Below, piece after piece: positions 1 through 64,000 of a stretch of 64,000 bases of DNA. The DNA comes from Candidatus Zhuqueibacterota bacterium (GTDB lineage Bacteria > SM23-31). Below the pieces are notes generated by a model. It was not told the DNA's origin. It saw only the letters and a program-made list of their open reading frames with translations, and did not search any database. The translations under genes and the position numbers were made by a program. The stretch is taken from the NCBI GenBank assembly GCA_042564455.1, contig JBHPLC010000004.1, forward strand, positions 2,270-66,269, read 5' to 3'. Position 1 is the first letter of the stretch, and every line of letters begins with the position of its first letter.

Positions 1-1
1 C

Positions 2-928
2 CTGTCCCAGAGATCAGATATTACAAGCCTGACCGGTTCGGAAGGTATGCCTATTGAATGGTACAATTCCGAAGATGCATATCCAATCGGTTTATCAGAA
101 GAAGATGCAATAACAGTACATTCTTATGGTGTGGATTATGACTTTATTGAAACCATGAAAATAGAAATTTTAGAAGGCAGAAGCCTGAGTTCAGAATTCT
201 CCGATGAAAACAGTTTTATCATAAATAAATCGGCAGTTGAGAATTTTCAAATGAAAGATCCTGTCGGGAAAATGTTAACTGTCGGGGATGATCAGGGAAC
301 AATAATCGGTGTGGTGAAAGATTTCCTTTTCGTTGATCTTGACGGTTCAATACCACCTTCTGTTTTTCATCTTGAAAAAGAAAATTTGAATCATCTTCTG
401 TTCGGATACGATTCCGAAGAAAGCTTCAATGATATACATGAATATCTGAAATCCGAATGGAATAATTTTGCACCGGATACACCCCTGAAATGCTCTACTC
501 TGGGTGATTATTACAACTTTTATCTTAGTCCCGTCAATACCATCATTCAAATGTTTCTGGTGATCGGCCTTATTGCTATTTTCTTCTCAGCGCTGGGATT
601 ACTGGGTCTTTCCTCATTCATTGTAGAGAGAAGAACAAAGGAAATAGGTATCAGAAAAGTACTGGGCGCATCCGTTTCAAGTATTTTATGGATACTTTCA
701 AAAGAATTCATGATACTGGTATTCTTATCCAATCTGATCGCTCTTCCTGTTGTATACATTGTCTGGCGTGAAGTAGCAAGCCTGCAATATGGATTCCTTG
801 CCGGTGTCGGTCCGGCCGACTATGCGGTCGCTGCATTACTATCAGTTATAACCGCATTACTGGCAATAATATCCCAGATGCTGAAAACTGTAAATTCCAA
901 TCCGGTTAATGCCCTAAAATATGAATAA
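2..928 (+). CDS. ABC transporter permease, FtsX/MacB type, C-terminal part (5' end outside window)
   Basis: Reading frame is open from nt 2 with no stop before the ATG at 47. C-terminal hydrophobic helix bundle with 'RRTKEIGIRKVLGAS' linker is typical of FtsX-domain permeases. Confidence 0.75.
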   Translation: MSQRSDITSLTGSEGMPIEWYNSEDAYPIGLSEEDAITVHSYGVDYDFIETMKIEILEGRSLSSEFSDENSFIINKSAVENFQMKDPVGKMLTVGDDQGTIIGVVKDFLFVDLDGSIPPSVFHLEKENLNHLLFGYDSEESFNDIHEYLKSEWNNFAPDTPLKCSTLGDYYNFYLSPVNTIIQMFLVIGLIAIFFSALGLLGLSSFIVERRTKEIGIRKVLGASVSSILWILSKEFMILVFLSNLIALPVVYIVWREVASLQYGFLAGVGPADYAVAALLSVITALLAIISQMLKTVNSNPVNALKYE

Positions 929-952
929 ATAGACTTTATACCCCCTTATAAT

Positions 953-980
953 AAAAAATGCCGGTTTAACCGGCATTTTT
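953..980. terminator. Bidirectional rho-independent terminator between convergent genes
   Basis: Stem atgccgg (958-964) / ccggcat (970-976) with loop tttaa, flanked by an A-run (953-957) and a T-run (977-980). Confidence 0.7.
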
Positions 981-2192
981 CTATTTATTGATAATATCAT
1001 AAATCTCAACAGATAATTCCGTTTTGTTTAGGACAAACAGCCTGTTTCCCTGTATGGCGAAGTACTGCTGATAACGTCCAATAAATGTATCCAGATCAAT
1101 TGAACCAAGAAATACACCGTTCTTACCAAAGATATCGAATTTATGTAGAAAATCCTCTCCTCTTCTGGAAACATCCCGGGATGTAACAACCCACATCCTC
1201 CCCTTATCATCAACATCGATTCCTCTTGAAACAGTATTATACCGCAATGCTTCTGTTTCTACCTGCTCTCCTGCATATAATGTCAAGCGGATAACCACAT
1301 CTTTTTCTGTAGTTTCCTCAAAGGGTAAAGGCCTGGATATCCTTAATATCAAATTCCCCTCAGGATCATATTTTTCTATTCTATTCTGATTCCAGAATGT
1401 AATATAAATATTATCTTCTTCATCTCTTGCGATACTGCATTTGTAACTTAACCAGTAATTCATCAGCCAGTCGTTATACTGTCTTGCTTCCCCGAATTCT
1501 TTATACAGCTTACCATCTTCTTCATAAATTCTGCAAAGTTTCTCAAGTTCAGGCGGCCTGGTATTCATCGGCGGAGGGAACGGATAAGTGGACAGTTTTA
1601 CAAATCTGCCTGAACTCAGCCTCATTACCTCCTGATATGCACCCGCATATGACGAATTCTGCGGTATGGGCATTCCAGGATCATTATACGGCAGATTCTC
1701 TAAAGAAAACCTCCTGATTTCATTACCTGACTGGTCCATAATTATCATTTTTTCGAGTCTTAAATCTTCTATATACATATTCCCTTCATTATCCAGATCA
1801 AGATAAACCGGTTCCTGGAATTCGCCTGGGCCTTCTCCGGGTCGTCCAAATTGTCTGATAAATTCACCGTCTTTGTTATATTTCCGTATACATTTATCTC
1901 CCCGGCTGAGTACATAAAAATGTCCGGAATTATCTGCAGTCAGATCCTGCACCCTATAGAAATTATAATCCAGGTTCATCTCATCTTCCCCGCCGATCGT
2001 TTTAAATAAACTCAATCCTATCTTGGGATCATCACCCCATTGTGATTCCGTATTATTTACTTCATTAAATTTTATCACCTGTGATTCAGCTGCTATTTTC
2101 CTATTATTATCCTGCAAACCAAATCTAATAAAATATAGAATAACACTTAATAAACAGATAGATAATATAATCGTAATAAGCTTTAGACGCAT
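981..2192 (-). CDS. 6-bladed NHL-like beta-propeller protein (BF3164/DUF5128-like), paralogue 1, signal-anchored
   Basis: N-terminal hydrophobic anchor. Blade signature 'FGRPGEGPGEFQEPVYLDLDNEGNMYIED', 'NRIEKYDPEGN', C-terminal 'VEIYDIINK'. Shares these motifs with four other ORFs in the window. Confidence 0.7.
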   Translation of the reverse strand: MRLKLITIILSICLLSVILYFIRFGLQDNNRKIAAESQVIKFNEVNNTESQWGDDPKIGLSLFKTIGGEDEMNLDYNFYRVQDLTADNSGHFYVLSRGDKCIRKYNKDGEFIRQFGRPGEGPGEFQEPVYLDLDNEGNMYIEDLRLEKMIIMDQSGNEIRRFSLENLPYNDPGMPIPQNSSYAGAYQEVMRLSSGRFVKLSTYPFPPPMNTRPPELEKLCRIYEEDGKLYKEFGEARQYNDWLMNYWLSYKCSIARDEEDNIYITFWNQNRIEKYDPEGNLILRISRPLPFEETTEKDVVIRLTLYAGEQVETEALRYNTVSRGIDVDDKGRMWVVTSRDVSRRGEDFLHKFDIFGKNGVFLGSIDLDTFIGRYQQYFAIQGNRLFVLNKTELSVEIYDIINK

Positions 2193-2488
2193 GATATCCT
2201 CTTTACAATTTTTTCAATATGAACATTTGGCTATTTAAATTGAAAGACTGCTCATAATCAAGTAAAACTGAAACTCCAAACTTATTTGCATAAAAATTCA
2301 AAGGCGATACAATGTAACAATCATCTGAAGAAAGTATTATAATACTGCGGAATTGATCGAAGAAATTACCAGACAATATTATAAAATATATTTTTGCAAT
2401 ATGCAACAGGAATTTTTAAAGTATTTTTACAGCAAGTTTTATAATTGTCACTTATTATACTTTAACTGGAAATCTATAAGTCAATGTA

Positions 2489-2516
2489 GAGATTCCCGCC
2501 TTCGCGGGAATGACAG
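2489..2516. repeat. Palindromic element, GAGATT-stem-loop-stem-AATGACAG family
   Basis: gagattcccgc cttc gcgggaatgacag; 8-bp stem attcccgc/gcgggaat. Confidence 0.7.
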
Positions 2517-2544
2517 AAGGAAATGCGTAATTGACTTGGTTATA

Positions 2545-2569
2545 GTAGGATAGACATTCGTGTCTGTCA
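2545..2569. repeat. Palindromic element, GTAGGACAGACATTC..TGTCTGTCA family
   Basis: gtaggatagacattcgtgtctgtca. Related copies at 35602-35647, 35668-35695 (inverted) and 53752-53777. Confidence 0.7.
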
Positions 2570-2627
2570 TCAACAGGACTGGCATTTCAGGGTACGTCTA
2601 TGGTAACATTTTTGTTTCTTCTTGATC

Positions 2628-2656
2628 TAGATTCTGAAACAAGTTCAGAATGACAG
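2628..2656. repeat. Palindromic element, (G/T)AGATT-stem-loop-stem-AATGACAG family
   Basis: tagattctgaa acaag ttcagaatgacag. Same flanks as 2489-2516 but a different, still complementary, stem. Confidence 0.65.
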
Positions 2657-2865
2657 AGGGAGGCCTGATACTAACAGGATGATTCACACCATCAATAACA
2701 ATAATACAATATTTTCGAACAATAAAACCATCAATGATCTAATTTTTTCATAAATATTTTTACATTTCCCCAAAAAAATCCTTGTTTTTTGAAACATTTT
2801 CATTATATTTGTGTATAATAGTTTGTGTTACAAACCAGTTTGTGGTAATAATCAGGAGTTTTCTT

Positions 2866-3474
2866 ATGAAAAATTTAGACTTGAAAAAAATTGAGAAAAA
2901 GGCCTTCCTTTCCGTCTCTCAGGACGGACTATTCGATATCTTTATCGGGTATATGTTCCTGGTATTGGGTGTTAGCGGTCTGACTGAAGGATGGTTCCCC
3001 TCACAGGATGCTAATTCTATCGTTTCGATGGTGTTTATGCTGTCAGGCCCTGTGTTCTTCATGCTTGCCAAAAAGTTCATAATAGCCCCACGGATAGGTG
3101 AGGTGAAGTTCGGGCAGAAACGGAAAATGGCAAGGAAAAAAGTGATAATAATCCTGGCTTTATTTATCATTATTACTTCCCTTTCTGGCAATCTGTTTAT
3201 AAACGACACTCTTCCCAACAGCCCGTTAATGAGTTCTCTTACAATGGGTGTTGTCATTTTTATTCCGCTGTCGATTGCGGCTTATTATTTCAATAACACA
3301 AGACTTTACTTCACGGCATTTTTAGCTGCACTTGTTGAAGTTATGTATAATTATGCCGGCGGATATATCGGGATCTGTATTCTCGGTTCTGTAATAATTC
3401 TTATCGGGCTGACTGTTTTTATAAATTTCCTGAAAAAGCACCCGGTTCAAAATTTAAACCAGGTAAACATATAA
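2866..3474 (+). CDS. Polytopic membrane protein, unknown function
   Basis: ATG at 2866 preceded by aggag (2854-2858); the 2782 TTG start in the track is unlikely. Several hydrophobic helices. 4-nt gap to the downstream regulator gene. Confidence 0.6.
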   Translation: MKNLDLKKIEKKAFLSVSQDGLFDIFIGYMFLVLGVSGLTEGWFPSQDANSIVSMVFMLSGPVFFMLAKKFIIAPRIGEVKFGQKRKMARKKVIIILALFIIITSLSGNLFINDTLPNSPLMSSLTMGVVIFIPLSIAAYYFNNTRLYFTAFLAALVEVMYNYAGGYIGICILGSVIILIGLTVFINFLKKHPVQNLNQVNI

Positions 3475-3478
3475 TATT

Positions 3479-3778
3479 ATGGATGAAAATAACTTTATAT
3501 CAAGTATAGATAAGATAATTCACGAACCTGCCAGATTTATTATCCTGGCGAACCTCTACGTTGTGGAAAGCATGGATTACCTTTTTCTCCTGAACGCTAC
3601 GGGATTGACAAAGGGAAACCTTACTTCCCACCTGACAAAGCTCAGTGAAGCGGAATATGTAAAGATCAACAAGGAATTCAAGGGCAATAAGCCGCATACA
3701 TGGCTGAATATCACCGAAAAAGGAAAAACCGCCCTGGATAATTACCGGAAGATCATGCAGGAAGCGGTAAAGGATTAG
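3479..3778 (+). CDS. Small winged-helix (MarR/ArsR-like) transcriptional regulator
   Basis: 99 aa. 'LLNATGLTKGNLTSHLTKLSEAEYVKINKEFKGNKPHTWLNITEKG' is an HTH plus wing pattern. Paired with the upstream membrane protein. Confidence 0.65.
   Translation: MDENNFISSIDKIIHEPARFIILANLYVVESMDYLFLLNATGLTKGNLTSHLTKLSEAEYVKINKEFKGNKPHTWLNITEKGKTALDNYRKIMQEAVKD
3647..3778 (+). repeat. Direct repeat copy A (3' end of the regulator gene), duplicated at 7938-8069
   Basis: By-eye alignment: first 67 nt identical, 10 mismatches in the remaining 65 nt (122/132). Confidence 0.9.
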
Positions 3779-3948
3779 AAATCAGTTATTTAGATTATTT
3801 AGCCGGAATAATTCAGCTTATCTTCAGTTACTTTTTAAATCAAGTGCCATTTATAACAGTCTATTTATATTTGACGCACTGCAAACCATATTATTAAAGC
3901 AAAAAAGACACACAATTGCAATAATAATATTATTATTATATATTTTTC

Positions 3949-3977
3949 TTGACATTGTTAAATTATATATTTATATT
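3949..3977 (+). promoter_or_regulatory. Sigma70-like promoter candidate (TTGACA-17-TATATT)
   Basis: ttgaca at 3949-3954, 17-nt spacer, tatatt at 3972-3977. Lies in AT-rich DNA, so a chance match is possible; about 330 nt upstream of the first cassette gene. Confidence 0.3.
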
Positions 3978-4305
3978 GATATTGATTTTAAAATAACCAT
4001 GCGGTTCCCAACCTATTTTACTTTCCTTAATATTTCCGTAATAACCTATTGGTGTTGGCATAAATAACAGAAATTCTATCTCTTGTAACAGTCTAATTGC
4101 TTGTAGTTATATTCTTTACATCCGGGAATAGTAAGTTTTTTGATCCTGCTTCGACGACTAACACTCTTGTTGTGTTTTTGTCTGTCTCATATTCTCTTTC
4201 AGAGGCTGTAGTTTAGAAATTTCAGATACCGAAATTGCAAACAGATCTTATAATATCTTTAGAGTTTAAAAAGATACAACCTATTTTTTCAAAGGATGAA
4301 TTATT

Positions 4306-4704
4306 ATGGGAATAAAATTAAAGGAAGAAAATATTAAACTAACATTACGGATTTTGTTAGGTTTTATTTTCGCTTTTTCCGGAATAGCAAAACTGTTTTC
4401 GCCGGATTTGTTAATATCGAACCTCTGGCAAATCATTCAGCATGAAACACTCGTTACATTTGCGGTATATGTATTTAGCACTATTGAAATCATATTTGGT
4501 ATGATACTCATCATTTATGACTTGCGCCCGGTTAAGGTGACTGCAGTCTGTTCACTTCTTGTCTTTATAATTTATCTATCCTATAAAGTTATAACAAATG
4601 ATCCAAATTCATGTGGTTGTATGGGTGGTGTATTGCTAATGACTCATACTCAATCACTTATACAGGATCTTTTCTATTTAAGCGTGGGGATATATATCTT
4701 ATGA
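4306..4704 (+). CDS. MauE/DoxX-family redox-associated membrane protein
   Basis: Four hydrophobic helices. DoxX/MauE-like 'LRILLGFIFAFSGIAKL' and C-terminal 'NSCGCMGG' (the CGC motif typical of MauE-like proteins). RBS aaggatga upstream. Confidence 0.6.
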   Translation: MGIKLKEENIKLTLRILLGFIFAFSGIAKLFSPDLLISNLWQIIQHETLVTFAVYVFSTIEIIFGMILIIYDLRPVKVTAVCSLLVFIIYLSYKVITNDPNSCGCMGGVLLMTHTQSLIQDLFYLSVGIYIL

Positions 4705-5255
4705 AAAAAACAGCGGCATCTATTAAATATACTTTAATTATTGCTTTGTCATCACTGATTATTATTCTTTCAATCTTCAAGGCAATTAAAAGTATAGAAT
4801 TAAAAGTGAAAAGTGATAAAAATACTGTTAAGAGAATTGACTCTTTAAAACTCTACGGGCAGCAAATACCCAAGTTTGTTTTACAGAATAATTCCAATAA
4901 AACATCCATACCGGACTCCTGTAATTTTTTTCTACTGGCTGTAAACAATTTGACTCTGGTTGATTCTTTATCAATAAATAAATTGTTTGAGAAGTATACT
5001 GCGGGTAAATACAATGTCGATCTTCTTTTAATAACATCTGATAATAAAATATTAAAAAGTTCAGACCGGGGTATGTATTTATATGATCATACAAAGTTGG
5101 AGGATTTTCTTGATCTATCGGCTGATGATAACTTTACTCTTTTGACAAGTGAAAGTGGCCGCATCGAATATTTTTACAGGGCAATTCTTGGTTATGGTAA
5201 ACTTGAGGCATTGTTAGACAGATATAACAGAAAGGACGGTTTTGATGCGAGATAG
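4701..5255 (+). CDS. Signal-anchored protein, possible TlpA/MauD-like thioredoxin fold lacking the CxxC active site
   Basis: ATGA start/stop overlap with the previous gene (4701-4704). N-terminal TM helix. 'IPKFVLQN...SCNFFLLAVNNLTLVDSLSINKLFEKYTAGKYNVDLLLITSD' follows the TlpA-type strand/helix spacing, but no WCxxC is present. Confidence 0.35.
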   Translation: MKKTAASIKYTLIIALSSLIIILSIFKAIKSIELKVKSDKNTVKRIDSLKLYGQQIPKFVLQNNSNKTSIPDSCNFFLLAVNNLTLVDSLSINKLFEKYTAGKYNVDLLLITSDNKILKSSDRGMYLYDHTKLEDFLDLSADDNFTLLTSESGRIEYFYRAILGYGKLEALLDRYNRKDGFDAR

Positions 5256-6279
5256 ATTTCATATGTTTATCTATGCGCTGATTTTTATGGTTGTATTATT
5301 TGCCGGCTGTTCAGATCAGAGTGAAGAAAAATTTGTTTTCAACAAAGATAATATTTCAAAGTTACCGGTAGATGAAAAAAGACCTTTGAAATATGTTTCT
5401 TACGAGAATCAGGATAAGATCAGGCTTTTTAATCCCGGTATATTAAAATATAATCCTTACAACAATTTAATTTATATCTGTGATACGGGAAATCACAGGA
5501 TCGTAATCGTTGATACAGAATTGAACTATGTTGGTGAGTTTGGAAGATTTGGACAGGGACCTCAAGAGTTTAACGAACCTAACGGATTGCTTTTTACCGA
5601 AAACAGGATATTTGTTTCAGATATTCAAAACAGGCGAATGCAGGTTTTTGATTATGACTATAAAAATCAGTCGAGTTTTTATTGGAATAATATTTCATAT
5701 GTTGATTTTATGTGTATTAATTCTGAAGGCAAAATTATTCATAATAATCCTAAAGATCATGTGTTTGAGGTATTGGATCTAAATGGAAATAAGATTTCAG
5801 ATTTTGGAGAATTGGTTGCCACAAAAAACAATAGATTCAAGACACCGGAAAACGAACTTCGTTATGACATTGATCCTGATGATAATGTCTTCTGCACTTT
5901 TAAGAACCACCCAATGATCAGACAATATGACAGAAATTTTAATCTGATTTATGAAAGTGACGTGAGCTATATTCCCGGAGTGATCACAAGAACAGAATTT
6001 AACAAGAAACAAACACTGGAAAATCCGGGAAGATATTATACGAAATGGCTTAATGAAAGCCTAACCGTTGATGATAATTATATCTACATTCGTTTCAAAG
6101 AAAATGGGTATCCCATATATGTGTTTGAAAAAAATACAAGTCTGCCTGTTGAGAAAATTATACTAAAACCAAAAATAGATGAATTAATCGATTATGATTT
6201 CAAATATATAACCTTCTCTCCGAATTATCTTTACACCATCGATACAATAAATTTTGAGCTATACATGTACAAAAAATAG
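5245..6279 (+). CDS. 6-bladed NHL-like beta-propeller lipoprotein, paralogue 2
   Basis: ATG at 5245 with aggacgg RBS. Lipobox 'LFAGC'. 'FGRFGQGPQEFNEPNGLLFTENRIFVSD', 'MIRQYDRNFN', C-terminal 'FELYMYKK'. Confidence 0.7.
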   Translation: MRDRFHMFIYALIFMVVLFAGCSDQSEEKFVFNKDNISKLPVDEKRPLKYVSYENQDKIRLFNPGILKYNPYNNLIYICDTGNHRIVIVDTELNYVGEFGRFGQGPQEFNEPNGLLFTENRIFVSDIQNRRMQVFDYDYKNQSSFYWNNISYVDFMCINSEGKIIHNNPKDHVFEVLDLNGNKISDFGELVATKNNRFKTPENELRYDIDPDDNVFCTFKNHPMIRQYDRNFNLIYESDVSYIPGVITRTEFNKKQTLENPGRYYTKWLNESLTVDDNYIYIRFKENGYPIYVFEKNTSLPVEKIILKPKIDELIDYDFKYITFSPNYLYTIDTINFELYMYKK

Positions 6280-6308
6280 AACTTTAAAAACAAGGAAAGG
6301 ATATTTGT

Positions 6309-6593
6309 ATGTTAAGAAAAACAGCATTGATAATGATGACAGCTGCAATGCTTTTCTCAGTTGTAAGCATTGCATTTGCCGCAGGCTGTCCAATTACTGA
6401 GTCTTGTCCTCCTGATCAGGGAGGGGGAGCAATCAATTGTTCTTGTCGTGGAGCAGGTAACTGTACCTCACATAATTGTTCTCCGGCTGCTGGAGATGGA
6501 CCTGGAGAAGGAGAGATTTGTCACGTTGTCTGTGATTGCACCGGTGAAGATGACGACAGTGAAGCCTGGTGCGACGGAGAACAGCAAAACTAA
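6309..6593 (+). CDS. Secreted cysteine-rich peptide 1 (94-aa precursor, 10 Cys in about 70-aa mature part)
   Basis: Signal peptide MLRKTALIMMTAAMLFSVVSIAFA. Mature region C-x5-C-x10-C-x-C-x5-C-x4-C-x13-C-x3-C-x-C-x10-C with an acidic tail 'GEDDDSEAWCDGEQQN'. RBS aaggaaagga. Confidence 0.7.
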   Translation: MLRKTALIMMTAAMLFSVVSIAFAAGCPITESCPPDQGGGAINCSCRGAGNCTSHNCSPAAGDGPGEGEICHVVCDCTGEDDDSEAWCDGEQQN

Positions 6594-6660
6594 TCTTTTG
6601 TGTATTATTGTACTAATAAATAACACGTTTCCATTAACCAAATTAAGAAAGGATGTTTGT

Positions 6661-6945
6661 ATGTTAAGAAAAACTGCATTGATTATGATGACAGCTGCAA
6701 TGCTCTCTATAATATCCGGCATTGCAATAGCACATTCCTGCATCATTGAAAAACCCTGCCCACCTGAACAGGGTGGTGGTGTGATACAATGCGGCTGTCC
6801 GGCGGGGGGTAGTTGTAGAGCATTTAATTGTTCTCCGGCTGCTGGAGATGGACCTGGAGAAGGAGAGATCTGTCACGTTATATGTGATTGTACAGGTGAA
6901 GATAACGACAGTGAAGCCTGGTGCGACGGAGAACCGGAAAACTAA
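6661..6945 (+). CDS. Secreted cysteine-rich peptide 2 (tandem paralogue, 94 aa)
   Basis: ATG at 6661. Same length and an identical 10-Cys spacing. The C-terminal half is nearly identical to peptide 1. Confidence 0.7.
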   Translation: MLRKTALIMMTAAMLSIISGIAIAHSCIIEKPCPPEQGGGVIQCGCPAGGSCRAFNCSPAAGDGPGEGEICHVICDCTGEDNDSEAWCDGEPEN

Positions 6946-6984
6946 TCTTTTTCCCTGTTGAATCAAAAATATCTATCATGTTGG

Positions 6985-7017
6985 ACAAGACCGAAATATA
7001 AATTATTCCGGTCTTGT
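6985..7017 (+). terminator. Weak hairpin after the peptide genes
   Basis: acaagaccg (6985-6993) pairs with cggtcttgt (7009-7017); 15-nt loop; followed by ttatatata. Confidence 0.3.
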
Positions 7018-7079
7018 TATATATAAGCTCAATATCCCGAATTACTGTCTATGACAATCATTTTTCGAAAGATAAAGTC

Positions 7080-7925
7080 ATGAAAAGGATTAACATTATA
7101 GTCTTCACTTTTGTAATTGTGGCTTTTATATTAATGATACGATGTTCCGGAAATAAAAAGGAATTTAAAAACGCATATCCTGTTTTTCCATCAAATGGTT
7201 CATTGGTTCTTGCAGGCGGTGGCCGCATTAATACTGAAATATATAAAGAGTTCGTAAAATTAGCTGGAGGAAATGAAGCTAAAATTATTATAATCCCAAG
7301 CGCCGATCCCATACAATTTCAGAAGAACAGTCTTTACGCTGAAAATGAATTCAAAAAGATTGGAGCATTAGATTTATATATACTTCATACCACTGATAAA
7401 AGTATGGCAAATTCGAATGAGTTTGTCGAAGTACTAATAGGTGCTTCCGGTGTTTGGTTTACCGGCGGCTGGGAGTGGCGGATAACAAGAACATATCTAC
7501 ATACAAAAGTCCACAAAGAACTTACGGAACTGTTGAAAAGAGGAGGTGTGATCGGCGGGAATTCTGCCGGAGCCTCAGTTTTAGGTGAATTCTTAATTTC
7601 CGACAGGCTTGAAAGTAACATCAGTGAATCTGAATGGGATTTCAATGGATTTGGATTTTTAAAAAATGCTGTAATTGATCAGCATATGAACAGAGATGAT
7701 AAATATGAAACATTTGCCGGTTATATGCGAGAATTGCCTCATTTATTTGGTATAGGTATAGATGAGAATACTGCGTTGATTATTAGTGACAATAGTATGA
7801 GAATAATTGGAGAAGATAAAGCTACGATATATAACTATTTCGCTGATTCTCTCAAAATAAAAGAGGATATTAATTATTATTTTCTCTATCCGGGAGATTT
7901 CCTGTTTTTTGACAATGTTAAATAG
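7080..7925 (+). CDS. Peptidase S51 / cyanophycinase-like (type 1 glutamine-amidotransferase-like fold), signal-anchored
   Basis: ATG at 7080 gives an N-terminal hydrophobic helix. 'LVLAGGGRI', 'IIIIPSA', 'VWFTGGW' and the nucleophile elbow 'GGNSAGASV'. Confidence 0.65.
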   Translation: MKRINIIVFTFVIVAFILMIRCSGNKKEFKNAYPVFPSNGSLVLAGGGRINTEIYKEFVKLAGGNEAKIIIIPSADPIQFQKNSLYAENEFKKIGALDLYILHTTDKSMANSNEFVEVLIGASGVWFTGGWEWRITRTYLHTKVHKELTELLKRGGVIGGNSAGASVLGEFLISDRLESNISESEWDFNGFGFLKNAVIDQHMNRDDKYETFAGYMRELPHLFGIGIDENTALIISDNSMRIIGEDKATIYNYFADSLKIKEDINYYFLYPGDFLFFDNVK

Positions 7926-7937
7926 TTAATATTAAAA

Positions 7938-8069
7938 GAAGCGGAATATGTAAAGATCAACAAGGAATTCAAGGGCAATAAGCCGCATACATGGCTGAAT
8001 ATAACAGATAAAGGCAAAACCGCCCTGGACAATTACCGGAAGATCATGCAGGAGGCAGTCGGGGATTAG
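7938..8069 (+). pseudogene. Orphan 3' fragment (44 codons plus stop) of a winged-helix regulator gene; direct repeat copy B
   Basis: Would encode EAEYVKINKEFKGNKPHTWLNITDKGKTALDNYRKIMQEAVGD*. No upstream coding part. Starts 12 nt after the S51 gene stop. Followed by the palindrome ccactaattagtgg (8071-8084). Confidence 0.8.
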
Positions 8070-8177
8070 ACCACTAATTAGTGGATTATTAAGAAAAAAC
8101 TCATTGTTAAATTTGCATGTATTCTTCTCTAAGTAGTAAGTCTTACATTCAAAATCTTTGAGGAAAACATCGGTTTT

Positions 8178-8843
8178 TCAGTCTTCTTCTTTATCCTTCC
8201 GATGTTTGATAACGGTTCCTGAAACGATGTACATTACATCTTCGCAAATGTTTGTGGAGAGATCTGCGACTCTTTCGAGGTTGCGTGCAATTCTTATCAG
8301 GCTGACACACCTTTCTATTGAAGATCTGTCTGTTTTCATATATTCGGTTAGTTTTAACAGGATCGAATCTCTGAGATCATCAACAATTGAATCCCTGTCG
8401 CAGACGGTCTTTGATAACTCTGTATCCTCCTCAATGAAAGATGTTATACTGTCGTGTAACATTCTTAACGCTTCGCTCTTGATCTTCAGTATATCATCAT
8501 TAGCTATCGAGATCGGAGGTTTATTGATCAGGAACAGGCCGCTCTCGCTGATATTGACCGCCTGGTCACCAAGCCTTTCAAGATCATTATTCATCTTATA
8601 GATCATCAGAACTGTTCTCAAATCCTTTGCTAATGGCTGAAACTGAGCAATAAGCGCTGTACATTTCTCTTCGACTTCAAGCTCATATTCATTTGCCTTT
8701 GGCTCATCTTCATTTATTACCTCATGCAAAATATCGGGCTGATTATTAAGCAATCCCTTAATGCTTTTCGAGATCATATCTTCCACGAAAGTGGCAAACA
8801 TTACAAGATCTTTTTTTAGATTGTTTATTTCTGTATTCAGCAT
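8178..8843 (-). CDS. phoU: Phosphate signalling complex protein PhoU
   Basis: 221 aa with a two-repeat helical PhoU-like sequence. Immediately downstream of pstB. Confidence 0.85.
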   Translation of the reverse strand: MLNTEINNLKKDLVMFATFVEDMISKSIKGLLNNQPDILHEVINEDEPKANEYELEVEEKCTALIAQFQPLAKDLRTVLMIYKMNNDLERLGDQAVNISESGLFLINKPPISIANDDILKIKSEALRMLHDSITSFIEEDTELSKTVCDRDSIVDDLRDSILLKLTEYMKTDRSSIERCVSLIRIARNLERVADLSTNICEDVMYIVSGTVIKHRKDKEED

Positions 8844-8852
8844 ATATTACCC

Positions 8853-9611
8853 CTATCCAAATTTTCCTGTTAAATATTCCTCAGTCCTTTTATCCTGAGG
8901 TGTAGTAAAAAGCTTGTTAGTCTCACCGAATTCCACCATGTCCCCCAGATACAGAAATGCCGTATAATCGGATATCCTCGCCGCCTGGGCAATATTATGT
9001 GTGACCATTATTATCGTTTCGGTCTTTTTAAGTTCTACGATCAATTCTTCGATCTTCTGCGTGGCTTTCGGATCCAATGCGGATGTAGGTTCATCAAGCA
9101 GTATTATTGCCGGTTTCATTGCAAGGGAACGGGCAATACAGAGCCTCTGCTGCTGCCCACCGGATAAAAATGTACCTTTTTTGTGCAGCGAGTCTTTCAC
9201 CTCATCCCATAATGCAGAATCACGCAGTGCTTTTTCGACTATCCGGTCTTTTTCTGATTTGGACAGTTTTAAACCGTTCAGATTATATCCGGCAAGAACA
9301 TTATTGTAAATACTCATAGTCGGGAAAGGATTCGGTCTCTGAAATACCATACCTATCTGTCTTCTAATGAGCACAGGTGATATTTCATAAACATCCTTAT
9401 TGCTCAAAAGCATCCTGCCTTCAACCCTTGTATCAGGAGTGATCTCGTGCATCCTGTTGATACACCTGATAAGAGTTGTCTTTCCGCAGCCGGATGGACC
9501 CATAATAGTCGTAACCGCATTTTCGGTCATTTCAAGATTGATCTCGTTGAGTACCTTCTTTTCACCGTACCATGCTGAAAAGTTCTCAATTTTTAATATT
9601 GTATTTTCCAC
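8853..9611 (-). CDS. pstB: Phosphate ABC transporter ATP-binding protein PstB
   Basis: Walker A GPSGCGKTT, signature LSGGQQQRL, Walker B ILLDEPTSALD. PstB-type N-terminus. Confidence 0.9.
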   Translation of the reverse strand: MENTILKIENFSAWYGEKKVLNEINLEMTENAVTTIMGPSGCGKTTLIRCINRMHEITPDTRVEGRMLLSNKDVYEISPVLIRRQIGMVFQRPNPFPTMSIYNNVLAGYNLNGLKLSKSEKDRIVEKALRDSALWDEVKDSLHKKGTFLSGGQQQRLCIARSLAMKPAIILLDEPTSALDPKATQKIEELIVELKKTETIIMVTHNIAQAARISDYTAFLYLGDMVEFGETNKLFTTPQDKRTEEYLTGKFG

Positions 9612-10438
9612 TTACCCGCCAGATATTTAGCAATTAAATTCAGTGATAAAACCATAACTATTAATACAAGAGACGCAGCCCATGCCAGCTGATGCCATTC
9701 CGGATAAGGACTGATCGAATATATATATATAGAATGCGGAAGAGCCCTTACAGGTTTCAATATATTCAGATTCATGAAATCACTGCCGAATGCAGTGAAC
9801 AAAAGAGGAGCCGTTTCACCGGCGATCCGTGAAATCCCGAGCAGTGATCCGGTCACTATCCCGCTTAATCCGGCCGGGATCGTAACCTTAATTATTGTTT
9901 TATAATATGGAACACCAAGTGATAATGATGCCTCTTTTAATGAATCCGGAGTCAGCAGCAGTGTTTCTTCAGTTGACCTTATTATCATTGGGATCATCAT
10001 TATAGCCAGCGCTATCCCTCCTGAAACTGCCGAGAATCCAAATGGTAATACGATCCAGACATAAGCAATTATTCCAATAACCACTGAAGGTACACCCTGA
10101 ATTATTTCGACTCCCAGCCTTACCCAGTCTGCCAGTTTGTTTTTCTTAAATTCATATAAATATACTCCGGCGGCAACACCTAAGGGAAAGGCCAGAACAC
10201 CTGCAATAGACAGCAGTAAAAATGTCCCGACTATCGCATTAGCTATCCCGCCTCCCGCCTCCCCCGGCGGTTTGGGCATTTCAACCAGGAATTCCCAGTT
10301 GATCGCAGATATTCCCTGTTTGAATATGTAATAAAAAATCAAAAACAGCGGGATTAATGCTGATATTGAAAACAGAAATATAATTACTGAAAACAACCTG
10401 TTCTTAAAAAACCTGTATTTTAAACCTTTATCATTCAT
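9593..10438 (-). CDS. pstA: Phosphate ABC transporter permease PstA
   Basis: Six-TM BPD-type permease with the EAA-like loop 'EASLSLGVPYYKTIIKVTIP'. Position in the pst operon. Confidence 0.85.
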   Translation of the reverse strand: MNDKGLKYRFFKNRLFSVIIFLFSISALIPLFLIFYYIFKQGISAINWEFLVEMPKPPGEAGGGIANAIVGTFLLLSIAGVLAFPLGVAAGVYLYEFKKNKLADWVRLGVEIIQGVPSVVIGIIAYVWIVLPFGFSAVSGGIALAIMMIPMIIRSTEETLLLTPDSLKEASLSLGVPYYKTIIKVTIPAGLSGIVTGSLLGISRIAGETAPLLFTAFGSDFMNLNILKPVRALPHSIYIYSISPYPEWHQLAWAASLVLIVMVLSLNLIAKYLAGKWKIQY

Positions 10439-10458
10439 GTTTTACCGTAATTATATCA

Positions 10459-11388
10459 CTAACTATTAAACCTGAACCTTTTCACGATCTGTTTTCCTAT
10501 AAAATTGATGACTGCAGTCATCAGGAACAGAATAAGCCCGACATAAATTAGAGCCGACAAATGCAGGTCATCGGATGCTTCTGCAAATTCATTGGCTATC
10601 ACACTTGCCATGGTGTTCGCCGGGCTGAAAATACTGTCCGGTATATTATTTGAATTACCGATCAGCATTGTCACGGCCATCGTTTCACCAAGAGCACGCC
10701 CAAGAGATAAGAATATCCCCGCCATGATCCCAGACCAGACATACGGAACCGTTACCCTTCTGATCACTTCATATCTTGTAGCTCCGAGTGCATAGGCTCC
10801 TTCCTTGACCTCCGAAGGCACCATGCTTATTACTTCCCTGCTTATCATCGCCGAATAAGGTATTATCATAATAGCAAGAACTATAGATGCCGAGAATATA
10901 CCCACCCCGTACGGCAGCACACCAAGCTTCATCTCAAGGTTTCTGATCATCGGAACAAGATAAAACAGCCCCCAGAAACCGAAAATAATTGACGGTATCC
11001 CGGCAAGAAGCTCAATAACACTCTTCATAAATCCGGCAAATTTACCGGATTTTTTATATTCCCCCAAAAAAACAGCGATTGAAAGAGAAAAAGGCAGAGA
11101 TATTATCAATGCCAGCAGTGAAGTTACAAGTGTGCCTACCACAAAAGGCAGAGCACCATATTGTCCTGTAACAGGATCCCATACCCTGTCTATAAAGAAA
11201 CCAAGGCCAAATTCCCTGATGGATTCTTTCGAAGCTATCAGAAGAGTTACAAAAAGTGCGGCCAGTAATAAAATTATGATTACTGCAGTAACTTTTAAAA
11301 CAAACCTGAAGATCCGGTCAGGGATCTCCGATCTGTCAGGTTTTCTTTTTTCAGGATATTTCATATCTTTTCTAAGAATAAATTTCAT
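10459..11388 (-). CDS. pstC: Phosphate ABC transporter permease PstC
   Basis: BPD-type permease with 'EGAYALGATRYEVIRRVTVP'. Sits between pstS and pstA. Confidence 0.85.
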   Translation of the reverse strand: MKFILRKDMKYPEKRKPDRSEIPDRIFRFVLKVTAVIIILLLAALFVTLLIASKESIREFGLGFFIDRVWDPVTGQYGALPFVVGTLVTSLLALIISLPFSLSIAVFLGEYKKSGKFAGFMKSVIELLAGIPSIIFGFWGLFYLVPMIRNLEMKLGVLPYGVGIFSASIVLAIMIIPYSAMISREVISMVPSEVKEGAYALGATRYEVIRRVTVPYVWSGIMAGIFLSLGRALGETMAVTMLIGNSNNIPDSIFSPANTMASVIANEFAEASDDLHLSALIYVGLILFLMTAVINFIGKQIVKRFRFNS

Positions 11389-11392
11389 AGAA

Positions 11393-12451
11393 TCACTTTT
11401 TCAGCAGCTTCTCTCCACCGTAAGTTACCGAACTGAGAATATCTTCAACAGATCCGACAACCTTTTCAGAGATCGGTGCATAGTCCAGTGTCGGAGCATA
11501 TTTCTGCCCCTCATGTGTCATCCAGTGCAGCAGGTTAAGCAGGCTCAAAGCATCTTCACGTGATCTGTTATCATATTTCTGCTCTTTGTACAAGATTATC
11601 CAGGTAAAACCGCTTATTGGGTACCCATTATCCGACATTGTATTCGTCAAAGATACTCTCGTATCAGCGGGGATATCAGCATTTGCAGAAGCACTGATCG
11701 ATTCAATTGAGGGTTTTATAAAATTCCCTTTACTGTTCTTAATAAGTGCTCCCGTCATGTTGTTGTGTATAGTATAAGCAAGCTCAACATAACCGATACT
11801 TCCGGGGATCTGTTTTACCAATCCGGCAACACCTTCATTCCCTTTAGCGCCAAGCCCCTCAGGCCAGTTAACAGATTTTCCGCGTCCGACTTCTTTATCC
11901 CATTCGGGACTGATCTTGCCCAGATAATCCGTAAAAATATTTGTTGTCCCGCTACCGTCTGATCTGTGCACCACGATGATATTCTGATCTGGCAGGGAAA
12001 TTTCCGGATTCAGATTTTTAATCTCTGCAGCATTCCACTTTTTGATCGTTCCCAAAAAGATACCGGAAAGAGCTTCAGGGCTTAACCTTATCTCCGGATT
12101 ACCCGGCAAATTGTAAGTCACAACAACCGCACCCAGGCAAATCGGGATATGAACAATTTCCGCAGGTGCATTTTTGATATCCTCATCTTTCATAAAAGCA
12201 TCTGTTGCACCAAAGTCAACTGTCTTGTTGATCAGCTGTCTGATACCGCCGCCTGATCCGATCGACTGATAATTAACTCTTACATTATAGGATTTGTTAT
12301 ACACATTAAACATCTTGGAATAAAGCGGATACGGAAATGTTGCTCCGGCACCCAGTATCTCATTATCCTGAGAAAAGATCGGAGAAATTATCCCGGATAT
12401 TAAAACGATTAAAGCTGAAATAATTATTATCTTCATTGAATATATTGTCAT
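11393..12451 (-). CDS. pstS: Phosphate-binding protein PstS
   Basis: Signal peptide. 'GAGATFPYPLY', 'YQSIGSGGGI' and 'HRSDGSGTT' motifs of PstS. Confidence 0.85.
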   Translation of the reverse strand: MTIYSMKIIIISALIVLISGIISPIFSQDNEILGAGATFPYPLYSKMFNVYNKSYNVRVNYQSIGSGGGIRQLINKTVDFGATDAFMKDEDIKNAPAEIVHIPICLGAVVVTYNLPGNPEIRLSPEALSGIFLGTIKKWNAAEIKNLNPEISLPDQNIIVVHRSDGSGTTNIFTDYLGKISPEWDKEVGRGKSVNWPEGLGAKGNEGVAGLVKQIPGSIGYVELAYTIHNNMTGALIKNSKGNFIKPSIESISASANADIPADTRVSLTNTMSDNGYPISGFTWIILYKEQKYDNRSREDALSLLNLLHWMTHEGQKYAPTLDYAPISEKVVGSVEDILSSVTYGGEKLLKK

Positions 12452-12473
12452 TCTGTTTACCTCCTGAATATAT

Positions 12474-13583
12474 TTAGAAATGTACTTCGATAGTGAATTT
12501 TGTCAATTTATTAAGCTCGACATCACCGTTCTGATCTTCGGCAAAATCAAAATCGAGGAGGGCTTTGTGTTTCCCTGCGAATTTATAAACCACACCTAAT
12601 ATCCTTCTGTTAACCAGGTTATCATTTACACTCGTATTTGGATCGAATGAATCATATCTTCCGATCAGGCTGAATTTGGATTCCGGTATATTAACCTCAC
12701 CAAAAAGAGAAAAGCCCGACTGATCATAAGGATTCCCGAGACCATCAAGCATTTTGCCTTTGGAATCACCTTTACCATTATAATATGTTCCTGTCGCAAC
12801 GAATCTTTCATCTTCATAGGAAAGGAAGAAAGTATTCACCTTCCAGTCAGGTTCTGCGGCAATATTTCCCTTTCCAAAGATACCGAAATAAGACAGCTGA
12901 AGCCCCGGCAGATGATCAGGCATTGGCCTTAAGGTAAACCTTCCTTCAAACACCTTATTGATGTTTTTCTCATGCGCGTGGTATCCACCTCCGTTATAAA
13001 GACCTAATGCTACACTCCCGTATCTTCCGGGATATTTACTGCTGATATTCTTCTGGTAATCTTCATCTACTTCTCCACCAAGCAGTGTCACAAAAGTCAC
13101 TCCGAAATCAGCTGAGTTAAACAAATGACTTCGTTCGAGATACATTGTCCCCTGCATCCTGTAATTATCAATATGCTCTTCGAAATCAAGCCAGGGGCGG
13201 TGAACCAGCCCGAATTCAACATACGACTTTGTGAAATAGTCATTTGAAGGGAGGTTGAAATTCATATACATGTATTTCAACCTGACTTTTACATCACCTG
13301 TACTGTCATGTGTAATATCAGGTGTGATCCTTGCTGAAAGCGATGAACTGAACTTAGGTTTGAAGTTTAAGTACCCCCTGTGAACGTAGAATTTGTTAAC
13401 ATCTGCTCCGCCATCCTTACCGGCAAGGTAGGACATGTACCAGACACCCGATATCGGCACTTCCATTCCTTCTGCTGCAACAGCAAAATTTGAATTTATC
13501 CCCACCAGAAAAACAACTGCAAATGTCAGAATTCCTGTGAGAATCCTGATATTCCCTGTTTTTTTAAAATTTGCTGGAAACAT
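12474..13583 (-). CDS. Outer-membrane beta-barrel porin, probably phosphate-selective (OprO/P-like)
   Basis: Signal peptide, alternating beta-strand pattern, C-terminal 'FTIEVHF'. First gene of the pst transcription unit. Confidence 0.55.
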   Translation of the reverse strand: MFPANFKKTGNIRILTGILTFAVVFLVGINSNFAVAAEGMEVPISGVWYMSYLAGKDGGADVNKFYVHRGYLNFKPKFSSSLSARITPDITHDSTGDVKVRLKYMYMNFNLPSNDYFTKSYVEFGLVHRPWLDFEEHIDNYRMQGTMYLERSHLFNSADFGVTFVTLLGGEVDEDYQKNISSKYPGRYGSVALGLYNGGGYHAHEKNINKVFEGRFTLRPMPDHLPGLQLSYFGIFGKGNIAAEPDWKVNTFFLSYEDERFVATGTYYNGKGDSKGKMLDGLGNPYDQSGFSLFGEVNIPESKFSLIGRYDSFDPNTSVNDNLVNRRILGVVYKFAGKHKALLDFDFAEDQNGDVELNKLTKFTIEVHF

Positions 13584-13705
13584 TAATTCCTCCTAAAAAA
13601 TTTATAAATTTTGCACTTTTCAGTGATTAAAAATCCCTGTCAACTCAATTATTAATAGAACCGGATACAATTTAATAATGAATTGTTTGCTAAGAATTAA
13701 GGAAT

Positions 13706-13723
13706 TGTTAATTTTCTGTTAAT
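13706..13723. promoter_or_regulatory. Candidate Pho box (two TGTTAAT direct repeats with 11-bp phasing)
   Basis: TGTTAAT at 13706-13712 and 13717-13723. A related TGTTTGC lies 22 bp before, at 13684-13690. All sit in the gap between phoR and the porin gene. Orientation relative to the minus-strand promoter is unresolved. Confidence 0.3.
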
Positions 13724-13766
13724 TTTTTTGTATTTTGATATTCAGATATGTATATGGAGAAGCAAA

Positions 13767-15494
13767 CTACTTGATGGGGAAGGATATGATAAACTCCGTA
13801 CCTTCTCCAGGCCGGCTCTTTACATCGATTGATCCTTTATGCAGAATTACTATATGTTTTACAATTGAAAGACCCAGACCTGTCCCTCCCATATTCCTGG
13901 AACGTGCCTTATTGACTACATAAAATCTTTCAAAAATCCTGGAAAGATGTTCTTTATCTATACCGATACCGGTATCTTTTACCGATATTTTAACTCCTCC
14001 ATCAGAGTTAACAGCCGAGACCTCAATATCTCCGCTTTCGGTATAATTAATTGCATTTTCCACCAGATTGATAAACAGCTGTTCAAGCTTGAACGGATCG
14101 GCAAACAGTTTTCTCAGGCCTTCCTCAATATTCACTGACAGTTTAAGTCCCTTGTTTTTTATCTTTTGTTCAAAAAGCAGATCCGTTTTCTGTATTACCT
14201 GTCCGATATCGGTTTCTTCAAAGGTCTGCTCGATATTAGTATCTTCTACCTCCGAAAGTGTAAGGAGTTCTTTTACAATGCGAATAAGTCTTTCAGTGTT
14301 CCTTGAAATGATCTCTATAAATTTCTTCTGTTCCCCTTTAGAGTCTTCCTGAAGAGTTTCAAGATATCCTTTTATAGCCGTTAAAGGTGTATGAAGTTCG
14401 TGAGAAACATTAACCACAAGATCTTTTTTCAGCATATCAAATCTTTTAAGTTCCGATATGTCATAAAATATTACCAGAATTTCCTCTTTTGATTTAATAA
14501 ACGTGACACTGCAAATATAATTCTTGTCTTCTAATTCAAGTTCTTCCGTTATATCCCGTTTTTCATTAATTGCTTTACTAATAAACTCATTAAAACCGGT
14601 TTCACGGATCACTTCCCAGTAAGATTTATCAACAATATCCTGCTGGTCTACGATTGAATTGAAGCTGTTGTTGTTTAACAGTATCTTACCATCCTTATTT
14701 AACAGTAAAAGCCCTTCCTGCATTGAACCGATCAGTGAATCCAGTTCTTCATTCTTCTCTCTGAATTTCTCAAAAAGTATTTCCAGCTGTGCTGCCATCG
14801 TATTAAAACTTCCGGATAACTGTCCGATTTCATCATTGCGTTCAATATTCATTCTTGCCTTGAATTCACCACGGGCTACTTTCTGAAATGACTGTGCAAG
14901 CAGTTTTACAGGTTTTGAAATTCCCCTTGAAATAAAAACAGAAATAAGGAGCATCGTAAATAATACAAGTAATACCGATTCAATAATATCAGTCTTTATC
15001 GTATTCAATAAAGCAGTAATATCATTGATATAAAGGCTTGATCTTAAAACATAGGAGTCACCGGTGTCCACAATAAATCTGACGGCAACATACATCATGT
15101 CATGTTCCAGCGTCTCACTGTACCTGATAGACCAACCGCTACCATTTTCTATAGCATCCGATATTTCCGGCCTGTAACGGTGATTTTCCATAGTATCAGG
15201 ATCTTTCTCAGAATCTCCGAGAACAATACCTTTTTCATCGATCAGTGTCAGCCGGGTATTAATTACAGGGCTCTGTTCATCTAAAAACTCATCAATTCTG
15301 TCTGTCATATTATTATTTATCAAGTCGGACAGTGAAGGCTCAAGGGCATAACTTAATCTTTGAATATCATTTCTCTGCTGATCGATATAGAAGTCGTTCA
15401 ATTTGTTAAAGACAAAGAATATTATCAGTACAGCAATGACTACAGTTAGTAAAATATAGCCGGTAAAGATCTTTGTAAAAATTGAGTTTTTCAT
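13767..15494 (-). CDS. phoR: Sensor histidine kinase, PhoR-like (TM-HAMP-PAS-HisKA-HATPase)
   Basis: H-box 'SHELHTPLTAIKGY', N-box 'NLVENAINY', G-box 'GTGLGLSIVK'. 4-nt overlap with the upstream response regulator gene. Confidence 0.7.
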   Translation of the reverse strand: MKNSIFTKIFTGYILLTVVIAVLIIFFVFNKLNDFYIDQQRNDIQRLSYALEPSLSDLINNNMTDRIDEFLDEQSPVINTRLTLIDEKGIVLGDSEKDPDTMENHRYRPEISDAIENGSGWSIRYSETLEHDMMYVAVRFIVDTGDSYVLRSSLYINDITALLNTIKTDIIESVLLVLFTMLLISVFISRGISKPVKLLAQSFQKVARGEFKARMNIERNDEIGQLSGSFNTMAAQLEILFEKFREKNEELDSLIGSMQEGLLLLNKDGKILLNNNSFNSIVDQQDIVDKSYWEVIRETGFNEFISKAINEKRDITEELELEDKNYICSVTFIKSKEEILVIFYDISELKRFDMLKKDLVVNVSHELHTPLTAIKGYLETLQEDSKGEQKKFIEIISRNTERLIRIVKELLTLSEVEDTNIEQTFEETDIGQVIQKTDLLFEQKIKNKGLKLSVNIEEGLRKLFADPFKLEQLFINLVENAINYTESGDIEVSAVNSDGGVKISVKDTGIGIDKEHLSRIFERFYVVNKARSRNMGGTGLGLSIVKHIVILHKGSIDVKSRPGEGTEFIISFPIK

Positions 15495-16174
15495 AATTCT
15501 ACTTTATAACCTATACCTCTTACATTCTTTATGATATTTCCTGCTGCTCCCAGTTTTTCACGCAGATGTTTTATATGTACATCGATCGTACGGTCAACTA
15601 CATATTTATCCGATCCCCAGAGGTCGTCAAGTATCTCACTCCGTGAATAAACCTTGTCGATTTTCTGTGAAAGGATCTTCAATATCCTGAATTCCGTAGT
15701 AGTAAGATTTATCTCATTATCGTTAACGTAAACCTTATATTTCTCTGAATCAATTCTTATACTGTCTCCGATCTTTATTATCTCTTCTTCCGTACCTATC
15801 CTGTCACTTCTTCTGAGCACTGCTTTAACACGGGCAACAAGTTCCTTCGGCGAGAACGGTTTGGTAACATAATCATCCGCACCTATCTCCAGGCCTAAAA
15901 CTTTATCTGATTCATCATCCTTTGCTGTCAATATAATTATGGGGATACCGGAATACTCTCTTATTCCTTTAATTGATCTGCAAAGCTCCAGGCCATCAGC
16001 ATCAGGGAGCATAAGATCCAGAATTATCAGATCTGGAATACTATCCTTTAGAAAATCCCATAACGGTTCGGCTTCAGGGAACTTCGCCACCTCGAAGAAA
16101 GCTTTTTCAAGATTCAAGGTAACAAGATCCAGAATGTCCGGTTCATCCTCAACTACGACGATCAGTTTTTTCAT
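15491..16174 (-). CDS. phoB: OmpR/PhoB-family response regulator
   Basis: Receiver 'DLIILDLMLPDADG', 'KPF'. Winged-helix output 'VYSRSEILDDLWG...RTIDVHIKHLREKL'. Confidence 0.75.
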   Translation of the reverse strand: MKKLIVVVEDEPDILDLVTLNLEKAFFEVAKFPEAEPLWDFLKDSIPDLIILDLMLPDADGLELCRSIKGIREYSGIPIIILTAKDDESDKVLGLEIGADDYVTKPFSPKELVARVKAVLRRSDRIGTEEEIIKIGDSIRIDSEKYKVYVNDNEINLTTTEFRILKILSQKIDKVYSRSEILDDLWGSDKYVVDRTIDVHIKHLREKLGAAGNIIKNVRGIGYKVEL

Positions 16175-16289
16175 AATTATTAATGGAATAGCATTTGAAA
16201 AAATATCAATTAATAACTAATTTTCTTTTACAAACTGTTGAATAATGAAGAATTCAGTTATCTTGAAGTTAAATATTAATTCAACATAA

Positions 16290-17465
16290 TCAATATTTTT
16301 TTGATATTTCCCTGTACGCTGATCTGAAAGGAATACCCTTTTTCACCAATTCATAAGCCTCCTCTGCTGAATAAAGTTCATTTGTCATTGCGTTTTTGCA
16401 GTTCTGGCGGTTTACTTTCAGCTTTCTGAAAAGCTTATCTGCCACCAATATGCTCTTATGAGTCAGTTCCAGCCCCTTTATTACCGGCCCCTTGGTCAAC
16501 TGCTGATCTCTGTTGTAACCTGACAGCAGATTTGCTGATACCTGCTTGACCAGCAGTTCAAAAGAAACTACCTTGTGATAGTTCGCCCGCAGTATTTCGA
16601 GGACATCAGGATTCTTTTTGTGGGGCATTATAGAGCTTCCGGTACAGAACTCTTCCGGGAGAGAAAAATATCCCAGCTCCGGCAGAGTAAAGACTATCAG
16701 GTCAGAAGATATTTTATTGAGATCGAACATTATCTGGCTTAAAGCATGCAGTATAGTTGATTCAAACTTACCCCTGCTGTTCTGTACATAGACCGGATTG
16801 GCCTGTATCCTGCTGAATCCAAGCAGATCAGCAGTATATTTCCTGTCAATTTTAACCGGAAGACCATAACCTGCGCCTGTCCCAAGCGGGGACTGATCAA
16901 TCAGGTCATATGCCGCCCCGACAAGCTTCAGATCATCTTTTAAAGCATCTATGAATGAACCGGCCCAGAGACCGATCGATGAAGGCATTGCCTTCCTCGA
17001 ATGAGTGTATCCCGGCAGTACTATCCTTCCGTATTTCTTTTTGAAATCCTTAAGAGTAACAATAAGATCTTCCTTTTTCCTGCTGCACCGGTTCAGTTCT
17101 TCTTTGTAATACAATCTTAACGCCGTAAGCACCTGGTCATTTCTCGATCGGGCAGTGTGTATCTTTTTCCCGGTTTCACCCAGTTTTTTTATCAGATAAT
17201 TCTCTATCGCAGTATGACAGTCTTCATTTTCCGGGCTGATCTCAAATTTGCCTTCACGATGAAGCTTAATTATTTCTTTAAGTCCATTCACCAGCTCCCT
17301 GACTTCATTTTTATTGACCAGACCAATTTTACCAAGCATTTTTGCATGGGCTATTGATGCAATACAGTCATACTTAACCAGAACATTGTCAAGTATATAA
17401 TCATCACCGACCGTATATTCGAGAACATCTTTATTAACGCTTTTACCCTTATCCCAGAGTTTCAT
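16290..17465 (-). CDS. argH: Argininosuccinate lyase (unusually short, 391 aa)
   Basis: 'MKLWDKG' N-terminus, 'TARSRNDQV', 'LPGYTH', fumarate-lyase signature 'GSSIMPHKKNPD'. Confidence 0.8.
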   Translation of the reverse strand: MKLWDKGKSVNKDVLEYTVGDDYILDNVLVKYDCIASIAHAKMLGKIGLVNKNEVRELVNGLKEIIKLHREGKFEISPENEDCHTAIENYLIKKLGETGKKIHTARSRNDQVLTALRLYYKEELNRCSRKKEDLIVTLKDFKKKYGRIVLPGYTHSRKAMPSSIGLWAGSFIDALKDDLKLVGAAYDLIDQSPLGTGAGYGLPVKIDRKYTADLLGFSRIQANPVYVQNSRGKFESTILHALSQIMFDLNKISSDLIVFTLPELGYFSLPEEFCTGSSIMPHKKNPDVLEILRANYHKVVSFELLVKQVSANLLSGYNRDQQLTKGPVIKGLELTHKSILVADKLFRKLKVNRQNCKNAMTNELYSAEEAYELVKKGIPFRSAYREISKKY

Positions 17466-17476
17466 AATTCCTCCTT

Positions 17477-18724
17477 TTATATGTGCTTCCGCCAGTTATA
17501 AGGCTGTTTTTTCCTCATAACTACATTATGTGCTTTAAGCCTTATAGCGTTTATGTTGATAAATCCTGTTGAATCAGCAGCATCAAAACCGCCTTCAATA
17601 TCCATACTGGACAGGTCCCTGTTGTAGAGCGATGTCGGAGATTCTCTTCCGATGACCATTACATTTCCCTTATACAAAGACAGGATCACTTTGCCGTCGA
17701 TCGCCTCCTGGCTTTTTTTGATCGCACTTAAGAGAAAATCCATTTCAGGCGAAAACCAGAAACCGTTGTAGATAAGTTCGGAGAACTTCGGCTCAAGCAT
17801 TTGTTTTAGGTGCATTACCTCTTTGTCCATAGCGAGCCCTTCAAGGTCTCTCAGAGCTTTCCACAATATTGTTCCGCCCGGGGTTTCATATATACCTCTG
17901 GATTTGATACCGATGAACCGGTTCTCCACCATATCCACCCTGCCTATCCCGTTCTCTTTTCCCAATTCATTCAGGTACAGGAACAGATCAAGCGGATCCC
18001 TATAAACAACACCGGTTGATTTATTCTCGACTTTTACCGGCAGCCCGTCCAGAAAATAGATCTCGATCACTGTTTCCTTATCCGGTGTTTCATTCGGGGA
18101 ATTAGTCATTGAATAGATTTCCTCCCCGGCCCTGTAGAGCGGATCTTCAAGAACACCGGCCTCATGACTTATATGCATTAAATTTTCATCCTCGCTGTAT
18201 GGTTTATCCGCAGAAGCTTTTACGGATATTCCATGTTTCTCCGCAAATTTTATCAGATCGCTCCTCCCTTTAAATTCCTTCAGAAACTCCTTATCCCTCC
18301 AAGGTGCAATAACCTTTATTTGGGAATTTAAAGCATAATAAGCCAGTTCAAACCTGACCTGGTCGTTACCTTTACCCGTAGCCCCGTGGGAAACATATTT
18401 TGCATTTTCCTTTTCCGCCACCTCTATCTGGGCTTTTGCGAGAAGGGGTCTTGCCAGTGCAGTACCCAGCAGATACCTGTTCTCATATATAGCATTACCC
18501 TGCAGTGCGGGGAAAATAAAGTCTGTCACGAATTCCCTTCTGAGATCCTTGATATAGACCTTTGAAGCTCCGGTGTCCATTGCTTTTTTCTCGATCTCTT
18601 CTTTAATCCCGTCCAGTCCTACATCACCGACATAACAGATCACCTCGTAATCTTTCAGAACCAGCCACTTCAGAATTACAGATGTGTCCAGTCCTCCGCT
18701 GTACGCAAGTACTACTTCTTCCAT
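17477..18724 (-). CDS. argG: Argininosuccinate synthase
   Basis: '[12 protein letters not shown]' PP-loop, '[15 protein letters not shown]'. Confidence 0.9.
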
Positions 18725-18780
18725 TTTGATTCTCCTTTCATTTTCGTAAATATTGATTAAAGTGATTTCCGAAAGCCCGT

Positions 18781-18818
18781 AAAAACAAAAAACCCTTCTC
18801 GGCAGTCAAGAAGGGTTT
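18781..18818 (-). terminator. Rho-independent terminator downstream of the CoA-binding protein gene
   Basis: Minus-strand hairpin acccttct/agaagggt (18792-18799 with 18809-18817), followed by a U-run (complement of 18781-18791). Confidence 0.6.
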
Positions 18819-19077
18819 TAAAATAAAGTCAATGTAAATTACAAATTATGTATCATCTTGTTTTACCGAAAACACACCGCCTCCGGCATATCTGCCGGTT
18901 AATATTAAAGATCTTCGTCGGTTATTTACGGTAAAACTATATGTCATTACTATTTTTTCCTGGTTTAATATTGGACAACTGAATATACCAAATAATTCAA
19001 TAATGTCAAGGCAATAATTAAATGCTTATTAAAAATCAGACAATTTGTATCGATCAGGAATTTAAAGCCACAACGTG

Positions 19078-19527
19078 TCACTTCGGGTATCTGCCGAAAA
19101 GTTTCCATAGGCCTCTGTGAAATCTGTGAATGGATGTGACAGGTTCGGCGAACATGAATATACATTCGTTATCTATAACATTCACACCGTTATCCCTGCA
19201 GTATTCTACTGCCTCAGGTGAACCGGCGCCCTGCTGAAACCAGATATGTCTAATACCCTGTTCGACCGCATCTTTTACTACATTGACCGCCTCTTCAGGT
19301 TTTACTACAACAATTATACTGTCCGCTTTTTCCGGCAGAGATTTAAGATCAGGGTATATTCCCTCATCTGTTTCACCTGTTTTGCGGTTTACGGCATATA
19401 CTGTAAATCCTTTTGACTTCAGTCCGTCAAATATTGTATTACCGAATTTCTTACTGCTGCGGGAAACGCCCACTACAGCAATCTTCTTCTGTTCGAAGAA
19501 ATTCTCAATTGAAGATTTTTCTGTCAT
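19078..19527 (-). CDS. CoA-binding domain protein (YccU-like)
   Basis: 'KKIAVVGVSRSSKKFGNTIFDGLKSKGFTVYAVN' Rossmann-type CoA-binding N-terminus; 149 aa. Confidence 0.7.
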   Translation of the reverse strand: MTEKSSIENFFEQKKIAVVGVSRSSKKFGNTIFDGLKSKGFTVYAVNRKTGETDEGIYPDLKSLPEKADSIIVVVKPEEAVNVVKDAVEQGIRHIWFQQGAGSPEAVEYCRDNGVNVIDNECIFMFAEPVTSIHRFHRGLWKLFGRYPK

Positions 19528-19667
19528 TTTTCTCTAATGTTCCATTGGAAGATTTTGAATACAAATATATTAAATATCTTAAAATAACACAATTATAATT
19601 TTCGGAACGAACTGTTCTTTCTAATTATATTTACATAAATACCTTATGGATTAATCCATACATACGT

Positions 19668-19708
19668 CCAAAATAGGAAAATCCCGCTCTTAGCAGAAAG
19701 AGCGGGAT
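19668..19708 (-). terminator. Intrinsic terminator forming the expression platform of the cobalamin riboswitch
   Basis: 10-bp stem (19681-19690 with 19699-19708), 8-nt loop. Minus-strand tail UUUCCUAUUUU. Confidence 0.7.
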
Positions 19709-19950
19709 TTCACCCTGATTTTCTATAGCCCCTGAATGCAGCAAATGAATTGATCCTCGTCAATTCATAAAAACGTTGCAGATGTCCCTGGCAGGTCTTC
19801 TGACTCCGGGATCGACCTAATCAGCGCGCCTTCCCATCCCGTCTCCGGGAAAGTGACATTATGCGCCTTTCGTCCTCCGTTACAGCACCGGGAGTGTTTC
19901 CGAATTACACAGAATTCCCTATTAAGCCTTTTGGCACCGGAACAAACTAA
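19668..19950 (-). promoter_or_regulatory. Cobalamin (B12) riboswitch
   Basis: The minus strand reads ..CCGGUGCC..AAUAGGGAA..GUGUAAUUC..CUCCCGGUGCUGUAACGG..GUCACU..GGGAAGGCG..AGUCAGAAGACCUGCC (B12 box = complement of 19790-19805). This matches the conserved cores of the cobalamin riboswitch family. Confidence 0.8.
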
Positions 19951-19975
19951 TTTTCAAAGAGTAACACCAGACCTA

Positions 19976-20003
19976 AATATATAAATTATAACTCTTTTGT
20001 CAA
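19976..20003 (-). promoter_or_regulatory. Sigma70-like promoter candidate for the riboswitch transcript (TTGACA-16-TATATT)
   Basis: Minus strand: TTGACA (20003-19998), 16-nt spacer, TATATT (19981-19976), about 30 nt upstream of the aptamer. Confidence 0.45.
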
Positions 20004-20153
20004 GTAAAATCTACAATATATTGTTATGGTATAATTAATAATACACTATCTTGTATATAAATGTGCATTTGTAGTGTTCTGTTATTTTTAATCCCCGGAA
20101 GTGGAATAATATGAGCGATCTTATTTCTTCTCCTTGTCCTGCAGGGGAAGTTT

Positions 20154-20705
20154 CTAATTGTCTAACGGAGGTTTATACTCTGGTTTTTTGATTTCCGGAT
20201 AAGGATCTATTATACGTATTTTATAGTCTTTTGAAGAATCCGGAGGAATAATAAGAATTGGTAAATTTTCCAGATTATGCGGCACTATTATTGGCATATC
20301 TGAAGGAATTTCCGGTTTTAAAGGTGTTTTAAACGAGTTCTCCCGATCGAAAGGAACGATAGGGATTCTTTTCAGGTCTTCTATAGGGAGTGATATTTCC
20401 TTCTCCGGTTCAGAAACCAGTTTAATACTTTTGACATCCATGTACAATTTATATGAATCCGAAGATTTGATGTACTCGGATTTTATATCGCCCTTCACGG
20501 TTATCTTAGCGCCCTCCTTCACATCGTTCAGTATTTTACCCTTAAGTGCGATCTTATCCGGTTCACCCTTGATAGACAGATAAAAGGAGTCTTTATCTTT
20601 TTTGAGTACACCTTTTAACTCACTCTGATCTATGGGAGTGTCTACCGAAAAAGCGAAAAAAATAAAAAAGCCGGCAACTGCGAAAAACCTGAAGAATTTG
20701 TTCAT
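20154..20705 (-). CDS. Secreted hypothetical protein with Pro/Lys-rich C-terminus
   Basis: ATG at 20705 preceded by GGGGGAGA. Signal peptide MNKFFRFFAVAGFFIFFAFS. The longer track ORF (to 20831) would overlap the DinB gene. Confidence 0.55.
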   Translation of the reverse strand: MNKFFRFFAVAGFFIFFAFSVDTPIDQSELKGVLKKDKDSFYLSIKGEPDKIALKGKILNDVKEGAKITVKGDIKSEYIKSSDSYKLYMDVKSIKLVSEPEKEISLPIEDLKRIPIVPFDRENSFKTPLKPEIPSDMPIIVPHNLENLPILIIPPDSSKDYKIRIIDPYPEIKKPEYKPPLDN

Positions 20706-20769
20706 TTCTCCCCCAAATTTACTATTGTTAATTTTTGAACGTATAAAAGAAATATTTGTTCCGGATTTC

Positions 20770-21237
20770 CTACTTTCCCTCCATAATATTATCGATCTGA
20801 AATTTGTGTCTGATGGGATGCATAACGGCATGTTCCATCATGGACTCAATGCATAATTGTGCTTTCCACGGAGTGGTGAAATCAGGCCGGTGAAATCTCT
20901 CCATTTCAATATCTTCAAGAGGTGTTTTCCATTTGTCGAGAAGGTCTTCAAGATGGACTGGAAGTTCTTTCTCAATTTGATCCATATCGGTTATTTCTGC
21001 AATCCCCGGATCGGGCAGGTCGAGTTTTTCACAGATCCAGACCATGTATCTTCGTGACCAGTTGAGAACATGAAACAGCAGGGATTCACAGGAATCATAA
21101 GTCGGATCATCCGTATCCGGCAGGTTAATATTTTTTGCTTTTGCCTTTTTCCATGTTTCGATGAACTCCCGCATGGTTTTCTCGTGAAGCATCACCAGAC
21201 TCCGTGCGCCGCTGTATCTGTATTCCGGTATACCCAT
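20770..21237 (-). CDS. DinB-superfamily (metal-dependent four-helix bundle) protein
   Basis: 155 aa. Histidines spaced as in the DinB fold ('LFHVLNW', 'MEHAVMHPIRHKFQI'). Confidence 0.5.
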   Translation of the reverse strand: MGIPEYRYSGARSLVMLHEKTMREFIETWKKAKAKNINLPDTDDPTYDSCESLLFHVLNWSRRYMVWICEKLDLPDPGIAEITDMDQIEKELPVHLEDLLDKWKTPLEDIEMERFHRPDFTTPWKAQLCIESMMEHAVMHPIRHKFQIDNIMEGK

Positions 21238-21385
21238 AAATATCCTTCCCTGAATGTCTTTCAGAATGTAACAAACACATTTATAGTATTCAATGTATTA
21301 TTTTAAATTATAATTGTTCGGTATAATTTTGGATTACTTTAGAACTTACATGATTTGCAGATTTATACATGATCAAATCCCACTT

Positions 21386-21455
21386 ATTCCCCCTTTGTAA
21401 AGGGGGAATATAAATTCCTCAGTCCCCCTTTTTAAAGGGGGAATTAAAGGGGGAT
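21386..21455. repeat. Two GGGGGAAT-hairpin elements
   Basis: attccccctttgtaaagggggaat (21386-21409) and tccccctttttaaagggggaattaaagggggat (21423-21455). Same family as 36270-36305, 36367-36400, 53673-53705 and 54137-54169. Confidence 0.8.
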
Positions 21456-21726
21456 TTTTTTCACAATAATTATTAAAACAACTTATATAATCAGTAAATA
21501 ATTTTAATCCCATCCAATAACTGGAAATTTGTGTCATTTTGTTTAGCAAAACGTTTTTACATGGATAATATTTGTTTTGACCGGATACTATTGATTTTAG
21601 ATATTCTTAATGAAACCCGATTTCTGTTGATTTTTTTGTTTAATTTGTTATTCTATTACTCTTTACTATTGTTCCGGAAAAAAACCACACTTATTACATC
21701 AGACTTATTATTACTATGGAGCTGAC

Positions 21727-24018
21727 ATGAGAAAACTGTTCAGCATTATTATGACCGGACTTATCATTGCAGTGCTGAGTCCGGGACTTTTTGCATCCAA
21801 TTCCTTTTCCGGAAGGATCAACGATATGGACGGAGAAGGAGTGAACGGTGTTCTTATCACGGTAAAAGGAACACCCTTAAGCACCGTCAGCGGCCCCGGA
21901 GGGAAATTTATCATTTCCAACATCCCGGCCGGAGAATTTGAAATAATCTTTGATCACGTCAATTTCGAACCGCTTGTGTTTAGAACAACTATTTTGGAAA
22001 ATGAGGACAAAAATCTGGTCGTCGAGTTTACTGAAAAACGGAAATATGCACTCTCGGATGTTGTGGTTACAGCGACAAAATATTCCCGGAAACAGGAAAA
22101 AGTCCCGGAATCTATATCTTTGATCACCGGTAATGAGATCGAAAAGGGTAACTTCTATAATGCAGGTGATTTTCTGGAATATGTACCGGGAGTAAGGCTT
22201 ACGAAAAAGGGTACTGTCGGTATGGTTCCTACAATTTCGATGCGCTCTTTGACCGGCGGAAAAACACTTGTTATGTTAGACGGACGGCCTGTACATGAAG
22301 CCTGGGAAGGCGGAGTGAACTGGCACACCCTGCCCCTGGAGATAATCGACAGGATAGAAGTGATCAGAGGCCCGGGTTCAGCCGTTTACGGATCACAGGC
22401 AACAGGTGGTATAGTAAATATCCTCACAAAAAATCCTCCTGCAGGATTCCGCGGCCGGGTATCATCCGGTTTTGAGATCAACAACTCTGAAAACATCACC
22501 GATGAGGACGCGGACGGTTACGGCAGAGCGGATATTGCGGCATCCAACTACCAGCTAAGCGGATCATATGGTACTGATAAGACAAGTCAGTTCTTATCTT
22601 TCGGATTGAGGAACACTGATCATTCTTTTCCGACAGGCGAAAACAACAAGTGGAACAATTTTGATATCAACTATTTTATCGACCGCTCATTCAGTGAAAA
22701 ACTTACAACCCGGGCAAATTTTACTATTCATAAAGATGAATGGACAAACAAAGCTGATGACACGCCGTTCGAGGACAGCAATAAATACATCAGCGGCGAC
22801 ATACTGACAAGATATCAGGGCGACAGGGGCGTGTTTTCAGGCAGATTATACGTCAATTATGCGGATAACAGCGATAAAATTATTGAATCAGGTTCGCTTA
22901 CCGGAAGCAAAGCCCGCAGGATCGGACTGACGGCAGATTACAATATCCTTTTCCCGGCTGTCAACTCCTCACTGATTTTCGGGATTGACAGTTATTTTGA
23001 CTATGCAGATGTAAACTATGAAGAAGCGGTTACCGGTATGCAGTATCTCGGTGCCGGGACTGTTTATATCAAAGACAGAAAATCAGGCGCCGTATACGAA
23101 GAACTTGCCGATACATACACCGGAGAATACGGATCGAACTCGCAAAACCATGACCTTATTAATACTGCTGTATTCGCACAATACAGCCAGATTTTCAGGG
23201 ATAAAATAAACCTGGTCTTAGGCGGAAGATTCGACAATCATTCGGTTTTTGGATCGATCTTTAATCCCAAAGCTGGTATCACTTACGAATTAGCAAATTT
23301 GAACGGTTTCACTACGAACCTGAAAACAAACTACAGCACCGGATTCAGAGCGCCGTCACTGGAAGCATCGTTCTCAAGATCATTAGGCGGTTACGGAAAT
23401 GAGGACATCGAACCTGAAAAGTCCGAAAGTTTCAGTCTCGGTCTGTTCGAAAGACTCGGCAATCTCGGATTTCTTGAAATCACATATTTTAAGATGAATG
23501 TCGAAAATCTCATGGTCAACGACAAGCAGGGTTCGACCGGTGAAGGAAGCTGGGTATTTATTCCAAACGCAGGGGGAGAAACAGATACGCTTTCATTCAG
23601 GAGGAGAATTAATCTTGGAGACTACTCGCCAAGCGGCTGGGAAATCGGTTTTAAGACCCAGCCCGTCAGCAGGCTGACACTGTCCGGCGCTTATACGTTT
23701 CTTGATCCGGAAGATTTCACTTTTCAGACCTCTGAGAACAGGTTCAACTTCGGGATAAACATGTACCACTTTCTCGGAGAGAATAAACTTGAAGCGGAGT
23801 TTATCTATGATTTTACTGGTGACGGATATTATTTCGACTATCAGGATAGGCCCTATGAGGCATATTCTGTTGCGGACTGCAGGCTGGCTTTGGACTTAAA
23901 CAAATTATTGCGCATATCTTTATACGGCAAGAACATCTTCGACAAAAAATATCAGCAGTGGTACAGGACCTGGCAGCCCGGAAGGACTTTCATATTCAGG
24001 CTGGACAGAAGTTTTTGA
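21727..24018 (+). CDS. TonB-dependent receptor with N-terminal carboxypeptidase-regulatory-like domain
   Basis: Signal peptide. 'GRINDMDGEGVNGVLITVKGT' (CarbopepD_reg-like). Plug 'DVVVTATKYSRKQEKVPESISLITGNEI', 'IEVIRGPGSAVYGSQATGGIVNI'. C-terminal 'FIFRLDRSF'. Confidence 0.85.
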   Translation: MRKLFSIIMTGLIIAVLSPGLFASNSFSGRINDMDGEGVNGVLITVKGTPLSTVSGPGGKFIISNIPAGEFEIIFDHVNFEPLVFRTTILENEDKNLVVEFTEKRKYALSDVVVTATKYSRKQEKVPESISLITGNEIEKGNFYNAGDFLEYVPGVRLTKKGTVGMVPTISMRSLTGGKTLVMLDGRPVHEAWEGGVNWHTLPLEIIDRIEVIRGPGSAVYGSQATGGIVNILTKNPPAGFRGRVSSGFEINNSENITDEDADGYGRADIAASNYQLSGSYGTDKTSQFLSFGLRNTDHSFPTGENNKWNNFDINYFIDRSFSEKLTTRANFTIHKDEWTNKADDTPFEDSNKYISGDILTRYQGDRGVFSGRLYVNYADNSDKIIESGSLTGSKARRIGLTADYNILFPAVNSSLIFGIDSYFDYADVNYEEAVTGMQYLGAGTVYIKDRKSGAVYEELADTYTGEYGSNSQNHDLINTAVFAQYSQIFRDKINLVLGGRFDNHSVFGSIFNPKAGITYELANLNGFTTNLKTNYSTGFRAPSLEASFSRSLGGYGNEDIEPEKSESFSLGLFERLGNLGFLEITYFKMNVENLMVNDKQGSTGEGSWVFIPNAGGETDTLSFRRRINLGDYSPSGWEIGFKTQPVSRLTLSGAYTFLDPEDFTFQTSENRFNFGINMYHFLGENKLEAEFIYDFTGDGYYFDYQDRPYEAYSVADCRLALDLNKLLRISLYGKNIFDKKYQQWYRTWQPGRTFIFRLDRSF

Positions 24019-24037
24019 TTCCAATTTTATAGTCTAT

Positions 24038-24075
24038 AAAAAAAAGGTGAAATAGTAATTATTTCACCTTTTTTA
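24038..24075. terminator. Bidirectional rho-independent terminator
   Basis: aaggtgaaat (24044-24053) / atttcacctt (24061-24070), with an A-run before and a T-run after. Between convergent genes. Confidence 0.75.
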
Positions 24076-24144
24076 ATTTAATAAGTTATTAATAGTGAAA
24101 AAATCGAAAAATTAGTGGAAAATATTATGCTTAATTAAACAATA

Positions 24145-24825
24145 CTAAATCAGTTTTTCCTGGTCGGGATTGTTCTTTTTCAGAAAATTTCCGTAAAGTT
24201 CATTCTTGCAGTCCGGACATATGCCGTGTGAGAATTCAGCGTCGGAATGATCCTGTATATAGACTTCTATCTGCTCCCAGTATCCGCCGTCATTACGGAT
24301 CTTTTTACAGTTCGCACAGATCGGCAGCAGCCCTTTGATCGTTTTTAATTCCTCAAGGGTGTTTTTCAGCTCAACGATCAGCTTTTCCTTTTCTTCTTCG
24401 GCTTTTTTTCTTGCAATACGCTCGTCATGACGGTTACACACTTCGGTGATGATCAGAGGCATCAGCTCAAGGTAAGACTGTTCGGCATCTTTGACGATAT
24501 AATCATCAACGCCAATTTTCAGAGCTTCAACAGCTATTTTCTCGGATCCGCCTCCCGTAGAAATGATCAGGGGAAGATCAATATTCTTATCTTTTATGAT
24601 TTTACATAGCTCAAGGCCGGTTTTTCCCGGCAGTTTATAATCCAGTACGGCTATGTCAAAATTATCGGCCTGCTTTTTTAATATTTTTTCCGCATCTTCT
24701 GCTTTTTCACACCAGGTAATATTATAATCGATCCCTGCTTCATCAAGTGAACGTTCAAACAACAACCTGTCGTGTTCTGTATCCTCCACTAAAAGGACCT
24801 GAAAAGTTTTTTTCTCCTTATTCAT
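24145..24825 (-). CDS. Response regulator: receiver + coiled coil + C-terminal Cys/His-rich (zinc-ribbon-like) domain
   Basis: Receiver 'VLDYKLPGKTG'. C-terminus 'LLPICANCKKIRNDGGYWEQIEVYIQDHSDAEFSHGICPDCKNELY'. Confidence 0.75.
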   Translation of the reverse strand: MNKEKKTFQVLLVEDTEHDRLLFERSLDEAGIDYNITWCEKAEDAEKILKKQADNFDIAVLDYKLPGKTGLELCKIIKDKNIDLPLIISTGGGSEKIAVEALKIGVDDYIVKDAEQSYLELMPLIITEVCNRHDERIARKKAEEEKEKLIVELKNTLEELKTIKGLLPICANCKKIRNDGGYWEQIEVYIQDHSDAEFSHGICPDCKNELYGNFLKKNNPDQEKLI

Positions 24826-24826
24826 T

Positions 24827-25267
24827 CTATTCTCCCGGGAATTCCACCATTTCCCAAAAAAGGTTGATCGTCTTTATTGCGTTTGATAAATTCTCAAACT
24901 GTACCGGTTTACAAATATACGCATTCACACCAAGATCATAACTTCTTATCTTATCTTCTTCCTGTCTTGACGTGGTAAGAATTACAACAGGGATCCGTTT
25001 AAGTTTCTGGTCATTCCTTATAGTCTTCAGAACGGTCAGGCCATCGACCTTAGGCATTTTAATATCCAATAAGACAAGATTCGGCCGGGGTGATTTTTCC
25101 GGATCGCTGAATTCCCCCCTTCTATATAAATAGTCGAGACACTCACTGCCATTATTAACAATAAATAATGGATTCACAATGTTAAAATGTTCCCAGGCTT
25201 CCTCCACGGCAATAATATCATGCTCATTATCTTCTGCCATAAGTACGATGAATGGTTTTTCACGCAT
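24827..25267 (-). CDS. Single-domain CheY-like response regulator
   Basis: 'IVLMAEDNEHD', 'LVLLDIKMPKVDG', 'ILTTS', 'YICKP'. Confidence 0.85.
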   Translation of the reverse strand: MREKPFIVLMAEDNEHDIIAVEEAWEHFNIVNPLFIVNNGSECLDYLYRRGEFSDPEKSPRPNLVLLDIKMPKVDGLTVLKTIRNDQKLKRIPVVILTTSRQEEDKIRSYDLGVNAYICKPVQFENLSNAIKTINLFWEMVEFPGE

Positions 25268-25276
25268 ATTTCTTCC

Positions 25277-28200
25277 TTATGTTTTCGGCAGTACAAAATA
25301 AAATGTACTCCCCTTTCCTAATTCTGATTTTACTTTTAAAGTTCCTTTCATCTGCTTCACTATCTTATTGACTATTGCCAGACCTATTCCCGTTCCCTCA
25401 TATTCTTTTCTTGTATGCAGTCTTTCAAATACCTGGAATATCTTATCATTATAGTCAGACTTTATTCCAATTCCATTATCTTTTACAAAAAACTCATAAC
25501 TTTTCTTATTTGCTGAACTCCAGCCCAATTCGATCTTTTTACTTTTCGAATCATTAAATTTTATTCCGTTATCGATCAGATTCTGAAATAGTTGTTTTAT
25601 AAAAACCGGTTCAATCTTAAGGTTCGGCCACCTCTTTGGCATCAATATCTCAACATCCTCCTGAAGATCAAAGTTTGCCAACAACTCTTTTATAAGCTTA
25701 CCGACATTAATATCTTCTTTTAACACACTGCCTCTGCCGACTCTCGACAGTTCCAAAAGATCATTAACAAGTTCTTCAGCTTCTTCCGTTGCCGTTTTCA
25801 AACCGTTCAGGTATCGTTTCTGTTTCCCTTTCAGGCTGTCTTCCAGATCCCGCATCAGGAAATCAGAGTAATTATGGATAGCTCTTAAGGGTGCTCTGAC
25901 ATCATGCGAAACTACATAAGCATATTGGGAAAGCTCCTCATTTGCAATTGATAGCTCATCGGTTCTGTCAGCAAGTTTCTTATTAGCATCCCGCAAATTC
26001 TGTTCAGCGATCTTTCTTTCTGTAATATCGAGGAAAGACCCTATAAGTTTATCAGGTTTTTTTTCAGAATTATATATTATCTCACCCTGAGATAATACGT
26101 ATCTTATTTCCCCGTCAGGTCTTACAATTCTCTTTTCTATACTGTATTTTTCGCCTTTATCAATAGCATCCTGTACTGCCTTTGCTGCCCGATCGCGGTC
26201 GTCAGGATGTATGATCTTGAATCCATTCTCAGCTGTAGGTTCAATGTCGCCGGGTTTGTAACCGCATATACGGAAAAATTCGTCTGTCCAGAATGATCTG
26301 CCGGTGGTAACATCCATCTCCCAACTCCCGAGATGAGCTATCCGCTGGGCATTTCTAAGGTTGCTCTCACTCCACTCGAGTTTTCTTTCCGCAATCATAT
26401 AATCCGTAATATCGCGCCAGGATGACCTGCTGTGCAGGATATTTCCCTTCTCATCCCTGATAGCCGATACATTCAGCATTACATCGATCTTACTGCCATC
26501 TTTACGTTTTAAGACCAGCATCGCATTATTTACTTCTCCGGTATCAACAAATGTCTGAAATGCTTTTTTGACATCATCCATACAATCAGGATGATACAAT
26601 TCAAAAATCTTCATCCCCATGATCTCATCCCTGGTATACACGGTAGCCTTTGCCAGAGTGTCATTACATTGAATGATCCTTGCTGTTTTCGGATCAACTG
26701 ATACAAACATATCAGGTGCATTATTGTAAAGGTCTTCATATTCCATTTTACTCTTTTCAAGAGCCTCTTCGGTTTTTTTCCTTTCTGTAATTTCAAGGAA
26801 CATTACTGCCATAGAACCAGGTACGGTCTGAAAAGCATATACTTCAAAAGCACCTTTTATTATTTCATCATCATAATTTATCATCTCTGTCTTCCACATG
26901 TTTCCTGTTTCTGCTACTTCTTTGTATTTAACCGGAACCTCCGTATTTTTGAGCGGAGGGAAAGCTTCTTCTATGGATAATCCAACAAATTGATCATTAT
27001 TAACACCCAGGATACTATCGGCTGTCGGATTTGCGCCCTGGAAGATCAGTCTTTCATCCGAGTCAAGTTTGTAGAAATGCATCCCCATAGGTGAAGATTC
27101 AACAATCTTCCGGAATTTCTCTTCACTTTTTTCCAGAGCTTCGTGTGCTTTCTTTCTTTCGGTAATATCCCTTACGAATGAGCAGTTATACTCCTTGCCG
27201 TCATATTCAAGATAATTAGATGATATTTCAATAGGATATATTTTTCCGCTCTTAGTTCTTACCAAGGATTCAAAAGTAAAAGCCTTTTTCTCTTTTAAAG
27301 TCTTCCAGAACTCCAACCATCTTTTCCTGGAAAAAGTTGGATCTACCTCCAAAACCGTTCTGTCAAGCATTTCTTCCCTGCTGTATTCCAGAAAGGAACA
27401 GGCTTTATCATTAACATATACAAATCCGCCGTCAGAGTCTATCCACATTGAAGAGTCTGCCGCATGATCCACGGCAAATTGCGTGAACAGCAGTTTTTCC
27501 TCTAATTGCTTCCTTTCCGTAATATCCTCGACTACTGCTATATGAGTTGATGGTTTCTCATCGATTTGCCACATTGGTGAAACAGAAAGACTGACCCAGA
27601 CTATTGATCCGTCCTTACACCTGTATCGTTTTTCCATCGAGAAGTTACGTATCTCCCCCTTTAGCAGACGTTTCATATTTGACAGATCTGTTTTCAAATC
27701 CTCAGGATGAGTAATTGACTGAAAATCCAATCCATACATCTCGTCTGATGTATAACCAAGTATATCACAATATTTTTGGTTGATTTTAATAAACTTACCT
27801 GTCTTTGAATCAATTTGAGCAACACCTATTGCTGCCTGCTCAAATATCGCCCTGAATAACGATTCGCTTCTTTTTAATTCATCCTCGATCCTTTTCTTCT
27901 CTGTTATATCCCTGACTATGCCTTCGACTGCCACGGGTTTTTTTTCGTCAGAATAAACAAATTGAATATTGCATTCAACAAGGATCTCGACTCCGTCTTT
28001 TCTCTTATAGTTTAAATGATATCCTTCAACCTTTCCTTTCGATCTCAGAATTTTTATTAACTCTTTCCTCTCATTAGGATCAACATAAATATCTCTTGAT
28101 ATATTACATTTCATTAATTCCTGTTTATTCTTGTATTTCAATAGCTTTGCGGCAAATTTATTTACCAGTAAAATTTCACCGTCCAGACCAGTAAGCAAAT

Positions 28201-28642
28201 AGGCGTCCTGCATGTTCTCAAAAATCCGTCTGAATCGATCTTCACTGGATCTGAGCGCCTCCGCGGCTAATTTTTTCTGGGTTACATCACGGGCAAAAGC
28301 GCAGTTATACTCTTTCCCGTCAAATTCGAGGTAGTTTACTGTTACTTCTACCGGAAAAATGTGGCCGTTTTTGGTCTTGTGTTGCGACTCAATCGTGAAT
28401 GAACCGCGTTCTTTGACATCGTCCCAGTGTTTTTTCCATGCATTTTTAGGAAAATCCGGATCCACATCATAGACATACAACTGCAGTAATTCTTCGCGCA
28501 GATAGCCAAGAGATAGACAGGCTTTGTTATTTACATAGACGAACTTTCCGTCAGGCCCCATCCAGAAAGCGGCATCAACTGCATGGTCAACTGCAAATTG
28601 TACAAATCTCGGATCATTTTCAAACTGTTTGTTATTATTCAT
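25277..28642 (-). CDS. Cytoplasmic multi-PAS sensor histidine kinase (1121 aa)
   Basis: Many PAS/PAC modules ('DITERK' junctions). HisKA 'YAYVVSHDVRAPLRAI'. HATPase 'GTGIGLAIVNKIV'. No TM segment. Confidence 0.85.
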   Translation of the reverse strand: MNNNKQFENDPRFVQFAVDHAVDAAFWMGPDGKFVYVNNKACLSLGYLREELLQLYVYDVDPDFPKNAWKKHWDDVKERGSFTIESQHKTKNGHIFPVEVTVNYLEFDGKEYNCAFARDVTQKKLAAEALRSSEDRFRRIFENMQDAYLLTGLDGEILLVNKFAAKLLKYKNKQELMKCNISRDIYVDPNERKELIKILRSKGKVEGYHLNYKRKDGVEILVECNIQFVYSDEKKPVAVEGIVRDITEKKRIEDELKRSESLFRAIFEQAAIGVAQIDSKTGKFIKINQKYCDILGYTSDEMYGLDFQSITHPEDLKTDLSNMKRLLKGEIRNFSMEKRYRCKDGSIVWVSLSVSPMWQIDEKPSTHIAVVEDITERKQLEEKLLFTQFAVDHAADSSMWIDSDGGFVYVNDKACSFLEYSREEMLDRTVLEVDPTFSRKRWLEFWKTLKEKKAFTFESLVRTKSGKIYPIEISSNYLEYDGKEYNCSFVRDITERKKAHEALEKSEEKFRKIVESSPMGMHFYKLDSDERLIFQGANPTADSILGVNNDQFVGLSIEEAFPPLKNTEVPVKYKEVAETGNMWKTEMINYDDEIIKGAFEVYAFQTVPGSMAVMFLEITERKKTEEALEKSKMEYEDLYNNAPDMFVSVDPKTARIIQCNDTLAKATVYTRDEIMGMKIFELYHPDCMDDVKKAFQTFVDTGEVNNAMLVLKRKDGSKIDVMLNVSAIRDEKGNILHSRSSWRDITDYMIAERKLEWSESNLRNAQRIAHLGSWEMDVTTGRSFWTDEFFRICGYKPGDIEPTAENGFKIIHPDDRDRAAKAVQDAIDKGEKYSIEKRIVRPDGEIRYVLSQGEIIYNSEKKPDKLIGSFLDITERKIAEQNLRDANKKLADRTDELSIANEELSQYAYVVSHDVRAPLRAIHNYSDFLMRDLEDSLKGKQKRYLNGLKTATEEAEELVNDLLELSRVGRGSVLKEDINVGKLIKELLANFDLQEDVEILMPKRWPNLKIEPVFIKQLFQNLIDNGIKFNDSKSKKIELGWSSANKKSYEFFVKDNGIGIKSDYNDKIFQVFERLHTRKEYEGTGIGLAIVNKIVKQMKGTLKVKSELGKGSTFYFVLPKT

Positions 28643-29007
28643 ATTGTCACAGTTTATTTGTTATTTATTATTTAAATTTTCATGTCCAGTGCTTTATTTC
28701 TTCAGAAAATTTAGATTTATGTGATTAATTATATTTATTCAGATAATTTAATGCAAAAATCATACCTTTACATTCTATTCAGGCTGAATCAGGTGTAAGC
28801 CGTTGATTATACATGACTTATGCCCAGACAATCCGGAAGTGTATTTTGTGTAATTTTATACATATGTTTAAAATTATTACTATCGGAGAATATAAATCTC
28901 TTAGTCTGTATTTTCTTTCGATAAAGTTGAATCTTTTTGTAACATGATTAATCTAAGTAAATGATCAAAATATTCAAAAGTAACTATTATAATAAAATGA
29001 GGTTGAA

Positions 29008-29445
29008 ATGAGATACAGATTTTTTTCATTATTATTGTTGATCACTATATTGATATCCTGTGCAAAACCAGAAAAACCACAGATTTCCTTTACTAATATT
29101 ACTGCTCAGGAAGTATGCAAAACTATTGATAAAAATGAAAACATACTATTACTTGATGTCAGGAGCGAACAGGAATTTAACGGTACTTACGGTCATCTTA
29201 AGAATGCAATCCTTATCCCTTTGCATGAACTTCAGAGAAAGATCAATGAAATTGCACAATATAAGAACAGTGAAGTCATAGTTTACTGCAGGTCGGGCAA
29301 CAGAAGTATCACAGCAAGTAACATTCTGATAGCTAACGGTTTCAAGGATGTAAATAATCTTTTAGGTGGAATGAAAGGCTGGAACAGTTCGGATATCAAC
29401 AGTCTGCCTTGTAAAAAGGAACTGCTGGTAAAAAATAGTTCTTGA
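29008..29445 (+). CDS. Rhodanese-domain lipoprotein (sulfurtransferase-like)
   Basis: Lipobox 'LISC'. 'LLLDVRSEQEF'. Active-site loop 'YCRSGNRS'. Confidence 0.75.
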   Translation: MRYRFFSLLLLITILISCAKPEKPQISFTNITAQEVCKTIDKNENILLLDVRSEQEFNGTYGHLKNAILIPLHELQRKINEIAQYKNSEVIVYCRSGNRSITASNILIANGFKDVNNLLGGMKGWNSSDINSLPCKKELLVKNSS

Positions 29446-29501
29446 TTATTTGAATACAAAATCTATTATATCTATTATACATAATTTCCTGAAAGGTAGA
29501 A

Positions 29502-29906
29502 ATGGTCAAATTTATTAAACACCTTTCAGAGATCCCTTTAGATTTTCAAGTTAGCGATATCACTCAGAGCGAGGAAATACCTCCCTTCGGATACGAAAGG
29601 ACCGGACTTACCGTTACTACTGATAACGAGATCAAAAAAGGTTCGAAAGTCAAGATCAATTTCCCTCTAAGAGATAAGATATTCGATGTTCATGGAATTG
29701 TTGAATTCTGTAAAAAGACACGTAACCGGTATGAATTCGGAGTGGTTTTCAGGAACTCTGAAGACGAACTCAGGACACGCCTGATCGAGCAGGCGTATTA
29801 TATTGATAAATACAGATGCGACATAGAGATCAACGAAGGGAGATCTTTAACAGGGCAGGAAGCAGCAATGGAATGGATCGAGAAATTTGCCAAGGATTTC
29901 GCTTAA
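29502..29906 (+). CDS. Hypothetical protein, possibly a PilZ-like beta-barrel
   Basis: 134 aa. 'GSKVKINFPL...FDVHGIVEFCKK...YEFGVVF' resembles a PilZ barrel, but no RxxxR motif was seen. Confidence 0.25.
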   Translation: MVKFIKHLSEIPLDFQVSDITQSEEIPPFGYERTGLTVTTDNEIKKGSKVKINFPLRDKIFDVHGIVEFCKKTRNRYEFGVVFRNSEDELRTRLIEQAYYIDKYRCDIEINEGRSLTGQEAAMEWIEKFAKDFA

Positions 29907-30067
29907 GGTTTGTTTTTTTTCGGGATTTCTGACAATTACAGTAACCTCCGTTGCAGGACATCTTAAATTCCTCATTTGTGAAAGACTGACCTGCTATATC
30001 TATATAAAAAAGGTTAGCCTGATTTAGACTAACCTTTAAATTTCTGCTGCGATAAATTATCAAACAA

Positions 30068-30526
30068 TCAATTGCCGATATGATTGTGATACACCTTTGA
30101 GATGATCTTCCAGCCATCATCAGATCTAATCAGTGACAGATAGTCGGTATAGACCTTTTTCTGATTTTTGTAGATCTCGGCTTTTACTGTTGCGGCATCA
30201 CCTGTCACATCCAATTCCACGATCTTGCAAAGTGCTTTTACTTTGTCCGGATTAAAACCTTTGGAGTTCTTATTCTTTTCGATGGTCTCGATCCATTTGC
30301 TGATGGTAAACTTCTCGACTTTTTTCCCGTCCTTTGAATAAACTGCAAAATCAGAATGAAAACCCTTCTTCATTGCTTTGGTATCAAGACCGTTAAAAGC
30401 GCCGTTGAAATAGCAATTCTTGACAAGTTTCGTAATATCCTTTTTTGCATCCTCACCTTGATTTACCGCAAATAATGAGGTAGACATCAACAAAGCAAAA
30501 ACAAGCACACATGCAATTTTTTTCAT
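30068..30526 (-). CDS. Exported NTF2-fold (SnoaL/lumazine-binding-like) protein
   Basis: ATG at 30526 with AAGGAGGA RBS. Signal peptide. 'CYFNGAFNGLD...', 'YLSLIRSDDGWKIISKVYH'. Confidence 0.5.
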   Translation of the reverse strand: MKKIACVLVFALLMSTSLFAVNQGEDAKKDITKLVKNCYFNGAFNGLDTKAMKKGFHSDFAVYSKDGKKVEKFTISKWIETIEKNKNSKGFNPDKVKALCKIVELDVTGDAATVKAEIYKNQKKVYTDYLSLIRSDDGWKIISKVYHNHIGN

Positions 30527-30660
30527 AATATCCTCCTTGTATTGATATAGAAAAAATATGCGCTCTTGCCAACTATTTACGTACCTGGACAAAATTTGTT
30601 GCCAAAATTATCAGGAATTTGTACTTTGTGCTCGGCAATTACTATTATTCTAATTTTGTT

Positions 30661-31518
30661 CTATTTTTTCCAGCTTTCATGTTTCTCCCAGCGCATTACA
30701 GCTTCCACAAAAAATCCCGCTATCAGCTTTGATTTTTTCTCCGTGTATTCTTTTGCTTTCTCAACATCAAAGTCATAATATCCCTTCCCGGCTTCTGGGA
30801 GCATAGAAGTCGACCAGGCCGGAAGCATTGTGATCGCCTCACCGGTACGCTCCTTTGAAACATTCTCTTTCCCTAATTTTTCCACCATCTCTCTGTCCAG
30901 CAGTCCCGGATCCTTAGAAATGACCAATGCCGCTTCTTCAAGATCTCCATGACCCGATTGCTGTTCTGTCATTCCGTATACTTCCGCTGCAAGGTTCCAT
31001 CCCATTTTCCACCAGTCTACAATCATTATATGCACAGCAGTTTCTCTATGAATACGCTCCATCGCCTTTTTTACAGGTTCCGTATTTCCACCATGCCCGT
31101 TTACTATCAGTATATTCTTGAATCCTGTCTTCTCAAGATCTCTCAGGATATCATAAATGTACTCTTCAAAAACTTCAGGCCGAATATTTATTGAACCGGG
31201 GAATTGAGATATGCTTGCACCGGTTACACCGTGATTAACCGCCGGAGCGATCAGCGCATTGCATTCCTCCCAGATATGATCGGAAATATTCTCAGGGATA
31301 AAATTGTCCGTGCCCAATGCAACAGCGCCATGCGGTTCCACCGTCCCGATCGGCAGGATCACTCTGTCCGTAACCTCGGGCACTATTTCAGCCAATCTCA
31401 TCCAGCAGAAATTCTGCAGGTAATGATATTCCAGGTCGCTTACCTTAGTCTGGGAATTAACAGGAACTGCAAAAAACAATACCAGCATTAAGGTTAAAAT
31501 AATTCTAAACTCTTTCAT
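30661..31518 (-). CDS. Creatininase-family amidohydrolase with N-terminal signal peptide
   Basis: 'ILPIGTVEPHGAVALGTD', 'IVNGHGGN', 'HGDLEEAA'. N-terminus MKEFRIILTLMLVLFFAVPVNSQ. Confidence 0.7.
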   Translation of the reverse strand: MKEFRIILTLMLVLFFAVPVNSQTKVSDLEYHYLQNFCWMRLAEIVPEVTDRVILPIGTVEPHGAVALGTDNFIPENISDHIWEECNALIAPAVNHGVTGASISQFPGSINIRPEVFEEYIYDILRDLEKTGFKNILIVNGHGGNTEPVKKAMERIHRETAVHIMIVDWWKMGWNLAAEVYGMTEQQSGHGDLEEAALVISKDPGLLDREMVEKLGKENVSKERTGEAITMLPAWSTSMLPEAGKGYYDFDVEKAKEYTEKKSKLIAGFFVEAVMRWEKHESWKK

Positions 31519-31670
31519 AAAACCTCCAAATATTTTTCTGTTAAATCTGTCTGTTATTCGATTATTATCTACATTAACAATAAATTTCTATATTTCAAAA
31601 TATTTTATAACACATATCATCTCGCATTTTAACAAATGTAAATGTATTAATAAAAAAGGCTAATAATCCC

Positions 31671-31699
31671 TTGACAATTCATTTATTCTATCTTAGATT
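31671..31699 (+). promoter_or_regulatory. Sigma70-like promoter candidate (TTGACA-17-TAGATT)
   Basis: ttgaca at 31671-31676, tagatt at 31694-31699, about 38 nt upstream of the ATG at 31737. Confidence 0.4.
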
Positions 31700-31736
31700 T
31701 AACCTTTTAAAGAAAAATTTTCATTGCGGAGGATTC

Positions 31737-33815
31737 ATGAACTTTATTTGCCGTGTATTTGTTTCTGCGATTCTACTGATCTGCTTTTTCCAGGTAAATG
31801 TCTACTCACAGGAAATTAATGCCGTAAATATATCAGGTAAGATCGTGATAGATGGAAAACTCAACGAAACTGAATGGGAAAATGCTCAGGCTGTAACAGG
31901 ATTTACTCAGTTTGAACCAGATTACGGAACACCGGCTTCACTAAAAACATACGTAAAGGTCCTTTTTGACAATGAAATGATCTACTTCGGTTTTGATTGT
32001 AAAGATTCCGATATATCTCTAATCTCTACAAAGGTCACTCAAAGAGACGGTGAAGTTTATGAAGACGATGCAATCGCCTTCATTATTGATACGTTCAACG
32101 ACAAAAATAATGCTTACATGTTCCAGGTGAATGCCCTCGGTACTCAACAGGATGAAAGGTGGGCTGACAACGGCAGAACAAGGGATACAAAATGGGACAT
32201 TCGTTGGTCCTCTGCAGGAAATATAAACAGCGACGGGTGGACTGCTGAAGTTGCGATCCCGCTCGACGTAATCAAATTCGACAAGAATTCTCCGGAATGG
32301 GGATTGAATGTTATACGTTACATTCCCCGCAACCGCGAGATGAGTCATTGGTCGAAAGGTCTTACCGAATGGTTCAGAATAGCTGAGATCGGGACAATAA
32401 ACGGTCTTGATCTGGAGGACTATATCGGCAAAAATTATACGATAATTCCTTATATTCAGTCACAGACGGAAAGGGGCAGGAAATCCGAAGGGGATGTCGG
32501 CGGGGATGTCCGGTTGAATTTTTCGAGTAATTTCGGGATCGATGCTACTTTTAATCCCGATTTCGCTACGATCGAAGCCGATGTTGTACAGGTGAACATG
32601 TCAAGATTTGAGCTTTCATATCCGGAGAAGCGGCCGTTCTTCATGGAAGGCGGAGAAAATTATTCAACCCGTATTAAGCAGTTCTACTCCAGAAGGATCG
32701 GTGAGATCCCCTGGGGTTTGAAACTCAACGGTAAAGCGGACAGCTGGAAAATTAACGCACTGACAACACAGTCCGATCCATCAACGGCAAATCCAGGAAT
32801 TTCTGCCGGAGAGGATGCCAACTATACCGTATTCAGGGTGAACAAGGAAACTTTCAATTCATCAAATATAGGGATTATCGGGGCTAACAGATATTACAGC
32901 GACAAGAATAAAGGCTCGATAGGCCTGGCAGGCACCCTGTTCTTTACAAACGCTCTCGGATTGACCACACAATTCATAAAAAGCTACGGAGATTTTGAAA
33001 AAGGCTCATGGACCTATTTTGTCCGTCCCTCTTTTGATTCAAAGAACGGACATTTTCATGTACGGTATACGCATGTCGGTGAAAACGTCCGGGAAAACAT
33101 GAATGGGATCGGTTATATTCGGGATGACGACCGGCGCGAAGTTGACTCAAATATTAAGAGAAACATCTGGTTCACAAATTCCTGGCTCGACCAGATCGTA
33201 CCGACCATAAACTACAACAGGTACTGGAGTCAGACCGGAAATCTCAGAAGCTGGAATATGCGCAATGAAATAGAGATACTTTTCCTTAAAAGATGGCAGC
33301 TCGACCTTGAATACGGTGAAGAGTTCAGGAGGTTTGAAAAAGGATTCAGGAACACCGATTTTGAAACCGAACTATCCTATGACAATAATCAGGGACAGAC
33401 AATTGCTGTTGTATACGGAGAAGGTTTAAATTACGAAATGGATTATGAAAAATACGGTGTCGAGATGAATTTCAAACTCCGTGAAGGCTGGGATCTTTCA
33501 TATGAAGCCGAGCGTTACTGGTTTAAACCTGATCTGGAAGATGAAAACACCCTGTTTCATGCGGTCAATTCGACCTATTATGTCAACAAGGATATGTATT
33601 TTAAGCTGTTTTATCAATCACAGTATGATGTTTTCGGCGGTTACAGTGATCCGGAATTCGACCTTTCGAGGGAGACGGTGCAGTTCGTTTATGTCTGGCG
33701 TTTTCTGCCGCCCTTCGGTTCGTTCCAGCTGGCTTTCCAGCAGGGTTCAACACAGCATACTGAGATTATCGGACGCGGGAAAACCCTGTTCACGAAACTG
33801 TCATGGGTATTCTGA
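31737..33815 (+). CDS. Exported CBM9-like + DUF5916-like protein
   Basis: ATG at 31737 with GGAGGA RBS. Signal peptide. 'IDGKLNETEWENAQAVTGFTQFEPDYGTPA...VKVLFDNEMIYFGFDC'. Long beta-rich C-terminal part. Confidence 0.5.
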   Translation: MNFICRVFVSAILLICFFQVNVYSQEINAVNISGKIVIDGKLNETEWENAQAVTGFTQFEPDYGTPASLKTYVKVLFDNEMIYFGFDCKDSDISLISTKVTQRDGEVYEDDAIAFIIDTFNDKNNAYMFQVNALGTQQDERWADNGRTRDTKWDIRWSSAGNINSDGWTAEVAIPLDVIKFDKNSPEWGLNVIRYIPRNREMSHWSKGLTEWFRIAEIGTINGLDLEDYIGKNYTIIPYIQSQTERGRKSEGDVGGDVRLNFSSNFGIDATFNPDFATIEADVVQVNMSRFELSYPEKRPFFMEGGENYSTRIKQFYSRRIGEIPWGLKLNGKADSWKINALTTQSDPSTANPGISAGEDANYTVFRVNKETFNSSNIGIIGANRYYSDKNKGSIGLAGTLFFTNALGLTTQFIKSYGDFEKGSWTYFVRPSFDSKNGHFHVRYTHVGENVRENMNGIGYIRDDDRREVDSNIKRNIWFTNSWLDQIVPTINYNRYWSQTGNLRSWNMRNEIEILFLKRWQLDLEYGEEFRRFEKGFRNTDFETELSYDNNQGQTIAVVYGEGLNYEMDYEKYGVEMNFKLREGWDLSYEAERYWFKPDLEDENTLFHAVNSTYYVNKDMYFKLFYQSQYDVFGGYSDPEFDLSRETVQFVYVWRFLPPFGSFQLAFQQGSTQHTEIIGRGKTLFTKLSWVF

Positions 33816-33880
33816 TGCAGCTTCGCTGCTTTTAGTTTATTATTAATTTGAGATAAACAATACAAAAAAAGAGCGGGATC

Positions 33881-35587
33881 ATGGAAGAAGACAATACGTA
33901 TATTAATGAGCAGTATAATAAAGGGATCGAGCTTTTCGAATCCGGAAAGTTTTCGGAATCTGCAGAAATTTTCCACCAGATAGTGGCAAAAGATCCGAAG
34001 TGTTCACCGGCATGGAATAATCTTGGTGTGGTGGCATCCCGGGAAGACCGCCACAGTGATGCGGAAATATTTTTTCAGAAGGCAGTAGAAGCTGATCCTG
34101 CCAATAATGAGGCTGCTGTTAATCTTGCAGATACATATTTTTCATCAAAACAGTATACAAAAGCTGAAAAATTATACGAATATTTAATGCAGAAATTCCC
34201 GGAGAATGCAGAGTTCTGCGTCCGGCGCGGTGACTGTTTTGTCATGTTCGCCGAATACAATTCCGCATTCCCGTTTTACAGCAAAGCTGCTCAGATATCT
34301 CCCGAAAACAATGCCGTTCAGCAAAGGATCAATATAACCGCAGCGGCGCTGACACCCATCCCGTTCGCTGTCGCCGGAACCATCATTGATAAACCTATGA
34401 AGATCCTGCTGGGAAAAGGAACGGAAATCCTTGCGGGCTTATTTGAACAGGATACTTGTAATGTAATTCAATTTCAGGAAAACTTGGACAATAAAGACCT
34501 GTTTTTTGAACCGGCCGACATGATCTTTGCAAGAAATGATCCGTCTTTCTTTGCAGATAATCCTCCGGCTGTCTGCCGCATCCTTATATTGGATACTGTT
34601 CCCGATTCGATCGATCTGAGTAAAGGTGATAGACTAAGGAATATAGACATGGTGTTCGTTAAGGATGAAACCGACCGCAGAAAACTTGTTGAAATCCTTG
34701 ACTTTGCGGATTATCAGGCCGCTGTTCTGCCTGTAGATGATGATACAATAGACGCTGATCCTGAAAACATTCAAAGAATGTTCCTCGATCTGTATGCAGA
34801 ACTGGTGTTATTTTATGCGCAGCGGTTTCAGCTTCAGGACTGCCACGAACAGGAATTCTGGCTTCTCAGTAAAGCGGCGAATACTCTGAAGGATTCAACC
34901 GAGATCAGCCGTAAATATGACCTGGCCAAGAAAAAGATCAATCACCTTTTCAACACGGACGAATACCAGGAATTATACGATGAATCGGCGAGTTTCACAG
35001 GTTCGATCCCCGATGTGACCGGCTGGAAACGGTATGCATGGATCAGAGACCAGGTCAAATCCTACCCGGAGTTAAAATCGGTCGTGGATGTCGGCTGCCA
35101 TAAAGGTGAATTCTGTTTTGCTCTTGCTGACGAGGGGATCGATGTGACCGGAGTTGATATTGCGGAAGCGAACATTAAAGCCGCACTGTACCACTCCAAA
35201 GACAAGGATTCGCAAGGTAAACTCGAATTTCTTACCGGTTCTGCTGATAAGGTCGATACATTTTTCCCGGAAAACAGCTTTGACGGAGCACTGCTGCTGG
35301 AAATTTTAGAGCACGTACCCGATGTGGATGAAGTGTTAAGATCCGTTGAGAAGATCGTACGCCCGGGAGGTTATGTTTTTGTAACCGTTCCTTTTACTCA
35401 TCTTGAACTTCTGTGCAACCTGATATTCGATACGGTTCGGGAATTCCCGGAACACGTCCGCCGTTTCACCCCGGAAAATATACCGGTCTACTTCAGAGGT
35501 AAAAAAGACCTGCACATTGATGAGATCCTCGCTACATCAGGCTCGGAACAGTGGAAATGGTTCGGGATCCGGTATAAGGTGGAATAG
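33881..35587 (+). CDS. TPR-repeat protein fused to a class I SAM-dependent methyltransferase
   Basis: N-terminal TPR-like repeats ('AWNNLGVV', 'FQKAVEADPAN'). C-terminal motif I 'VVDVGCHKGEF', 'LLLEILEHVPD'. Confidence 0.7.
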   Translation: MEEDNTYINEQYNKGIELFESGKFSESAEIFHQIVAKDPKCSPAWNNLGVVASREDRHSDAEIFFQKAVEADPANNEAAVNLADTYFSSKQYTKAEKLYEYLMQKFPENAEFCVRRGDCFVMFAEYNSAFPFYSKAAQISPENNAVQQRINITAAALTPIPFAVAGTIIDKPMKILLGKGTEILAGLFEQDTCNVIQFQENLDNKDLFFEPADMIFARNDPSFFADNPPAVCRILILDTVPDSIDLSKGDRLRNIDMVFVKDETDRRKLVEILDFADYQAAVLPVDDDTIDADPENIQRMFLDLYAELVLFYAQRFQLQDCHEQEFWLLSKAANTLKDSTEISRKYDLAKKKINHLFNTDEYQELYDESASFTGSIPDVTGWKRYAWIRDQVKSYPELKSVVDVGCHKGEFCFALADEGIDVTGVDIAEANIKAALYHSKDKDSQGKLEFLTGSADKVDTFFPENSFDGALLLEILEHVPDVDEVLRSVEKIVRPGGYVFVTVPFTHLELLCNLIFDTVREFPEHVRRFTPENIPVYFRGKKDLHIDEILATSGSEQWKWFGIRYKVE

Positions 35588-35601
35588 GGGAGATATACTT
35601 T

Positions 35602-35695
35602 AGTAGGACAGACATTCCTCGGTACGACAAAGGCGACCTGTCTGTCACAGTTACAATCAAAAAAAATCGACAGACAGGAATGTTTGTCTTACTAC
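35602..35695. repeat. Inverted pair of GTAGGACAGACA elements
   Basis: agtaggacagacattc..(21-nt insert)..ctgtctgtca (35602-35647) and its inverted relative cgacagacaggaatgtttgtcttactac (35668-35695). Confidence 0.7.
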
Positions 35696-35841
35696 ATATT
35701 ACTTCGTTTCAGAAAAAGTTAATTAAAATACAGCTCAGACAACTAATTGTGCGCACCTTTTTCACTATATCAATAAAAAAATATATTGTCAATAAAAATA
35801 TTAAGTGCCGTTAAGCATAAGTCCGGTTAATTTATCACCTC

Positions 35842-36128
35842 AGAGATTCCTCCAGCAATTGCGGGATGGGAATGACAAATGAGGGTACGGGGAAAACAAA
35901 AGGGAGACGGGAATGACAGAAACTGTATTATTTAATCAATATTATTCTAATCTGTCATTGCGAGGAGCCCGGCCGCATCGCGGTAAGACGACGTCGCAAT
36001 CTCTGCGCTGACACACCTGATAACGTTTTCTTTGTGGCATCCCTAAATTAATTTAGGGGTGGTTATTCAGAATTTTCCCAAAGACTTACGGAGAGATTGC
36101 CGCGTCACTTCGTTCCTCGCAATGACAG
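35842..36128. repeat. Cluster of GAGATT..AATGACAG elements in both orientations
   Basis: 35842-35876 (forward), 35952-36003 (reverse: ctgtcattgcgagg..cgtcgcaatctc), 36093-36128 (forward: gagattgccgcg..cctcgcaatgacag). Also a palindrome ccctaaattaatttaggg at 36041-36058. Confidence 0.75.
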
Positions 36129-36269
36129 AACTATTCTAAGCATTGTACATCACGAATTGTCATAAGGTGAAATAATTAGAGATTCCGCAAGCCCACCAGA
36201 CTACTCCACCAAACCTACGGCGAGATGAACGGCGAGGTAAGCAGTGATGGGAAAGACCACGAAGGCGTA

Positions 36270-36400
36270 ACATCCCCCTTTTAATTCCCCCTTCGAAGGG
36301 GGAATATAAAGAAATGTTTCCCTATTCGAAGGACGCAGTATCCAGCATAGAGGAATTGCAATTTGAATCCCCCTTTTTAAAGAGGAATTTAGGGGGATGT
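36270..36400. repeat. Inverted pair of GGGGGAAT-hairpin elements
   Basis: acatcccccttttaattcccccttcgaagggggaat (36270-36305) and atccccctttttaaagaggaatttagggggatgt (36367-36400, degenerate inverted copy). Confidence 0.7.
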
Positions 36401-36683
36401 AAATATTTGATATTCAGAAACCGGCCAAACTGTAGTACATAAATTGAATTGAAAATTGATAACCAAATGTGTGCAAAAACAAAAACGGCACGGGAAATGA
36501 ATCCCATGCCGCCCCACATCAGCACAAATATCGATATTTTTCACAATATTCCATTATTTGCACATCAGTACATAATGTCTTAGTCTTTACATATTTGTCT
36601 TAACTTGTTCACATATCATCATTACATTCTATAACACAAAATTTCAGCAATAATTCCAACTTTTGAATCCAATCGGTTCTTTT

Positions 36684-37595
36684 TTATTTCTTCCTGTTCT
36701 CGACTATTTTTTTCAGCGCATCTTTGATATCTCCGGGTGCCGAACTTATCTTCATGAATGTACCCATTGACAGATCAGGGAAAGAGATCGCTATCCGGTA
36801 TCTTCCTCGTAATGCCACAACTTTGTCTTCCATTACCAGTACTTCGTATGGAGCAAAAGGAAGGTGTTTCGGTTCCTTTATGTCGATCTTCGGCAGGAAA
36901 TGTTTCTCACCCTTCTCACCGGTCAACGCCACACCGAACAATGTTAGTTTCTGTTCCGGGAAACTTATCTCGTATACCTTTTTGAAATTTTCCGACCCGT
37001 TTTCAAAGGTTTCCCTGATTTGTGTCAATATCTCGTTATAATTCGTTTTCTTCGCAAGCTCATCAACATCATGGAATTTCGGCATCATCATCTTATACCT
37101 GTAACCTCTGAGGTCTTTCTCAGATTTTCCGCCCTTCGATCCAAATTCTTCATCCTTAACCTCAGCAAGTCCGCTAAATGTCGATTTAAACGTCTTTGAC
37201 ATCTTATCATAATTTGCCGAAACCTGCGGATAATCCTTCTGATAATACGCATTCCCCCAGTATTTCGGATTCTGATAGGATATTTCATTCTCACCGTAAT
37301 TCATGTGGATCCCCACCCGCAGTACGGCAGCAAATCCCCTTAAGCCGCCCTGTGAAATTACCGATCCCTTCAGATCGTCATTAGTGACACATATAACAAT
37401 ACGCTCAGGATCATCCATCGGTGAATACTTACCGAGTATCTCAAATCCGTTCGATTCCAGCATTCCGGTTACTTTTGCTTCAGCTTCTTTGATCGTTCCC
37501 TGCTCAACTCCAGCAAGAACATACGGCTTCAGTTTCTGCGCATATACAGATCCTGCATTTATCATAAATATCAATAAGACTATTAATATTCTCAT
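36684..37595 (-). CDS. Exported hypothetical protein
   Basis: ATG at 37595 with GGAGA RBS. Signal peptide MRILIVLLIFMINAGSVYA. Downstream of the FadL-like gene. Confidence 0.5.
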   Translation of the reverse strand: MRILIVLLIFMINAGSVYAQKLKPYVLAGVEQGTIKEAEAKVTGMLESNGFEILGKYSPMDDPERIVICVTNDDLKGSVISQGGLRGFAAVLRVGIHMNYGENEISYQNPKYWGNAYYQKDYPQVSANYDKMSKTFKSTFSGLAEVKDEEFGSKGGKSEKDLRGYRYKMMMPKFHDVDELAKKTNYNEILTQIRETFENGSENFKKVYEISFPEQKLTLFGVALTGEKGEKHFLPKIDIKEPKHLPFAPYEVLVMEDKVVALRGRYRIAISFPDLSMGTFMKISSAPGDIKDALKKIVENRKK

Positions 37596-37677
37596 TTTAA
37601 ATCTCCACACTTTTCACAAAAATTCGAGAAAGCGCCCGCATTTAATTAACGGACGCTTTCATCATCTATGTATACGC

Positions 37678-38973
37678 TTAGAAGCTGATTCCCAGTTCAA
37701 ATTCCCACTGGTTCATTTTCAGTTCGATATTCTGCGGAGTATACAGAGCATTAGGTCCTGTAATACTGCTCGACAGTGCTCTCATAACAGCAAAATCGAT
37801 CTCTCTTGTTCCGACCATTTTTGAGAGACCGAAAGTAATATGCTGTTCGATGACACCCGGCGCCAGAATATTGAACATCATTTCGCTTTCCGGGATCGGC
37901 TGTTTGCCGAAACTGTAACCTGCGCGAAGAGTTAAACCGCTGTTGACCATGTACTGTCCGCCGAACTTATATACAGTCATATCTTCCCAACCAAAACCTG
38001 GTCCCCCATCAGCACCCAGCTGTGCCATCATCAGATTCGGAAGCATCGGGTTGGCGATAGATTTTATCTTGCTGTAACAAATTGTCTGAAGATCAAAACC
38101 CAGTGTTAACTGCTCTGTTGCATTTAAAGCGATACCCACACTCCAGTTGGAAGGGATATCAAAACCACCCTGCTCAGCAAAAAGACCTGCATATTCTTCA
38201 AACTCGCCCATGGTCAATTTTGTCTGGTATGCGGCTCCAACGGAGAACTTGTCACTAAGTTTTCCCATGTAACCGAACCTTGCGCCGAAGCCGAATGAAT
38301 TGGAATCGTTGTCCGTAAGGTTTTGAGGAGAACTCGAAAAACCAGCGAAAGCCTGCAGACCCTGAGCTTTGAACATCTGATAAGCTGCGATACCGGTAAT
38401 ACCGATAGCATGGTTATCGTTCAGTTTTCTTGCATAAGTAATACCTGCGAACAACTGAGACAGATTAACACCTGTCGGCTGAGTAACCGTGACCATAGGA
38501 TTGTTAAAGGTCTTGGTATCATATTCGGTGTTCATTCCGCCGTTACCGAACAGAGAGAAACCGATTGAGCTGCTGCTGTCAATTTTCCTGTTAATTCCAA
38601 AACCCGGAATAAAGAACGAAGTTCTTCCGCTTTCGATCGTTCCGTTCATCAGCGGGAAAGCTCCCGGAGGAGTATTCTGAGGAAGCGGAGGATTACCGAT
38701 CACAGTATATTCCCTGTTGGGATTAAAAAGACTGACGCTCAGGTCAGTTTTATTACCAACAAAAACCATCCCTGCGGGATTGGATGCAGCGGCTAATGAA
38801 CTTAAAGGAATTGCCATTCCCACACCGGCCATACCTTTGCTTTTTGTGCCCCATCCGTATGCGAAATAACCATTTGATGCAAAAACACTTGCAGACAACA
38901 TGATCACAACAGTAAAGACCACTGTCACATACAGGAGCTTTCTTCTAATACCAGAAGCATTAAGAGTAAACAT
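37678..38973 (-). CDS. Outer-membrane transport protein, OMPP1/FadL/TodX family
   Basis: Signal peptide. 'NGYFAYGWGTKSKGMAGVGMAIP...NPAGM'. Beta-strand periodicity. C-terminal 'FELGISF'. Confidence 0.7.
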   Translation of the reverse strand: MFTLNASGIRRKLLYVTVVFTVVIMLSASVFASNGYFAYGWGTKSKGMAGVGMAIPLSSLAAASNPAGMVFVGNKTDLSVSLFNPNREYTVIGNPPLPQNTPPGAFPLMNGTIESGRTSFFIPGFGINRKIDSSSSIGFSLFGNGGMNTEYDTKTFNNPMVTVTQPTGVNLSQLFAGITYARKLNDNHAIGITGIAAYQMFKAQGLQAFAGFSSSPQNLTDNDSNSFGFGARFGYMGKLSDKFSVGAAYQTKLTMGEFEEYAGLFAEQGGFDIPSNWSVGIALNATEQLTLGFDLQTICYSKIKSIANPMLPNLMMAQLGADGGPGFGWEDMTVYKFGGQYMVNSGLTLRAGYSFGKQPIPESEMMFNILAPGVIEQHITFGLSKMVGTREIDFAVMRALSSSITGPNALYTPQNIELKMNQWEFELGISF

Positions 38974-39043
38974 AACATCACCTGCTAATTAAACATGAAT
39001 TAAATTGTTAAATACCATTATTTATAATGTTTCCAAAAATTTT

Positions 39044-39523
39044 CTAAGTAAAGATTATCTGTGCACCGGCAGACTTCTCATAGAACTGTCCGACAGAAAT
39101 AATATCATCTACCTGAGGACAGAAATCCTCTTTTTTCAGTTTATACATGTCAACCGTTGCTTTGCATGCGTACATTTTAACACCAGTGTCACTGATCATT
39201 TCGACAAATTCCCTGATCGGCGGTATATCGATCCTTTCCATTTCCTTGCTCATCATTTTTGTCGCAAACGCTGACATTCCGGGGATTGCGCCGAGCATTG
39301 TTGGCATATGCATTCCGGGATTTCCAACCGTTGCTATCTTTATATTATCCATCCTCTTGTCTATAACGGCATCGAGTCCGAAAAATGTAAAGAACAATGT
39401 TGCCTCGATCCCTTCCATGCTGGCTCCGTTCGCCATGATCAATCCGGGATATATTCCGTCAAGGGATCCCTTGGATATGATAATTGATACTTTTTCTAAA
39501 GGTTCAGGTGTATTTCCAGACAT
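39044..39523 (-). CDS. DsrE/DsrF-like family protein
   Basis: 159 aa. 'VSIIISKGSLDG...ATLFFTFFGLD', 'KMYACKATVDMY'. Confidence 0.6.
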   Translation of the reverse strand: MSGNTPEPLEKVSIIISKGSLDGIYPGLIMANGASMEGIEATLFFTFFGLDAVIDKRMDNIKIATVGNPGMHMPTMLGAIPGMSAFATKMMSKEMERIDIPPIREFVEMISDTGVKMYACKATVDMYKLKKEDFCPQVDDIISVGQFYEKSAGAQIIFT

Positions 39524-39538
39524 TCTATTCTCCTTTTA

Positions 39539-39868
39539 TTATATACATCCCGTGGGTTTCGGCAGTCCGGCGATCTTGGCTGCTTTTTTTGCCGGACCCT
39601 TAGGAAAAAGCTGGTACAGCTCTTTTGTCTGAACACCGCTTTCCTTTGTAAGGCGCCTGATAGAAGGAGCATCTCCTTCTTCAGTATAAACTTTTCTCAT
39701 AAAATTGAGAACGAGCCAGTGCCGGTCGTTCAAGTCTTCTATACCGACATCCTTTGCGAGTTCCAAAGCAAGACCCTCATCCCAGTCTTCCAGATTGGTA
39801 AGGTGGTCATCTGCATCAAACTCAAGAGTTTTACCTGCTATTTCTTTTGTAGCCATTTTTCTCTCCAA
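39539..39868 (-). CDS. TusE/DsrC-family sulfur-relay protein (single C-terminal Cys)
   Basis: 109 aa. 'FDADDHLTNLEDWDE', 'HWLVLNFMRKVYTEEG', C-terminal 'PKPTGCI'. No second Cys about 10 residues upstream, so TusE-type rather than DsrC-type. Confidence 0.7.
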   Translation of the reverse strand: MERKMATKEIAGKTLEFDADDHLTNLEDWDEGLALELAKDVGIEDLNDRHWLVLNFMRKVYTEEGDAPSIRRLTKESGVQTKELYQLFPKGPAKKAAKIAGLPKPTGCI

Positions 39869-39871
39869 ACT

Positions 39872-40579
39872 TTAATTCACTTGATTTTTCTGATTTTCAA
39901 TAACCTGTATATTTTCTTTCTGAGACGACAGGTTCTGCAGAAATTTGATCGCAAAAAGCATCCCCTTTTTCATCTCAGGTGATTTAAGTTCTTTCATAAG
40001 TCCGTACATCGAAACCTTTCCCGAAACATCGATCTCAAGGTTCCTGTAAACTGATACAGCATTATTCACAGTCTGAAGCATCTCAGGCTGGGTAACATCC
40101 TTCAGTATATTCAGCATTGTAACTACATTCTCACCAAGTTTCTTAACATCCTCTACCGAATACGAAGAGACTATAATATCCACAACCCTTGAAAGTTCTT
40201 TGAAAAATTCGAAATACCCTTTCCTGTCGAATTCATCCAGCCTGTTCATAAAATCGATAGCCAATTCCCTGGTTATCGGTGATACATCCCTTATAAAATC
40301 ATTAGTTTTTTCGAGCTGTTCAAAAAGCCTGGTAATGTTATTTACATTCCTGAGAAGTTTTTTGAAGAGGTGAAGAATATCTCCTGTCTGTATATGATCG
40401 TGAACCTCTTCAAGTTCGAGTACAGCAGACTTGAACACATCTTTACCGACTCGTGTGAGATCGTCCTTAAGGTCTTCCATCTCGCGGCGGTGTTTCCTTT
40501 GAAGTTCGATCTCCTCAAGAATTACATCCAGCTTTCCGTTTATTGAATCTATCTGAGTCTGAATATCGTTGTCTTTCAT
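39872..40579 (-). CDS. DUF1641-like helical protein
   Basis: Helical, coiled-coil-rich 235-aa protein directly downstream of the FAD oxidoreductase. C-terminal 'LMKELKSPEMKKGMLFAIKFLQNL'. Confidence 0.5.
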   Translation of the reverse strand: MKDNDIQTQIDSINGKLDVILEEIELQRKHRREMEDLKDDLTRVGKDVFKSAVLELEEVHDHIQTGDILHLFKKLLRNVNNITRLFEQLEKTNDFIRDVSPITRELAIDFMNRLDEFDRKGYFEFFKELSRVVDIIVSSYSVEDVKKLGENVVTMLNILKDVTQPEMLQTVNNAVSVYRNLEIDVSGKVSMYGLMKELKSPEMKKGMLFAIKFLQNLSSQKENIQVIENQKNQVN

Positions 40580-40581
40580 GT

Positions 40582-41811
40582 CTAAGCCCTCTTTCCTGCC
40601 ATGGACATATGTGTTTCAACCGGCAGTTCAAGACCCTTAAGCAGAAAATTCCAGTATATCCACCTGAACATGACCTTGCCGTAATGATTCATCTTGGTTT
40701 CTTCCAGCAATGAGAATGGTCCTACACCCGGTAACGGATATTTTCCCGGCAGCGGTTCTGTATCATAATTAAAATCGATCAGGATACCTTTACCGAATCC
40801 TGATTCGATATAACAGTTGGCATGACCGTCGAATTTAGCTAACATCTCACGTCCTTCAATAGCGCTCAACAGGTTCTCATAAAGTATCTCAGATTCGAAA
40901 TGTGCTACCGAACCGGCTTTGGAACTCGGCAGGTCTGTCGCGTCACCAATAACAAAAATGTTCTCGAATTTCTTTGACCGGAGAGTCTCAGGATCCGTCG
41001 GGATAAAATTAAACTCGTTTCCCATACCGCTTCTCTCTATCGCCTCATCGCCCATATTGGTCGGAATAGTCACCAGAGTATCAAACTCTATCTCATCTTC
41101 TTCCCAGGATACAAGCGTTTTTTTATCGTTATCGATCCGTGCCAGACCAAATTCAGTAGTCAGTTTGATGTTCTTCTTGTCAAGAAAATCAGACAATATC
41201 CCGGATGCTCTCGGTTTAGTAAATGCTCCCGGAAGAGGAGTTACAAATTCGATCTCAACCTTGTCCCGGATACCTCTTTCCGTGAAGTACCAGTCTGCCA
41301 GGAATACAAATTCCAAAGGAGCGACCGGACACTTGATCGGCATTTCCGTTACATTAACAACGAGCTTTCCACCTTTCCAGTGTTTGAAGTGATTTGCCAG
41401 TGCACAGGCACCGTCAATGGTATAAAAATCGAATATTTCCTTATACCAGAGTTTGTCTTTCATACCTTCGGTCTCATCAGGACGGATCCTCGCACCTGTG
41501 GCAATGATCAAAAAATCATACTGCAGAACAACATTATTCTTAAGGATCACTTTATTATTATCAGGTTCGATCTTGTCGATCTCCGACACTATAACATCTG
41601 TTCCCTGAGGAAAAAAATCGCGTTTCGGCTTTATTACATCTTTCTTTGTGTACATCCCGAAAGGAATGAAGAGAAAACCAGGCTGATAATAATGAGTCTC
41701 CTCCTGGTCAACGATCGTAATGTGCCATTCGTTGGGATTAAGTGCTTCGCTTAGTTTATTCAGCATCATTGTGCCGGCGGTACCGGCTCCAAGTATTACA
41801 AGCTTTTTCAT
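40582..41811 (-). CDS. NAD(P)/FAD-dependent oxidoreductase, sulfide:quinone-reductase-like
   Basis: 'KKLVILGAGTAGT' dinucleotide fold. 'PIKCPVAPLEF'. 'FVIGDATDLPSSKAGSVA'. Confidence 0.7.
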   Translation of the reverse strand: MKKLVILGAGTAGTMMLNKLSEALNPNEWHITIVDQEETHYYQPGFLFIPFGMYTKKDVIKPKRDFFPQGTDVIVSEIDKIEPDNNKVILKNNVVLQYDFLIIATGARIRPDETEGMKDKLWYKEIFDFYTIDGACALANHFKHWKGGKLVVNVTEMPIKCPVAPLEFVFLADWYFTERGIRDKVEIEFVTPLPGAFTKPRASGILSDFLDKKNIKLTTEFGLARIDNDKKTLVSWEEDEIEFDTLVTIPTNMGDEAIERSGMGNEFNFIPTDPETLRSKKFENIFVIGDATDLPSSKAGSVAHFESEILYENLLSAIEGREMLAKFDGHANCYIESGFGKGILIDFNYDTEPLPGKYPLPGVGPFSLLEETKMNHYGKVMFRWIYWNFLLKGLELPVETHMSMAGKRA

Positions 41812-41844
41812 TTATTCCCTCGCATGTTATTTATAACCAATTTT

Positions 41845-42603
41845 CTACTCTTCTAATGAGCTTAAATTTGAAATTTTCTGAAGCTTTTTTACAAATCTTT
41901 TTCTTTCAAGGCCTATTCTTTCGAAAGTAGTGGAAACTTTCAAAAGCCAGTCGCCAAGCTGCTTTTTATTCCGTTTTTCAATTACTTTTATCTTTTTCGA
42001 AGCTTCGGTCAGTTTCTCCATATCAATATCATATTTCCCGGCAAGGCTGCTGATACGGCGCGTCTCTTCATATTTATCTGGTTTATCAGTATAAACCTGA
42101 CCCGAACATATCATCGCTATCAGTTCATCTTCGACCTCTACTTTTGCTCCCAGGTACTGCAGTCCGGCATGACATGTAAAAAATTCCGGTTTATCCCTGC
42201 TGGTATCCGCAAGCTTCTTCCATGAGGCAACACATCCTTTTTTACCTTTTTCAGATGATAAGATCATGCTGCAGAACTCACAGGAATTACTGATATCTGA
42301 AATAGGTTCACCGGAAGTATCGGTTGTAAGAGCGCCCACTTCGGCTATATCAGCGAATACATCCTGTATAGGTTGCAGGCAGTGCAGAGGAAGTATTTCC
42401 GTCGGTTTCACTTCTTCCTGAGGGAGGTCCAATTTACCGGATATCAGCTCTACTACTTTGTCTTTATGAAACCGCCACTGATTCCCGATCTTTACTCCCG
42501 CCAGTCTTCCATCATTAAGCATCCTGTATACTGTAGTGCGGTCTATCTGCAGTAAATCTATCACCTGTTTTGTTGTTAATAAATCTTCCATTAAATGCCT
42601 CAC
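41845..42603 (-). CDS. Transcriptional regulator: excisionase/MerR-type HTH + PocR sensory domain
   Basis: 'LLTTKQVIDLLQIDRTTVYRMLNDGRLAGVKIGNQWRF'. Cys-containing PocR-like part 'CEFCSMI...GCVASW...FFTCHAGL'. Confidence 0.65.
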   Translation of the reverse strand: MRHLMEDLLTTKQVIDLLQIDRTTVYRMLNDGRLAGVKIGNQWRFHKDKVVELISGKLDLPQEEVKPTEILPLHCLQPIQDVFADIAEVGALTTDTSGEPISDISNSCEFCSMILSSEKGKKGCVASWKKLADTSRDKPEFFTCHAGLQYLGAKVEVEDELIAMICSGQVYTDKPDKYEETRRISSLAGKYDIDMEKLTEASKKIKVIEKRNKKQLGDWLLKVSTTFERIGLERKRFVKKLQKISNLSSLEE

Positions 42604-42825
42604 TATGCAATAGTATGCTATATGTTGCTATATTATTTGATGCAAATATAACAGTAAAAGTTTCAATTATCAACTATTATTTTATAAAATATTAATTCCT
42701 GCAGTTGTAAATGTAATATTTTCTATAGGATACAGCCTTGAAACGAAGCCTTACAGAATTGAGAAGGCCTTTTTGGAGAGAAAACTGATTTAATTATAAG
42801 GGTAGATATTCAGGACAGATCCAGC

Positions 42826-43158
42826 TTACCTTAAACTGTCGAGGTTTAGTTTGGCTTCGGGGACCTTTGCGAAAAACTCATTCAGAAGGTCGCAGGCATA
42901 GTCTTCACACTGAGCACAGTTATCAAGCTTCTTTTCGATGCAGCAGTTCTTTATCTTGCACTTGGTGTCACAAAAGTAGAATTTTACACCGCTGTCCTTA
43001 CATCCTTCGCAGTATATCTGTTCGGGTTTGATCTCAGTATCATAGAAACGTGACCATTCTGTTGCGGTTTCTCTTCGGAGGTTGTCGTCGTGTGTTTTTG
43101 TCGCCAGATGCGCCTGGCAGTCTACACAATCTATACCGCAGTATGCTGCTTTTTTCAT
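42826..43158 (-). CDS. DUF3795-like cysteine-rich protein
   Basis: 110 aa. 'YCGIDCVDCQAH', 'CEGC', 'CDTKCKIKNCC', 'CAQCEDYAC'. Confidence 0.55.
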   Translation of the reverse strand: MKKAAYCGIDCVDCQAHLATKTHDDNLRRETATEWSRFYDTEIKPEQIYCEGCKDSGVKFYFCDTKCKIKNCCIEKKLDNCAQCEDYACDLLNEFFAKVPEAKLNLDSLR

Positions 43159-43357
43159 GTTTCTTCCTTCTTTTTTATACTAAAATCAGGATGGTTATTT
43201 AATTTAACATTTTTTTATGTTTATTACAATTTAATTGTAAATTTTTAAATAATTGACTAACTTGTATTTAGTGAATTTTTATTGAATATATAAATGATCA
43301 AATCAGTTCACTGCAGCCTACATAAACTGTTCATATTAATTAATTAAGGCAAAAATT

Positions 43358-43906
43358 ATGGATAGCTTTGTTCCAAGAGAGGTCTTCTTCACAAAAGGAG
43401 TCGGGGTTCATAAATATAAACTCAGTTCCTTTGAGGATGCTTTAAGAATTGCTGGAGTAGCGAATCAGAATATCGTACGGGTTTCTTCAATACTTCCTCC
43501 TGCATGCAGGATCATTCCATTGGAAGCGGGACTGGAAAAAATGAAACCGGGTGCTATCCGGTTTGCCGTTCTTTCCGAGATTTCAACCAACGAACACGGG
43601 AGAAAGATAGCCGCTTCGATAGGTATAGCTCTACCGAAGGATCGGGAAAAGTGGGGATACCTGAGTGAAGTGCACGAATACGGTCTTACAAAAAAAGACT
43701 GCGGAGATATGTCAGAAGATCTGGCCGCCTCCATGCTCGGGACCACCCTTGGAATTGAAATAGATCCCAATAAAGCATGGAGCGAAAGAGAACAGTTGTA
43801 TAAAGCGACTGGACTGATAGTCCGTGCGACAAATGTTACACAGGTTGCATCAGGAAAAAGCGGTCTGTGGACTACCGTTGTGGCCATGGCCGTTTTTATT
43901 ATGTAG
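43358..43906 (+). CDS. pdaD: Pyruvoyl-dependent arginine decarboxylase
   Basis: 182 aa. 'FFTKGVGVH', and the self-cleavage Ser-Ser in 'IVRVSSILPP'. Confidence 0.8.
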   Translation: MDSFVPREVFFTKGVGVHKYKLSSFEDALRIAGVANQNIVRVSSILPPACRIIPLEAGLEKMKPGAIRFAVLSEISTNEHGRKIAASIGIALPKDREKWGYLSEVHEYGLTKKDCGDMSEDLAASMLGTTLGIEIDPNKAWSEREQLYKATGLIVRATNVTQVASGKSGLWTTVVAMAVFIM

Positions 43907-43918
43907 AAAAATAAAACC

Positions 43919-44779
43919 ATGCACGGAAGAACAGGTATTTTTTATCAGAACATATTTTCCCTGAATGAAGCGGACTGCGCTGTCGTGGGTCTACCGTGGG
44001 ACAGTACCGTCTCCGGACGGCCGGGCGCACGTTTCGGTCCCCGGGCAATTAGGGATGCATCACTGAACATTGAGGACTACTCACCATATCTTGACAGGGA
44101 TATCTCCGGTAGAAAAATTCATGATGCTGGAGACATTGAACTTCCGTTCGGCGATACTGAAACCACCATTGGAATTATTGAAAAAACTTATATTGATCTG
44201 CTGGAAAACAAAATCCCGGTTCTTACTCTTGGTGGAGAACATTTGATATCCTGGCCTGTTATAAATATAATGAGCAGAATTTATGGAAGTGATCTTTTTA
44301 TCATTCAGATAGATGCACATGCAGATCTACGCCGCGATTACCTTGGGAACAGATTCAGTCATGCCTGCGTAATGAACCTGGTTCATGAACTGATCGGAAT
44401 GGAAAACTCAGCGGCTATCGGTATCAGATCCGGTACAGAAGATGAATGGAAAACTCTGAGGACTCAAAAACACTGTTTCGGCGATCTGTTTGAAAACCGT
44501 ATTGAGGATTTCAGGAATTTTGCTTCAGCAAACCTTAAGAACAGAAAAATATATATCACTCTTGATGTGGATGGTTTTGATCCTTCACTGGTCAGAGGTA
44601 CCGGAACACCCGAACCGGGAGGGCTGGATTACGATCAGTTCGTATATATTATTCAGTCCCTGAAGGGCATGAATATTATTGGTGCCGATATTGTTGAACT
44701 TGCACCGGACTATGATAATTCCGGTGTTTCAAGTATTATTGCCGCTTCAGCTATGCGTGAATTACTATTATTATTTTGA
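43919..44779 (+). CDS. speB: Agmatinase / ureohydrolase family
   Basis: Mn-ligand motifs 'QIDAHADLR', 'LDVDGFDPS', 'GADIVELAP'. Confidence 0.8.
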   Translation: MHGRTGIFYQNIFSLNEADCAVVGLPWDSTVSGRPGARFGPRAIRDASLNIEDYSPYLDRDISGRKIHDAGDIELPFGDTETTIGIIEKTYIDLLENKIPVLTLGGEHLISWPVINIMSRIYGSDLFIIQIDAHADLRRDYLGNRFSHACVMNLVHELIGMENSAAIGIRSGTEDEWKTLRTQKHCFGDLFENRIEDFRNFASANLKNRKIYITLDVDGFDPSLVRGTGTPEPGGLDYDQFVYIIQSLKGMNIIGADIVELAPDYDNSGVSSIIAASAMRELLLLF

Positions 44780-44785
44780 GGAAAA

Positions 44786-45859
44786 ATGCCGGATAAACTC
44801 GAAAATTTTAAAAGACTGATCCCGGGTAAGATCACAGGTTCCGTAAAGGAACTGATCGAGAATTCATTCCTGGCGTATAACAGTGCCCGGTTCAGAGAGT
44901 CCTGCCGGCTGTTTGTTGACAAGCTGAGCAAAGAAAATGTAACCATTGGTTTTACAGCTGCCGGGGCATTGACACCTGCAGGCCTTGGAGCGTCCTGCCT
45001 TGTACCGCTGATGAAAATGGGATTAATGGACTGGGCGGTTATGACCGGTGCAAATCTCTACCATGATCTGCATTTCGCTTTAGGACAAAAATTGTTTATG
45101 GGTTCACATACTTTGGATGATACAGACCTTAAAAAGAATAACATTGTCAGAATATACGACATATTATTCAAAAATGACGTTTTGTTCGAAGCAGATTCTT
45201 ACTCAAAAGATTTCTGCAGCGCCCTCGGAGATATAAAAAAGATCGGTTCTGCGGAATTCCACTACCTTTTAGGACAGAAATTACTAAAAGACTATGGAAA
45301 ATTCAAAGAAAATTCAATATTGATGACTGCGGCGGAACTATCCATACCCCTTTTCACTTCTTCTCCGGGAGATTCCACACTCGGGATGAACATGTCTGTT
45401 TTGACCCTGGAAGACAAAGAACTTAATTTTGATACGGTCCTTGATGTTAACCAGACATCTGCAATTGTATACAATGTGAAAAAGTGCGGAGGACATTCGG
45501 GGATTGTTATGCTTGGCGGAGGTTCTCCAAAGAATTTTGCTCTTCAAACAGAACCCTATGTTCAGGAAATACTCAATTTGCCGGAAAAAGGTCATGATTA
45601 TTTTATCCAGTTCACTGATGCAAGACCAGATACCGGCGGATTGTCTGGAGCCACTCCTTCCGAAGCTGTTTCGTGGGGAAAAATTGATCCTGAAAAACTC
45701 CCTGATTCAGTTGTGTGCTACGGTGATACAACAGTATACTTACCTCTGCTGACCGCATACATTAACGAGTCAGAAATAAAAAAAGAACCAAAACGTCTTT
45801 ATGACCGGCTTGATCCTTTATTAGAGATCTTGAAGAAAGATTATAGGAACAATTTATAA
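44786..45859 (+). CDS. Deoxyhypusine synthase-like protein (bacterial homologue; possible homospermidine-type aminobutyl transferase)
   Basis: 357 aa. 'FTAAGALTPAG', 'MTGANLYHDLH', 'MLGGGSPKNFALQ', 'SGATPSEAVSWGKI'. Confidence 0.7.
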   Translation: MPDKLENFKRLIPGKITGSVKELIENSFLAYNSARFRESCRLFVDKLSKENVTIGFTAAGALTPAGLGASCLVPLMKMGLMDWAVMTGANLYHDLHFALGQKLFMGSHTLDDTDLKKNNIVRIYDILFKNDVLFEADSYSKDFCSALGDIKKIGSAEFHYLLGQKLLKDYGKFKENSILMTAAELSIPLFTSSPGDSTLGMNMSVLTLEDKELNFDTVLDVNQTSAIVYNVKKCGGHSGIVMLGGGSPKNFALQTEPYVQEILNLPEKGHDYFIQFTDARPDTGGLSGATPSEAVSWGKIDPEKLPDSVVCYGDTTVYLPLLTAYINESEIKKEPKRLYDRLDPLLEILKKDYRNNL

Positions 45860-45876
45860 ATATCCCGGATTCACTT

Positions 45877-48800
45877 TCAATTTTCAATACCTTTTAACAC
45901 TTCACTTACTGCTTTTGAAATTTCCTTTATCCTGAACGGTTTCTGAATAAAACCTTTCGCACCTTTTTTGATCATGTCAACAGCTTTTCCTTCCTGACTG
46001 TATCCGCTTGATAAGAGTACTTTTACCTCAGGATCAATTTTTTTAAGCATGTCAAATGTTTCTTTGCCCGCCATATTAGGCATAATCAGGTCAAGAACCA
46101 CAAGATCTATATTATTCTTATACTGCTGATACATGCTGACACCTTCGATCCCGTCTTTTGCGATCAGGACTTTATAACCCATTTTCTTGAGGATCTTCTG
46201 AGCAAGCTGCCTTACATTCTCTTCATCATCAACTACTAAAATTGTTGCATCTCCGTTCAAAAAACTCATCTCTTCTTTTTCTTCGACGGCGGTTTTTTCA
46301 GATCCCGGAAAATATATATTAAAAGTTACACCTTCTCCGGGAGAGCTGAACAGATTAATGTAGCCACCGTGATTTTTTATTATTCCGTATACAGAAGCCA
46401 GACCCAGACCTGTTCCCTCACTTTCTCCCTTAGTTGAGAAAAACGGTTCAAAAGCATGGTTTTTAACTTCCTCGGACATTCCGACTTCGGTATCAGATAT
46501 CGACACCTTCACATATTTTCCTGTTTTAAATTCCGGATTTTTTATGACAAATTCCTGATCAAATACAATATTTTCTGTTTTGAAGGTAATTTCACCGCCC
46601 TTTGGCATCGCATCCCGTGAGTTTATGATCAAATTGGTGATCACCTGGTTGATCTGGTGTCTGTCCGCCTCAATATTATGAATATTTTCATCCAGCAGAT
46701 ACTTCACCTCAATATTCTTTTCAAATATTTTTTCCGAAACCTGCATCGTATCAAGAATTTCATTATTAATATTCAGAGGAGCCGGATTAAATTTCCCTTT
46801 TCTTGAAAAACTCAGGAGCTGAGTAGTCAGGTCGGCAGCTCTTTCCGCACCTTTAAGTATAACTTCTGCTGCCTGCCCTTCAGATGTTTCCGGATCACTA
46901 AACTGAATTTTAAGCAGCTCGGCATATCCCATGATCCCGACAAGAATATTATTGAAATCATGAGCAACACCACCGGCCATTCTTCCGATCGATTCCATCT
47001 TTTGAGCATGAAACAGCTGTTCTTCCAACGTTTTTTTCTCTTTAAAAGATTTTTGGCGTTCAGTTATATCTATTACTGTCACGGCAATGAGCAAAGGAGA
47101 GTTCGCTTCTCCGGATATCGTATAGGCATTTACTAATGTGGGGAATTCCTCGCCCCTGTTATTTACAAACCATACTTCTTTGGTTTCGAAACCTGAAGTC
47201 TTCTTCAGTTCCTGAAGCGATTTTTTCAGACTATTTACCTGATCCTTTTTTATGAAACTGAAAATATTACCATAATCAGAACCGTTTTCGTCTATACAGC
47301 AGCATTTGGTAAAAGTATTATTGGCATATATTATGTTACCTTGAAAATCACAGATCAGGGTACCGTAGTTAGCATTATCAGCTATGGTTCTAAATTTTTT
47401 ATATTCCTCTTCTGCTCTCTTACGGGTGGTGATGTTCTCAAATGCCACACCTATTCTGTTCTCCGGCATCTCGAACGATCTGATACGGAATGCACCTTCA
47501 AGCTTGTTGTCTTTATAATTCAATTCTTCAGTATCATAGAGTTTGCCCGTTTTTGCTACATGCAGTAAATCCAGTTTGAATTTACTCGCTTCAGGCCAGA
47601 TTTCATTAAATTCCTTCCCGATCCAGTCCTTGGCATAGACTCCTGTCTGAGCAGCTGCTGCAGGATTGCCGTCCACAAGAAATAATTTATCCGGTGGGAT
47701 ATAATCATAAATATAAAGCCCTGATGGAATTGCATTTTTTATATCTTCCGACACTTTTATCGATTTGTTAAGCTCTATATCAGCCAGTTTCAGATCTGTT
47801 ATATCGCGTATTGAACCTACGATTTTGGATTCCTGTTTATCCTTCTTGAAAATGCTTAATAGTATTGCGTTCACAGAACAATATCTTATATCACCGTCTT
47901 TATTTTCAACTGTAATCCTGAAATTTATAACTCTCCCGGATTTATCCAGTTCTTTTATGAATTTTTTCCTTTCGTTCGGATCTGCATAAAAATCAATTAG
48001 AGAACTGTTTATAATTTCATTTCTGCTGACGCCGAATAAATTTTCACATGACGGGCTTATTTCTAATACCTTTCCTTCAATCGTTTCCTCGAAATATACA
48101 TCCTGAATATTATTAAAAATAGCCTGGTATTTTGCTTCACTATCCCTTAGTTCTATTTCAGCTTCTTTTTGTTTGGTTATATCTCTTGCAATACCTAAAG
48201 TTCCAAGAAAAGAATCAGATTCCGGAACGGGAGTCTCATAGTACCCTTCAGCGTTGACAATAATTACCGGATCCTGGTCTATACCGATGGATCTTTCTTC
48301 AAATTGGATACTGCTTTTATCTTTTTTCAGCAATCTTAATTCAAGATTCTTCGTACTCCTCTCACCGGTCCTGCGTTCACCAATTCTATATGCGGCTTTT
48401 TCCCGGTCATCCGGGTGAATAATGTCTATTATGTTTGTTCCCGATAGTTCCTCCGGTGTATACCCGTATTCAGTTATTGCATTATTGATGAATAATATTT
48501 CACCATGTTCATTTAATCTGTAGATTATATCAGGGGCATTGTTTATCATCATGTTCAGGATTATTTCTGAATTCTTTAAGGCTTTTTCGGTTTTCCTGAG
48601 GTCGGTTACATCTTCAATCTCGGCTAATTCAAAAGCGGGATTATCTTCACAATCACTTATAATAGATACTTTGGTGAATCCATTTATAACATCACCGTTT
48701 TTGCATACATATTTCTTTTCCAGTTCAAACTTATCAATTTTACCTGCCCATAATTTCTTTCTTAACTCCGAAGTTTTACTTATATAATCCGGATGAGTTA

Positions 48801-49068
48801 AATCGTTGACGGACATTTTAAGAAATTCTTCTAATGAGTATCCAATCATTTTGCAGAATGATTCATTGGCAGACCTGAATCTTCCGTTTCTGTTAACCGT
48901 AACAATTCCGATCTGTGCATTCTCAATTGTCCGGACCAGAAGTTCCTTATTCCTGCATAATTCCTGTTCTTTTGCCTTCAGCTTTTCAACTAAGGAATTA
49001 TTCTTCTTTTGTGTTTTTTCCAGATCTTTCACTTTCTGCTGTAATTCTTCATACGCAGATTTACCCAA
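45877..49068 (-). CDS. Hybrid sensor histidine kinase/response regulator with multiple PAS domains
   Basis: PAS modules. HisKA 'GGVAHDFNNIL'. HATPase 'GTGLGLASVYGII'. C-terminal receiver 'VVLDLIMPNMAG...KPF'. Confidence 0.85.
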   Translation of the reverse strand: MGKSAYEELQQKVKDLEKTQKKNNSLVEKLKAKEQELCRNKELLVRTIENAQIGIVTVNRNGRFRSANESFCKMIGYSLEEFLKMSVNDLTHPDYISKTSELRKKLWAGKIDKFELEKKYVCKNGDVINGFTKVSIISDCEDNPAFELAEIEDVTDLRKTEKALKNSEIILNMMINNAPDIIYRLNEHGEILFINNAITEYGYTPEELSGTNIIDIIHPDDREKAAYRIGERRTGERSTKNLELRLLKKDKSSIQFEERSIGIDQDPVIIVNAEGYYETPVPESDSFLGTLGIARDITKQKEAEIELRDSEAKYQAIFNNIQDVYFEETIEGKVLEISPSCENLFGVSRNEIINSSLIDFYADPNERKKFIKELDKSGRVINFRITVENKDGDIRYCSVNAILLSIFKKDKQESKIVGSIRDITDLKLADIELNKSIKVSEDIKNAIPSGLYIYDYIPPDKLFLVDGNPAAAAQTGVYAKDWIGKEFNEIWPEASKFKLDLLHVAKTGKLYDTEELNYKDNKLEGAFRIRSFEMPENRIGVAFENITTRKRAEEEYKKFRTIADNANYGTLICDFQGNIIYANNTFTKCCCIDENGSDYGNIFSFIKKDQVNSLKKSLQELKKTSGFETKEVWFVNNRGEEFPTLVNAYTISGEANSPLLIAVTVIDITERQKSFKEKKTLEEQLFHAQKMESIGRMAGGVAHDFNNILVGIMGYAELLKIQFSDPETSEGQAAEVILKGAERAADLTTQLLSFSRKGKFNPAPLNINNEILDTMQVSEKIFEKNIEVKYLLDENIHNIEADRHQINQVITNLIINSRDAMPKGGEITFKTENIVFDQEFVIKNPEFKTGKYVKVSISDTEVGMSEEVKNHAFEPFFSTKGESEGTGLGLASVYGIIKNHGGYINLFSSPGEGVTFNIYFPGSEKTAVEEKEEMSFLNGDATILVVDDEENVRQLAQKILKKMGYKVLIAKDGIEGVSMYQQYKNNIDLVVLDLIMPNMAGKETFDMLKKIDPEVKVLLSSGYSQEGKAVDMIKKGAKGFIQKPFRIKEISKAVSEVLKGIEN

Positions 49069-49269
49069 AATGTACCTCGGATTAAATTAACCAAAGCAGC
49101 CAATCGGAAAATTGCAATAATCATTCCTAAAATAACTAATTTTCAATAGTTTTTTCCATGTTGTTATATTTAAATATGTTATAAGTTTTTTTGATGTTGA
49201 GGAAATGAAATAAGAAGATATAAATCAATGGATATGTACAAAATTATACACAAATTCAGTCACTGCACT

Positions 49270-49887
49270 TTAGATAATGATCACCCATCCCCATATCAAT
49301 GCAGTGAGAAATGCCGGGCTGATATAGGCCAATCGGGGATAATTGTCAAGCTTGATCCCTCCGTTTCGTCCCATATTATATCCGAGAGGCACAATAAAAG
49401 CAGCTATTACTGCTGTTAAAGTTCCGCCGTTAAAGACATGATCAATGACACGCGGCAGACCCAGCTCCGCCCACCGTTCATTTTTAAATACATATGTGGT
49501 AAATAATGCAAAAACAGCCCTGGCTCCGTAAGCGCTTACGAAACCGATTAATCCGTATCTGATATTAACCTTTTTCCCGGTTTTTGCAAAGTAGGTAGCA
49601 AAACAATCGAACATCAGGCCCAGAGCAAATATTGCCAGGAGATGGCAGTAATTGGGAGAGGTGTTTACCAGCCTGAATATTACAGCTATACTTCCGATTA
49701 TGGTTGAAGTCCCCATTTTATCGATCCCGCCGCGTCCGACTGCAAGTATAAACAGCGAAAACAATCCCAGCCATACCGAGGTAAACGGTATGTCAAGGTC
49801 AAACATGAGCTCGCCGCCCGTTATTTCAAAAACGCCCCATAACGAACCAAGCATTAACATCCAAAGCCATGCTTTTTTGCTGTACAT
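49270..49887 (-). CDS. Polytopic membrane protein, unknown function
   Basis: 205 aa, about six hydrophobic helices. No motif recognised. Confidence 0.45.
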   Translation of the reverse strand: MYSKKAWLWMLMLGSLWGVFEITGGELMFDLDIPFTSVWLGLFSLFILAVGRGGIDKMGTSTIIGSIAVIFRLVNTSPNYCHLLAIFALGLMFDCFATYFAKTGKKVNIRYGLIGFVSAYGARAVFALFTTYVFKNERWAELGLPRVIDHVFNGGTLTAVIAAFIVPLGYNMGRNGGIKLDNYPRLAYISPAFLTALIWGWVIII

Positions 49888-49923
49888 TACTCCTCCAGAA
49901 AATACACGCTAATAAAATCTTTC

Positions 49924-51237
49924 TTAGAAAACCGATTCGACCAGCCAGTTAACACCGACTAAAACTATTGCTATCGGTATCACATATCTGATCCATAAAT
50001 ACAGAAATTTGGGAAATTGTTTTCCGCTTCCTTCCGCCGCTTCCTTTAATACCGCAGACCTTTTGATACACCACCCAACAGTAATGACCGAAAACAGCGA
50101 ACCAACCACCTGCATTCCCGATCCGAACAGCAGATCCCAGGGAACAAATATCTTATAATTTATCATCGGAGGCAGAGCAAGAAAAAGTACGATCGAACAG
50201 CACAAGAGCACTGCTCTTTTCCTGTTTATCTTTGTATTATCAACGATTCCTGCTACAAGCACTTCGAATGCTGCAACATCGGATAAAAATGCTGCCCCGA
50301 AAAGTCCGGAAAAGAACATCAGTCCAAATATCCAGCCTGCGGGGATCATCGAAAATGTATTCGGGAGTGTTGAGAAAATCAATCCCGGACCGGATGCTGG
50401 CTCAAGGCCGAATGAGAACACTGCCGGAAAGATCGCAAATCCGGCAAGAAGACCGGCAGCTGAAGCGCCGATCCCGGTATATATTGCATTCTTCGGGATA
50501 TCCGCATCTTCATTAAGATACGATCCGTAGATCACCATGAATGTGCCGCCGAGCGACATGGAAAAGAACGCCATCCCCATGGACGCCGCCATAACGGACG
50601 GTGTCAGCTCCGAGAACCGGAAACCGCCGATATACCACTTGATCCCTTCGATCGAGTTTTCAAGTGTGACCGACCGGATTATCAGGATGATCAGGATCAC
50701 AAAGAGGGTCGGTACAATTATTTTGCTGACTTTCTCGATCCCTTTTCTCAGACCTTTTATCAGGACAATCCCGCATAAACCTATAACAACACAGGACATC
50801 AGGATCTGCAGCAGAAAAGCCTGCAGGTTAAACCCTTCGTCAGGCGGCAGGATATTACCGGCATTCAGATTTCCCCCGAAACCGTTCACTATCTCGCCGA
50901 TGGCATGATAACCGACCCAGCCGACGGCATTTGAATAATACCCTGTTGCGCAGAAAACTATAAAGAACAGAAAATATCCTATGTACTTCCCGCCGGGAAA
51001 ACTGCCTCTCTCAAATGCTCCGAGCGTGCCCCTCTTTGTATATCTGCCAAGTGTCCATTCTGCCATCAGCGCCGGGATACCGACAAAAAACACGACCGCC
51101 ATATAAAAAAGCACAAAAGCAGCACCGCCGAACTTACCTACCATATAGGGGAACCGCCAGACAGCGCCGAGACCGACTGCAACACCGATCATCGTCATTA
51201 TCAGACCGAATTGCGATACGAACGTTTCTCTCTTCAA
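49924..51237 (-). CDS. Sodium-dependent transporter, neurotransmitter:sodium symporter (SNF) family
   Basis: 'GLGAVWRFPYMVGKFGGAAF' hallmark; about 11-12 TM helices. Confidence 0.8.
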   Translation of the reverse strand: MKRETFVSQFGLIMTMIGVAVGLGAVWRFPYMVGKFGGAAFVLFYMAVVFFVGIPALMAEWTLGRYTKRGTLGAFERGSFPGGKYIGYFLFFIVFCATGYYSNAVGWVGYHAIGEIVNGFGGNLNAGNILPPDEGFNLQAFLLQILMSCVVIGLCGIVLIKGLRKGIEKVSKIIVPTLFVILIILIIRSVTLENSIEGIKWYIGGFRFSELTPSVMAASMGMAFFSMSLGGTFMVIYGSYLNEDADIPKNAIYTGIGASAAGLLAGFAIFPAVFSFGLEPASGPGLIFSTLPNTFSMIPAGWIFGLMFFSGLFGAAFLSDVAAFEVLVAGIVDNTKINRKRAVLLCCSIVLFLALPPMINYKIFVPWDLLFGSGMQVVGSLFSVITVGWCIKRSAVLKEAAEGSGKQFPKFLYLWIRYVIPIAIVLVGVNWLVESVF

Positions 51238-51262
51238 TCGAATTCTCCGTCAGCTGCTAATT

Positions 51263-53083
51263 CTATTTTCCGCTCTGTTTATTATCTTCCTGATCCCATT
51301 TATGTATCTTGTAATACTCGTCTACCATCTTATTTATGTTCACGGTTGAACCTTTGGTCGGTCCCTTTTTCAACGGTTCTTTTGTGAACCGGTCCGGGAG
51401 ACTGTCATCTTTCCTGGAAAGCCCGAATTTTTTATTGAACTTATGGTCACGGTCAACTGCATCGTTCAGTATCTTTTCAAGATATGCAGGTCTGTATTTT
51501 ACTCCCGTCCCGGCGGTTAATAACTTTGAAGTCTTCTCAAAGCTCAGGACATCCATACAAAGACCGACATTCTTGCACATCGTCAGGCAGTCGGTCAGCA
51601 GGGCTATCTTTTCCGACCAGCAGACCAGTGCAGCTTTTCCATCTTCTGCCAGACGGTCAGCCGCTTTTTCCGTCCCGAACCGCTTCTTTGCTTCTTCTTT
51701 CCTGTTGGTCAGCTCAAAATAAGGCTCGGCTCTCAGGTGGTCGGCGCCCCGGGATGCTATCGCATAAGTAAGTCCGTAGGCCTTTATCCCGCGTGGATCA
51801 CCGCAGATAATGTCCAGCCCCTTGACGTGCATGGCAAGCTCCTGGGCCTCTTTGCTGAAATCCAGCGACATATTTCTCGTCCCGTTTGCCATTTTATCAC
51901 CGATACCGCGCCTGTTGGCTATCATATCCACTGCTTCACGTATTTTATCCGTTTCACCCCATTTTATCTTGAATCCGTCAAGGTCTTCCGGGCTGATCAA
52001 CCCTTTTTCCTGACATTCCATGATCCAGCTTATCACCTCGGAAGCCGTGATAGAGTCCATCCCCATCTGGTTAAGTGTCATGTTCATTTCGAGAGCGAAC
52101 GGCAGGCTCCTGTTGCCTATCCGCGATGTGAATCCGCATAATGTCTCGAATTCCGGTCCTTCCGCTTCGATCCCGTCCACTACATAATACCTCGAACAGT
52201 GCAGGTTGCAGTTAAAACATGCCTTGTTCTTCACTTTGAATTTTTTCGCAAGTGTCTGGCCGGATACTTCGTCGACATACTCGCAGACTCCATCCTGAAA
52301 ATGATTGGTCGGCAGTATACCGATACCGTTGAGGTCTTTCATGAGCATGGTCGTTCCGAATGAATACCGCTTGAGGTACTCGTTATGCCTCATTATGGCA
52401 TCTTCGATATCCTTGACTTGCTCCATAAACTTGATAGGTTCGGCGACTTCAAGAGGTTTGCCTCCCCGGACACATATCGCCTTCAGGTTCTTGGAACCCA
52501 TCACAGCACCCATTCCAGTCCTGCCGTTGACCCTGTTCCCGCTGGAAACGATCGTTGAGTAGAGCACTTTATTTTCACCTGCGGGTCCTATGGCCGCTAC
52601 CTGGATCGAATGGTCCCTCTGAGCATTTCGGATCATTGCCGTAGATTCAACAACGATCTTTCCTTTAAGTTCGGGGCATTCGACAAAATCAGCGCCGTTC
52701 TCGGTGATCATAAGGTACAGCAGTTTATCTGCTTTACCGGTGATAATTATCTGGTCGAAACCTGTCAGTTTCATTTCGGGAGCGAACTGTCCACCCGCCG
52801 CCGAATCACCCAGGATCCCGGTCAGCGGGGATTTCGCCGTTACGGTAAAATAGGCCGAAGCCGGCAGATATGAACCGGTCAGGGGTCCCACACCAAATAT
52901 CAGCAGATTATCCGGACCTAACGGATCACATTTGTGGTTCAGTTCCTGGAACAACCTCTTGGAATTTGCCGCTCTGCCGCCGATAACATTCTTGATCCAC
53001 CGGGGATCGAGCCTTTCGATCCTGAAACTTCTGTTTGTCAGATCGACTCTTAATATTTTTCCTCCGTACCCGTATTTAAGCAT
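51263..53083 (-). CDS. aor: Aldehyde:ferredoxin oxidoreductase family (tungstopterin enzyme)
   Basis: 'YGYGGKILRVDLT' N-terminus. 'GRTGMGAVMGSKNLKA'. C-terminal 'LTDCLTMCKNVG'. 606 aa. Confidence 0.8.
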   Translation of the reverse strand: MLKYGYGGKILRVDLTNRSFRIERLDPRWIKNVIGGRAANSKRLFQELNHKCDPLGPDNLLIFGVGPLTGSYLPASAYFTVTAKSPLTGILGDSAAGGQFAPEMKLTGFDQIIITGKADKLLYLMITENGADFVECPELKGKIVVESTAMIRNAQRDHSIQVAAIGPAGENKVLYSTIVSSGNRVNGRTGMGAVMGSKNLKAICVRGGKPLEVAEPIKFMEQVKDIEDAIMRHNEYLKRYSFGTTMLMKDLNGIGILPTNHFQDGVCEYVDEVSGQTLAKKFKVKNKACFNCNLHCSRYYVVDGIEAEGPEFETLCGFTSRIGNRSLPFALEMNMTLNQMGMDSITASEVISWIMECQEKGLISPEDLDGFKIKWGETDKIREAVDMIANRRGIGDKMANGTRNMSLDFSKEAQELAMHVKGLDIICGDPRGIKAYGLTYAIASRGADHLRAEPYFELTNRKEEAKKRFGTEKAADRLAEDGKAALVCWSEKIALLTDCLTMCKNVGLCMDVLSFEKTSKLLTAGTGVKYRPAYLEKILNDAVDRDHKFNKKFGLSRKDDSLPDRFTKEPLKKGPTKGSTVNINKMVDEYYKIHKWDQEDNKQSGK

Positions 53084-53591
53084 TTGCCGCCCTCCATTTC
53101 TTCCTGAGGTCAGCGCCGAGTTTCTTTATGTAATAATCCCGTTTCTCGCTGGGATTCATCTTTTTCGTGATTTTCTTGATATCCTCTAACGATATACGGG
53201 TATCACTTTCTTCATATATTATAGCGCCTTCTGTGCAGGCTTCAACACATTTCGGCCTTCCGCCGCATAGATCACAGACATATGCAAAATCCTCAAACAG
53301 CTCAAAAGCCCCTATCGGGCAGTTTTTCTCACATGCACCGCAGAGGTCACACATTGTCGGTGAAACGATTATCTGCCCGTACACTCCGACCGTTACGGCA
53401 TCATTCGGGCATCGTGCACAGTACTGTTCGAGGCAGTTGGTGCAGAAAACCGGTCCGTCGATCCCGGTCTCGTATATGTTGAGCACCTTGATCCGCGACA
53501 TCCGGTTATTTATCTTTCCTGTCCGGTAAAAAGCGCAGGCGGTCTCACACCTTTTGCATCCGGTACATTTGCTTATATCAAACTTTATCAA
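53076..53591 (-). CDS. 4Fe-4S dicluster ferredoxin-domain protein
   Basis: 'CTGCKRCETAC', 'CDLCGACEKNCP', 'CDLCGGRPKCVEAC'. 8-nt overlap with the AOR gene. Confidence 0.8.
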   Translation of the reverse strand: MIKFDISKCTGCKRCETACAFYRTGKINNRMSRIKVLNIYETGIDGPVFCTNCLEQYCARCPNDAVTVGVYGQIIVSPTMCDLCGACEKNCPIGAFELFEDFAYVCDLCGGRPKCVEACTEGAIIYEESDTRISLEDIKKITKKMNPSEKRDYYIKKLGADLRKKWRAANA

Positions 53592-53751
53592 TATTCCCTC
53601 ATATTATACGAATTGATTTTCAACATTGATCTGTAGGACAATTATTCATTAGTTGTATAATTTTCCTTCTTCACATCCCCCTTAATCCCCCTTCAAAGGG
53701 GGAATTTTCCATTGTCATCGAGAAATTTTAAATACTCACAACTCAAGTAAT

Positions 53752-53777
53752 AGTAGGACAGACATTCTTGTCTGTCA
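53752..53777. repeat. GTAGGACAGACA palindromic element
   Basis: agtaggacagacattcttgtctgtca; perfect 8-bp stem gacagaca/tgtctgtc. Confidence 0.75.
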
Positions 53778-54010
53778 AAATCTGTGTTTTCATCTCCTCC
53801 GTCTGTACTGCTAAGCGTAATCTGAATTTAAAGGTTAGAATCAGAACCTGATCCCGCAAATGCGGGATAGGGTGATATTATTTCATTTTGATTTCATAGT
53901 AATATCTTTTTTATTTCCCCTTTAGAGGGTGACTTCCCTTTTTATTCCCCCTTGGTTCGTCCTGCCTCGCCGGTAGTTCCTGGAACGCCAAAGGCGACTG
54001 GCGGGTATGC

Positions 54011-54145
54011 GACCTTTGAAGGAGAACCTCTTTTAAATTCCCCCTTGGTTCGCTTACAGCGACCTTTGAAGGAGAACCTCTTTTAAATTCCCCCTTGGTT
54101 CGCTTACAGCGACCTTTGAAGGTGAACCTCTCTTAAATTCCCCCT
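54011..54145. repeat. 50-bp tandem repeat, about 2.7 copies
   Basis: gacctttgaaggagaacctcttttaaattcccccttggttcgcttacagc at 54011-54060 and 54061-54110 (identical). Partial third copy with 2 substitutions from 54111. Confidence 0.9.
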
Positions 54146-54246
54146 TTGAAGGGGGATAAAGGGGGATGTTATTCTTTAAAAATATGGCATTCTATATTTT
54201 GATAATACATAATATTCAGAATATAATATAACTGTAAATAACTTCG

Positions 54247-54519
54247 TTATTTGATGACATCAAGACGGTACTGGACAAGCCCTTTCGGATCGGGGCAGGA
54301 GAACCTTTCTATCTTCCTGACCCAGTGTTCCTTTTTTAGATTTTTTTGTTCGTTCAGTATCGGGAAAACCGGCATCATGCTCTGCAGCGCCCATATACAC
54401 ACGTGCTGTCCCTCCGGAACGGTCAGTTTTGAATCCTCGATAAAAAAATGGTCGCCGACATGCACCGGCAGGTTGCAGTAGCCGTCTATTTTTTCAACCG
54501 TTACCTTTATCCTTGCCAT
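54247..54519 (-). CDS. TIGR04076-like small protein
   Basis: 90 aa. 'MARIKVTVEKIDGYCNLPVHVGDHFFIED...PEGQHVCIWAL'. Confidence 0.45.
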   Translation of the reverse strand: MARIKVTVEKIDGYCNLPVHVGDHFFIEDSKLTVPEGQHVCIWALQSMMPVFPILNEQKNLKKEHWVRKIERFSCPDPKGLVQYRLDVIK

Positions 54520-54730
54520 ACGGTCTCCTTATCCGGACATAAAATCATAGAAAACATATTATATTAAATTTGAAAATACAGAATCCACCCGGCATGTAAT
54601 GTAAAAATTTACCTGCCTCTTTTGCAAGCTATATTATGAATATTTATAAGGAAGGAATTTATTCAATTTTATTACTTTTGGAGTATCTATAAGCTTGATT
54701 TAAGATAATGTCCTGTCAGAGATGACAACA

Positions 54731-55675
54731 CTATTTAAAACCGTCTCCTTTTATCAATCCAAGTTCATAAACATAATTTCCTGTTTTAATGTCTTCATCT
54801 ACATAATAATATGGCCAATTTTTGTTATCCAATAGATCTTCAGTAATATTGAATGAGGAATCCGAAACAAATACGCCTTCTTCGGAAATTTCATTAAGAG
54901 GAATATTCAAACTTTCCGGCCATTTTACCGGACGTATGCCTTTTTTGATTCTCAGATAAAAACCTGAAGATAACTCGGAATAGGTTTTGGAATAACCTCC
55001 ACTACTGTTTATTTCATATAGCAGATCCCCTTCAAAATACATGACTTTCTTATCACTTAGATAATAATCCTTGAAGTGGTTGAATATTTCCTCCGAGACA
55101 TACACTCTTTCATAATTGTAATCCGAAAGCTTTACAATATCACTGAATGGCCATTCTTCAATCAGAATTTTCTCTTTTAAGCAAACTTTTCCGCAATCAA
55201 CATTTTCTTTCAAATTTTCAATTATTATTTCCAGTTCATTTACTATATTTGAAATGAAACTAAAATATTCAGAATGTCCATACATAGTTACAGTATTGCT
55301 TTTTACCTGTGATATATATGTTATTTTATATACAAAGGCATCCATTATTACAGTAGATTCATAATACTCATCCAGGCTTAAAAAATTATAATATTGAAGT
55401 GTTATTAAGATATGATTTATAATGTTTTGGGAAAGTGTGCTCTGAATGTCAAATTCCTGATTTTCAAAAGTGACACTATTATCGTTATAGATCCTAAGTG
55501 TTTCTGTGATACCCCCAATTCCGCCTCGCAAGACATATTCCAGAAACACTTTTGGACTTGGTTCTTCATCTGTAGCTTCAGCCGGATTTGTCGGATTGGA
55601 CGTGCAATTTAAATTTACAATCATTCCTACAGATATTATCAACAAAACAAACTTCCGTACAAAACTAATTTTCAT
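54731..55675 (-). CDS. Exported/lipoprotein-like hypothetical protein (N-terminal domain paralogous to 56582..57109)
   Basis: 'MKISFVRKFVLLIISVGMIVNLNC'. 'LRIYNDNSVTFENQEFDIQSTL' aligns with 'LKIYNNNIVTYECREINIQSEL' of the paralogue. Confidence 0.55.
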   Translation of the reverse strand: MKISFVRKFVLLIISVGMIVNLNCTSNPTNPAEATDEEPSPKVFLEYVLRGGIGGITETLRIYNDNSVTFENQEFDIQSTLSQNIINHILITLQYYNFLSLDEYYESTVIMDAFVYKITYISQVKSNTVTMYGHSEYFSFISNIVNELEIIIENLKENVDCGKVCLKEKILIEEWPFSDIVKLSDYNYERVYVSEEIFNHFKDYYLSDKKVMYFEGDLLYEINSSGGYSKTYSELSSGFYLRIKKGIRPVKWPESLNIPLNEISEEGVFVSDSSFNITEDLLDNKNWPYYYVDEDIKTGNYVYELGLIKGDGFK

Positions 55676-55711
55676 TATATTAACTCCCTATAAAATTTCA
55701 TAGCGCTCTAC

Positions 55712-56554
55712 CTACCGAATTGAGTATTCCATTTTCATACCAAAAACATAATTAACAAGATCTCCAAAATCTTTGTCCAAAGGTATCTGAAAAAACATCC
55801 CCGGCTGAATGCGGTAATTCTTTAACTGAGCTCCAAAAGTAACCACTTCGAATGACCTGTTATATGTTTTTTCTGTCGCAAGATATCTGCTTAATACTTC
55901 CGTTAATATTACAACTTTTTCAAAATTATATCCTATCATTCCGCCATAATGAAAATACAATTCCGGACCTCGCGAATCCCTAATCTCTGAATAAGGCATA
56001 TAAACTCTTGGATTAAATTCCAAACCGATTGTAAAACCATTATCCATAATTTTCCGGTAACCATAATCGATAGAAATTGTTGCCATTTCATGAGTAACCT
56101 TATTAATATTCATCAAATCGGTCAGTTTTCCTACATAAAGAGTTTCTTTTGCTGTAGGAAGATACATACCGATTCCAAGCCTCCAGCCACCATCCGAATT
56201 CATTCCTTTATTAGACTGTATCCCTACATATATGTTACCAATCTCCGTCCCGCTTCTGTCGGCAATATTACCTGGTTCCGATGGAATGCTATAATATTCC
56301 AACGGTATTGAAACAATAAAATTCACTTCTCTTAACGGAATACTTGCGTAAATATCAATAAGACCTGACGCATGAGAATAATCACGAAAAATATCACTAA
56401 AATTGCTATCAATTGAGGGATGCATAAATGAAATTCCGATTTTGGCTTTTTCCCCCGGAAAGGGCTGCATCAGAAATGTCTGTGCAGACAAGTTTGAAAC
56501 AAAGTTAAAGCAAATTAATAATATGCTCAACGATAAAATCCTTTTAAATATCAC
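55712..56554 (-). CDS. Putative outer-membrane beta-barrel protein
   Basis: Signal peptide ending 'NLSAQ'. Alternating hydrophobic beta-strand pattern throughout; 280 aa. Confidence 0.45.
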   Translation of the reverse strand: MIFKRILSLSILLICFNFVSNLSAQTFLMQPFPGEKAKIGISFMHPSIDSNFSDIFRDYSHASGLIDIYASIPLREVNFIVSIPLEYYSIPSEPGNIADRSGTEIGNIYVGIQSNKGMNSDGGWRLGIGMYLPTAKETLYVGKLTDLMNINKVTHEMATISIDYGYRKIMDNGFTIGLEFNPRVYMPYSEIRDSRGPELYFHYGGMIGYNFEKVVILTEVLSRYLATEKTYNRSFEVVTFGAQLKNYRIQPGMFFQIPLDKDFGDLVNYVFGMKMEYSIR

Positions 56555-56581
56555 AAAAATCTCCTGTTTTTCTTTTAGAAA

Positions 56582-57109
56582 TTATGGTATCATTACATCG
56601 TCAGAATAAATTGAACTGACTTTTAGAATATATTCTTTCCCGCCATCAGCATTCTCTTTCATATACTTAATTATTGAGTTCAACTTACCTAAAATACCTG
56701 AAATAAACTGCATACCTTCTGATTCGCTTTCAACATACACAGTATTACCATTATATGATATTTTGAAAGAAGGTATGTCCGCCCATCCGTAAGCTATATA
56801 ATGACCCGACATACAATTGAAATCGCTATTTTGAAACGTATTTACCAGATTATCAATCAAGTACCGCGGCAGTTCACTTTGTATGTTAATTTCACGACAT
56901 TCATAAGTAACAATATTATTATTATAAATTTTAAGCTTTTCCCGCATACCCCAGCCGCTATAATATTCATACTCAAGCAGTATAGCCGAAGGAGACAGCT
57001 CTTCCGATGTTTCGACCGGGATCAACGGATTGATCATGCATTGCAGATTGACGATCATTCCAACAAATATTATCAACAAGACAAATTTCAGTAAGTATCT
57101 TCGTTTCAT
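56582..57109 (-). CDS. Exported/lipoprotein-like hypothetical protein (paralogue of the N-terminal part of 54731..55675)
   Basis: ATG at 57109 with GAGGG RBS. 'MKRRYLLKFVLLIIFVGMIVNLQC'. Confidence 0.55.
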   Translation of the reverse strand: MKRRYLLKFVLLIIFVGMIVNLQCMINPLIPVETSEELSPSAILLEYEYYSGWGMREKLKIYNNNIVTYECREINIQSELPRYLIDNLVNTFQNSDFNCMSGHYIAYGWADIPSFKISYNGNTVYVESESEGMQFISGILGKLNSIIKYMKENADGGKEYILKVSSIYSDDVMIP

Positions 57110-57125
57110 TTTACCCTCAAATATG

Positions 57126-57947
57126 CTATGATATAAAATGCTGAGTTTTTGAAATAATATCGCCGGTAGTTGTGTCGACATATAAGGACCAGCCGATCAT
57201 CGATTCAAACCATATCGGCACTTTCCAGCATACATGAAGTTCGATAGAATTTTCCTTTTTAAATGGGTAGATAACTTTTTCAGTTATATCCATAATATCA
57301 GATTTATCAACAATAAATAATTCCTCACCGCTATGACTATGCCATCTTATCTTACGGCCAACAGAAAGCTCTCCGGCTTCATCGGCGCTTATTTTGTCAA
57401 TTCGTGGAATATTGATATCTTTATACCAGAAACCGTCAATATTAAAAACACCGTCACCATAAAGTAAAACTTGAATTCGTGCCCCGATAACTTCAAGTCC
57501 ATGATAATTCTGACGTCTGAAATATACGCCCCAGTGAGTTTTCTCATCATTTGAATAACGTATCTCGTATCCGCACTTTTCCAGTTCTAATGAATTTTGA
57601 ACATTTGTAAACTTACTGTTTTTTATCAGCGTATTAATGGCAATTTCAATCGCCTTATCTTCTGAAATAACTATTCCCGGATTATCTCTGAGGGCAAAAT
57701 CCCTGCCGGTCAGTCCGAATTTATTTAATCTTGAACGTATTTTGTTATTGTTCAATATATCAAATTCTGTCTGGAGTTTTTCCAATTCTTCCGATGACAG
57801 AGCTGAAATTGCCTTCGGATATACAAAATCAACACTATCTGATTCTGATTCAGGTGAAAGTATCCTGTCCAAACCGCAATTTACGGCAGTCAGACACACC
57901 AGCAGCAAAAATATCAGTGTTAGATTAGATGTTACGCGCAAACTCAA
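57126..57947 (-). CDS. Lipoprotein with two PepSY/propeptide-like modules (tentative)
   Basis: Lipobox 'AVNC'. 'ISEDKAIEIAINTL...' and 'ISADEAGELS...LHVCWKVPI...SLYVDTTTGDIIS' resemble PepSY-type inhibitor/propeptide domains. Confidence 0.35.
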   Translation of the reverse strand: MSLRVTSNLTLIFLLLVCLTAVNCGLDRILSPESESDSVDFVYPKAISALSSEELEKLQTEFDILNNNKIRSRLNKFGLTGRDFALRDNPGIVISEDKAIEIAINTLIKNSKFTNVQNSLELEKCGYEIRYSNDEKTHWGVYFRRQNYHGLEVIGARIQVLLYGDGVFNIDGFWYKDINIPRIDKISADEAGELSVGRKIRWHSHSGEELFIVDKSDIMDITEKVIYPFKKENSIELHVCWKVPIWFESMIGWSLYVDTTTGDIISKTQHFIS

Positions 57948-58121
57948 TTTGATCTCCCTGATTTTATATATAGTATATTGAATTTTCCGATGTTGAATCG
58001 TTCCAATTAAGCTAATTTATTTTGATTGATCATTTTTGATTTACTACCTTTAATTCATTAATACTACTATTTGTTCCTTATACCACAAATGTTAATGGTA
58101 CACCGCCGGATCTATGCATTA

Positions 58122-59255
58122 CTATTTCTCCACGATATTATACACGTAAAAACGCATGCTGTAACGTTTCTCAAGAATATAGATCTTGTTGCCGATGACT
58201 CTTATTCCGTCGCAGAACTGCTTGAGCTGATAAGCATTCAAAAAAACACCGTTTTCATCGTAAAGATACAGTATATAAGCATCGGTCTCAAGTTTATCGT
58301 TTTTGCCCGAACTCGCATCTGCTCTTTCCTCTGTGCTTAATAGTCTTTTTTTTGTCAGAAACCACATTCTGCCTTTTGGATCAACACTAAAGCCAGCAGG
58401 CATTTTTTCACTTTTGATTGTGACTTCTTCGATTCCCTCATCCGGATCTACAGGCCTGTTAGTCCTGAAAATCTGTGTGCCGTCAGGGCGGAATTTCTCA
58501 AGCCGGTTCTGCCATAGCATTACGGTATATACATTGTCTTTAATGTCGACGTCGTAAAACATTCTGTTTAATCCGGTTTTCCATTCGAGTTTTGGTTTAT
58601 ATATCGTGGCCTCACCGAAACGTCTTAATATATTACCTTCCCGGTCATGAATATGAATCAGCGGCATCCAAGTCTCTTTGCCTGGTTCAGGTCTAAAGCG
58701 GTTGATGTTTTCAGTGGCTATATTTTTCATCACAATTTCGCCTGTCTGCAGCGCCCTGACATAGTCTACATATGGGGCATATATCTTAATAGTGCCTGTA
58801 TATTTGCCTTCACTGGTGAGGATCTCAAGGCGGTCGTTAGAAAAATTCGCCACGTAGATGTTATCGCTTCCACCAATATCGATAGATAAGGGCCTTAAAA
58901 ATTCTCCCGGACCCTGGCCATTACGGCCGATTGTGTGAATATACTTGCCGTTCGGATCAAATTTCTGTATACGGAAATTGCCCGCATCAAGGACATACAG
59001 ATTCCCTTCGGAATCTCCGGCAATATCGGCAGGATTGTAGAACATATAGTTTTCATCTTCCGACTCGAGTTTTCCCAAAAATCCTTCGAATATGAGTTCA
59101 ATCCGCGGCTCATCCCCCCAGAGTGCAGCGTGGTTGTTGATATGCCTGACTCCATCTATAACCTCAACAGTGTATGTTTTATCCTGTGCAACGGACATTC
59201 CCTGAATAATGCAGGTAAACAAAAGCGCTATTACAAAAAAACCGGAGGTTTTCAT
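58122..59255 (-). CDS. 6-bladed NHL-like beta-propeller protein, paralogue 3
   Basis: ATG at 59255, 2 nt after the stop of paralogue 4. Signal peptide. 'IGRNGQGPGEFLRPLSIDIGGSDNIYVAN', 'NRLEKFRPDG', C-terminal 'YVYNIVEK'. Confidence 0.7.
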   Translation of the reverse strand: MKTSGFFVIALLFTCIIQGMSVAQDKTYTVEVIDGVRHINNHAALWGDEPRIELIFEGFLGKLESEDENYMFYNPADIAGDSEGNLYVLDAGNFRIQKFDPNGKYIHTIGRNGQGPGEFLRPLSIDIGGSDNIYVANFSNDRLEILTSEGKYTGTIKIYAPYVDYVRALQTGEIVMKNIATENINRFRPEPGKETWMPLIHIHDREGNILRRFGEATIYKPKLEWKTGLNRMFYDVDIKDNVYTVMLWQNRLEKFRPDGTQIFRTNRPVDPDEGIEEVTIKSEKMPAGFSVDPKGRMWFLTKKRLLSTEERADASSGKNDKLETDAYILYLYDENGVFLNAYQLKQFCDGIRVIGNKIYILEKRYSMRFYVYNIVEK

Positions 59256-59257
59256 TA

Positions 59258-60355
59258 CTATTTCTCCACGATCTTGTATTGATAAACGCACATATTTCCA
59301 CGAGTATCGATCAGATACATATGATTTTTGAAAATCCGCATGAAATCAAATCTCTGTGGTGCAGCCACAGTCTGTAATAAATATCCATCCTCACTAAATA
59401 TTTCAAAATATACATAATCCTGAAATTCCATATCTGCTTCTTTTTGTTTTTTGTAAGTAATTACCCACAGTCTATTATCATTATCAATATCAATTCCCAG
59501 CGATACTACAGGCGGGATTGCTACAATAACTGTCTCACCTTCATCATTTTCAAATTGTCCAATTTTCTTGGGGCTCACATCGAAATTTACTTTTCTGTCG
59601 GTTCTGAATATAAGGTCTCCGTTTTTTGTATATTTTTCAATTCTATTTTGTCTCATAAATGATGCATAAATTTCATTGTTCTCTGAAACACAAATACCGA
59701 TACGATTGCCATCGAAATTAGCGCTAAAATTTCCAAAATCATCACTTTTACCGAAAGTTTTCAACTCTTTCCCGCTGAAGTCGTATATAGCAATCAAAGG
59801 AGGAGTGCTATTTTTCAAACCGGCTGCAGTCCATACAACAAAACTGTTGTCACTCAAAATCCGAAATCCTGTCATTCCCCTCTGAAAGGACATATATTCT
59901 TCAAACTTCCCTTCATTTGAGAATATTTGAATTCTACGTCCGGAAGCAGAAGCAACATATATATTTCCCTGATCATCTATATCCCCGCTTATATAAGTTG
60001 GAAATTCACCCGGCCCCTGGCCTTTTCTGCCAAAACTAAGCAAGAATTCCCCTCTGGAGTTGAATTTCTGTACCCGGGAATTGCCGGAATCAAATATATA
60101 TATGTTCCTTTCTTCGTCTTCCAAAACATCACGTGGCTCGTAAAATTGATAGTTCTTACCCTTTTCATCCAGTTCCCCGATAACCTGAACTAATTTCAAT
60201 TCAATTTTCTGCTCATCCCCCCACATCGGTTTTTCATTATGTATCAGCCTGATACCATCTTTTACTTCAACAGTGTACGTTTTCCCCTCCTGTCCGAAGC
60301 AAATACCTGAGAACAGAAAAAGCACCAGAATGACGATGCAAATCCCATATTTCAT
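59258..60355 (-). CDS. 6-bladed NHL-like beta-propeller protein, paralogue 4
   Basis: Signal peptide. 'FGRKGQGPGEFPTYISGDIDDQGNIYVAS', 'NRIEKYTKNG', C-terminal 'YQYKIVEK'. N-terminus 'KTYTVEVKDGIRLIHNE' matches paralogue 3. Confidence 0.7.
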   Translation of the reverse strand: MKYGICIVILVLFLFSGICFGQEGKTYTVEVKDGIRLIHNEKPMWGDEQKIELKLVQVIGELDEKGKNYQFYEPRDVLEDEERNIYIFDSGNSRVQKFNSRGEFLLSFGRKGQGPGEFPTYISGDIDDQGNIYVASASGRRIQIFSNEGKFEEYMSFQRGMTGFRILSDNSFVVWTAAGLKNSTPPLIAIYDFSGKELKTFGKSDDFGNFSANFDGNRIGICVSENNEIYASFMRQNRIEKYTKNGDLIFRTDRKVNFDVSPKKIGQFENDEGETVIVAIPPVVSLGIDIDNDNRLWVITYKKQKEADMEFQDYVYFEIFSEDGYLLQTVAAPQRFDFMRIFKNHMYLIDTRGNMCVYQYKIVEK

Positions 60356-60386
60356 TGTGATCTCCGTATTTTCATTTATAATCCTT

Positions 60387-61640
60387 TCACTTCCCGCCTG
60401 CCCCTTGCAGTCTGGGGCCTGCCCCTTGTTTTTTGGCGTACACAGCCTGGTCGATACTGTATTTTTGGATCACAGGGAAGCCTTCATCATTCTTCCCTAT
60501 CCTGTAAACATATCCGTTCTTAATGACATCGGGAATAAAATCAAAGTACGCCGAACAGGTATACTGCTCTTTGTCAGCATCAAAAACATCCGCTAAAATA
60601 TCACCTTTGTTATTGGTCGTGTGGGTAAATGCAAAAATGTGGTTTCTGTCCGTAAGAAGCGACTTCAGGGGGGTGAAGTACTGCGTTTCATCCAGAATAT
60701 CCTCGAATTGATTTGCTGCAATTTCAAAAATATCGGCGTCAGTTCCCATACTTCCCATTTCTTTAACTTCTTTTAACGTATTGTAAAAAGCTTTTTCCAG
60801 AGAATCTGGTATTTCAACTCTTGTATATGTATTTGACAGTTTGATACTTTTCCGGTCACTGAGAGAATATATGTTCAGAGAATAGGAAGATTTCTGATCT
60901 TCCCGGACAGAGTCAAAATACGGATGCGTAAAAACAACCCTGTCCCTGCTCATTATATCCCACAATAGTGTCCCGTTGAAATACAGATTTACGCCCACTA
61001 TTCCAACACTTATTTGCTTAACATTTTTGTAATCTGTGACCTTCTCAATATTTTCTCCGTTTTCATACCACAACATATGAGACTGGGTATAAAAATCTTC
61101 AGGATCCTTATAATAAGCGAATCCTTCAAGGATCTTAACCGACTCGTTAAAATAACACCCTTTTTCTTCGTAAAGGTTTCTCAGGCCGAGTTCATCGAGG
61201 AATGTGTCGTATTTCGGAATGTTTTTCAGTTTTTCAGACTTGATGAAATCATGACCGGGAGAAAAAAGATTAAATCCTTTCTTATCATAAATGGAAATGT
61301 ATCCTGTCGGGCTGATCTTTGGAATGCTCCTATAGGTAAAATCAAATTCACCGGGTCCTTCACCGGGTTTTCCGATGATACTTCTTTCTTTCCCGTTTTT
61401 GTCAAAAACCTTGATCCTGTCCTCATCGGAAACATAGATGTCGCCCTTATAACTGACGGCAATACCGGTCGGTTTAGCAAGCAGAAACTCATCCTGAACG
61501 TTCTCAGCCCCGAATTCAAGCTCCAGTTTCAGAATATCGTCTAATATGACAGGTGAATTGTTCTTTGCCGATTCCGGGGGTGAGCTGCAGTTCGTTATTA
61601 ATTGTAAGAATAAGAAACTCAATAAGAGATGACTGCGCAT
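60387..61640 (-). CDS. 6-bladed NHL-like beta-propeller lipoprotein, paralogue 5 (divergent, with C-terminal Gly/Ala/Gln extension)
   Basis: Lipobox 'ITNC'. 'IGKPGEGPGEFDFTY'. C-terminal 'IQKYSI' followed by 'DQAVYAKKQGAGPRLQGAGGK', which is encoded by a GC-rich imperfect direct repeat. Confidence 0.6.
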   Translation of the reverse strand: MRSHLLLSFLFLQLITNCSSPPESAKNNSPVILDDILKLELEFGAENVQDEFLLAKPTGIAVSYKGDIYVSDEDRIKVFDKNGKERSIIGKPGEGPGEFDFTYRSIPKISPTGYISIYDKKGFNLFSPGHDFIKSEKLKNIPKYDTFLDELGLRNLYEEKGCYFNESVKILEGFAYYKDPEDFYTQSHMLWYENGENIEKVTDYKNVKQISVGIVGVNLYFNGTLLWDIMSRDRVVFTHPYFDSVREDQKSSYSLNIYSLSDRKSIKLSNTYTRVEIPDSLEKAFYNTLKEVKEMGSMGTDADIFEIAANQFEDILDETQYFTPLKSLLTDRNHIFAFTHTTNNKGDILADVFDADKEQYTCSAYFDFIPDVIKNGYVYRIGKNDEGFPVIQKYSIDQAVYAKKQGAGPRLQGAGGK

Positions 61641-61777
61641 TAGAACCTCATAAAATATAATTTTTTACCTACTATATTAAGACTGAATAAAATTTTATAA
61701 GTTTCATATTATGTAAATCTGGTTTTACTCAGAGGATTCTGAAACCGGCCGAATATTCCTATACCAAAAATGTGTGT

Positions 61778-62158
61778 CTAATATCGCACTGCACCAAAAC
61801 TTCCCCAGCCATCACTGACAGTAGAGTATATGGTATGTTTTTCCTGTGTCAGCCAGGGCTGGAACCGGACTGTGTTTTTATCTTTATCATACAGTCTTCC
61901 GTCGGTCGAATAAAATTCTATAGCAGTCTCATGTCCGTCGCCATCATAAACCTCGACCTCTATAACCGGATCTTCCGGAGTAATCCCATCTTGTCTCAGA
62001 TCAATAAAACCGTATTTATTACCCAGTATGGTATCCGGAGTGGCAGTCATCTTTGTAATTACCGGTTCGCTCAGTTCCGGTATCGGTCCAACCGGTGTGA
62101 CTTTTTTACACGAAATAACCGCTGTAAACGTTAAAAAAAGAACGAGAATCGTTCGCAT
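61778..62158 (-). CDS. Small lipoprotein, unknown function
   Basis: 'MRTILVLFLTFTAVISC' lipobox; 126 aa, beta-rich. Confidence 0.5.
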   Translation of the reverse strand: MRTILVLFLTFTAVISCKKVTPVGPIPELSEPVITKMTATPDTILGNKYGFIDLRQDGITPEDPVIEVEVYDGDGHETAIEFYSTDGRLYDKDKNTVRFQPWLTQEKHTIYSTVSDGWGSFGAVRY

Positions 62159-62198
62159 CTATTCCCCCCGAGTTTTTTTCAAATCTTTCATGCCGTTC

Positions 62199-64000
62199 CT
62201 ACTTGATAAGCATCATCCTTATCATACTTGAAAATCTGCCGGCATATATTTTACAGAAGTAAATACCCGTACTGACCGTTATCCCTGAATTGTTAGTACC
62301 GTCCCAGACGAGCTCATGCTCCCCCCTTGCAAAACTGCCTGCTGCTAAAGTTTTTACCTCCCCGCCTAAAACATTATAGATTTTGACCGTTACATCCTCC
62401 GGGTAAGGCAGGTTGAACCGGATGGTTGTCGAGGGATTGAACGGATTAGGATAGTTGGGATCCAGTCTGAATGAATAATCAAAATTAGTTGATTCCAGCA
62501 CCGGCTCAACATTTTTCTTGGACAGAAAACCATACATTATGTCAGCATTCTCGGCATTATTATATACATCCTCGAACCTGATCTTGGGATCCACTCCGAA
62601 ATAGAACGGGTCATTGACCGGCCAGTTATAGTTTGCCGGATCGGCAATCCCGGGATTATCCGCCGAGCCGATAACCGCAAACTCGATCCTCGCCGTATCA
62701 CCGGGCGACATCGAAAAAGGCCCCCAGCCAACATTCACCTGTGTACGGGGTCTTATATCTACTGCGTGAATAATTGGAGAATACCAATATTTATCGTACC
62801 TTTCTCCAGTAATATAATCATGATTATTCCAGTAGTCCATGGAATCGATGTTATCCCATTTGTAGTTTGGGTAATCTTCATCCTCTGGATAGGTATGAAA
62901 GAACTGCAGCAGATGATCCGAATCCTTCAGTATATCCACGTTACCCGACATCATTGCATACAGCCAGTTCTCGTAGGGCTCTCCTTCAACAACACCAGTA
63001 TGCCGTTCATCAAAATAATGGATTGAGGACATATCCCCGCCGCCCGGCATATCATACCATTTGAATGAGAATACAGCGACAGGCCCTTCAACGGCAGTCC
63101 CCCACTGTCTTTTATGATAGCCATATTTGTGATAAATTGTCAGGAGCTGAGTTTCATCCTCCCAGAGAAGATAATTATCAATACGTCCCGGCCTTGCACT
63201 ATATTCTCCCCCCCAGCCTACACGGTAATACGGAAGCCTCAGGTAAATATAAAGGCCGAAGTAAATATCGTCAATAGTGCCGTTATAAAAATGCCTGTCA
63301 ATATCACCCTCAAGTTCGTAGGTCTCTTTTTTCTGGAATATGAGATCGGAATCGATAAAGATAATATCCTCGTACATCGGTCTTGTGAAAGCATAGAACT
63401 GGGTTTCCAGGTCAAAACCGACCGGATAACCGTTATTCAGGTCGTCACCCGGGCGTACACCGCAGTATTTATCCGTCTCTATCATGAATACTTCTGAAAA
63501 ATTAATTACCTGAATGAGTTCCGGATAATAAATATGCTGATAATTTTCATCAGCATTATGTCTCCATCTCCCGGGCCAGTGCCTCTCACCGGGAGTTTCG
63601 GTAAATTTTCCGGATCCGGAAAATGTTGCTGGAGTACCGTAATAACCTTCGGGCCAGGAATCAGGGCGATTACTCACGGCAAGATAAGGAATACCACTTT
63701 CTGAAGCTGATCCTTCCTCTCCACCCATCAAACGGCTGTAACTGTTATCCTTGGCATCCCAGTCGGTATATGAATATCCCTGTCCGCCGCCGCCGATCGT
63801 GTAATTTGCTGACTCTATGACGTTATAATATTCACTTCTGTCGACTATCCCATAATCTGCAGTTGGTATATCAGCACCCCACGGTCCGGACCTGAGGCCC
63901 ACCATGGGAAACAGCCTTCTGATAGTACCGTATTCATTGGGCAGGCCAAAAGAACTTATACCTGTGTATGTCAGCAGCGGATAATAATTACCTGACCACA
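62199..64000 (-). CDS. Large secreted protein with T9SS type A C-terminal sorting domain (N-terminus outside window)
   Basis: The frame stays open upstream of the track ATG (63905) to the window edge. C-terminus 'YPNPFNPSTTIRFNLP...VKIYNVLGGEV...GIYFCKIYAG' is the Por secretion tail pattern. Confidence 0.7.
   Translation of the reverse strand, partial: WSGNYYPLLTYTGISSFGLPNEYGTIRRLFPMVGLRSGPWGADIPTADYGIVDRSEYYNVIESANYTIGGGGQGYSYTDWDAKDNSYSRLMGGEEGSASESGIPYLAVSNRPDSWPEGYYGTPATFSGSGKFTETPGERHWPGRWRHNADENYQHIYYPELIQVINFSEVFMIETDKYCGVRPGDDLNNGYPVGFDLETQFYAFTRPMYEDIIFIDSDLIFQKKETYELEGDIDRHFYNGTIDDIYFGLYIYLRLPYYRVGWGGEYSARPGRIDNYLLWEDETQLLTIYHKYGYHKRQWGTAVEGPVAVFSFKWYDMPGGGDMSSIHYFDERHTGVVEGEPYENWLYAMMSGNVDILKDSDHLLQFFHTYPEDEDYPNYKWDNIDSMDYWNNHDYITGERYDKYWYSPIIHAVDIRPRTQVNVGWGPFSMSPGDTARIEFAVIGSADNPGIADPANYNWPVNDPFYFGVDPKIRFEDVYNNAENADIMYGFLSKKNVEPVLESTNFDYSFRLDPNYPNPFNPSTTIRFNLPYPEDVTVKIYNVLGGEVKTLAAGSFARGEHELVWDGTNNSGITVSTGIYFCKIYAGRFSSMIRMMLIK

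Follow-up and report, generated by a model that had tools for sequence, protein, structure and literature searches.

The question raised by this locus is how a six-gene cassette came to lie between two copies of the same gene end, an arrangement which an earlier note had taken for the signature of an island-like acquisition. To answer it, we analysed a 64-kb stretch of DNA, referred to below as the window.

Duplication of the regulator gene end

The first copy belongs to an intact gene (3479-3778, plus strand) encoding a winged-helix regulator of 99 aa with an HTH_34 domain (PF13601, Pfam E = 1.5e-22), whose nearest homologues are only 64-67% identical. Upstream of it lies its conserved partner, a gene for a membrane protein of 202 aa without any Pfam or NCBIfam match (2866-3474, plus strand), and this pairing, with a membrane protein of about 150-204 aa encoded ahead of the HTH_34 gene, is also present in loci L001, L002, L003 and L011.

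As the earlier note had claimed, the 3' end of the regulator gene is duplicated downstream. The two copies (3647-3779 and 7938-8070, start-to-start spacing 4291) align without gaps over 133 nt, one more than previously given, with 123 identical positions (92.5%) and the ten mismatches already counted there. The perfect leading block, however, is shorter than the 67 nt claimed, comprising 65 nt (3647-3711, plus strand, equal to 7938-8002), with the first mismatch at 3712/8003. The remaining tail of copy A (3712-3779, plus strand) consists of the last 22 codons, the stop codon and 1 nt, and is 85% identical to the tail of copy B. Copy B (7938-8070, plus strand) is an orphan 3' fragment of 43 codons followed by TAG, in frame and free of indels. 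The 65-nt block has exactly two occurrences in the window, against none in 100 dinucleotide-preserving shuffles, and apart from the 3647/7938 pair the window contains no dispersed repeats of 45 nt or longer. While the left edge of the homology is abrupt, with similarity absent farther left of 3647/7938, the right edge is gradual, petering out about 24 nt beyond the stop codon: 14 of 30 positions match (p = 0.03), and both copies share the 7-nt stretch GATTATT (p = 0.002).

The order described earlier on the right side was also found: copy B starts 12 nt past the stop codon of the peptidase S51 gene (7923-7925) and is directly followed by a perfect 14-nt palindrome, CCACTAATTAGTGG (8071-8084), unique in the window, and then by phoU (8178-8843, minus strand; PF01895, E = 5e-38), the last gene of the pst-phoU operon, which is convergent on copy B and has pstBACS upstream. 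The palindrome is unconvincing as a terminator, given its weak hairpin. In the deposited annotation copy B is listed as a 46-aa ORF (P0189).

The organism is also found in two public runs (X1 and X2) at about 2-5x, where this stretch is represented by contigs some 150-240 nt long. One X1 contig of 176 nt matches 3761-3936 exactly and thus joins the A-type tail to the sequence behind it. In these sparse data there was no independent coverage of 7882-8400, including the junctions 7937/7938 and 8070/8071. A contig of a second KSB1 MAG (L004) departs at 7910, 28 nt short of copy B, from the sequence of the window into inverted 4713-4431, and reaches neither junction.

The cassette and its spacer

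The insert behind the regulator comprises 4.2 kb and consists, as described before, of a 527-nt AT-rich non-coding spacer and six genes. The spacer (3779-4305, plus strand) has 27.5% GC and stops in all six frames, with no ORF, no gene remnant and no Rfam match; its first 24 nt or so show weak homology to 8071-8094, and it carries the best predicted sigma-70-like promoter of the region (3949-3977, 11 of 12 matches), which would point at the cassette.

The six genes, all on the plus strand, encode a MauE/DoxX-like membrane protein (4306-4704; PF07291, E = 1.3e-15), a membrane-anchored protein of 184 aa with a predicted thioredoxin fold and no CxxC motif (4701-5255), a six-bladed beta-propeller lipoprotein that is NHL/DUF5128-like according to domain profile matches (5260-6279), two tandem secreted 10-Cys peptides of 94 aa each (6309-6593 and 6661-6945), 71% identical to one another, and, as the last gene before copy B, a cyanophycinase-like S51 peptidase (7080-7925; PF03575, E = 6e-21), which scores 124 bits against TIGR02069, slightly below the cut-off of that model. 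The thioredoxin-fold protein belongs to a small unnamed family (24 cluster representatives, 20-30% identity); its AF2 model has a pLDDT of 62, and the top PDB matches of this model in Foldseek are all TlpA/ResA/DsbE/peroxiredoxin folds, with TM of about 0.45-0.5. No other homologues of the Cys peptides were found in a search of 5.8 billion proteins.

Evidence for the cassette as a possible newcomer

Two other metagenome contigs also contain the core of the cassette (MauE, thioredoxin-fold protein, propeller and two secreted Cys peptides), with rodZ/maf as its neighbours in L008 and an ABC transporter in L009; the propeller is 33% identical to that of the L008 operon versus 24-29% to its paralogues within the window. 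Since the operon core is found elsewhere beside unrelated genes, and since in five relatives the regulator is paired with the upstream membrane protein and followed by unrelated genes, gene order indicates that cassette and regulator are most probably not an ancestral unit. Neither an HTH_34 neighbour nor a recombinase nor flanking repeats were detected for the L008 and L009 operons, which thus do not show the arrangement of a donor, with the anchor gene directly before the cargo. No related genome with the regulator beside the cassette, no donor allele, no empty site and no circle junction was found, the nearest relatives being 60-67% identical and the public reads sparse.

The GC3 of all six cassette genes is 0.29-0.34, as compared with 0.42 +/- 0.06 for the rest of the window (1.5-2.2 SD below the mean), and it steps down to these values from 0.53 in the regulator, which is at the high end of the window. 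The comparison of composition proposed in the earlier note therefore sets the cassette apart from the window in GC3, but only in part, given that its relative synonymous codon usage is no outlier and that low GC3 is also found in a second block of genes at 54.7-57.9 kb, so that it is not cassette-specific.

The earlier claim that the window holds no integrase, transposase or excisionase agrees with our scan, in which the 57 ORFs of 70 aa or more across the window yielded no Pfam domain of these types. Between the repeats in particular there is no integrase, all six genes having other identities and the spacer being devoid of ORFs, and no att-like short core was seen at the repeat. tRNA and tmRNA genes are likewise absent from the window, which speaks against a genomic island of the tRNA-gene type. 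Island-like acquisition thus has on its side the anatomy of a replaced gene 3' end, the distinct GC3 and the occurrence of the operon in other contexts, whereas the lack of a recombinase and of an att-like core counts against it.

The L004 contig also bears on the processes acting on this locus. Over 1983 nt it differs from the present contig at nine positions, all of them in peptide gene 1, and eight of the nine match the base of the tandem paralogue, a pattern suggesting that patchy gene conversion is active here.

Mosaic divergence of the two copies

The mismatches between the copies are confined to the tail, with 0/65 in the leading block versus 10/68 in the tail (Fisher p = 6e-4); under uniform scatter, a clean leading run of 65 nt would have a probability of 5e-4. 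The natural reading of this split is an exchange point near 3711/3712, so that a crossover, as suggested in the earlier note, seems to hold, while its position moves from 3713/8004.

The tail changes affect nine codons, seven of them synonymously, the other two being E80D and K98G. This corresponds to a dS of 0.82 and a dN of 0.06 in the tail, and to 0.34 and 0.03, respectively, in the whole 133-nt repeat. With synonymous substitutions making up seven of ten, the probability of at least that many is 0.001-0.006 if both copies were neutral and about 0.02 if copy B alone was, the sample (n = 10) being small; the count is fully compatible with selection on both tails. Reading frame and stop codon are kept in both copies, with zero indels. 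This synonymous bias points to tails that diverged as working alleles in separate lineages and were later brought together, and the faint homology extending about 24 nt beyond the stop codon is what would be expected for two orthologous gene ends.

Proposed origin by host recombination

What is found here, an apparently hybrid intact gene followed by an orphan that retains a portion of the conserved region, with tails of different ancestry, is the pattern of 3'-end displacement. Our best reading, to which we give somewhat less than even chances, is displacement through recombination by the host, with the regulator gene as anchor. The incoming DNA segment would have carried a diverged allele of the last 22 or so codons of the regulator with about 24 nt of downstream sequence, the 527-nt AT-rich spacer with its promoter, and the exported-peptide operon (MauE, thioredoxin-fold protein, propeller, two Cys-rich peptides and S51 peptidase). 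It would have entered the resident regulator gene through homologous recombination by the host, with the exchange point at 3711/3712, and its far end would have been joined illegitimately at 7937/7938. The regulator would have remained intact as a hybrid gene, while one 3' end was displaced 4.29 kb downstream, surviving as the orphan fragment beside phoU. The 65-nt perfect block would then be resident sequence on both sides of the insert, or else a heteroduplex or gene-conversion tract, and the 68-nt tail would record the divergence between donor and resident alleles. We infer the direction of transfer and the enzymology, and either tail may be the foreign one.

Displacement in this form also has mechanistic difficulties. 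Recipient DNA is normally lost when homology-facilitated recombination proceeds in one step, and duplication of the 65-nt overlap needs either a sister copy or a circular intermediate with heteroduplex repair. A host-recombination route, whether as 3'-end displacement or as a Campbell-type crossover with heteroduplex repair, would fit at least as well as an integrase.

Alternative explanations

The live rival is an e14-like element minus its integrase, that is, site-specific integration of the e14 or phage 21 type, in which attP brought a replacement 3' end, the tyrosine or serine integrase was since deleted or acted in trans as in CIMEs, and the leading 65 nt became identical through later gene conversion. 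We consider this unlikely but worth serious attention, since anatomy and numbers almost equal those of the e14 icd/icdC repeat of E. coli, which we measured (165 nt, 12 mismatches, 92.7% identity, dS 0.36, dN 0.016, nine synonymous and two non-synonymous codon changes versus seven and two here), including the sharp 5' edge, the synonymous bias and the weak homology past the stop. Moreover, gene conversion is documented in the locus, and the identical block occupies the 5' edge of the repeat, the expected place of an att core. On the other hand, neither integrase nor excisionase is present between the repeats or across the window, gene remnants are absent from the spacer, viral contigs yielded no relative of the regulator or of the S51 protein, and the L008 and L009 operons lack recombinase and flanking repeats. 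In addition, the mismatches begin at offset 65 here and at offset 11 in e14, so that integration of this type needs an extra event; the 65-nt perfect block appears to differ from what a fixed-core integrase leaves.

Synonymously biased divergence would also suit two long-functional paralogues, copy B being then what remains of a second regulator from a former tandem membrane-protein/regulator module, with the cassette originally lying between, the 5' part deleted, and the 65 nt homogenised by the gene conversion that occurs in the locus. This seems quite improbable to us, because none of five related loci contains a tandem second module, tblastn within the window revealed no further piece of regulator or membrane protein, the homology edge is only 12 nt past the S51 stop codon, and the shift in composition points to the cassette as the newcomer.

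The perfect block, the diverged tail and the synonymous bias would all be accounted for if the 3' end had been duplicated in situ when the cassette was inserted and a later homologous import from a diverged relative, ending at 3711/3712 or 8002/8003, had overwritten one tail, the bias following from the descent of the imported tail from a working allele. Given that two independent events are required, and that no mechanism is known for a 133-nt target duplication, this has little to recommend it.

Equally doubtful is that the diverged repeats are the two ends of a recombinase-free shuttle, in which RecA exchange within the 65-nt block would free a 4.29-kb circle containing tail, spacer with promoter, operon and 12-nt linker, able to re-enter the HTH_34 gene of related Zhuqueibacterota (KSB1) by a single crossover; if true, the regulator 3' end would be a homology 'address' for the exported Cys-peptide operon.

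Least probable of all is a mis-joining of two strains or molecules through the 65-nt block, for example an empty-site chromosome and a 4.29-kb circle, which the MAG origin of the contig, the alternative path permitted by the same assembly-graph nodes, the departure of L004 and the uncovered interval at 7882-8400 would allow. However, the exact repeat is shorter than the 151-nt reads of sister runs, so that a single read crosses it into unique sequence at either end; on either path, some molecule must contain the join between the S51 end and the left edge of copy B; the X1 contig independently links the A tail to the spacer; and a 4.3-kb circle without a replication gene is implausible as a replicon.

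Significance and comparison with known systems

The repeat is real, and the locus is most probably a rather ordinary scar left when genes were inserted by recombination, a modest and well-behaved example. It would place and date an acquisition in a phylum of which few genomes have been sampled (candidate division KSB1, now Candidatus Zhuqueibacterota) and mark the MauE/thioredoxin-fold/propeller/Cys-peptide operon as accessory, transferable cargo. Should recombinase-less cassettes behind displaced gene tails turn out to be a general phenomenon, gene gain by homology-anchored displacement would be under-counted and missed by island finders keyed on integrases and tRNA genes.

Three known systems resemble it in part. 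CIMEs are cis-mobilizable, att-flanked elements without integrase, described at the 3' end of fda in Streptococcus thermophilus, whose integrase is supplied by a related ICE. As in these elements, an integrase-less insert lies here between direct repeats derived from the 3' end of a protein-coding gene, although the repeats flanking CIMEs are short att cores (about 27 bp), as compared with 133 nt for the present repeat.

In E. coli K-12, the elements e14 and phage 21 integrate at the 3' end of icd, leaving icdC as a pseudogene (PMC13626634). There, too, a protein-coding target is kept intact by a replacement 3' end, with the orphan copy at the far junction, and the e14 repeat shares the sharp 5' edge and the faint homology past the stop. 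However, e14 is a 15 kb prophage with intE and xisE, unlike the 4.2 kb insert without recombinase described here, and its mismatches are spread along the repeat, whereas here all divergence is in the tail.

In rhs and T6SS effector-immunity loci, homology-anchored insertion leaves orphaned 3' regions (PMC5361080), and for C-terminal displacement at rhs/CDI/T6SS loci homology-facilitated illegitimate recombination is put forward as the route (PMC5361080, citing Jackson et al. 2009). On the reading proposed above, the present locus shares with those a homology anchor in a resident gene, cargo behind it, an old 3' end shifted downstream with a conserved piece, and no element-encoded recombinase. 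In place of the polymorphic toxin genes there, with their immunity genes and arrays of several orphans, a small transcription-factor gene is the anchor here; a single orphan is left, and a secreted Cys-peptide maturation operon forms the cargo.

A repeated gene end brackets the cassette

The six-gene cassette sits within an insertion scar that is genuine but not unusual, a displaced gene 3' end of a kind already known, with no identifiable mobile-element enzyme in the window. The scar is marked by a direct repeat (3647-3779 and 7938-8070) that is ungapped over 133 nt, identical at 123 of 133 positions and offset by 4291 nt from start to start; no other dispersed repeat in the window reaches 45 nt. 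Such a repeat bracketing the cassette had been described in the earlier note, and it was borne out here except for the length of the identical leading block, which is 65 nt (3647-3711) instead of 67 nt, the first mismatch falling at 3712/8003. The window has just two occurrences of this block, and 100 dinucleotide-preserving shuffles gave none. Copy A (3647-3779) is the end of an intact gene (3479-3778) encoding a 99-aa HTH_34 winged-helix regulator (Pfam E = 1.5e-22), and copy B (7938-8070) is an orphan of 43 codons plus stop that starts 12 nt past the S51 peptidase stop and is followed by a perfect palindrome (8071-8084) and then by the convergent phoU gene. In the deposited annotation (7929-8069), copy B is a 46-aa protein (MLKEAEYVK...) with a non-canonical ATA start, which represents, in the protein collection, a 90% cluster containing the full regulator.

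The left edge of the homology (3647/7938) is sharp, and on the right side similarity fades about 24 nt past the stop, with 14 of 30 positions matching (p = 0.03) and a 7-nt run (p = 0.002). The tblastn alignment that seemed to extend copy B as far left as 7872 proved to be the S51 C-terminus read through its own stop, ungapped DNA identity left of 7938 being at chance. The palindrome is unique in the window, which rules it out as a repeated operator; folding of hairpins at the junctions was no better than in shuffles, and a search of the spacer and junctions for RNA elements gave only sub-threshold chance matches in Rfam.

Also in agreement with the earlier note, integrase, transposase and excisionase domains were absent from all 57 ORFs (70 aa or longer) scanned across the 64 kb. 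The same 64 kb have no tRNA gene. The spacer between copy A and the cassette (527 nt, 27.5% GC) has stops in all six frames, which makes a decayed integrase there unlikely. Of the sigma-70-like promoters in the region, the best (3949-3977, 11 of 12 matches) lies in this spacer and is oriented toward the cassette. A phage or satellite origin was rejected, as viral contigs yielded no relative of either the regulator or the S51 peptidase.

The two tails diverged mostly within working genes

The mismatches between the copies are confined to one part of the repeat, with 0 of 65 positions changed in the leading block versus 10 of 68 in the tail (Fisher p = 6e-4); if mismatches were scattered uniformly, 65 nt without any at the start would have p = 5e-4. 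Nine codons differ, seven of them synonymously and two by the replacements E80D and K98G, and by the Nei-Gojobori method dS and dN are 0.82 and 0.06 in the tail, and 0.34 and 0.03 over all 43 codons. At least seven synonymous changes out of ten would be expected with P = 0.001-0.006 under neutral drift in both copies and with P of about 0.02 if the orphan alone drifted while the gene was under selection, and are unremarkable if both copies were under selection. Given this synonymous bias and the retention in copy B of frame and stop codon, with no indel, the pattern of substitutions indicates that most of the divergence between the two tails arose while each belonged to a working gene, either in separate lineages or in separate functional copies, and that they were juxtaposed afterwards. 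An in-place duplication left to decay is rejected on two counts, the mosaic and the synonymous bias. At the variable sites, the GC of the two tails is 3/10 versus 6/10 overall and 3/8 versus 4/8 at third positions, too few sites to tell a foreign tail from a resident one.

The cassette may be a newcomer

The cassette encodes a MauE/DoxX-like membrane protein (4306-4704), a membrane-anchored 184-aa protein of a small unnamed family (4701-5255), an NHL/DUF5128-like propeller lipoprotein (5260-6279), two tandem secreted 10-Cys peptides of 94 aa each (gene 1 at 6309-6593, followed by the gene for peptide 2) and a cyanophycinase-like S51 peptidase (7080-7925). The 184-aa protein has no CxxC motif, and its predicted model, of modest confidence (pLDDT 62), matches solely thioredoxin folds of the TlpA/ResA/DsbE/peroxiredoxin kind. 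MauE and MauD are known to act in disulfide formation in the small subunit of methylamine dehydrogenase, and by analogy the first three cassette proteins may mature or handle the Cys-rich peptides. The search for homologues of the Cys-peptides gave none outside their own pair, so they are of no use for tracing the cassette.

All six cassette genes have a GC3 of 0.29-0.34, compared with 0.42 +/- 0.06 in the remaining window and 0.53 in the adjoining regulator gene. A block at 54.7-57.9 kb is equally AT-rich, however, and the cassette does not stand out in relative synonymous codon usage, so that low GC3 is suggestive, not decisive, of a newcomer. Stronger evidence comes from the recurrence of the operon core on two metagenome contigs retrieved with a profile of the 184-aa family, L008 (807-5011) and L009 (5266-9387), which share the order MauE, 184-aa family member, DUF5128 propeller, two small secreted Cys-containing ORFs and a second propeller-like protein, the place of the last being taken in the window by the S51 peptidase. 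These operons have different, unrelated neighbors, which in L008 are rodZ, maf and the gene of a T9SS-tailed protein and in L009 an ABC transporter; neither contig has a recombinase or flanking repeats. The cassette propeller is 33% identical to that of L008 versus 24-29% to the four other window paralogues. Directly upstream of the L008 MauE operon, a 10-nt unit, TTTCGGTTCA, is repeated in tandem about 14 times (positions 582-729).

In all, the 64 kb hold five DUF5128/NHL six-bladed propeller paralogues (981-2192, 5260-6279, 58122-59291, 59258-60355 and 60387-61640). The three in tandem at 58.1-61.6 kb lie beside four low-GC ORFs without Pfam matches (54731-57947), two of which (54731-55675 and 56582-57181) are paralogues with 42% identity. 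Adjoining this low-GC block is a 50-nt tandem repeat (54009-54158) with two perfect copies and a third at 80%, besides a more diverged copy (60%) at 53916.

The conserved partner of the regulator is an upstream membrane protein, the pair being found at 2866-3778 in the window and in four loci of regulator relatives (L001:9513-10291, L002:742-1956, L003:7448-8381 and L011:5284-6232); a further locus, L010, is uninformative on this pairing, with its regulator at the contig end. This membrane protein-HTH_34 pair is a conserved two-gene module in bacteria and archaeal MAGs (Thermoplasmatales, 59% identity, with Promethearchaeota among the matches). Genes downstream of the regulator are unrelated in all five loci. 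Since the operon core occurs in other contexts and the regulator is paired upstream, with unrelated genes downstream, these gene orders argue that regulator and cassette are not an ancestral unit.

When an empty site was sought, scanning contigs for the regulator yielded a single archaeal MAG (59%). In protein searches, relatives reached at most 67% identity for the regulator and 60% for PhoU, and an exact-protein look-up of PhoU had no match. No empty site was found among these relatives, the nearest PhoU locus having no regulator after phoU. The observation in the earlier note is confirmed and its interpretation finds partial support, with no empty site among relatives whose regulators are at most 67% identical.

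Gene conversion in a second strain

Looking up the exact sequence of peptide 2 identified L004, a 2257-bp contig of MAG GCA_042563365.1 (candidate division KSB1, now Candidatus Zhuqueibacterota), which is 99.5% identical to window 5928-7910. All nine differences over 1983 nt fall in Cys-peptide gene 1 (6309-6593, L004:382-666), and eight of the nine are the base of the tandem paralogue, peptide 2, at +352 nt. The pattern is one of patchy gene conversion between the two peptide genes, specific to the strain, and with such conversion between short repeats acting in this locus, a 65-nt homogenized tract in the regulator repeat is unremarkable.

Past 7910, L004 runs into window 4713-4431, inverted, through a 9-nt inverted microhomology (CTGTTTTTT / AAAAAACAG). 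L004:1975-2257 thus joins window 7902-7910 to 4713-4431, the last 15 nt of the S51 gene being replaced by the inverted MauE 3' region, just past a small hairpin (7891-7904). This junction reflects either a true inversion of 4714-7910 or chimerism at the end of the contig. The match ends 28 nt before copy B and gives no confirmation of the copy B junction.

Possible origins of the scar

Displacement by host recombination is the origin that we tentatively favor. A crossover in the regulator gene at 3711/3712 would have been followed by illegitimate joining of the far end at 7937/7938, in which case the 65-nt block would be resident sequence on both sides and the tails would be donor versus resident. 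Homology-anchored displacement with illegitimate far-end joining has been proposed for rhs and T6SS effector-immunity loci (PMC5361080). A single event of this type yields the mosaic. The difficulty with this reading is the 65-nt overlap, which requires a sister copy or a circular intermediate.

It seems unlikely, though less so than the remaining alternatives, that the cassette is an e14-like element whose integrase was lost or acted in trans. In any reciprocal exchange, site-specific or Campbell-type, the pattern of mismatches between A and B equals that between donor and resident, so that a 65-nt perfect block beside a 15%-diverged tail needs heteroduplex repair at the crossover or later gene conversion. 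Gene conversion is also invoked if copy B is the remnant of a truncated second paralogue, which we consider improbable; a second tandem module was seen in 0 of 5 regulator loci. Slightly more improbable still is an in-place duplication followed by allelic import ending inside the repeat.

An assembly artefact is the least probable, since the exact 65-nt repeat is shorter than the 151-nt reads and the S51 end fused to the start of copy B must exist in some molecule on either graph path. The organism is present in only two public sediment runs, X1 and X2, at about 2-5x, with Logan contigs of about 150-240 nt on this stretch. One 176-nt X1 contig equals 3761-3936 exactly and links five A-specific tail positions to the spacer. 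Neither run has a contig on 7882-8400, and joints, as well as empty-site or circle junctions, were absent from these short, low-coverage contigs.

Comparison with the e14 prophage

Prophage e14 is located between icd and the icdC pseudogene in E. coli K-12 (PMC13626634). As measured in the E. coli K-12 record, the repeat shared by icd and icdC spans 165 nt with 12 mismatches (92.7% identity), and its changed codons comprise nine synonymous and two nonsynonymous ones (dS 0.36, dN 0.016). Its 5' edge is sharp and slight similarity continues beyond the stop, a signature nearly the same as that of the window repeat. However, intE and xisE lie between the e14 repeats, whereas the interval in the window is without a recombinase, and the icd/icdC mismatches are scattered through the repeat from offset 11 onward, in contrast to the perfect first 65 nt of the repeat described here.

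Follow-up and report, generated by a model that had tools for sequence, protein, structure and literature searches.

Gene content and layout of the locus

We analyzed a 64-kb stretch of DNA (the window) from an uncultured KSB1 bacterium and followed up a preliminary description of positions 4306-7925. This region holds six ORFs (G1-G6), all in the same direction, with a candidate promoter upstream and a hairpin between the last two genes:

3949..3977, + strand: candidate promoter, best sigma-70-like match TTGACA-17-TATATT (11/12)
4306..4704, + strand: G1, 132-aa MauE-family membrane protein (Pfam MauE, 1.3e-15)
4701..5255, + strand: G2 ("X"), 184 aa, one N-terminal membrane anchor and a ~140-aa periplasmic domain
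5245..6279, + strand: G3, 344-aa NHL-repeat six-bladed beta-propeller with a lipoprotein signal (LFAGC/SDQSEEK)
6309..6593, + strand: G4, 94-aa precursor with a Sec signal (…AFA/AG); 70-aa mature part with 10 Cys, 1 Trp and a net charge of -12
6661..6945, + strand: G5, 94-aa paralogue of G4 with the same 10 Cys and 1 Trp; net charge -11
6984..7018, + strand: G5-G6 hairpin, stable, with a 10-bp stem and a 4-bp inner stem, no U-tract
7080..7925, + strand: G6, 281-aa signal-anchored S51 serine peptidase, cyanophycinase-like (Pfam Peptidase_S51, 6.4e-21)

The six-gene layout had been described before, and its junctions were read directly in the sequence: the start and stop codons of G1 and G2 overlap as ATGA at 4701-4704, and the ATG of G3 at 5245 lies 11 nt inside G2, whose stop codon is at 5253-5255. 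Both overlaps favor the reading developed below, a module for the oxidative folding and handling of secreted peptides. A ribosome-binding site (AAGGAAAGG) lies upstream of G4.

The 527 bp gap 5' of G1 is AT-rich and holds the candidate promoter at 3949..3977; the evidence for this promoter is weak because such sites numbered 27 against 21.4 expected from shuffled sequence, which is no enrichment. The gene further upstream (3479-3778) encodes an HTH_34 regulator whose match to an ArsR/SmtB-type profile is weak. At the other end, the 135 bp gap between G5 and G6, the largest intergenic gap of the cassette, contains the hairpin, which was present in both the centroid and MFE structures and was not called by a standard terminator scan; it may be an attenuator or an mRNA stabilizer. 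Elsewhere in the window there are four other NHL propeller paralogues, none with an adjacent MauE gene, which also favors the module reading.

G1 and its membrane-anchored neighbor G2

G1 had been proposed to be a MauE/DoxX-like protein, and both Pfam profiles matched (DoxX, 2.9e-5). It carries the motif NSCGCMGG, whose CGC (C103-G-C105) follows the third hydrophobic segment and precedes the fourth, and keeps the conserved residues Lys29 and Glu61. MauE has been shown by experiment to act like DsbB: it complements an E. coli dsbB deletion, replacing DsbB via a CXC motif that is required (bioRxiv 10.64898/2026.03.05.709764). The same study ties the periplasmic CXC motif and a Lys/Glu pair to DsbB-like, probably quinone-linked, disulfide generation, and K29, E61 and the CGC of G1 are the residues that it highlights. 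Its authors proposed that MauE acts through a thioredoxin-family partner, e.g., DsbA or MauD, and found 8.2% of MauE proteins fused to thioredoxin-family domains (bioRxiv 10.64898/2026.03.05.709764). The Lys and CGC of G1 are conserved in such fusion proteins too. However, the conserved Phe that follows the CXC in most MauE proteins is Met in G1, a point against the module reading.

The same profile check did not bear out the companion claim that G2 has a thioredoxin/TlpA-like fold, as every sequence and profile test was negative, a result that also weighs against the module reading. A family search gave no Pfam, NCBIfam or PDB-profile match, a search of 5.8 billion proteins left G2 an orphan, and hhalign against the thioredoxin domains of MauE fusion proteins returned a probability of 0.4%. 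The single-sequence AF2 model was unusable (pLDDT 44.6). G2 has no CxxC, and none of its Cys is conserved with its homologue at the second locus, L002, described below. What may still point to a thioredoxin-like fold is one alignment: when G1 and G2 are concatenated, they align collinearly with MauE-TM-thioredoxin fusion proteins, which counts in favor of the module reading. These fusions (NCBIfam BT_3928 family; L013, L014 and L005) share with G1+G2 the arrangement of MauE (four TM), a further TM and a periplasmic domain, and L005 likewise has no CxxC. In the cassette, however, the parts are split into overlapping genes, the G2 domain has no detectable thioredoxin-domain similarity, and the match of G1 is confined to the N-terminal portion of the BT_3928 model (35 bits versus a cut-off of 250). 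The cassette offers MauE no CxxC partner for passing disulfides on to the peptides, which counts against the module reading.

A propeller lipoprotein and two Cys-rich secreted peptides

The assignment of G3 as a six-bladed propeller lipoprotein agrees with its NHL profile match, its lipobox (LFAGC) and its AF2 model (pLDDT 69.6, pTM 0.70), which matched NHL six-bladed propellers (E 1e-15) and B. fragilis BF0058. Among Pfam profiles, NHL scored above its cut-off, whereas TolB_like and DUF5128 fell below theirs. The closest relatives of G3 are just 25-27% identical. The NHL propeller fold typically serves as a binding platform. Bacteroidota DUF5128/BF0058-type propellers resemble G3 in fold and in occurring as exported or lipoprotein forms, and the L002 homologue of G3 exceeds the DUF5128 threshold that G3 itself does not reach; however, the one DUF5128-rich locus examined has no MauE. 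A putative link between these Bacteroidota propellers and small peptides (NVEALA) found no support here; our literature search returned nothing on DUF5128 or NVEALA.

G4 and G5 are indeed the twin secreted precursors of 94 aa that had been described. They are 70-71% identical, with AXA-type signal peptides, and the 10 Cys and single Trp are invariant. The mature part is rich in Asp/Glu and contains two His and two CxC motifs, and its Trp lies within AWC. The overall dN/dS is 0.25, and synonymous sites have reached saturation across the N-terminal half of the mature peptide, from which we conclude that G4 and G5 are real coding genes and not chance ORFs. They are tandem duplicates with ongoing gene conversion. 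They are under purifying selection and have kept every Cys, and no other Cys-rich secreted ORFs occur in the 64-kb window; both observations favor the module reading. No homologues of G4 were found beyond G5, and profile searches gave no bacteriocin, metallothionein, MauA or QH-AmDH gamma-subunit match. Searches of 5.8 billion and 1.84 billion proteins showed G2, G3 and the two peptides to be near-orphans, and the peptides had no kin elsewhere.

A second locus shares the gene order with an unrelated peptide

The closest G3 relative (26-27% identity) is encoded by L002, an unrelated metagenome contig discovered solely via propeller homology. Its gene order is that of the window: MauE (34% identity), a G2 homologue (21-25%; BLASTP E 3e-7), the propeller and a secreted 8-Cys peptide, joined by an 8-nt overlap and then by gaps of 10 nt that contain ribosome-binding sites. 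Between G1 and the L002 MauE, K29, E61 and the CGC-x-G motif do not vary. The L002 peptide has no His, no CxC and no detectable sequence similarity to G4/G5, and its Trp lies in WWFQC. Both loci thus end in Sec-signal peptides that contain Trp and an even Cys count (10 in G4, 10 in G5, 8 in L002), which, like the shared order, favors the module reading; no S51 gene was found beyond the L002 peptide gene.

We reasoned that, since L002 shares the order with an unrelated peptide and without S51, the conserved unit is MauE, G2, propeller and a variable Cys-rich peptide, and that the link between peptide and cassette is probably real. The proposed co-occurrence of Cys-rich peptides with propeller and MauE-like genes therefore holds at a distant locus, although not for the peptide sequence itself, and, together with the DsbB-like MauE, this supports a functional cassette that joins MauE and the propeller to small secreted Cys-rich peptides. 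Two further points count against the module reading, however. Only two independent loci are known (the window and L002; at 99.5% identity, L001 represents the same strain), and the propeller signal differs, being that of a lipoprotein in the window versus an ordinary signal peptide in L002.

Conserved accessory genes beside unrelated, fast-evolving peptides would also fit a toxin or bacteriocin locus, in which G4/G5 are disulfide-stabilized antagonistic peptides folded by MauE, and G2 and/or the propeller lipoprotein provide immunity or a receptor decoy. The tandem duplication with gene conversion, the hairpin 3' of the structural genes and the precedent of the sublancin operon with its own BdbB are consistent with this. 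However, the cassette has no outer-membrane exporter, C39/ABC transporter or leader-cleavage motif, and the peptides match no bacteriocin family. Most bacteriocins are cationic, so the strongly acidic mature peptides would be unusual. We consider a toxin locus unlikely.

Metal binding appears less probable still. G4/G5 could be metallothionein-like peptides of the periplasm, buffering copper, zinc or some other thiophilic metal, with the propeller as partner and the upstream winged-helix regulator controlling expression. Their CxC motifs, His and acidic residues fit such a role, as does the weak ArsR/SmtB-type match of the regulator; however, coupling to a disulfide-generating MauE speaks against free thiolates, the L002 peptide lacks both His and CxC, no metallothionein profile matched, and 527 bp separate the regulator from G1.

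The gene content also parallels mauB-E-D-A, in that MauE and a propeller are encoded together with a partner anchored in the membrane and a small secreted protein dense in Cys. By analogy with MADH or QH-AmDH, the propeller would be a large subunit and G4/G5 cross-linked small subunits with a Cys/Trp-derived cofactor, matured by MauE and a MauD-like G2; Trp indeed lies near Cys in both peptide types. Yet the peptides match neither the MauA nor the QH-AmDH gamma-subunit profile, the propeller is of the NHL six-bladed type and no MauB homologue, and G2 has no CxxC. No cassette gene product (0/6) matches a heme-protein, radical-SAM or flavoprotein family, so a MauG-like gene is absent. Conservation would be expected of a catalytic small subunit, whereas the peptides of the two loci show no detectable similarity. 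Furthermore, MauE is now seen as a generalist, with MauA in only ~10% of MauE-bearing species (bioRxiv 10.64898/2026.03.05.709764). The analogy that had been drawn to these enzymes does not amount to homology; we rejected a methylamine-dehydrogenase-type system on the peptide profiles, propeller type and non-conserved peptide sequence, and regard a quinoprotein-like enzyme of any such kind as extremely improbable.

G6 belongs to the S51 family and is probably peripheral

The S51-family identity of G6 stands on its Pfam match. NCBI names G6 a cyanophycinase, and it resembles CphB/CphE in fold family, in its Ser and His motifs (PDB 7uqv, 1.8e-25) and, as for CphE, in being exported. However, its score against the cyanophycinase model TIGR02069 (124 bits) is just under the cut-off of 126.6, and four of the six residues critical for cyanophycin cleavage (PMC3235067) are substituted (Q101E, R178D, R180K and R183T). 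With its substrate pocket altered in this way, G6 is probably not a true cyanophycinase.

We found no support for G6 as a processing peptidase. Its membership in the cassette was not upheld either, as G6 is missing from L002 and separated from G5 by the hairpin; it is probably an accessory or a mere neighbor. It is very unlikely that G6 is the functional core, with the peptides as its substrates or disulfide-knotted inhibitors: although G6 follows G5 at a distance of 135 bp, shares its strand and is exported with catalytic motifs kept and an altered pocket, the L002 peptide is not followed by an S51 gene, and the largest intergenic gap parts G6 from G5. Enzymes of the S51 family act as exopeptidases or release dipeptides, and are not known as endoproteolytic maturases.

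A proposed model for peptide folding and comparison with known systems

We lean, by a modest degree, toward the region being one operon for small Sec-exported peptides that are folded oxidatively in the periplasm, and the best reading of the cassette is a module dedicated to the oxidative folding and handling of disulfide-rich secreted peptides. G1 would supply oxidizing equivalents for five disulfides from the 10 Cys of each mature peptide, and MauE of L002 those for four from eight Cys. G2, probably tethered to the membrane and coupled to MauE in translation, would occupy the seat of the thioredoxin partner in MauE-thioredoxin fusions; its lack of redox cysteines suggests the part of an adaptor or holdase, not that of an oxidoreductase. 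The G3 propeller may bind the peptide as folding scaffold, carrier or stable partner, and G6 would be a neighbor or lineage-specific add-on. That MauE, G2 and the propeller are kept in the second locus but the peptide sequence is not fits a generic maturation and handling module with fast-evolving cargo.

The logic of such a module would resemble that of mauE/mauD-mauA or of sublancin bdbA/bdbB. Like the cassette, the mauE/mauD-mauA/mauB cluster encodes MauE, a periplasmic partner anchored in the membrane, a beta-propeller and a small secreted protein dense in Cys, and MauE is needed there for maturation of the disulfide-rich small subunit (bioRxiv 10.64898/2026.03.05.709764); the cassette peptides, however, have no MauA homology. 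The sublancin operon (SPbeta sunA-sunT-bdbA-sunS-bdbB) likewise has its own membrane disulfide-forming enzyme and a second, possibly dispensable, partner. Here, in contrast, MauE replaces a DsbB homologue, Sec signals replace a leader and ABC transporter, a propeller is added and a glycosyltransferase is absent, and antimicrobial activity is only putative. Human NHLRC2, plant SOQ1 and bacterial P0010 differ in being single polypeptides with recognizable thioredoxin domains and no associated Cys-rich cargo, whereas the cassette genes are separate and G2 is unrecognizable; like the cassette, they place a thioredoxin-like module, tethered to a membrane or compartment, beside an NHL six-bladed propeller in an oxidizing compartment, and the existence of this architecture favors the module reading.

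Organization of the cassette

Our reading of the open reading frames placed six genes in one direction at window positions 4306-7925, within a contig of 88,715 bp that NCBI records assign to a candidate division KSB1 MAG.

Genes and elements of the cassette, in window coordinates
4306-4704, + strand: G1, MauE-family membrane protein; its TGA stop shares ATGA (4701-4704) with the G2 ATG
4701-5255, + strand: G2, membrane-anchored periplasmic protein; stop codon at 5253-5255
ATG at 5245, + strand: G3, propeller lipoprotein; start 11 nt before the G2 stop, with a AAAGGACGG ribosome-binding site upstream
6309-6593, + strand: G4, Cys-rich peptide precursor; strong ribosome-binding site upstream
6661-6945, + strand: G5, Cys-rich peptide precursor; strong ribosome-binding site upstream
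6984-7018, between G5 and G6: stable hairpin without a U-tract
7080-7925, + strand: G6, S51 peptidase; ATG 7080 is the most plausible start, 135 bp 3' of G5

An AT-rich gap of 527 bp lies 5' of G1 and holds one good sigma-70-like match; promoter-like sites in this gap were not enriched relative to shuffled sequence, and an Rfam search of the cassette region returned no credible match. Just upstream, across the gap, is a pair of genes (2782-3778, + strand) encoding a 230-aa multi-pass membrane protein without a family match and, 5 nt after it, a 99-aa HTH_34 winged-helix regulator (1.5e-22).

The core of the cassette recurs in an unrelated metagenome contig

The closest relative of G3, P0006, was found purely via propeller similarity and lies on a 3.4-kb Logan metagenome contig (L002) that carries a comparable operon.

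Genes of the L002 operon, in order
Operon start: MauE, 132 aa; 34% identity to G1; NDSSDCGCFG; Pfam 1.1e-23
After an 8-nt ATGAATAA overlap: G2 homologue, 172 aa; BLASTP 3e-7, 21-25% identity; anchor-plus-domain layout as in G2
10 nt past the G2-homologue stop: propeller (P0006), 345 aa; 26-27% identity to G3
10 nt after the propeller: secreted peptide, 83 aa; unrelated to G4/G5

In the L002 peptide a Sec signal precedes ~63 mature residues, which include 8 Cys and two adjacent Trp (WW), and the alignment of this peptide to G4/G5 scored below the shuffle mean (z ~-0.3). We found no S51 gene in L002 and no long same-strand ORF in the ~350 bp past the peptide gene, and the signal peptide of the L002 propeller is of the ordinary kind, with no lipobox; the S51 peptidase and lipidation are not conserved between the window and L002. 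The conserved unit therefore comprises MauE, G2, an NHL propeller and a secreted peptide that varies in sequence and has an even Cys count. The co-occurrence of a Cys-rich peptide with MauE and propeller genes, anticipated in the preliminary description, therefore recurs in L002, though the peptide sequence is unrelated. All four L002 proteins were singletons in a 15-billion-protein collection, and the arrangement stands at two independent loci (the window and L002), both from uncultured organisms. The last 400 bp of L002 (within 2700-3380) rise from ~30% to 56% GC and hold a Metalloenzyme-superfamily-like fragment on the opposite strand; this 3' end may be chimeric or may mark a sharp island boundary.

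A 2.2-kb contig from a second KSB1 MAG (L001; GCA_042563365.1) was rejected as independent support and treated as a replicate, being 99.5% identical to the window with a palindromic chimeric end. At its positions 1975-2257, window 4431-4713 reappears in inverted orientation, fused to the 3' end of the S51 gene; the apparent "MauE on the minus strand" is an assembly chimera and not another gene order.

G1 is a MauE-family protein

G1 matched Pfam MauE (PF07291) at 1.3e-15 (58.2 bits, cut-off 27; 4-124 of the 128 profile positions) and also matched DoxX. Together with the C103-G-C105 motif that we read in the protein, these matches bear out the earlier description of a MauE/DoxX-like protein with a C-terminal CGC.

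Among bacterial disulfide-forming proteins, MauE was very recently proposed to be the second most common. In a March 2026 preprint, MauE from Caldithrix and from Desulfatibacillum, the only two MauE proteins for which complementation of a dsbB deletion is reported, restored both PhoA activity and motility to E. coli cells devoid of dsbB, and either Cys of the CXC motif was essential (10.64898/2026.03.05.709764). This motif sits in the loop that leads into the last TM helix and is usually followed by Phe-Gly, and the predicted quinone site is lined by a conserved Lys in TM1 and a conserved Glu in TM2. The same preprint reports thioredoxin-family domains fused to 8.2% of MauE proteins, and MauA in only ~10% of MauE-bearing species.

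In G1, C103-G-C105 is followed by Met-Gly, with Met at the usual Phe position; the L002 MauE has CGCFG. Lys29, Glu61 and C103-G-C105 are invariant between G1 and the L002 MauE. In a five-sequence alignment that included MauE fusion proteins, the Lys was invariant and the Glu was kept in four sequences and shifted in the fifth; the CGC motif is also conserved in the fusion proteins. G1 carries all the MauE sequence features set out in the preprint, except for Met in place of Phe after CXC (10.64898/2026.03.05.709764).

G4 and G5 encode an orphan pair of Cys-rich secreted peptides

G4 and G5 are real coding genes. Each encodes a 94-aa precursor with an AXA-type signal peptide, and the 70-aa mature parts have 10 Cys and 1 Trp in common, as had been described beforehand. 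The mature peptides are acidic (net charge -12 for G4 and -11 for G5), and the overall dN/dS between the genes is 0.25. The pair is a mosaic: over the N-terminal half of the mature part pS is 0.85 (saturated) and pN is 0.34 with all five Cys kept, and the C-terminal half shares 88-98% nucleotide identity. In the L001 copy of G4, nine positions are changed, four or more of them toward the G5 sequence (window 6309-6945; L001 382-666). The C-terminal near-identity and these L001 changes point to gene conversion that is still under way between the two tandem genes.

We found no other ORF combining a signal peptide with a Cys-rich sequence within the 64-kb window, and no family member beyond the two in a word-indexed search of 5.8 billion proteins. 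With a profile of the mature peptide, HMMER recovered the family and one extra match only among 1.84 billion cluster representatives. That match, P0004 (E 4e-4), is a 1390-aa repeat protein, matched over five of its repeats ("WLSCSPxxGxSTGEHD"), and was judged a chance match summed over these repeats. Neither G4 nor G5 had a Pfam match at E<=1, and a PDB sequence search with the peptide profile gave noise only. The peptides would form a new orphan family of acidic peptides with five predicted disulfides, and could act as antagonistic toxins, inhibitors, ligands or subunits of the propeller, or metal binders.

Several other readings of the locus turn on these peptides. Hypervariable cargo, peptide duplication and the hairpin fit a bacteriocin plus immunity locus, which we nevertheless consider unlikely, given the absence of an exporter from the cassette and the very acidic peptides. 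That the peptides bind metal is quite improbable: their CxC, His and acidic composition and the ArsR-like regulator upstream would suit such a role, which is at odds with the linkage to an oxidase and with the make-up of the L002 peptide. [quoted passage not shown] A quinoprotein resembling MADH or quinohemoprotein amine dehydrogenase (QH-AmDH) is accordingly hard to credit: profile similarity is lacking, the propeller is of a different type, the cassette encodes no cofactor-forming enzymes and the small protein is not conserved. None of the six cassette products matched haem-protein families, so a MauG-type di-haem maturase is absent from the cassette.

G3 is an NHL-type propeller lipoprotein

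G3 matched Pfam NHL (27 bits, cut-off 20) and fell below the thresholds of DUF5128 (18.5 against 22.9) and TolB_like (21.1 against 29.2); the L002 propeller lies above the DUF5128 threshold at 35.2 bits. An AF2 model of G3 built from seven sequences (pLDDT 69.6, pTM 0.70) gave the six-bladed NHL domains of Brat, TRIM71 and TRIM2 as best Foldseek matches (E 1e-15 to 1e-13, TM <=0.80), and it also matched the B. fragilis exported protein BF0058 (PDB 4raa). The N-terminus of G3 carries a lipobox, LFAGC. Of the 6-bladed propeller lipoprotein proposed earlier, the propeller fold and the lipobox were upheld, and membership of the DUF5128-type family fell short of the cut-off.

The best relatives of G3 share only 25-27% identity. 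Scans of genome contigs with G3 alone and with a G3+P0006 alignment gave no match, as did scans of viral contigs with the G2 and propeller alignments. Three distant propeller relatives (P0007, P0008 and P0009) had no MauE in their gene context, and a literature search on DUF5128, NVEALA and BF0058 listed nothing relevant to these families.

The window encodes four further NHL/DUF5128-like propeller paralogues, three of them in tandem:
981-2192, - strand: propeller paralogue
58122-59291, - strand: propeller paralogue
59258-60355, - strand: propeller paralogue
60387-61640, - strand: propeller paralogue
A GxGPGEF motif is present in most of them, and three carry an extension at the N-terminus for which G3 has no equivalent. 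No MauE, G2 homologue or Cys-rich peptide adjoins any of the four.

G2 is an orphan protein that aligns in position with MauE fusion domains

The preliminary description gave G2 a thioredoxin/TlpA/MauD-like fold, for which sequence and profile searches gave no backing. G2 had no Pfam or NCBIfam match at E<=1, no PDB match either as a single sequence or as a two-sequence profile, and no homologue in the 5.8-billion-protein set. In hhalign, G2 paired with the thioredoxin-like domains of MauE fusions at a probability of 0.4%, and a single-sequence AF2 model was unusable (pLDDT 44.6). The sole Cys of G2, C74, is not conserved in the L002 homologue, and there is no CxxC/CxxS active site. The CxxC-bearing domains of the MauE fusions themselves reach only E ~0.05 against Thioredoxin and Redoxin profiles, so the negative profile results for G2 are not decisive either way.

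A metagenome scan with a MauE alignment returned 12 loci. All encode fusions of the MauE-Trx type or fragments, none has a propeller, a peptide or a homologue of G2 nearby, and we used them for comparison of architecture only. In two (L013 with CSHC, L014 with CDHC), MauE is joined to a fifth TM helix and a domain with CxxC. When concatenated, G1 and G2, and likewise the L002 pair, aligned in order with the MauE fusions, with the G2 anchor falling on the fifth TM helix. This positional alignment is the one line of evidence by which G2 might be a degenerate thioredoxin-like partner.

Two soil-metagenome fusions (L005 5920-7691 and L008 981-2890) share the layout of L013 and L014 but have a C-terminal domain without CxxC ("ALFDVTDARAAG"). 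Each overlaps the next gene by 4 nt, which encodes a separate secreted protein with a terminal WCPHC thioredoxin domain. L005 and L008 are a natural example in which MauE comes with a domain that is redox-dead and with an active Trx encoded separately. A thioredoxin-like domain together with an NHL propeller is a recurring architecture, seen here in the bacterial protein P0010 and in the literature in NHLRC2 and SOQ1.

G6 is a full-length S51 peptidase outside the conserved unit

G6 matched Peptidase_S51 over its full length (75.4 bits, cut-off 23.9; profile 1-206 of 206), and among PDB entries it is closest to cyanophycinases (7uqv, 1.8e-25; 3en0), in agreement with the S51/cyanophycinase type first assigned to it. 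Its score against the cyanophycinase equivalog TIGR02069 was 124 bits, below the cut-off of 126.6. We aligned G6 to 3en0 (chain offset +20) and checked the cyanophycinase residues Ser132 and His174 and the pocket residues Gln101, Asp172, Gln173, Arg178, Arg180 and Arg183 (PMC3235067). G6 retains the catalytic Ser together with the Asp-Gln-His and GIDE motifs, and has the substitutions Q101E, R178D, R180K and R183T. Gln101, Arg178, Arg180 and Arg183 are among six residues critical for cyanophycin cleavage (PMC3235067, citing Law et al. 2009). G6, which has an N-terminal signal anchor, is an exported S51 serine peptidase; with four of the six substituted and TIGR02069 below its cut-off, it is probably not a canonical cyanophycinase. 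NCBI names G6 a cyanophycinase, an annotation that is probably over-specific.

Its place in the cassette, as first described, was not sustained, given that L002 has no S51 gene and that a hairpin and a gap precede G6. The same two observations make a reading of the locus centred on the S51 peptidase very improbable.

A proposed route to disulfide-rich peptides

On balance, and with modest confidence, we favor a model in which the G4 and G5 precursors would be exported through Sec, as their signal peptides suggest, and MauE would supply the oxidizing power for five disulfides per peptide, consistent with the activity demonstrated for its family and with the conserved linkage. G2 and the propeller would act as non-redox handling or binding partners; we infer this role from the translational coupling, the conserved synteny, the lack of a conserved Cys in G2 and the nature of NHL domains as binding platforms. 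A bolder version, which we regard as speculative and doubtful, is that MauE, G2 and the NHL propeller form a previously unrecognized machine for disulfide-knotted peptides, in which MauE passes disulfides to cargo on a propeller/adaptor scaffold without a CxxC thioredoxin, and that the hypervariable cargo is an unexplored "knottin-like" reservoir in FCB-group bacteria.

Two known systems come closest in logic, and the cassette belongs to neither. One is mauE/mauD acting on MauA; the cassette has no MauA, MauG or CxxC-bearing MauD. The other is the sublancin operon, which has its own BdbB oxidase and a dispensable BdbA (PMC6391423). We describe the locus as a putative oxidative-folding cassette that is built on MauE and dedicated to peptides, and in which an NHL propeller accompanies an orphan adaptor and orphan cargo.

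The cassette offers a natural case in which to look at the substrates and partners of MauE. Here translational coupling links MauE to specific partners, one of them without redox cysteines; its presumed substrates are the products of neighboring genes, with an extreme density of predicted disulfides; and the arrangement recurs across deep divergence. How MauE hands over disulfides to substrates thus becomes a directly testable question with four small genes.

Other features of the window

Downstream of the cassette lies a convergent phosphate-uptake operon, phoU-pstB-pstA-pstC-pstS (8178-13583, - strand). It is followed by a gene for a 369-aa signal-peptide protein, possibly a porin, with no Pfam match, and then by a histidine kinase gene (13767-15494). 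At 62199-63905 (- strand), a 568-aa protein has a C-terminal FlgD-Ig domain and scored 25.8 bits against a cut-off of 27 for Por_Secre_tail, the T9SS C-terminal sorting domain; this near-match hints at type IX secretion in the KSB1 organism.
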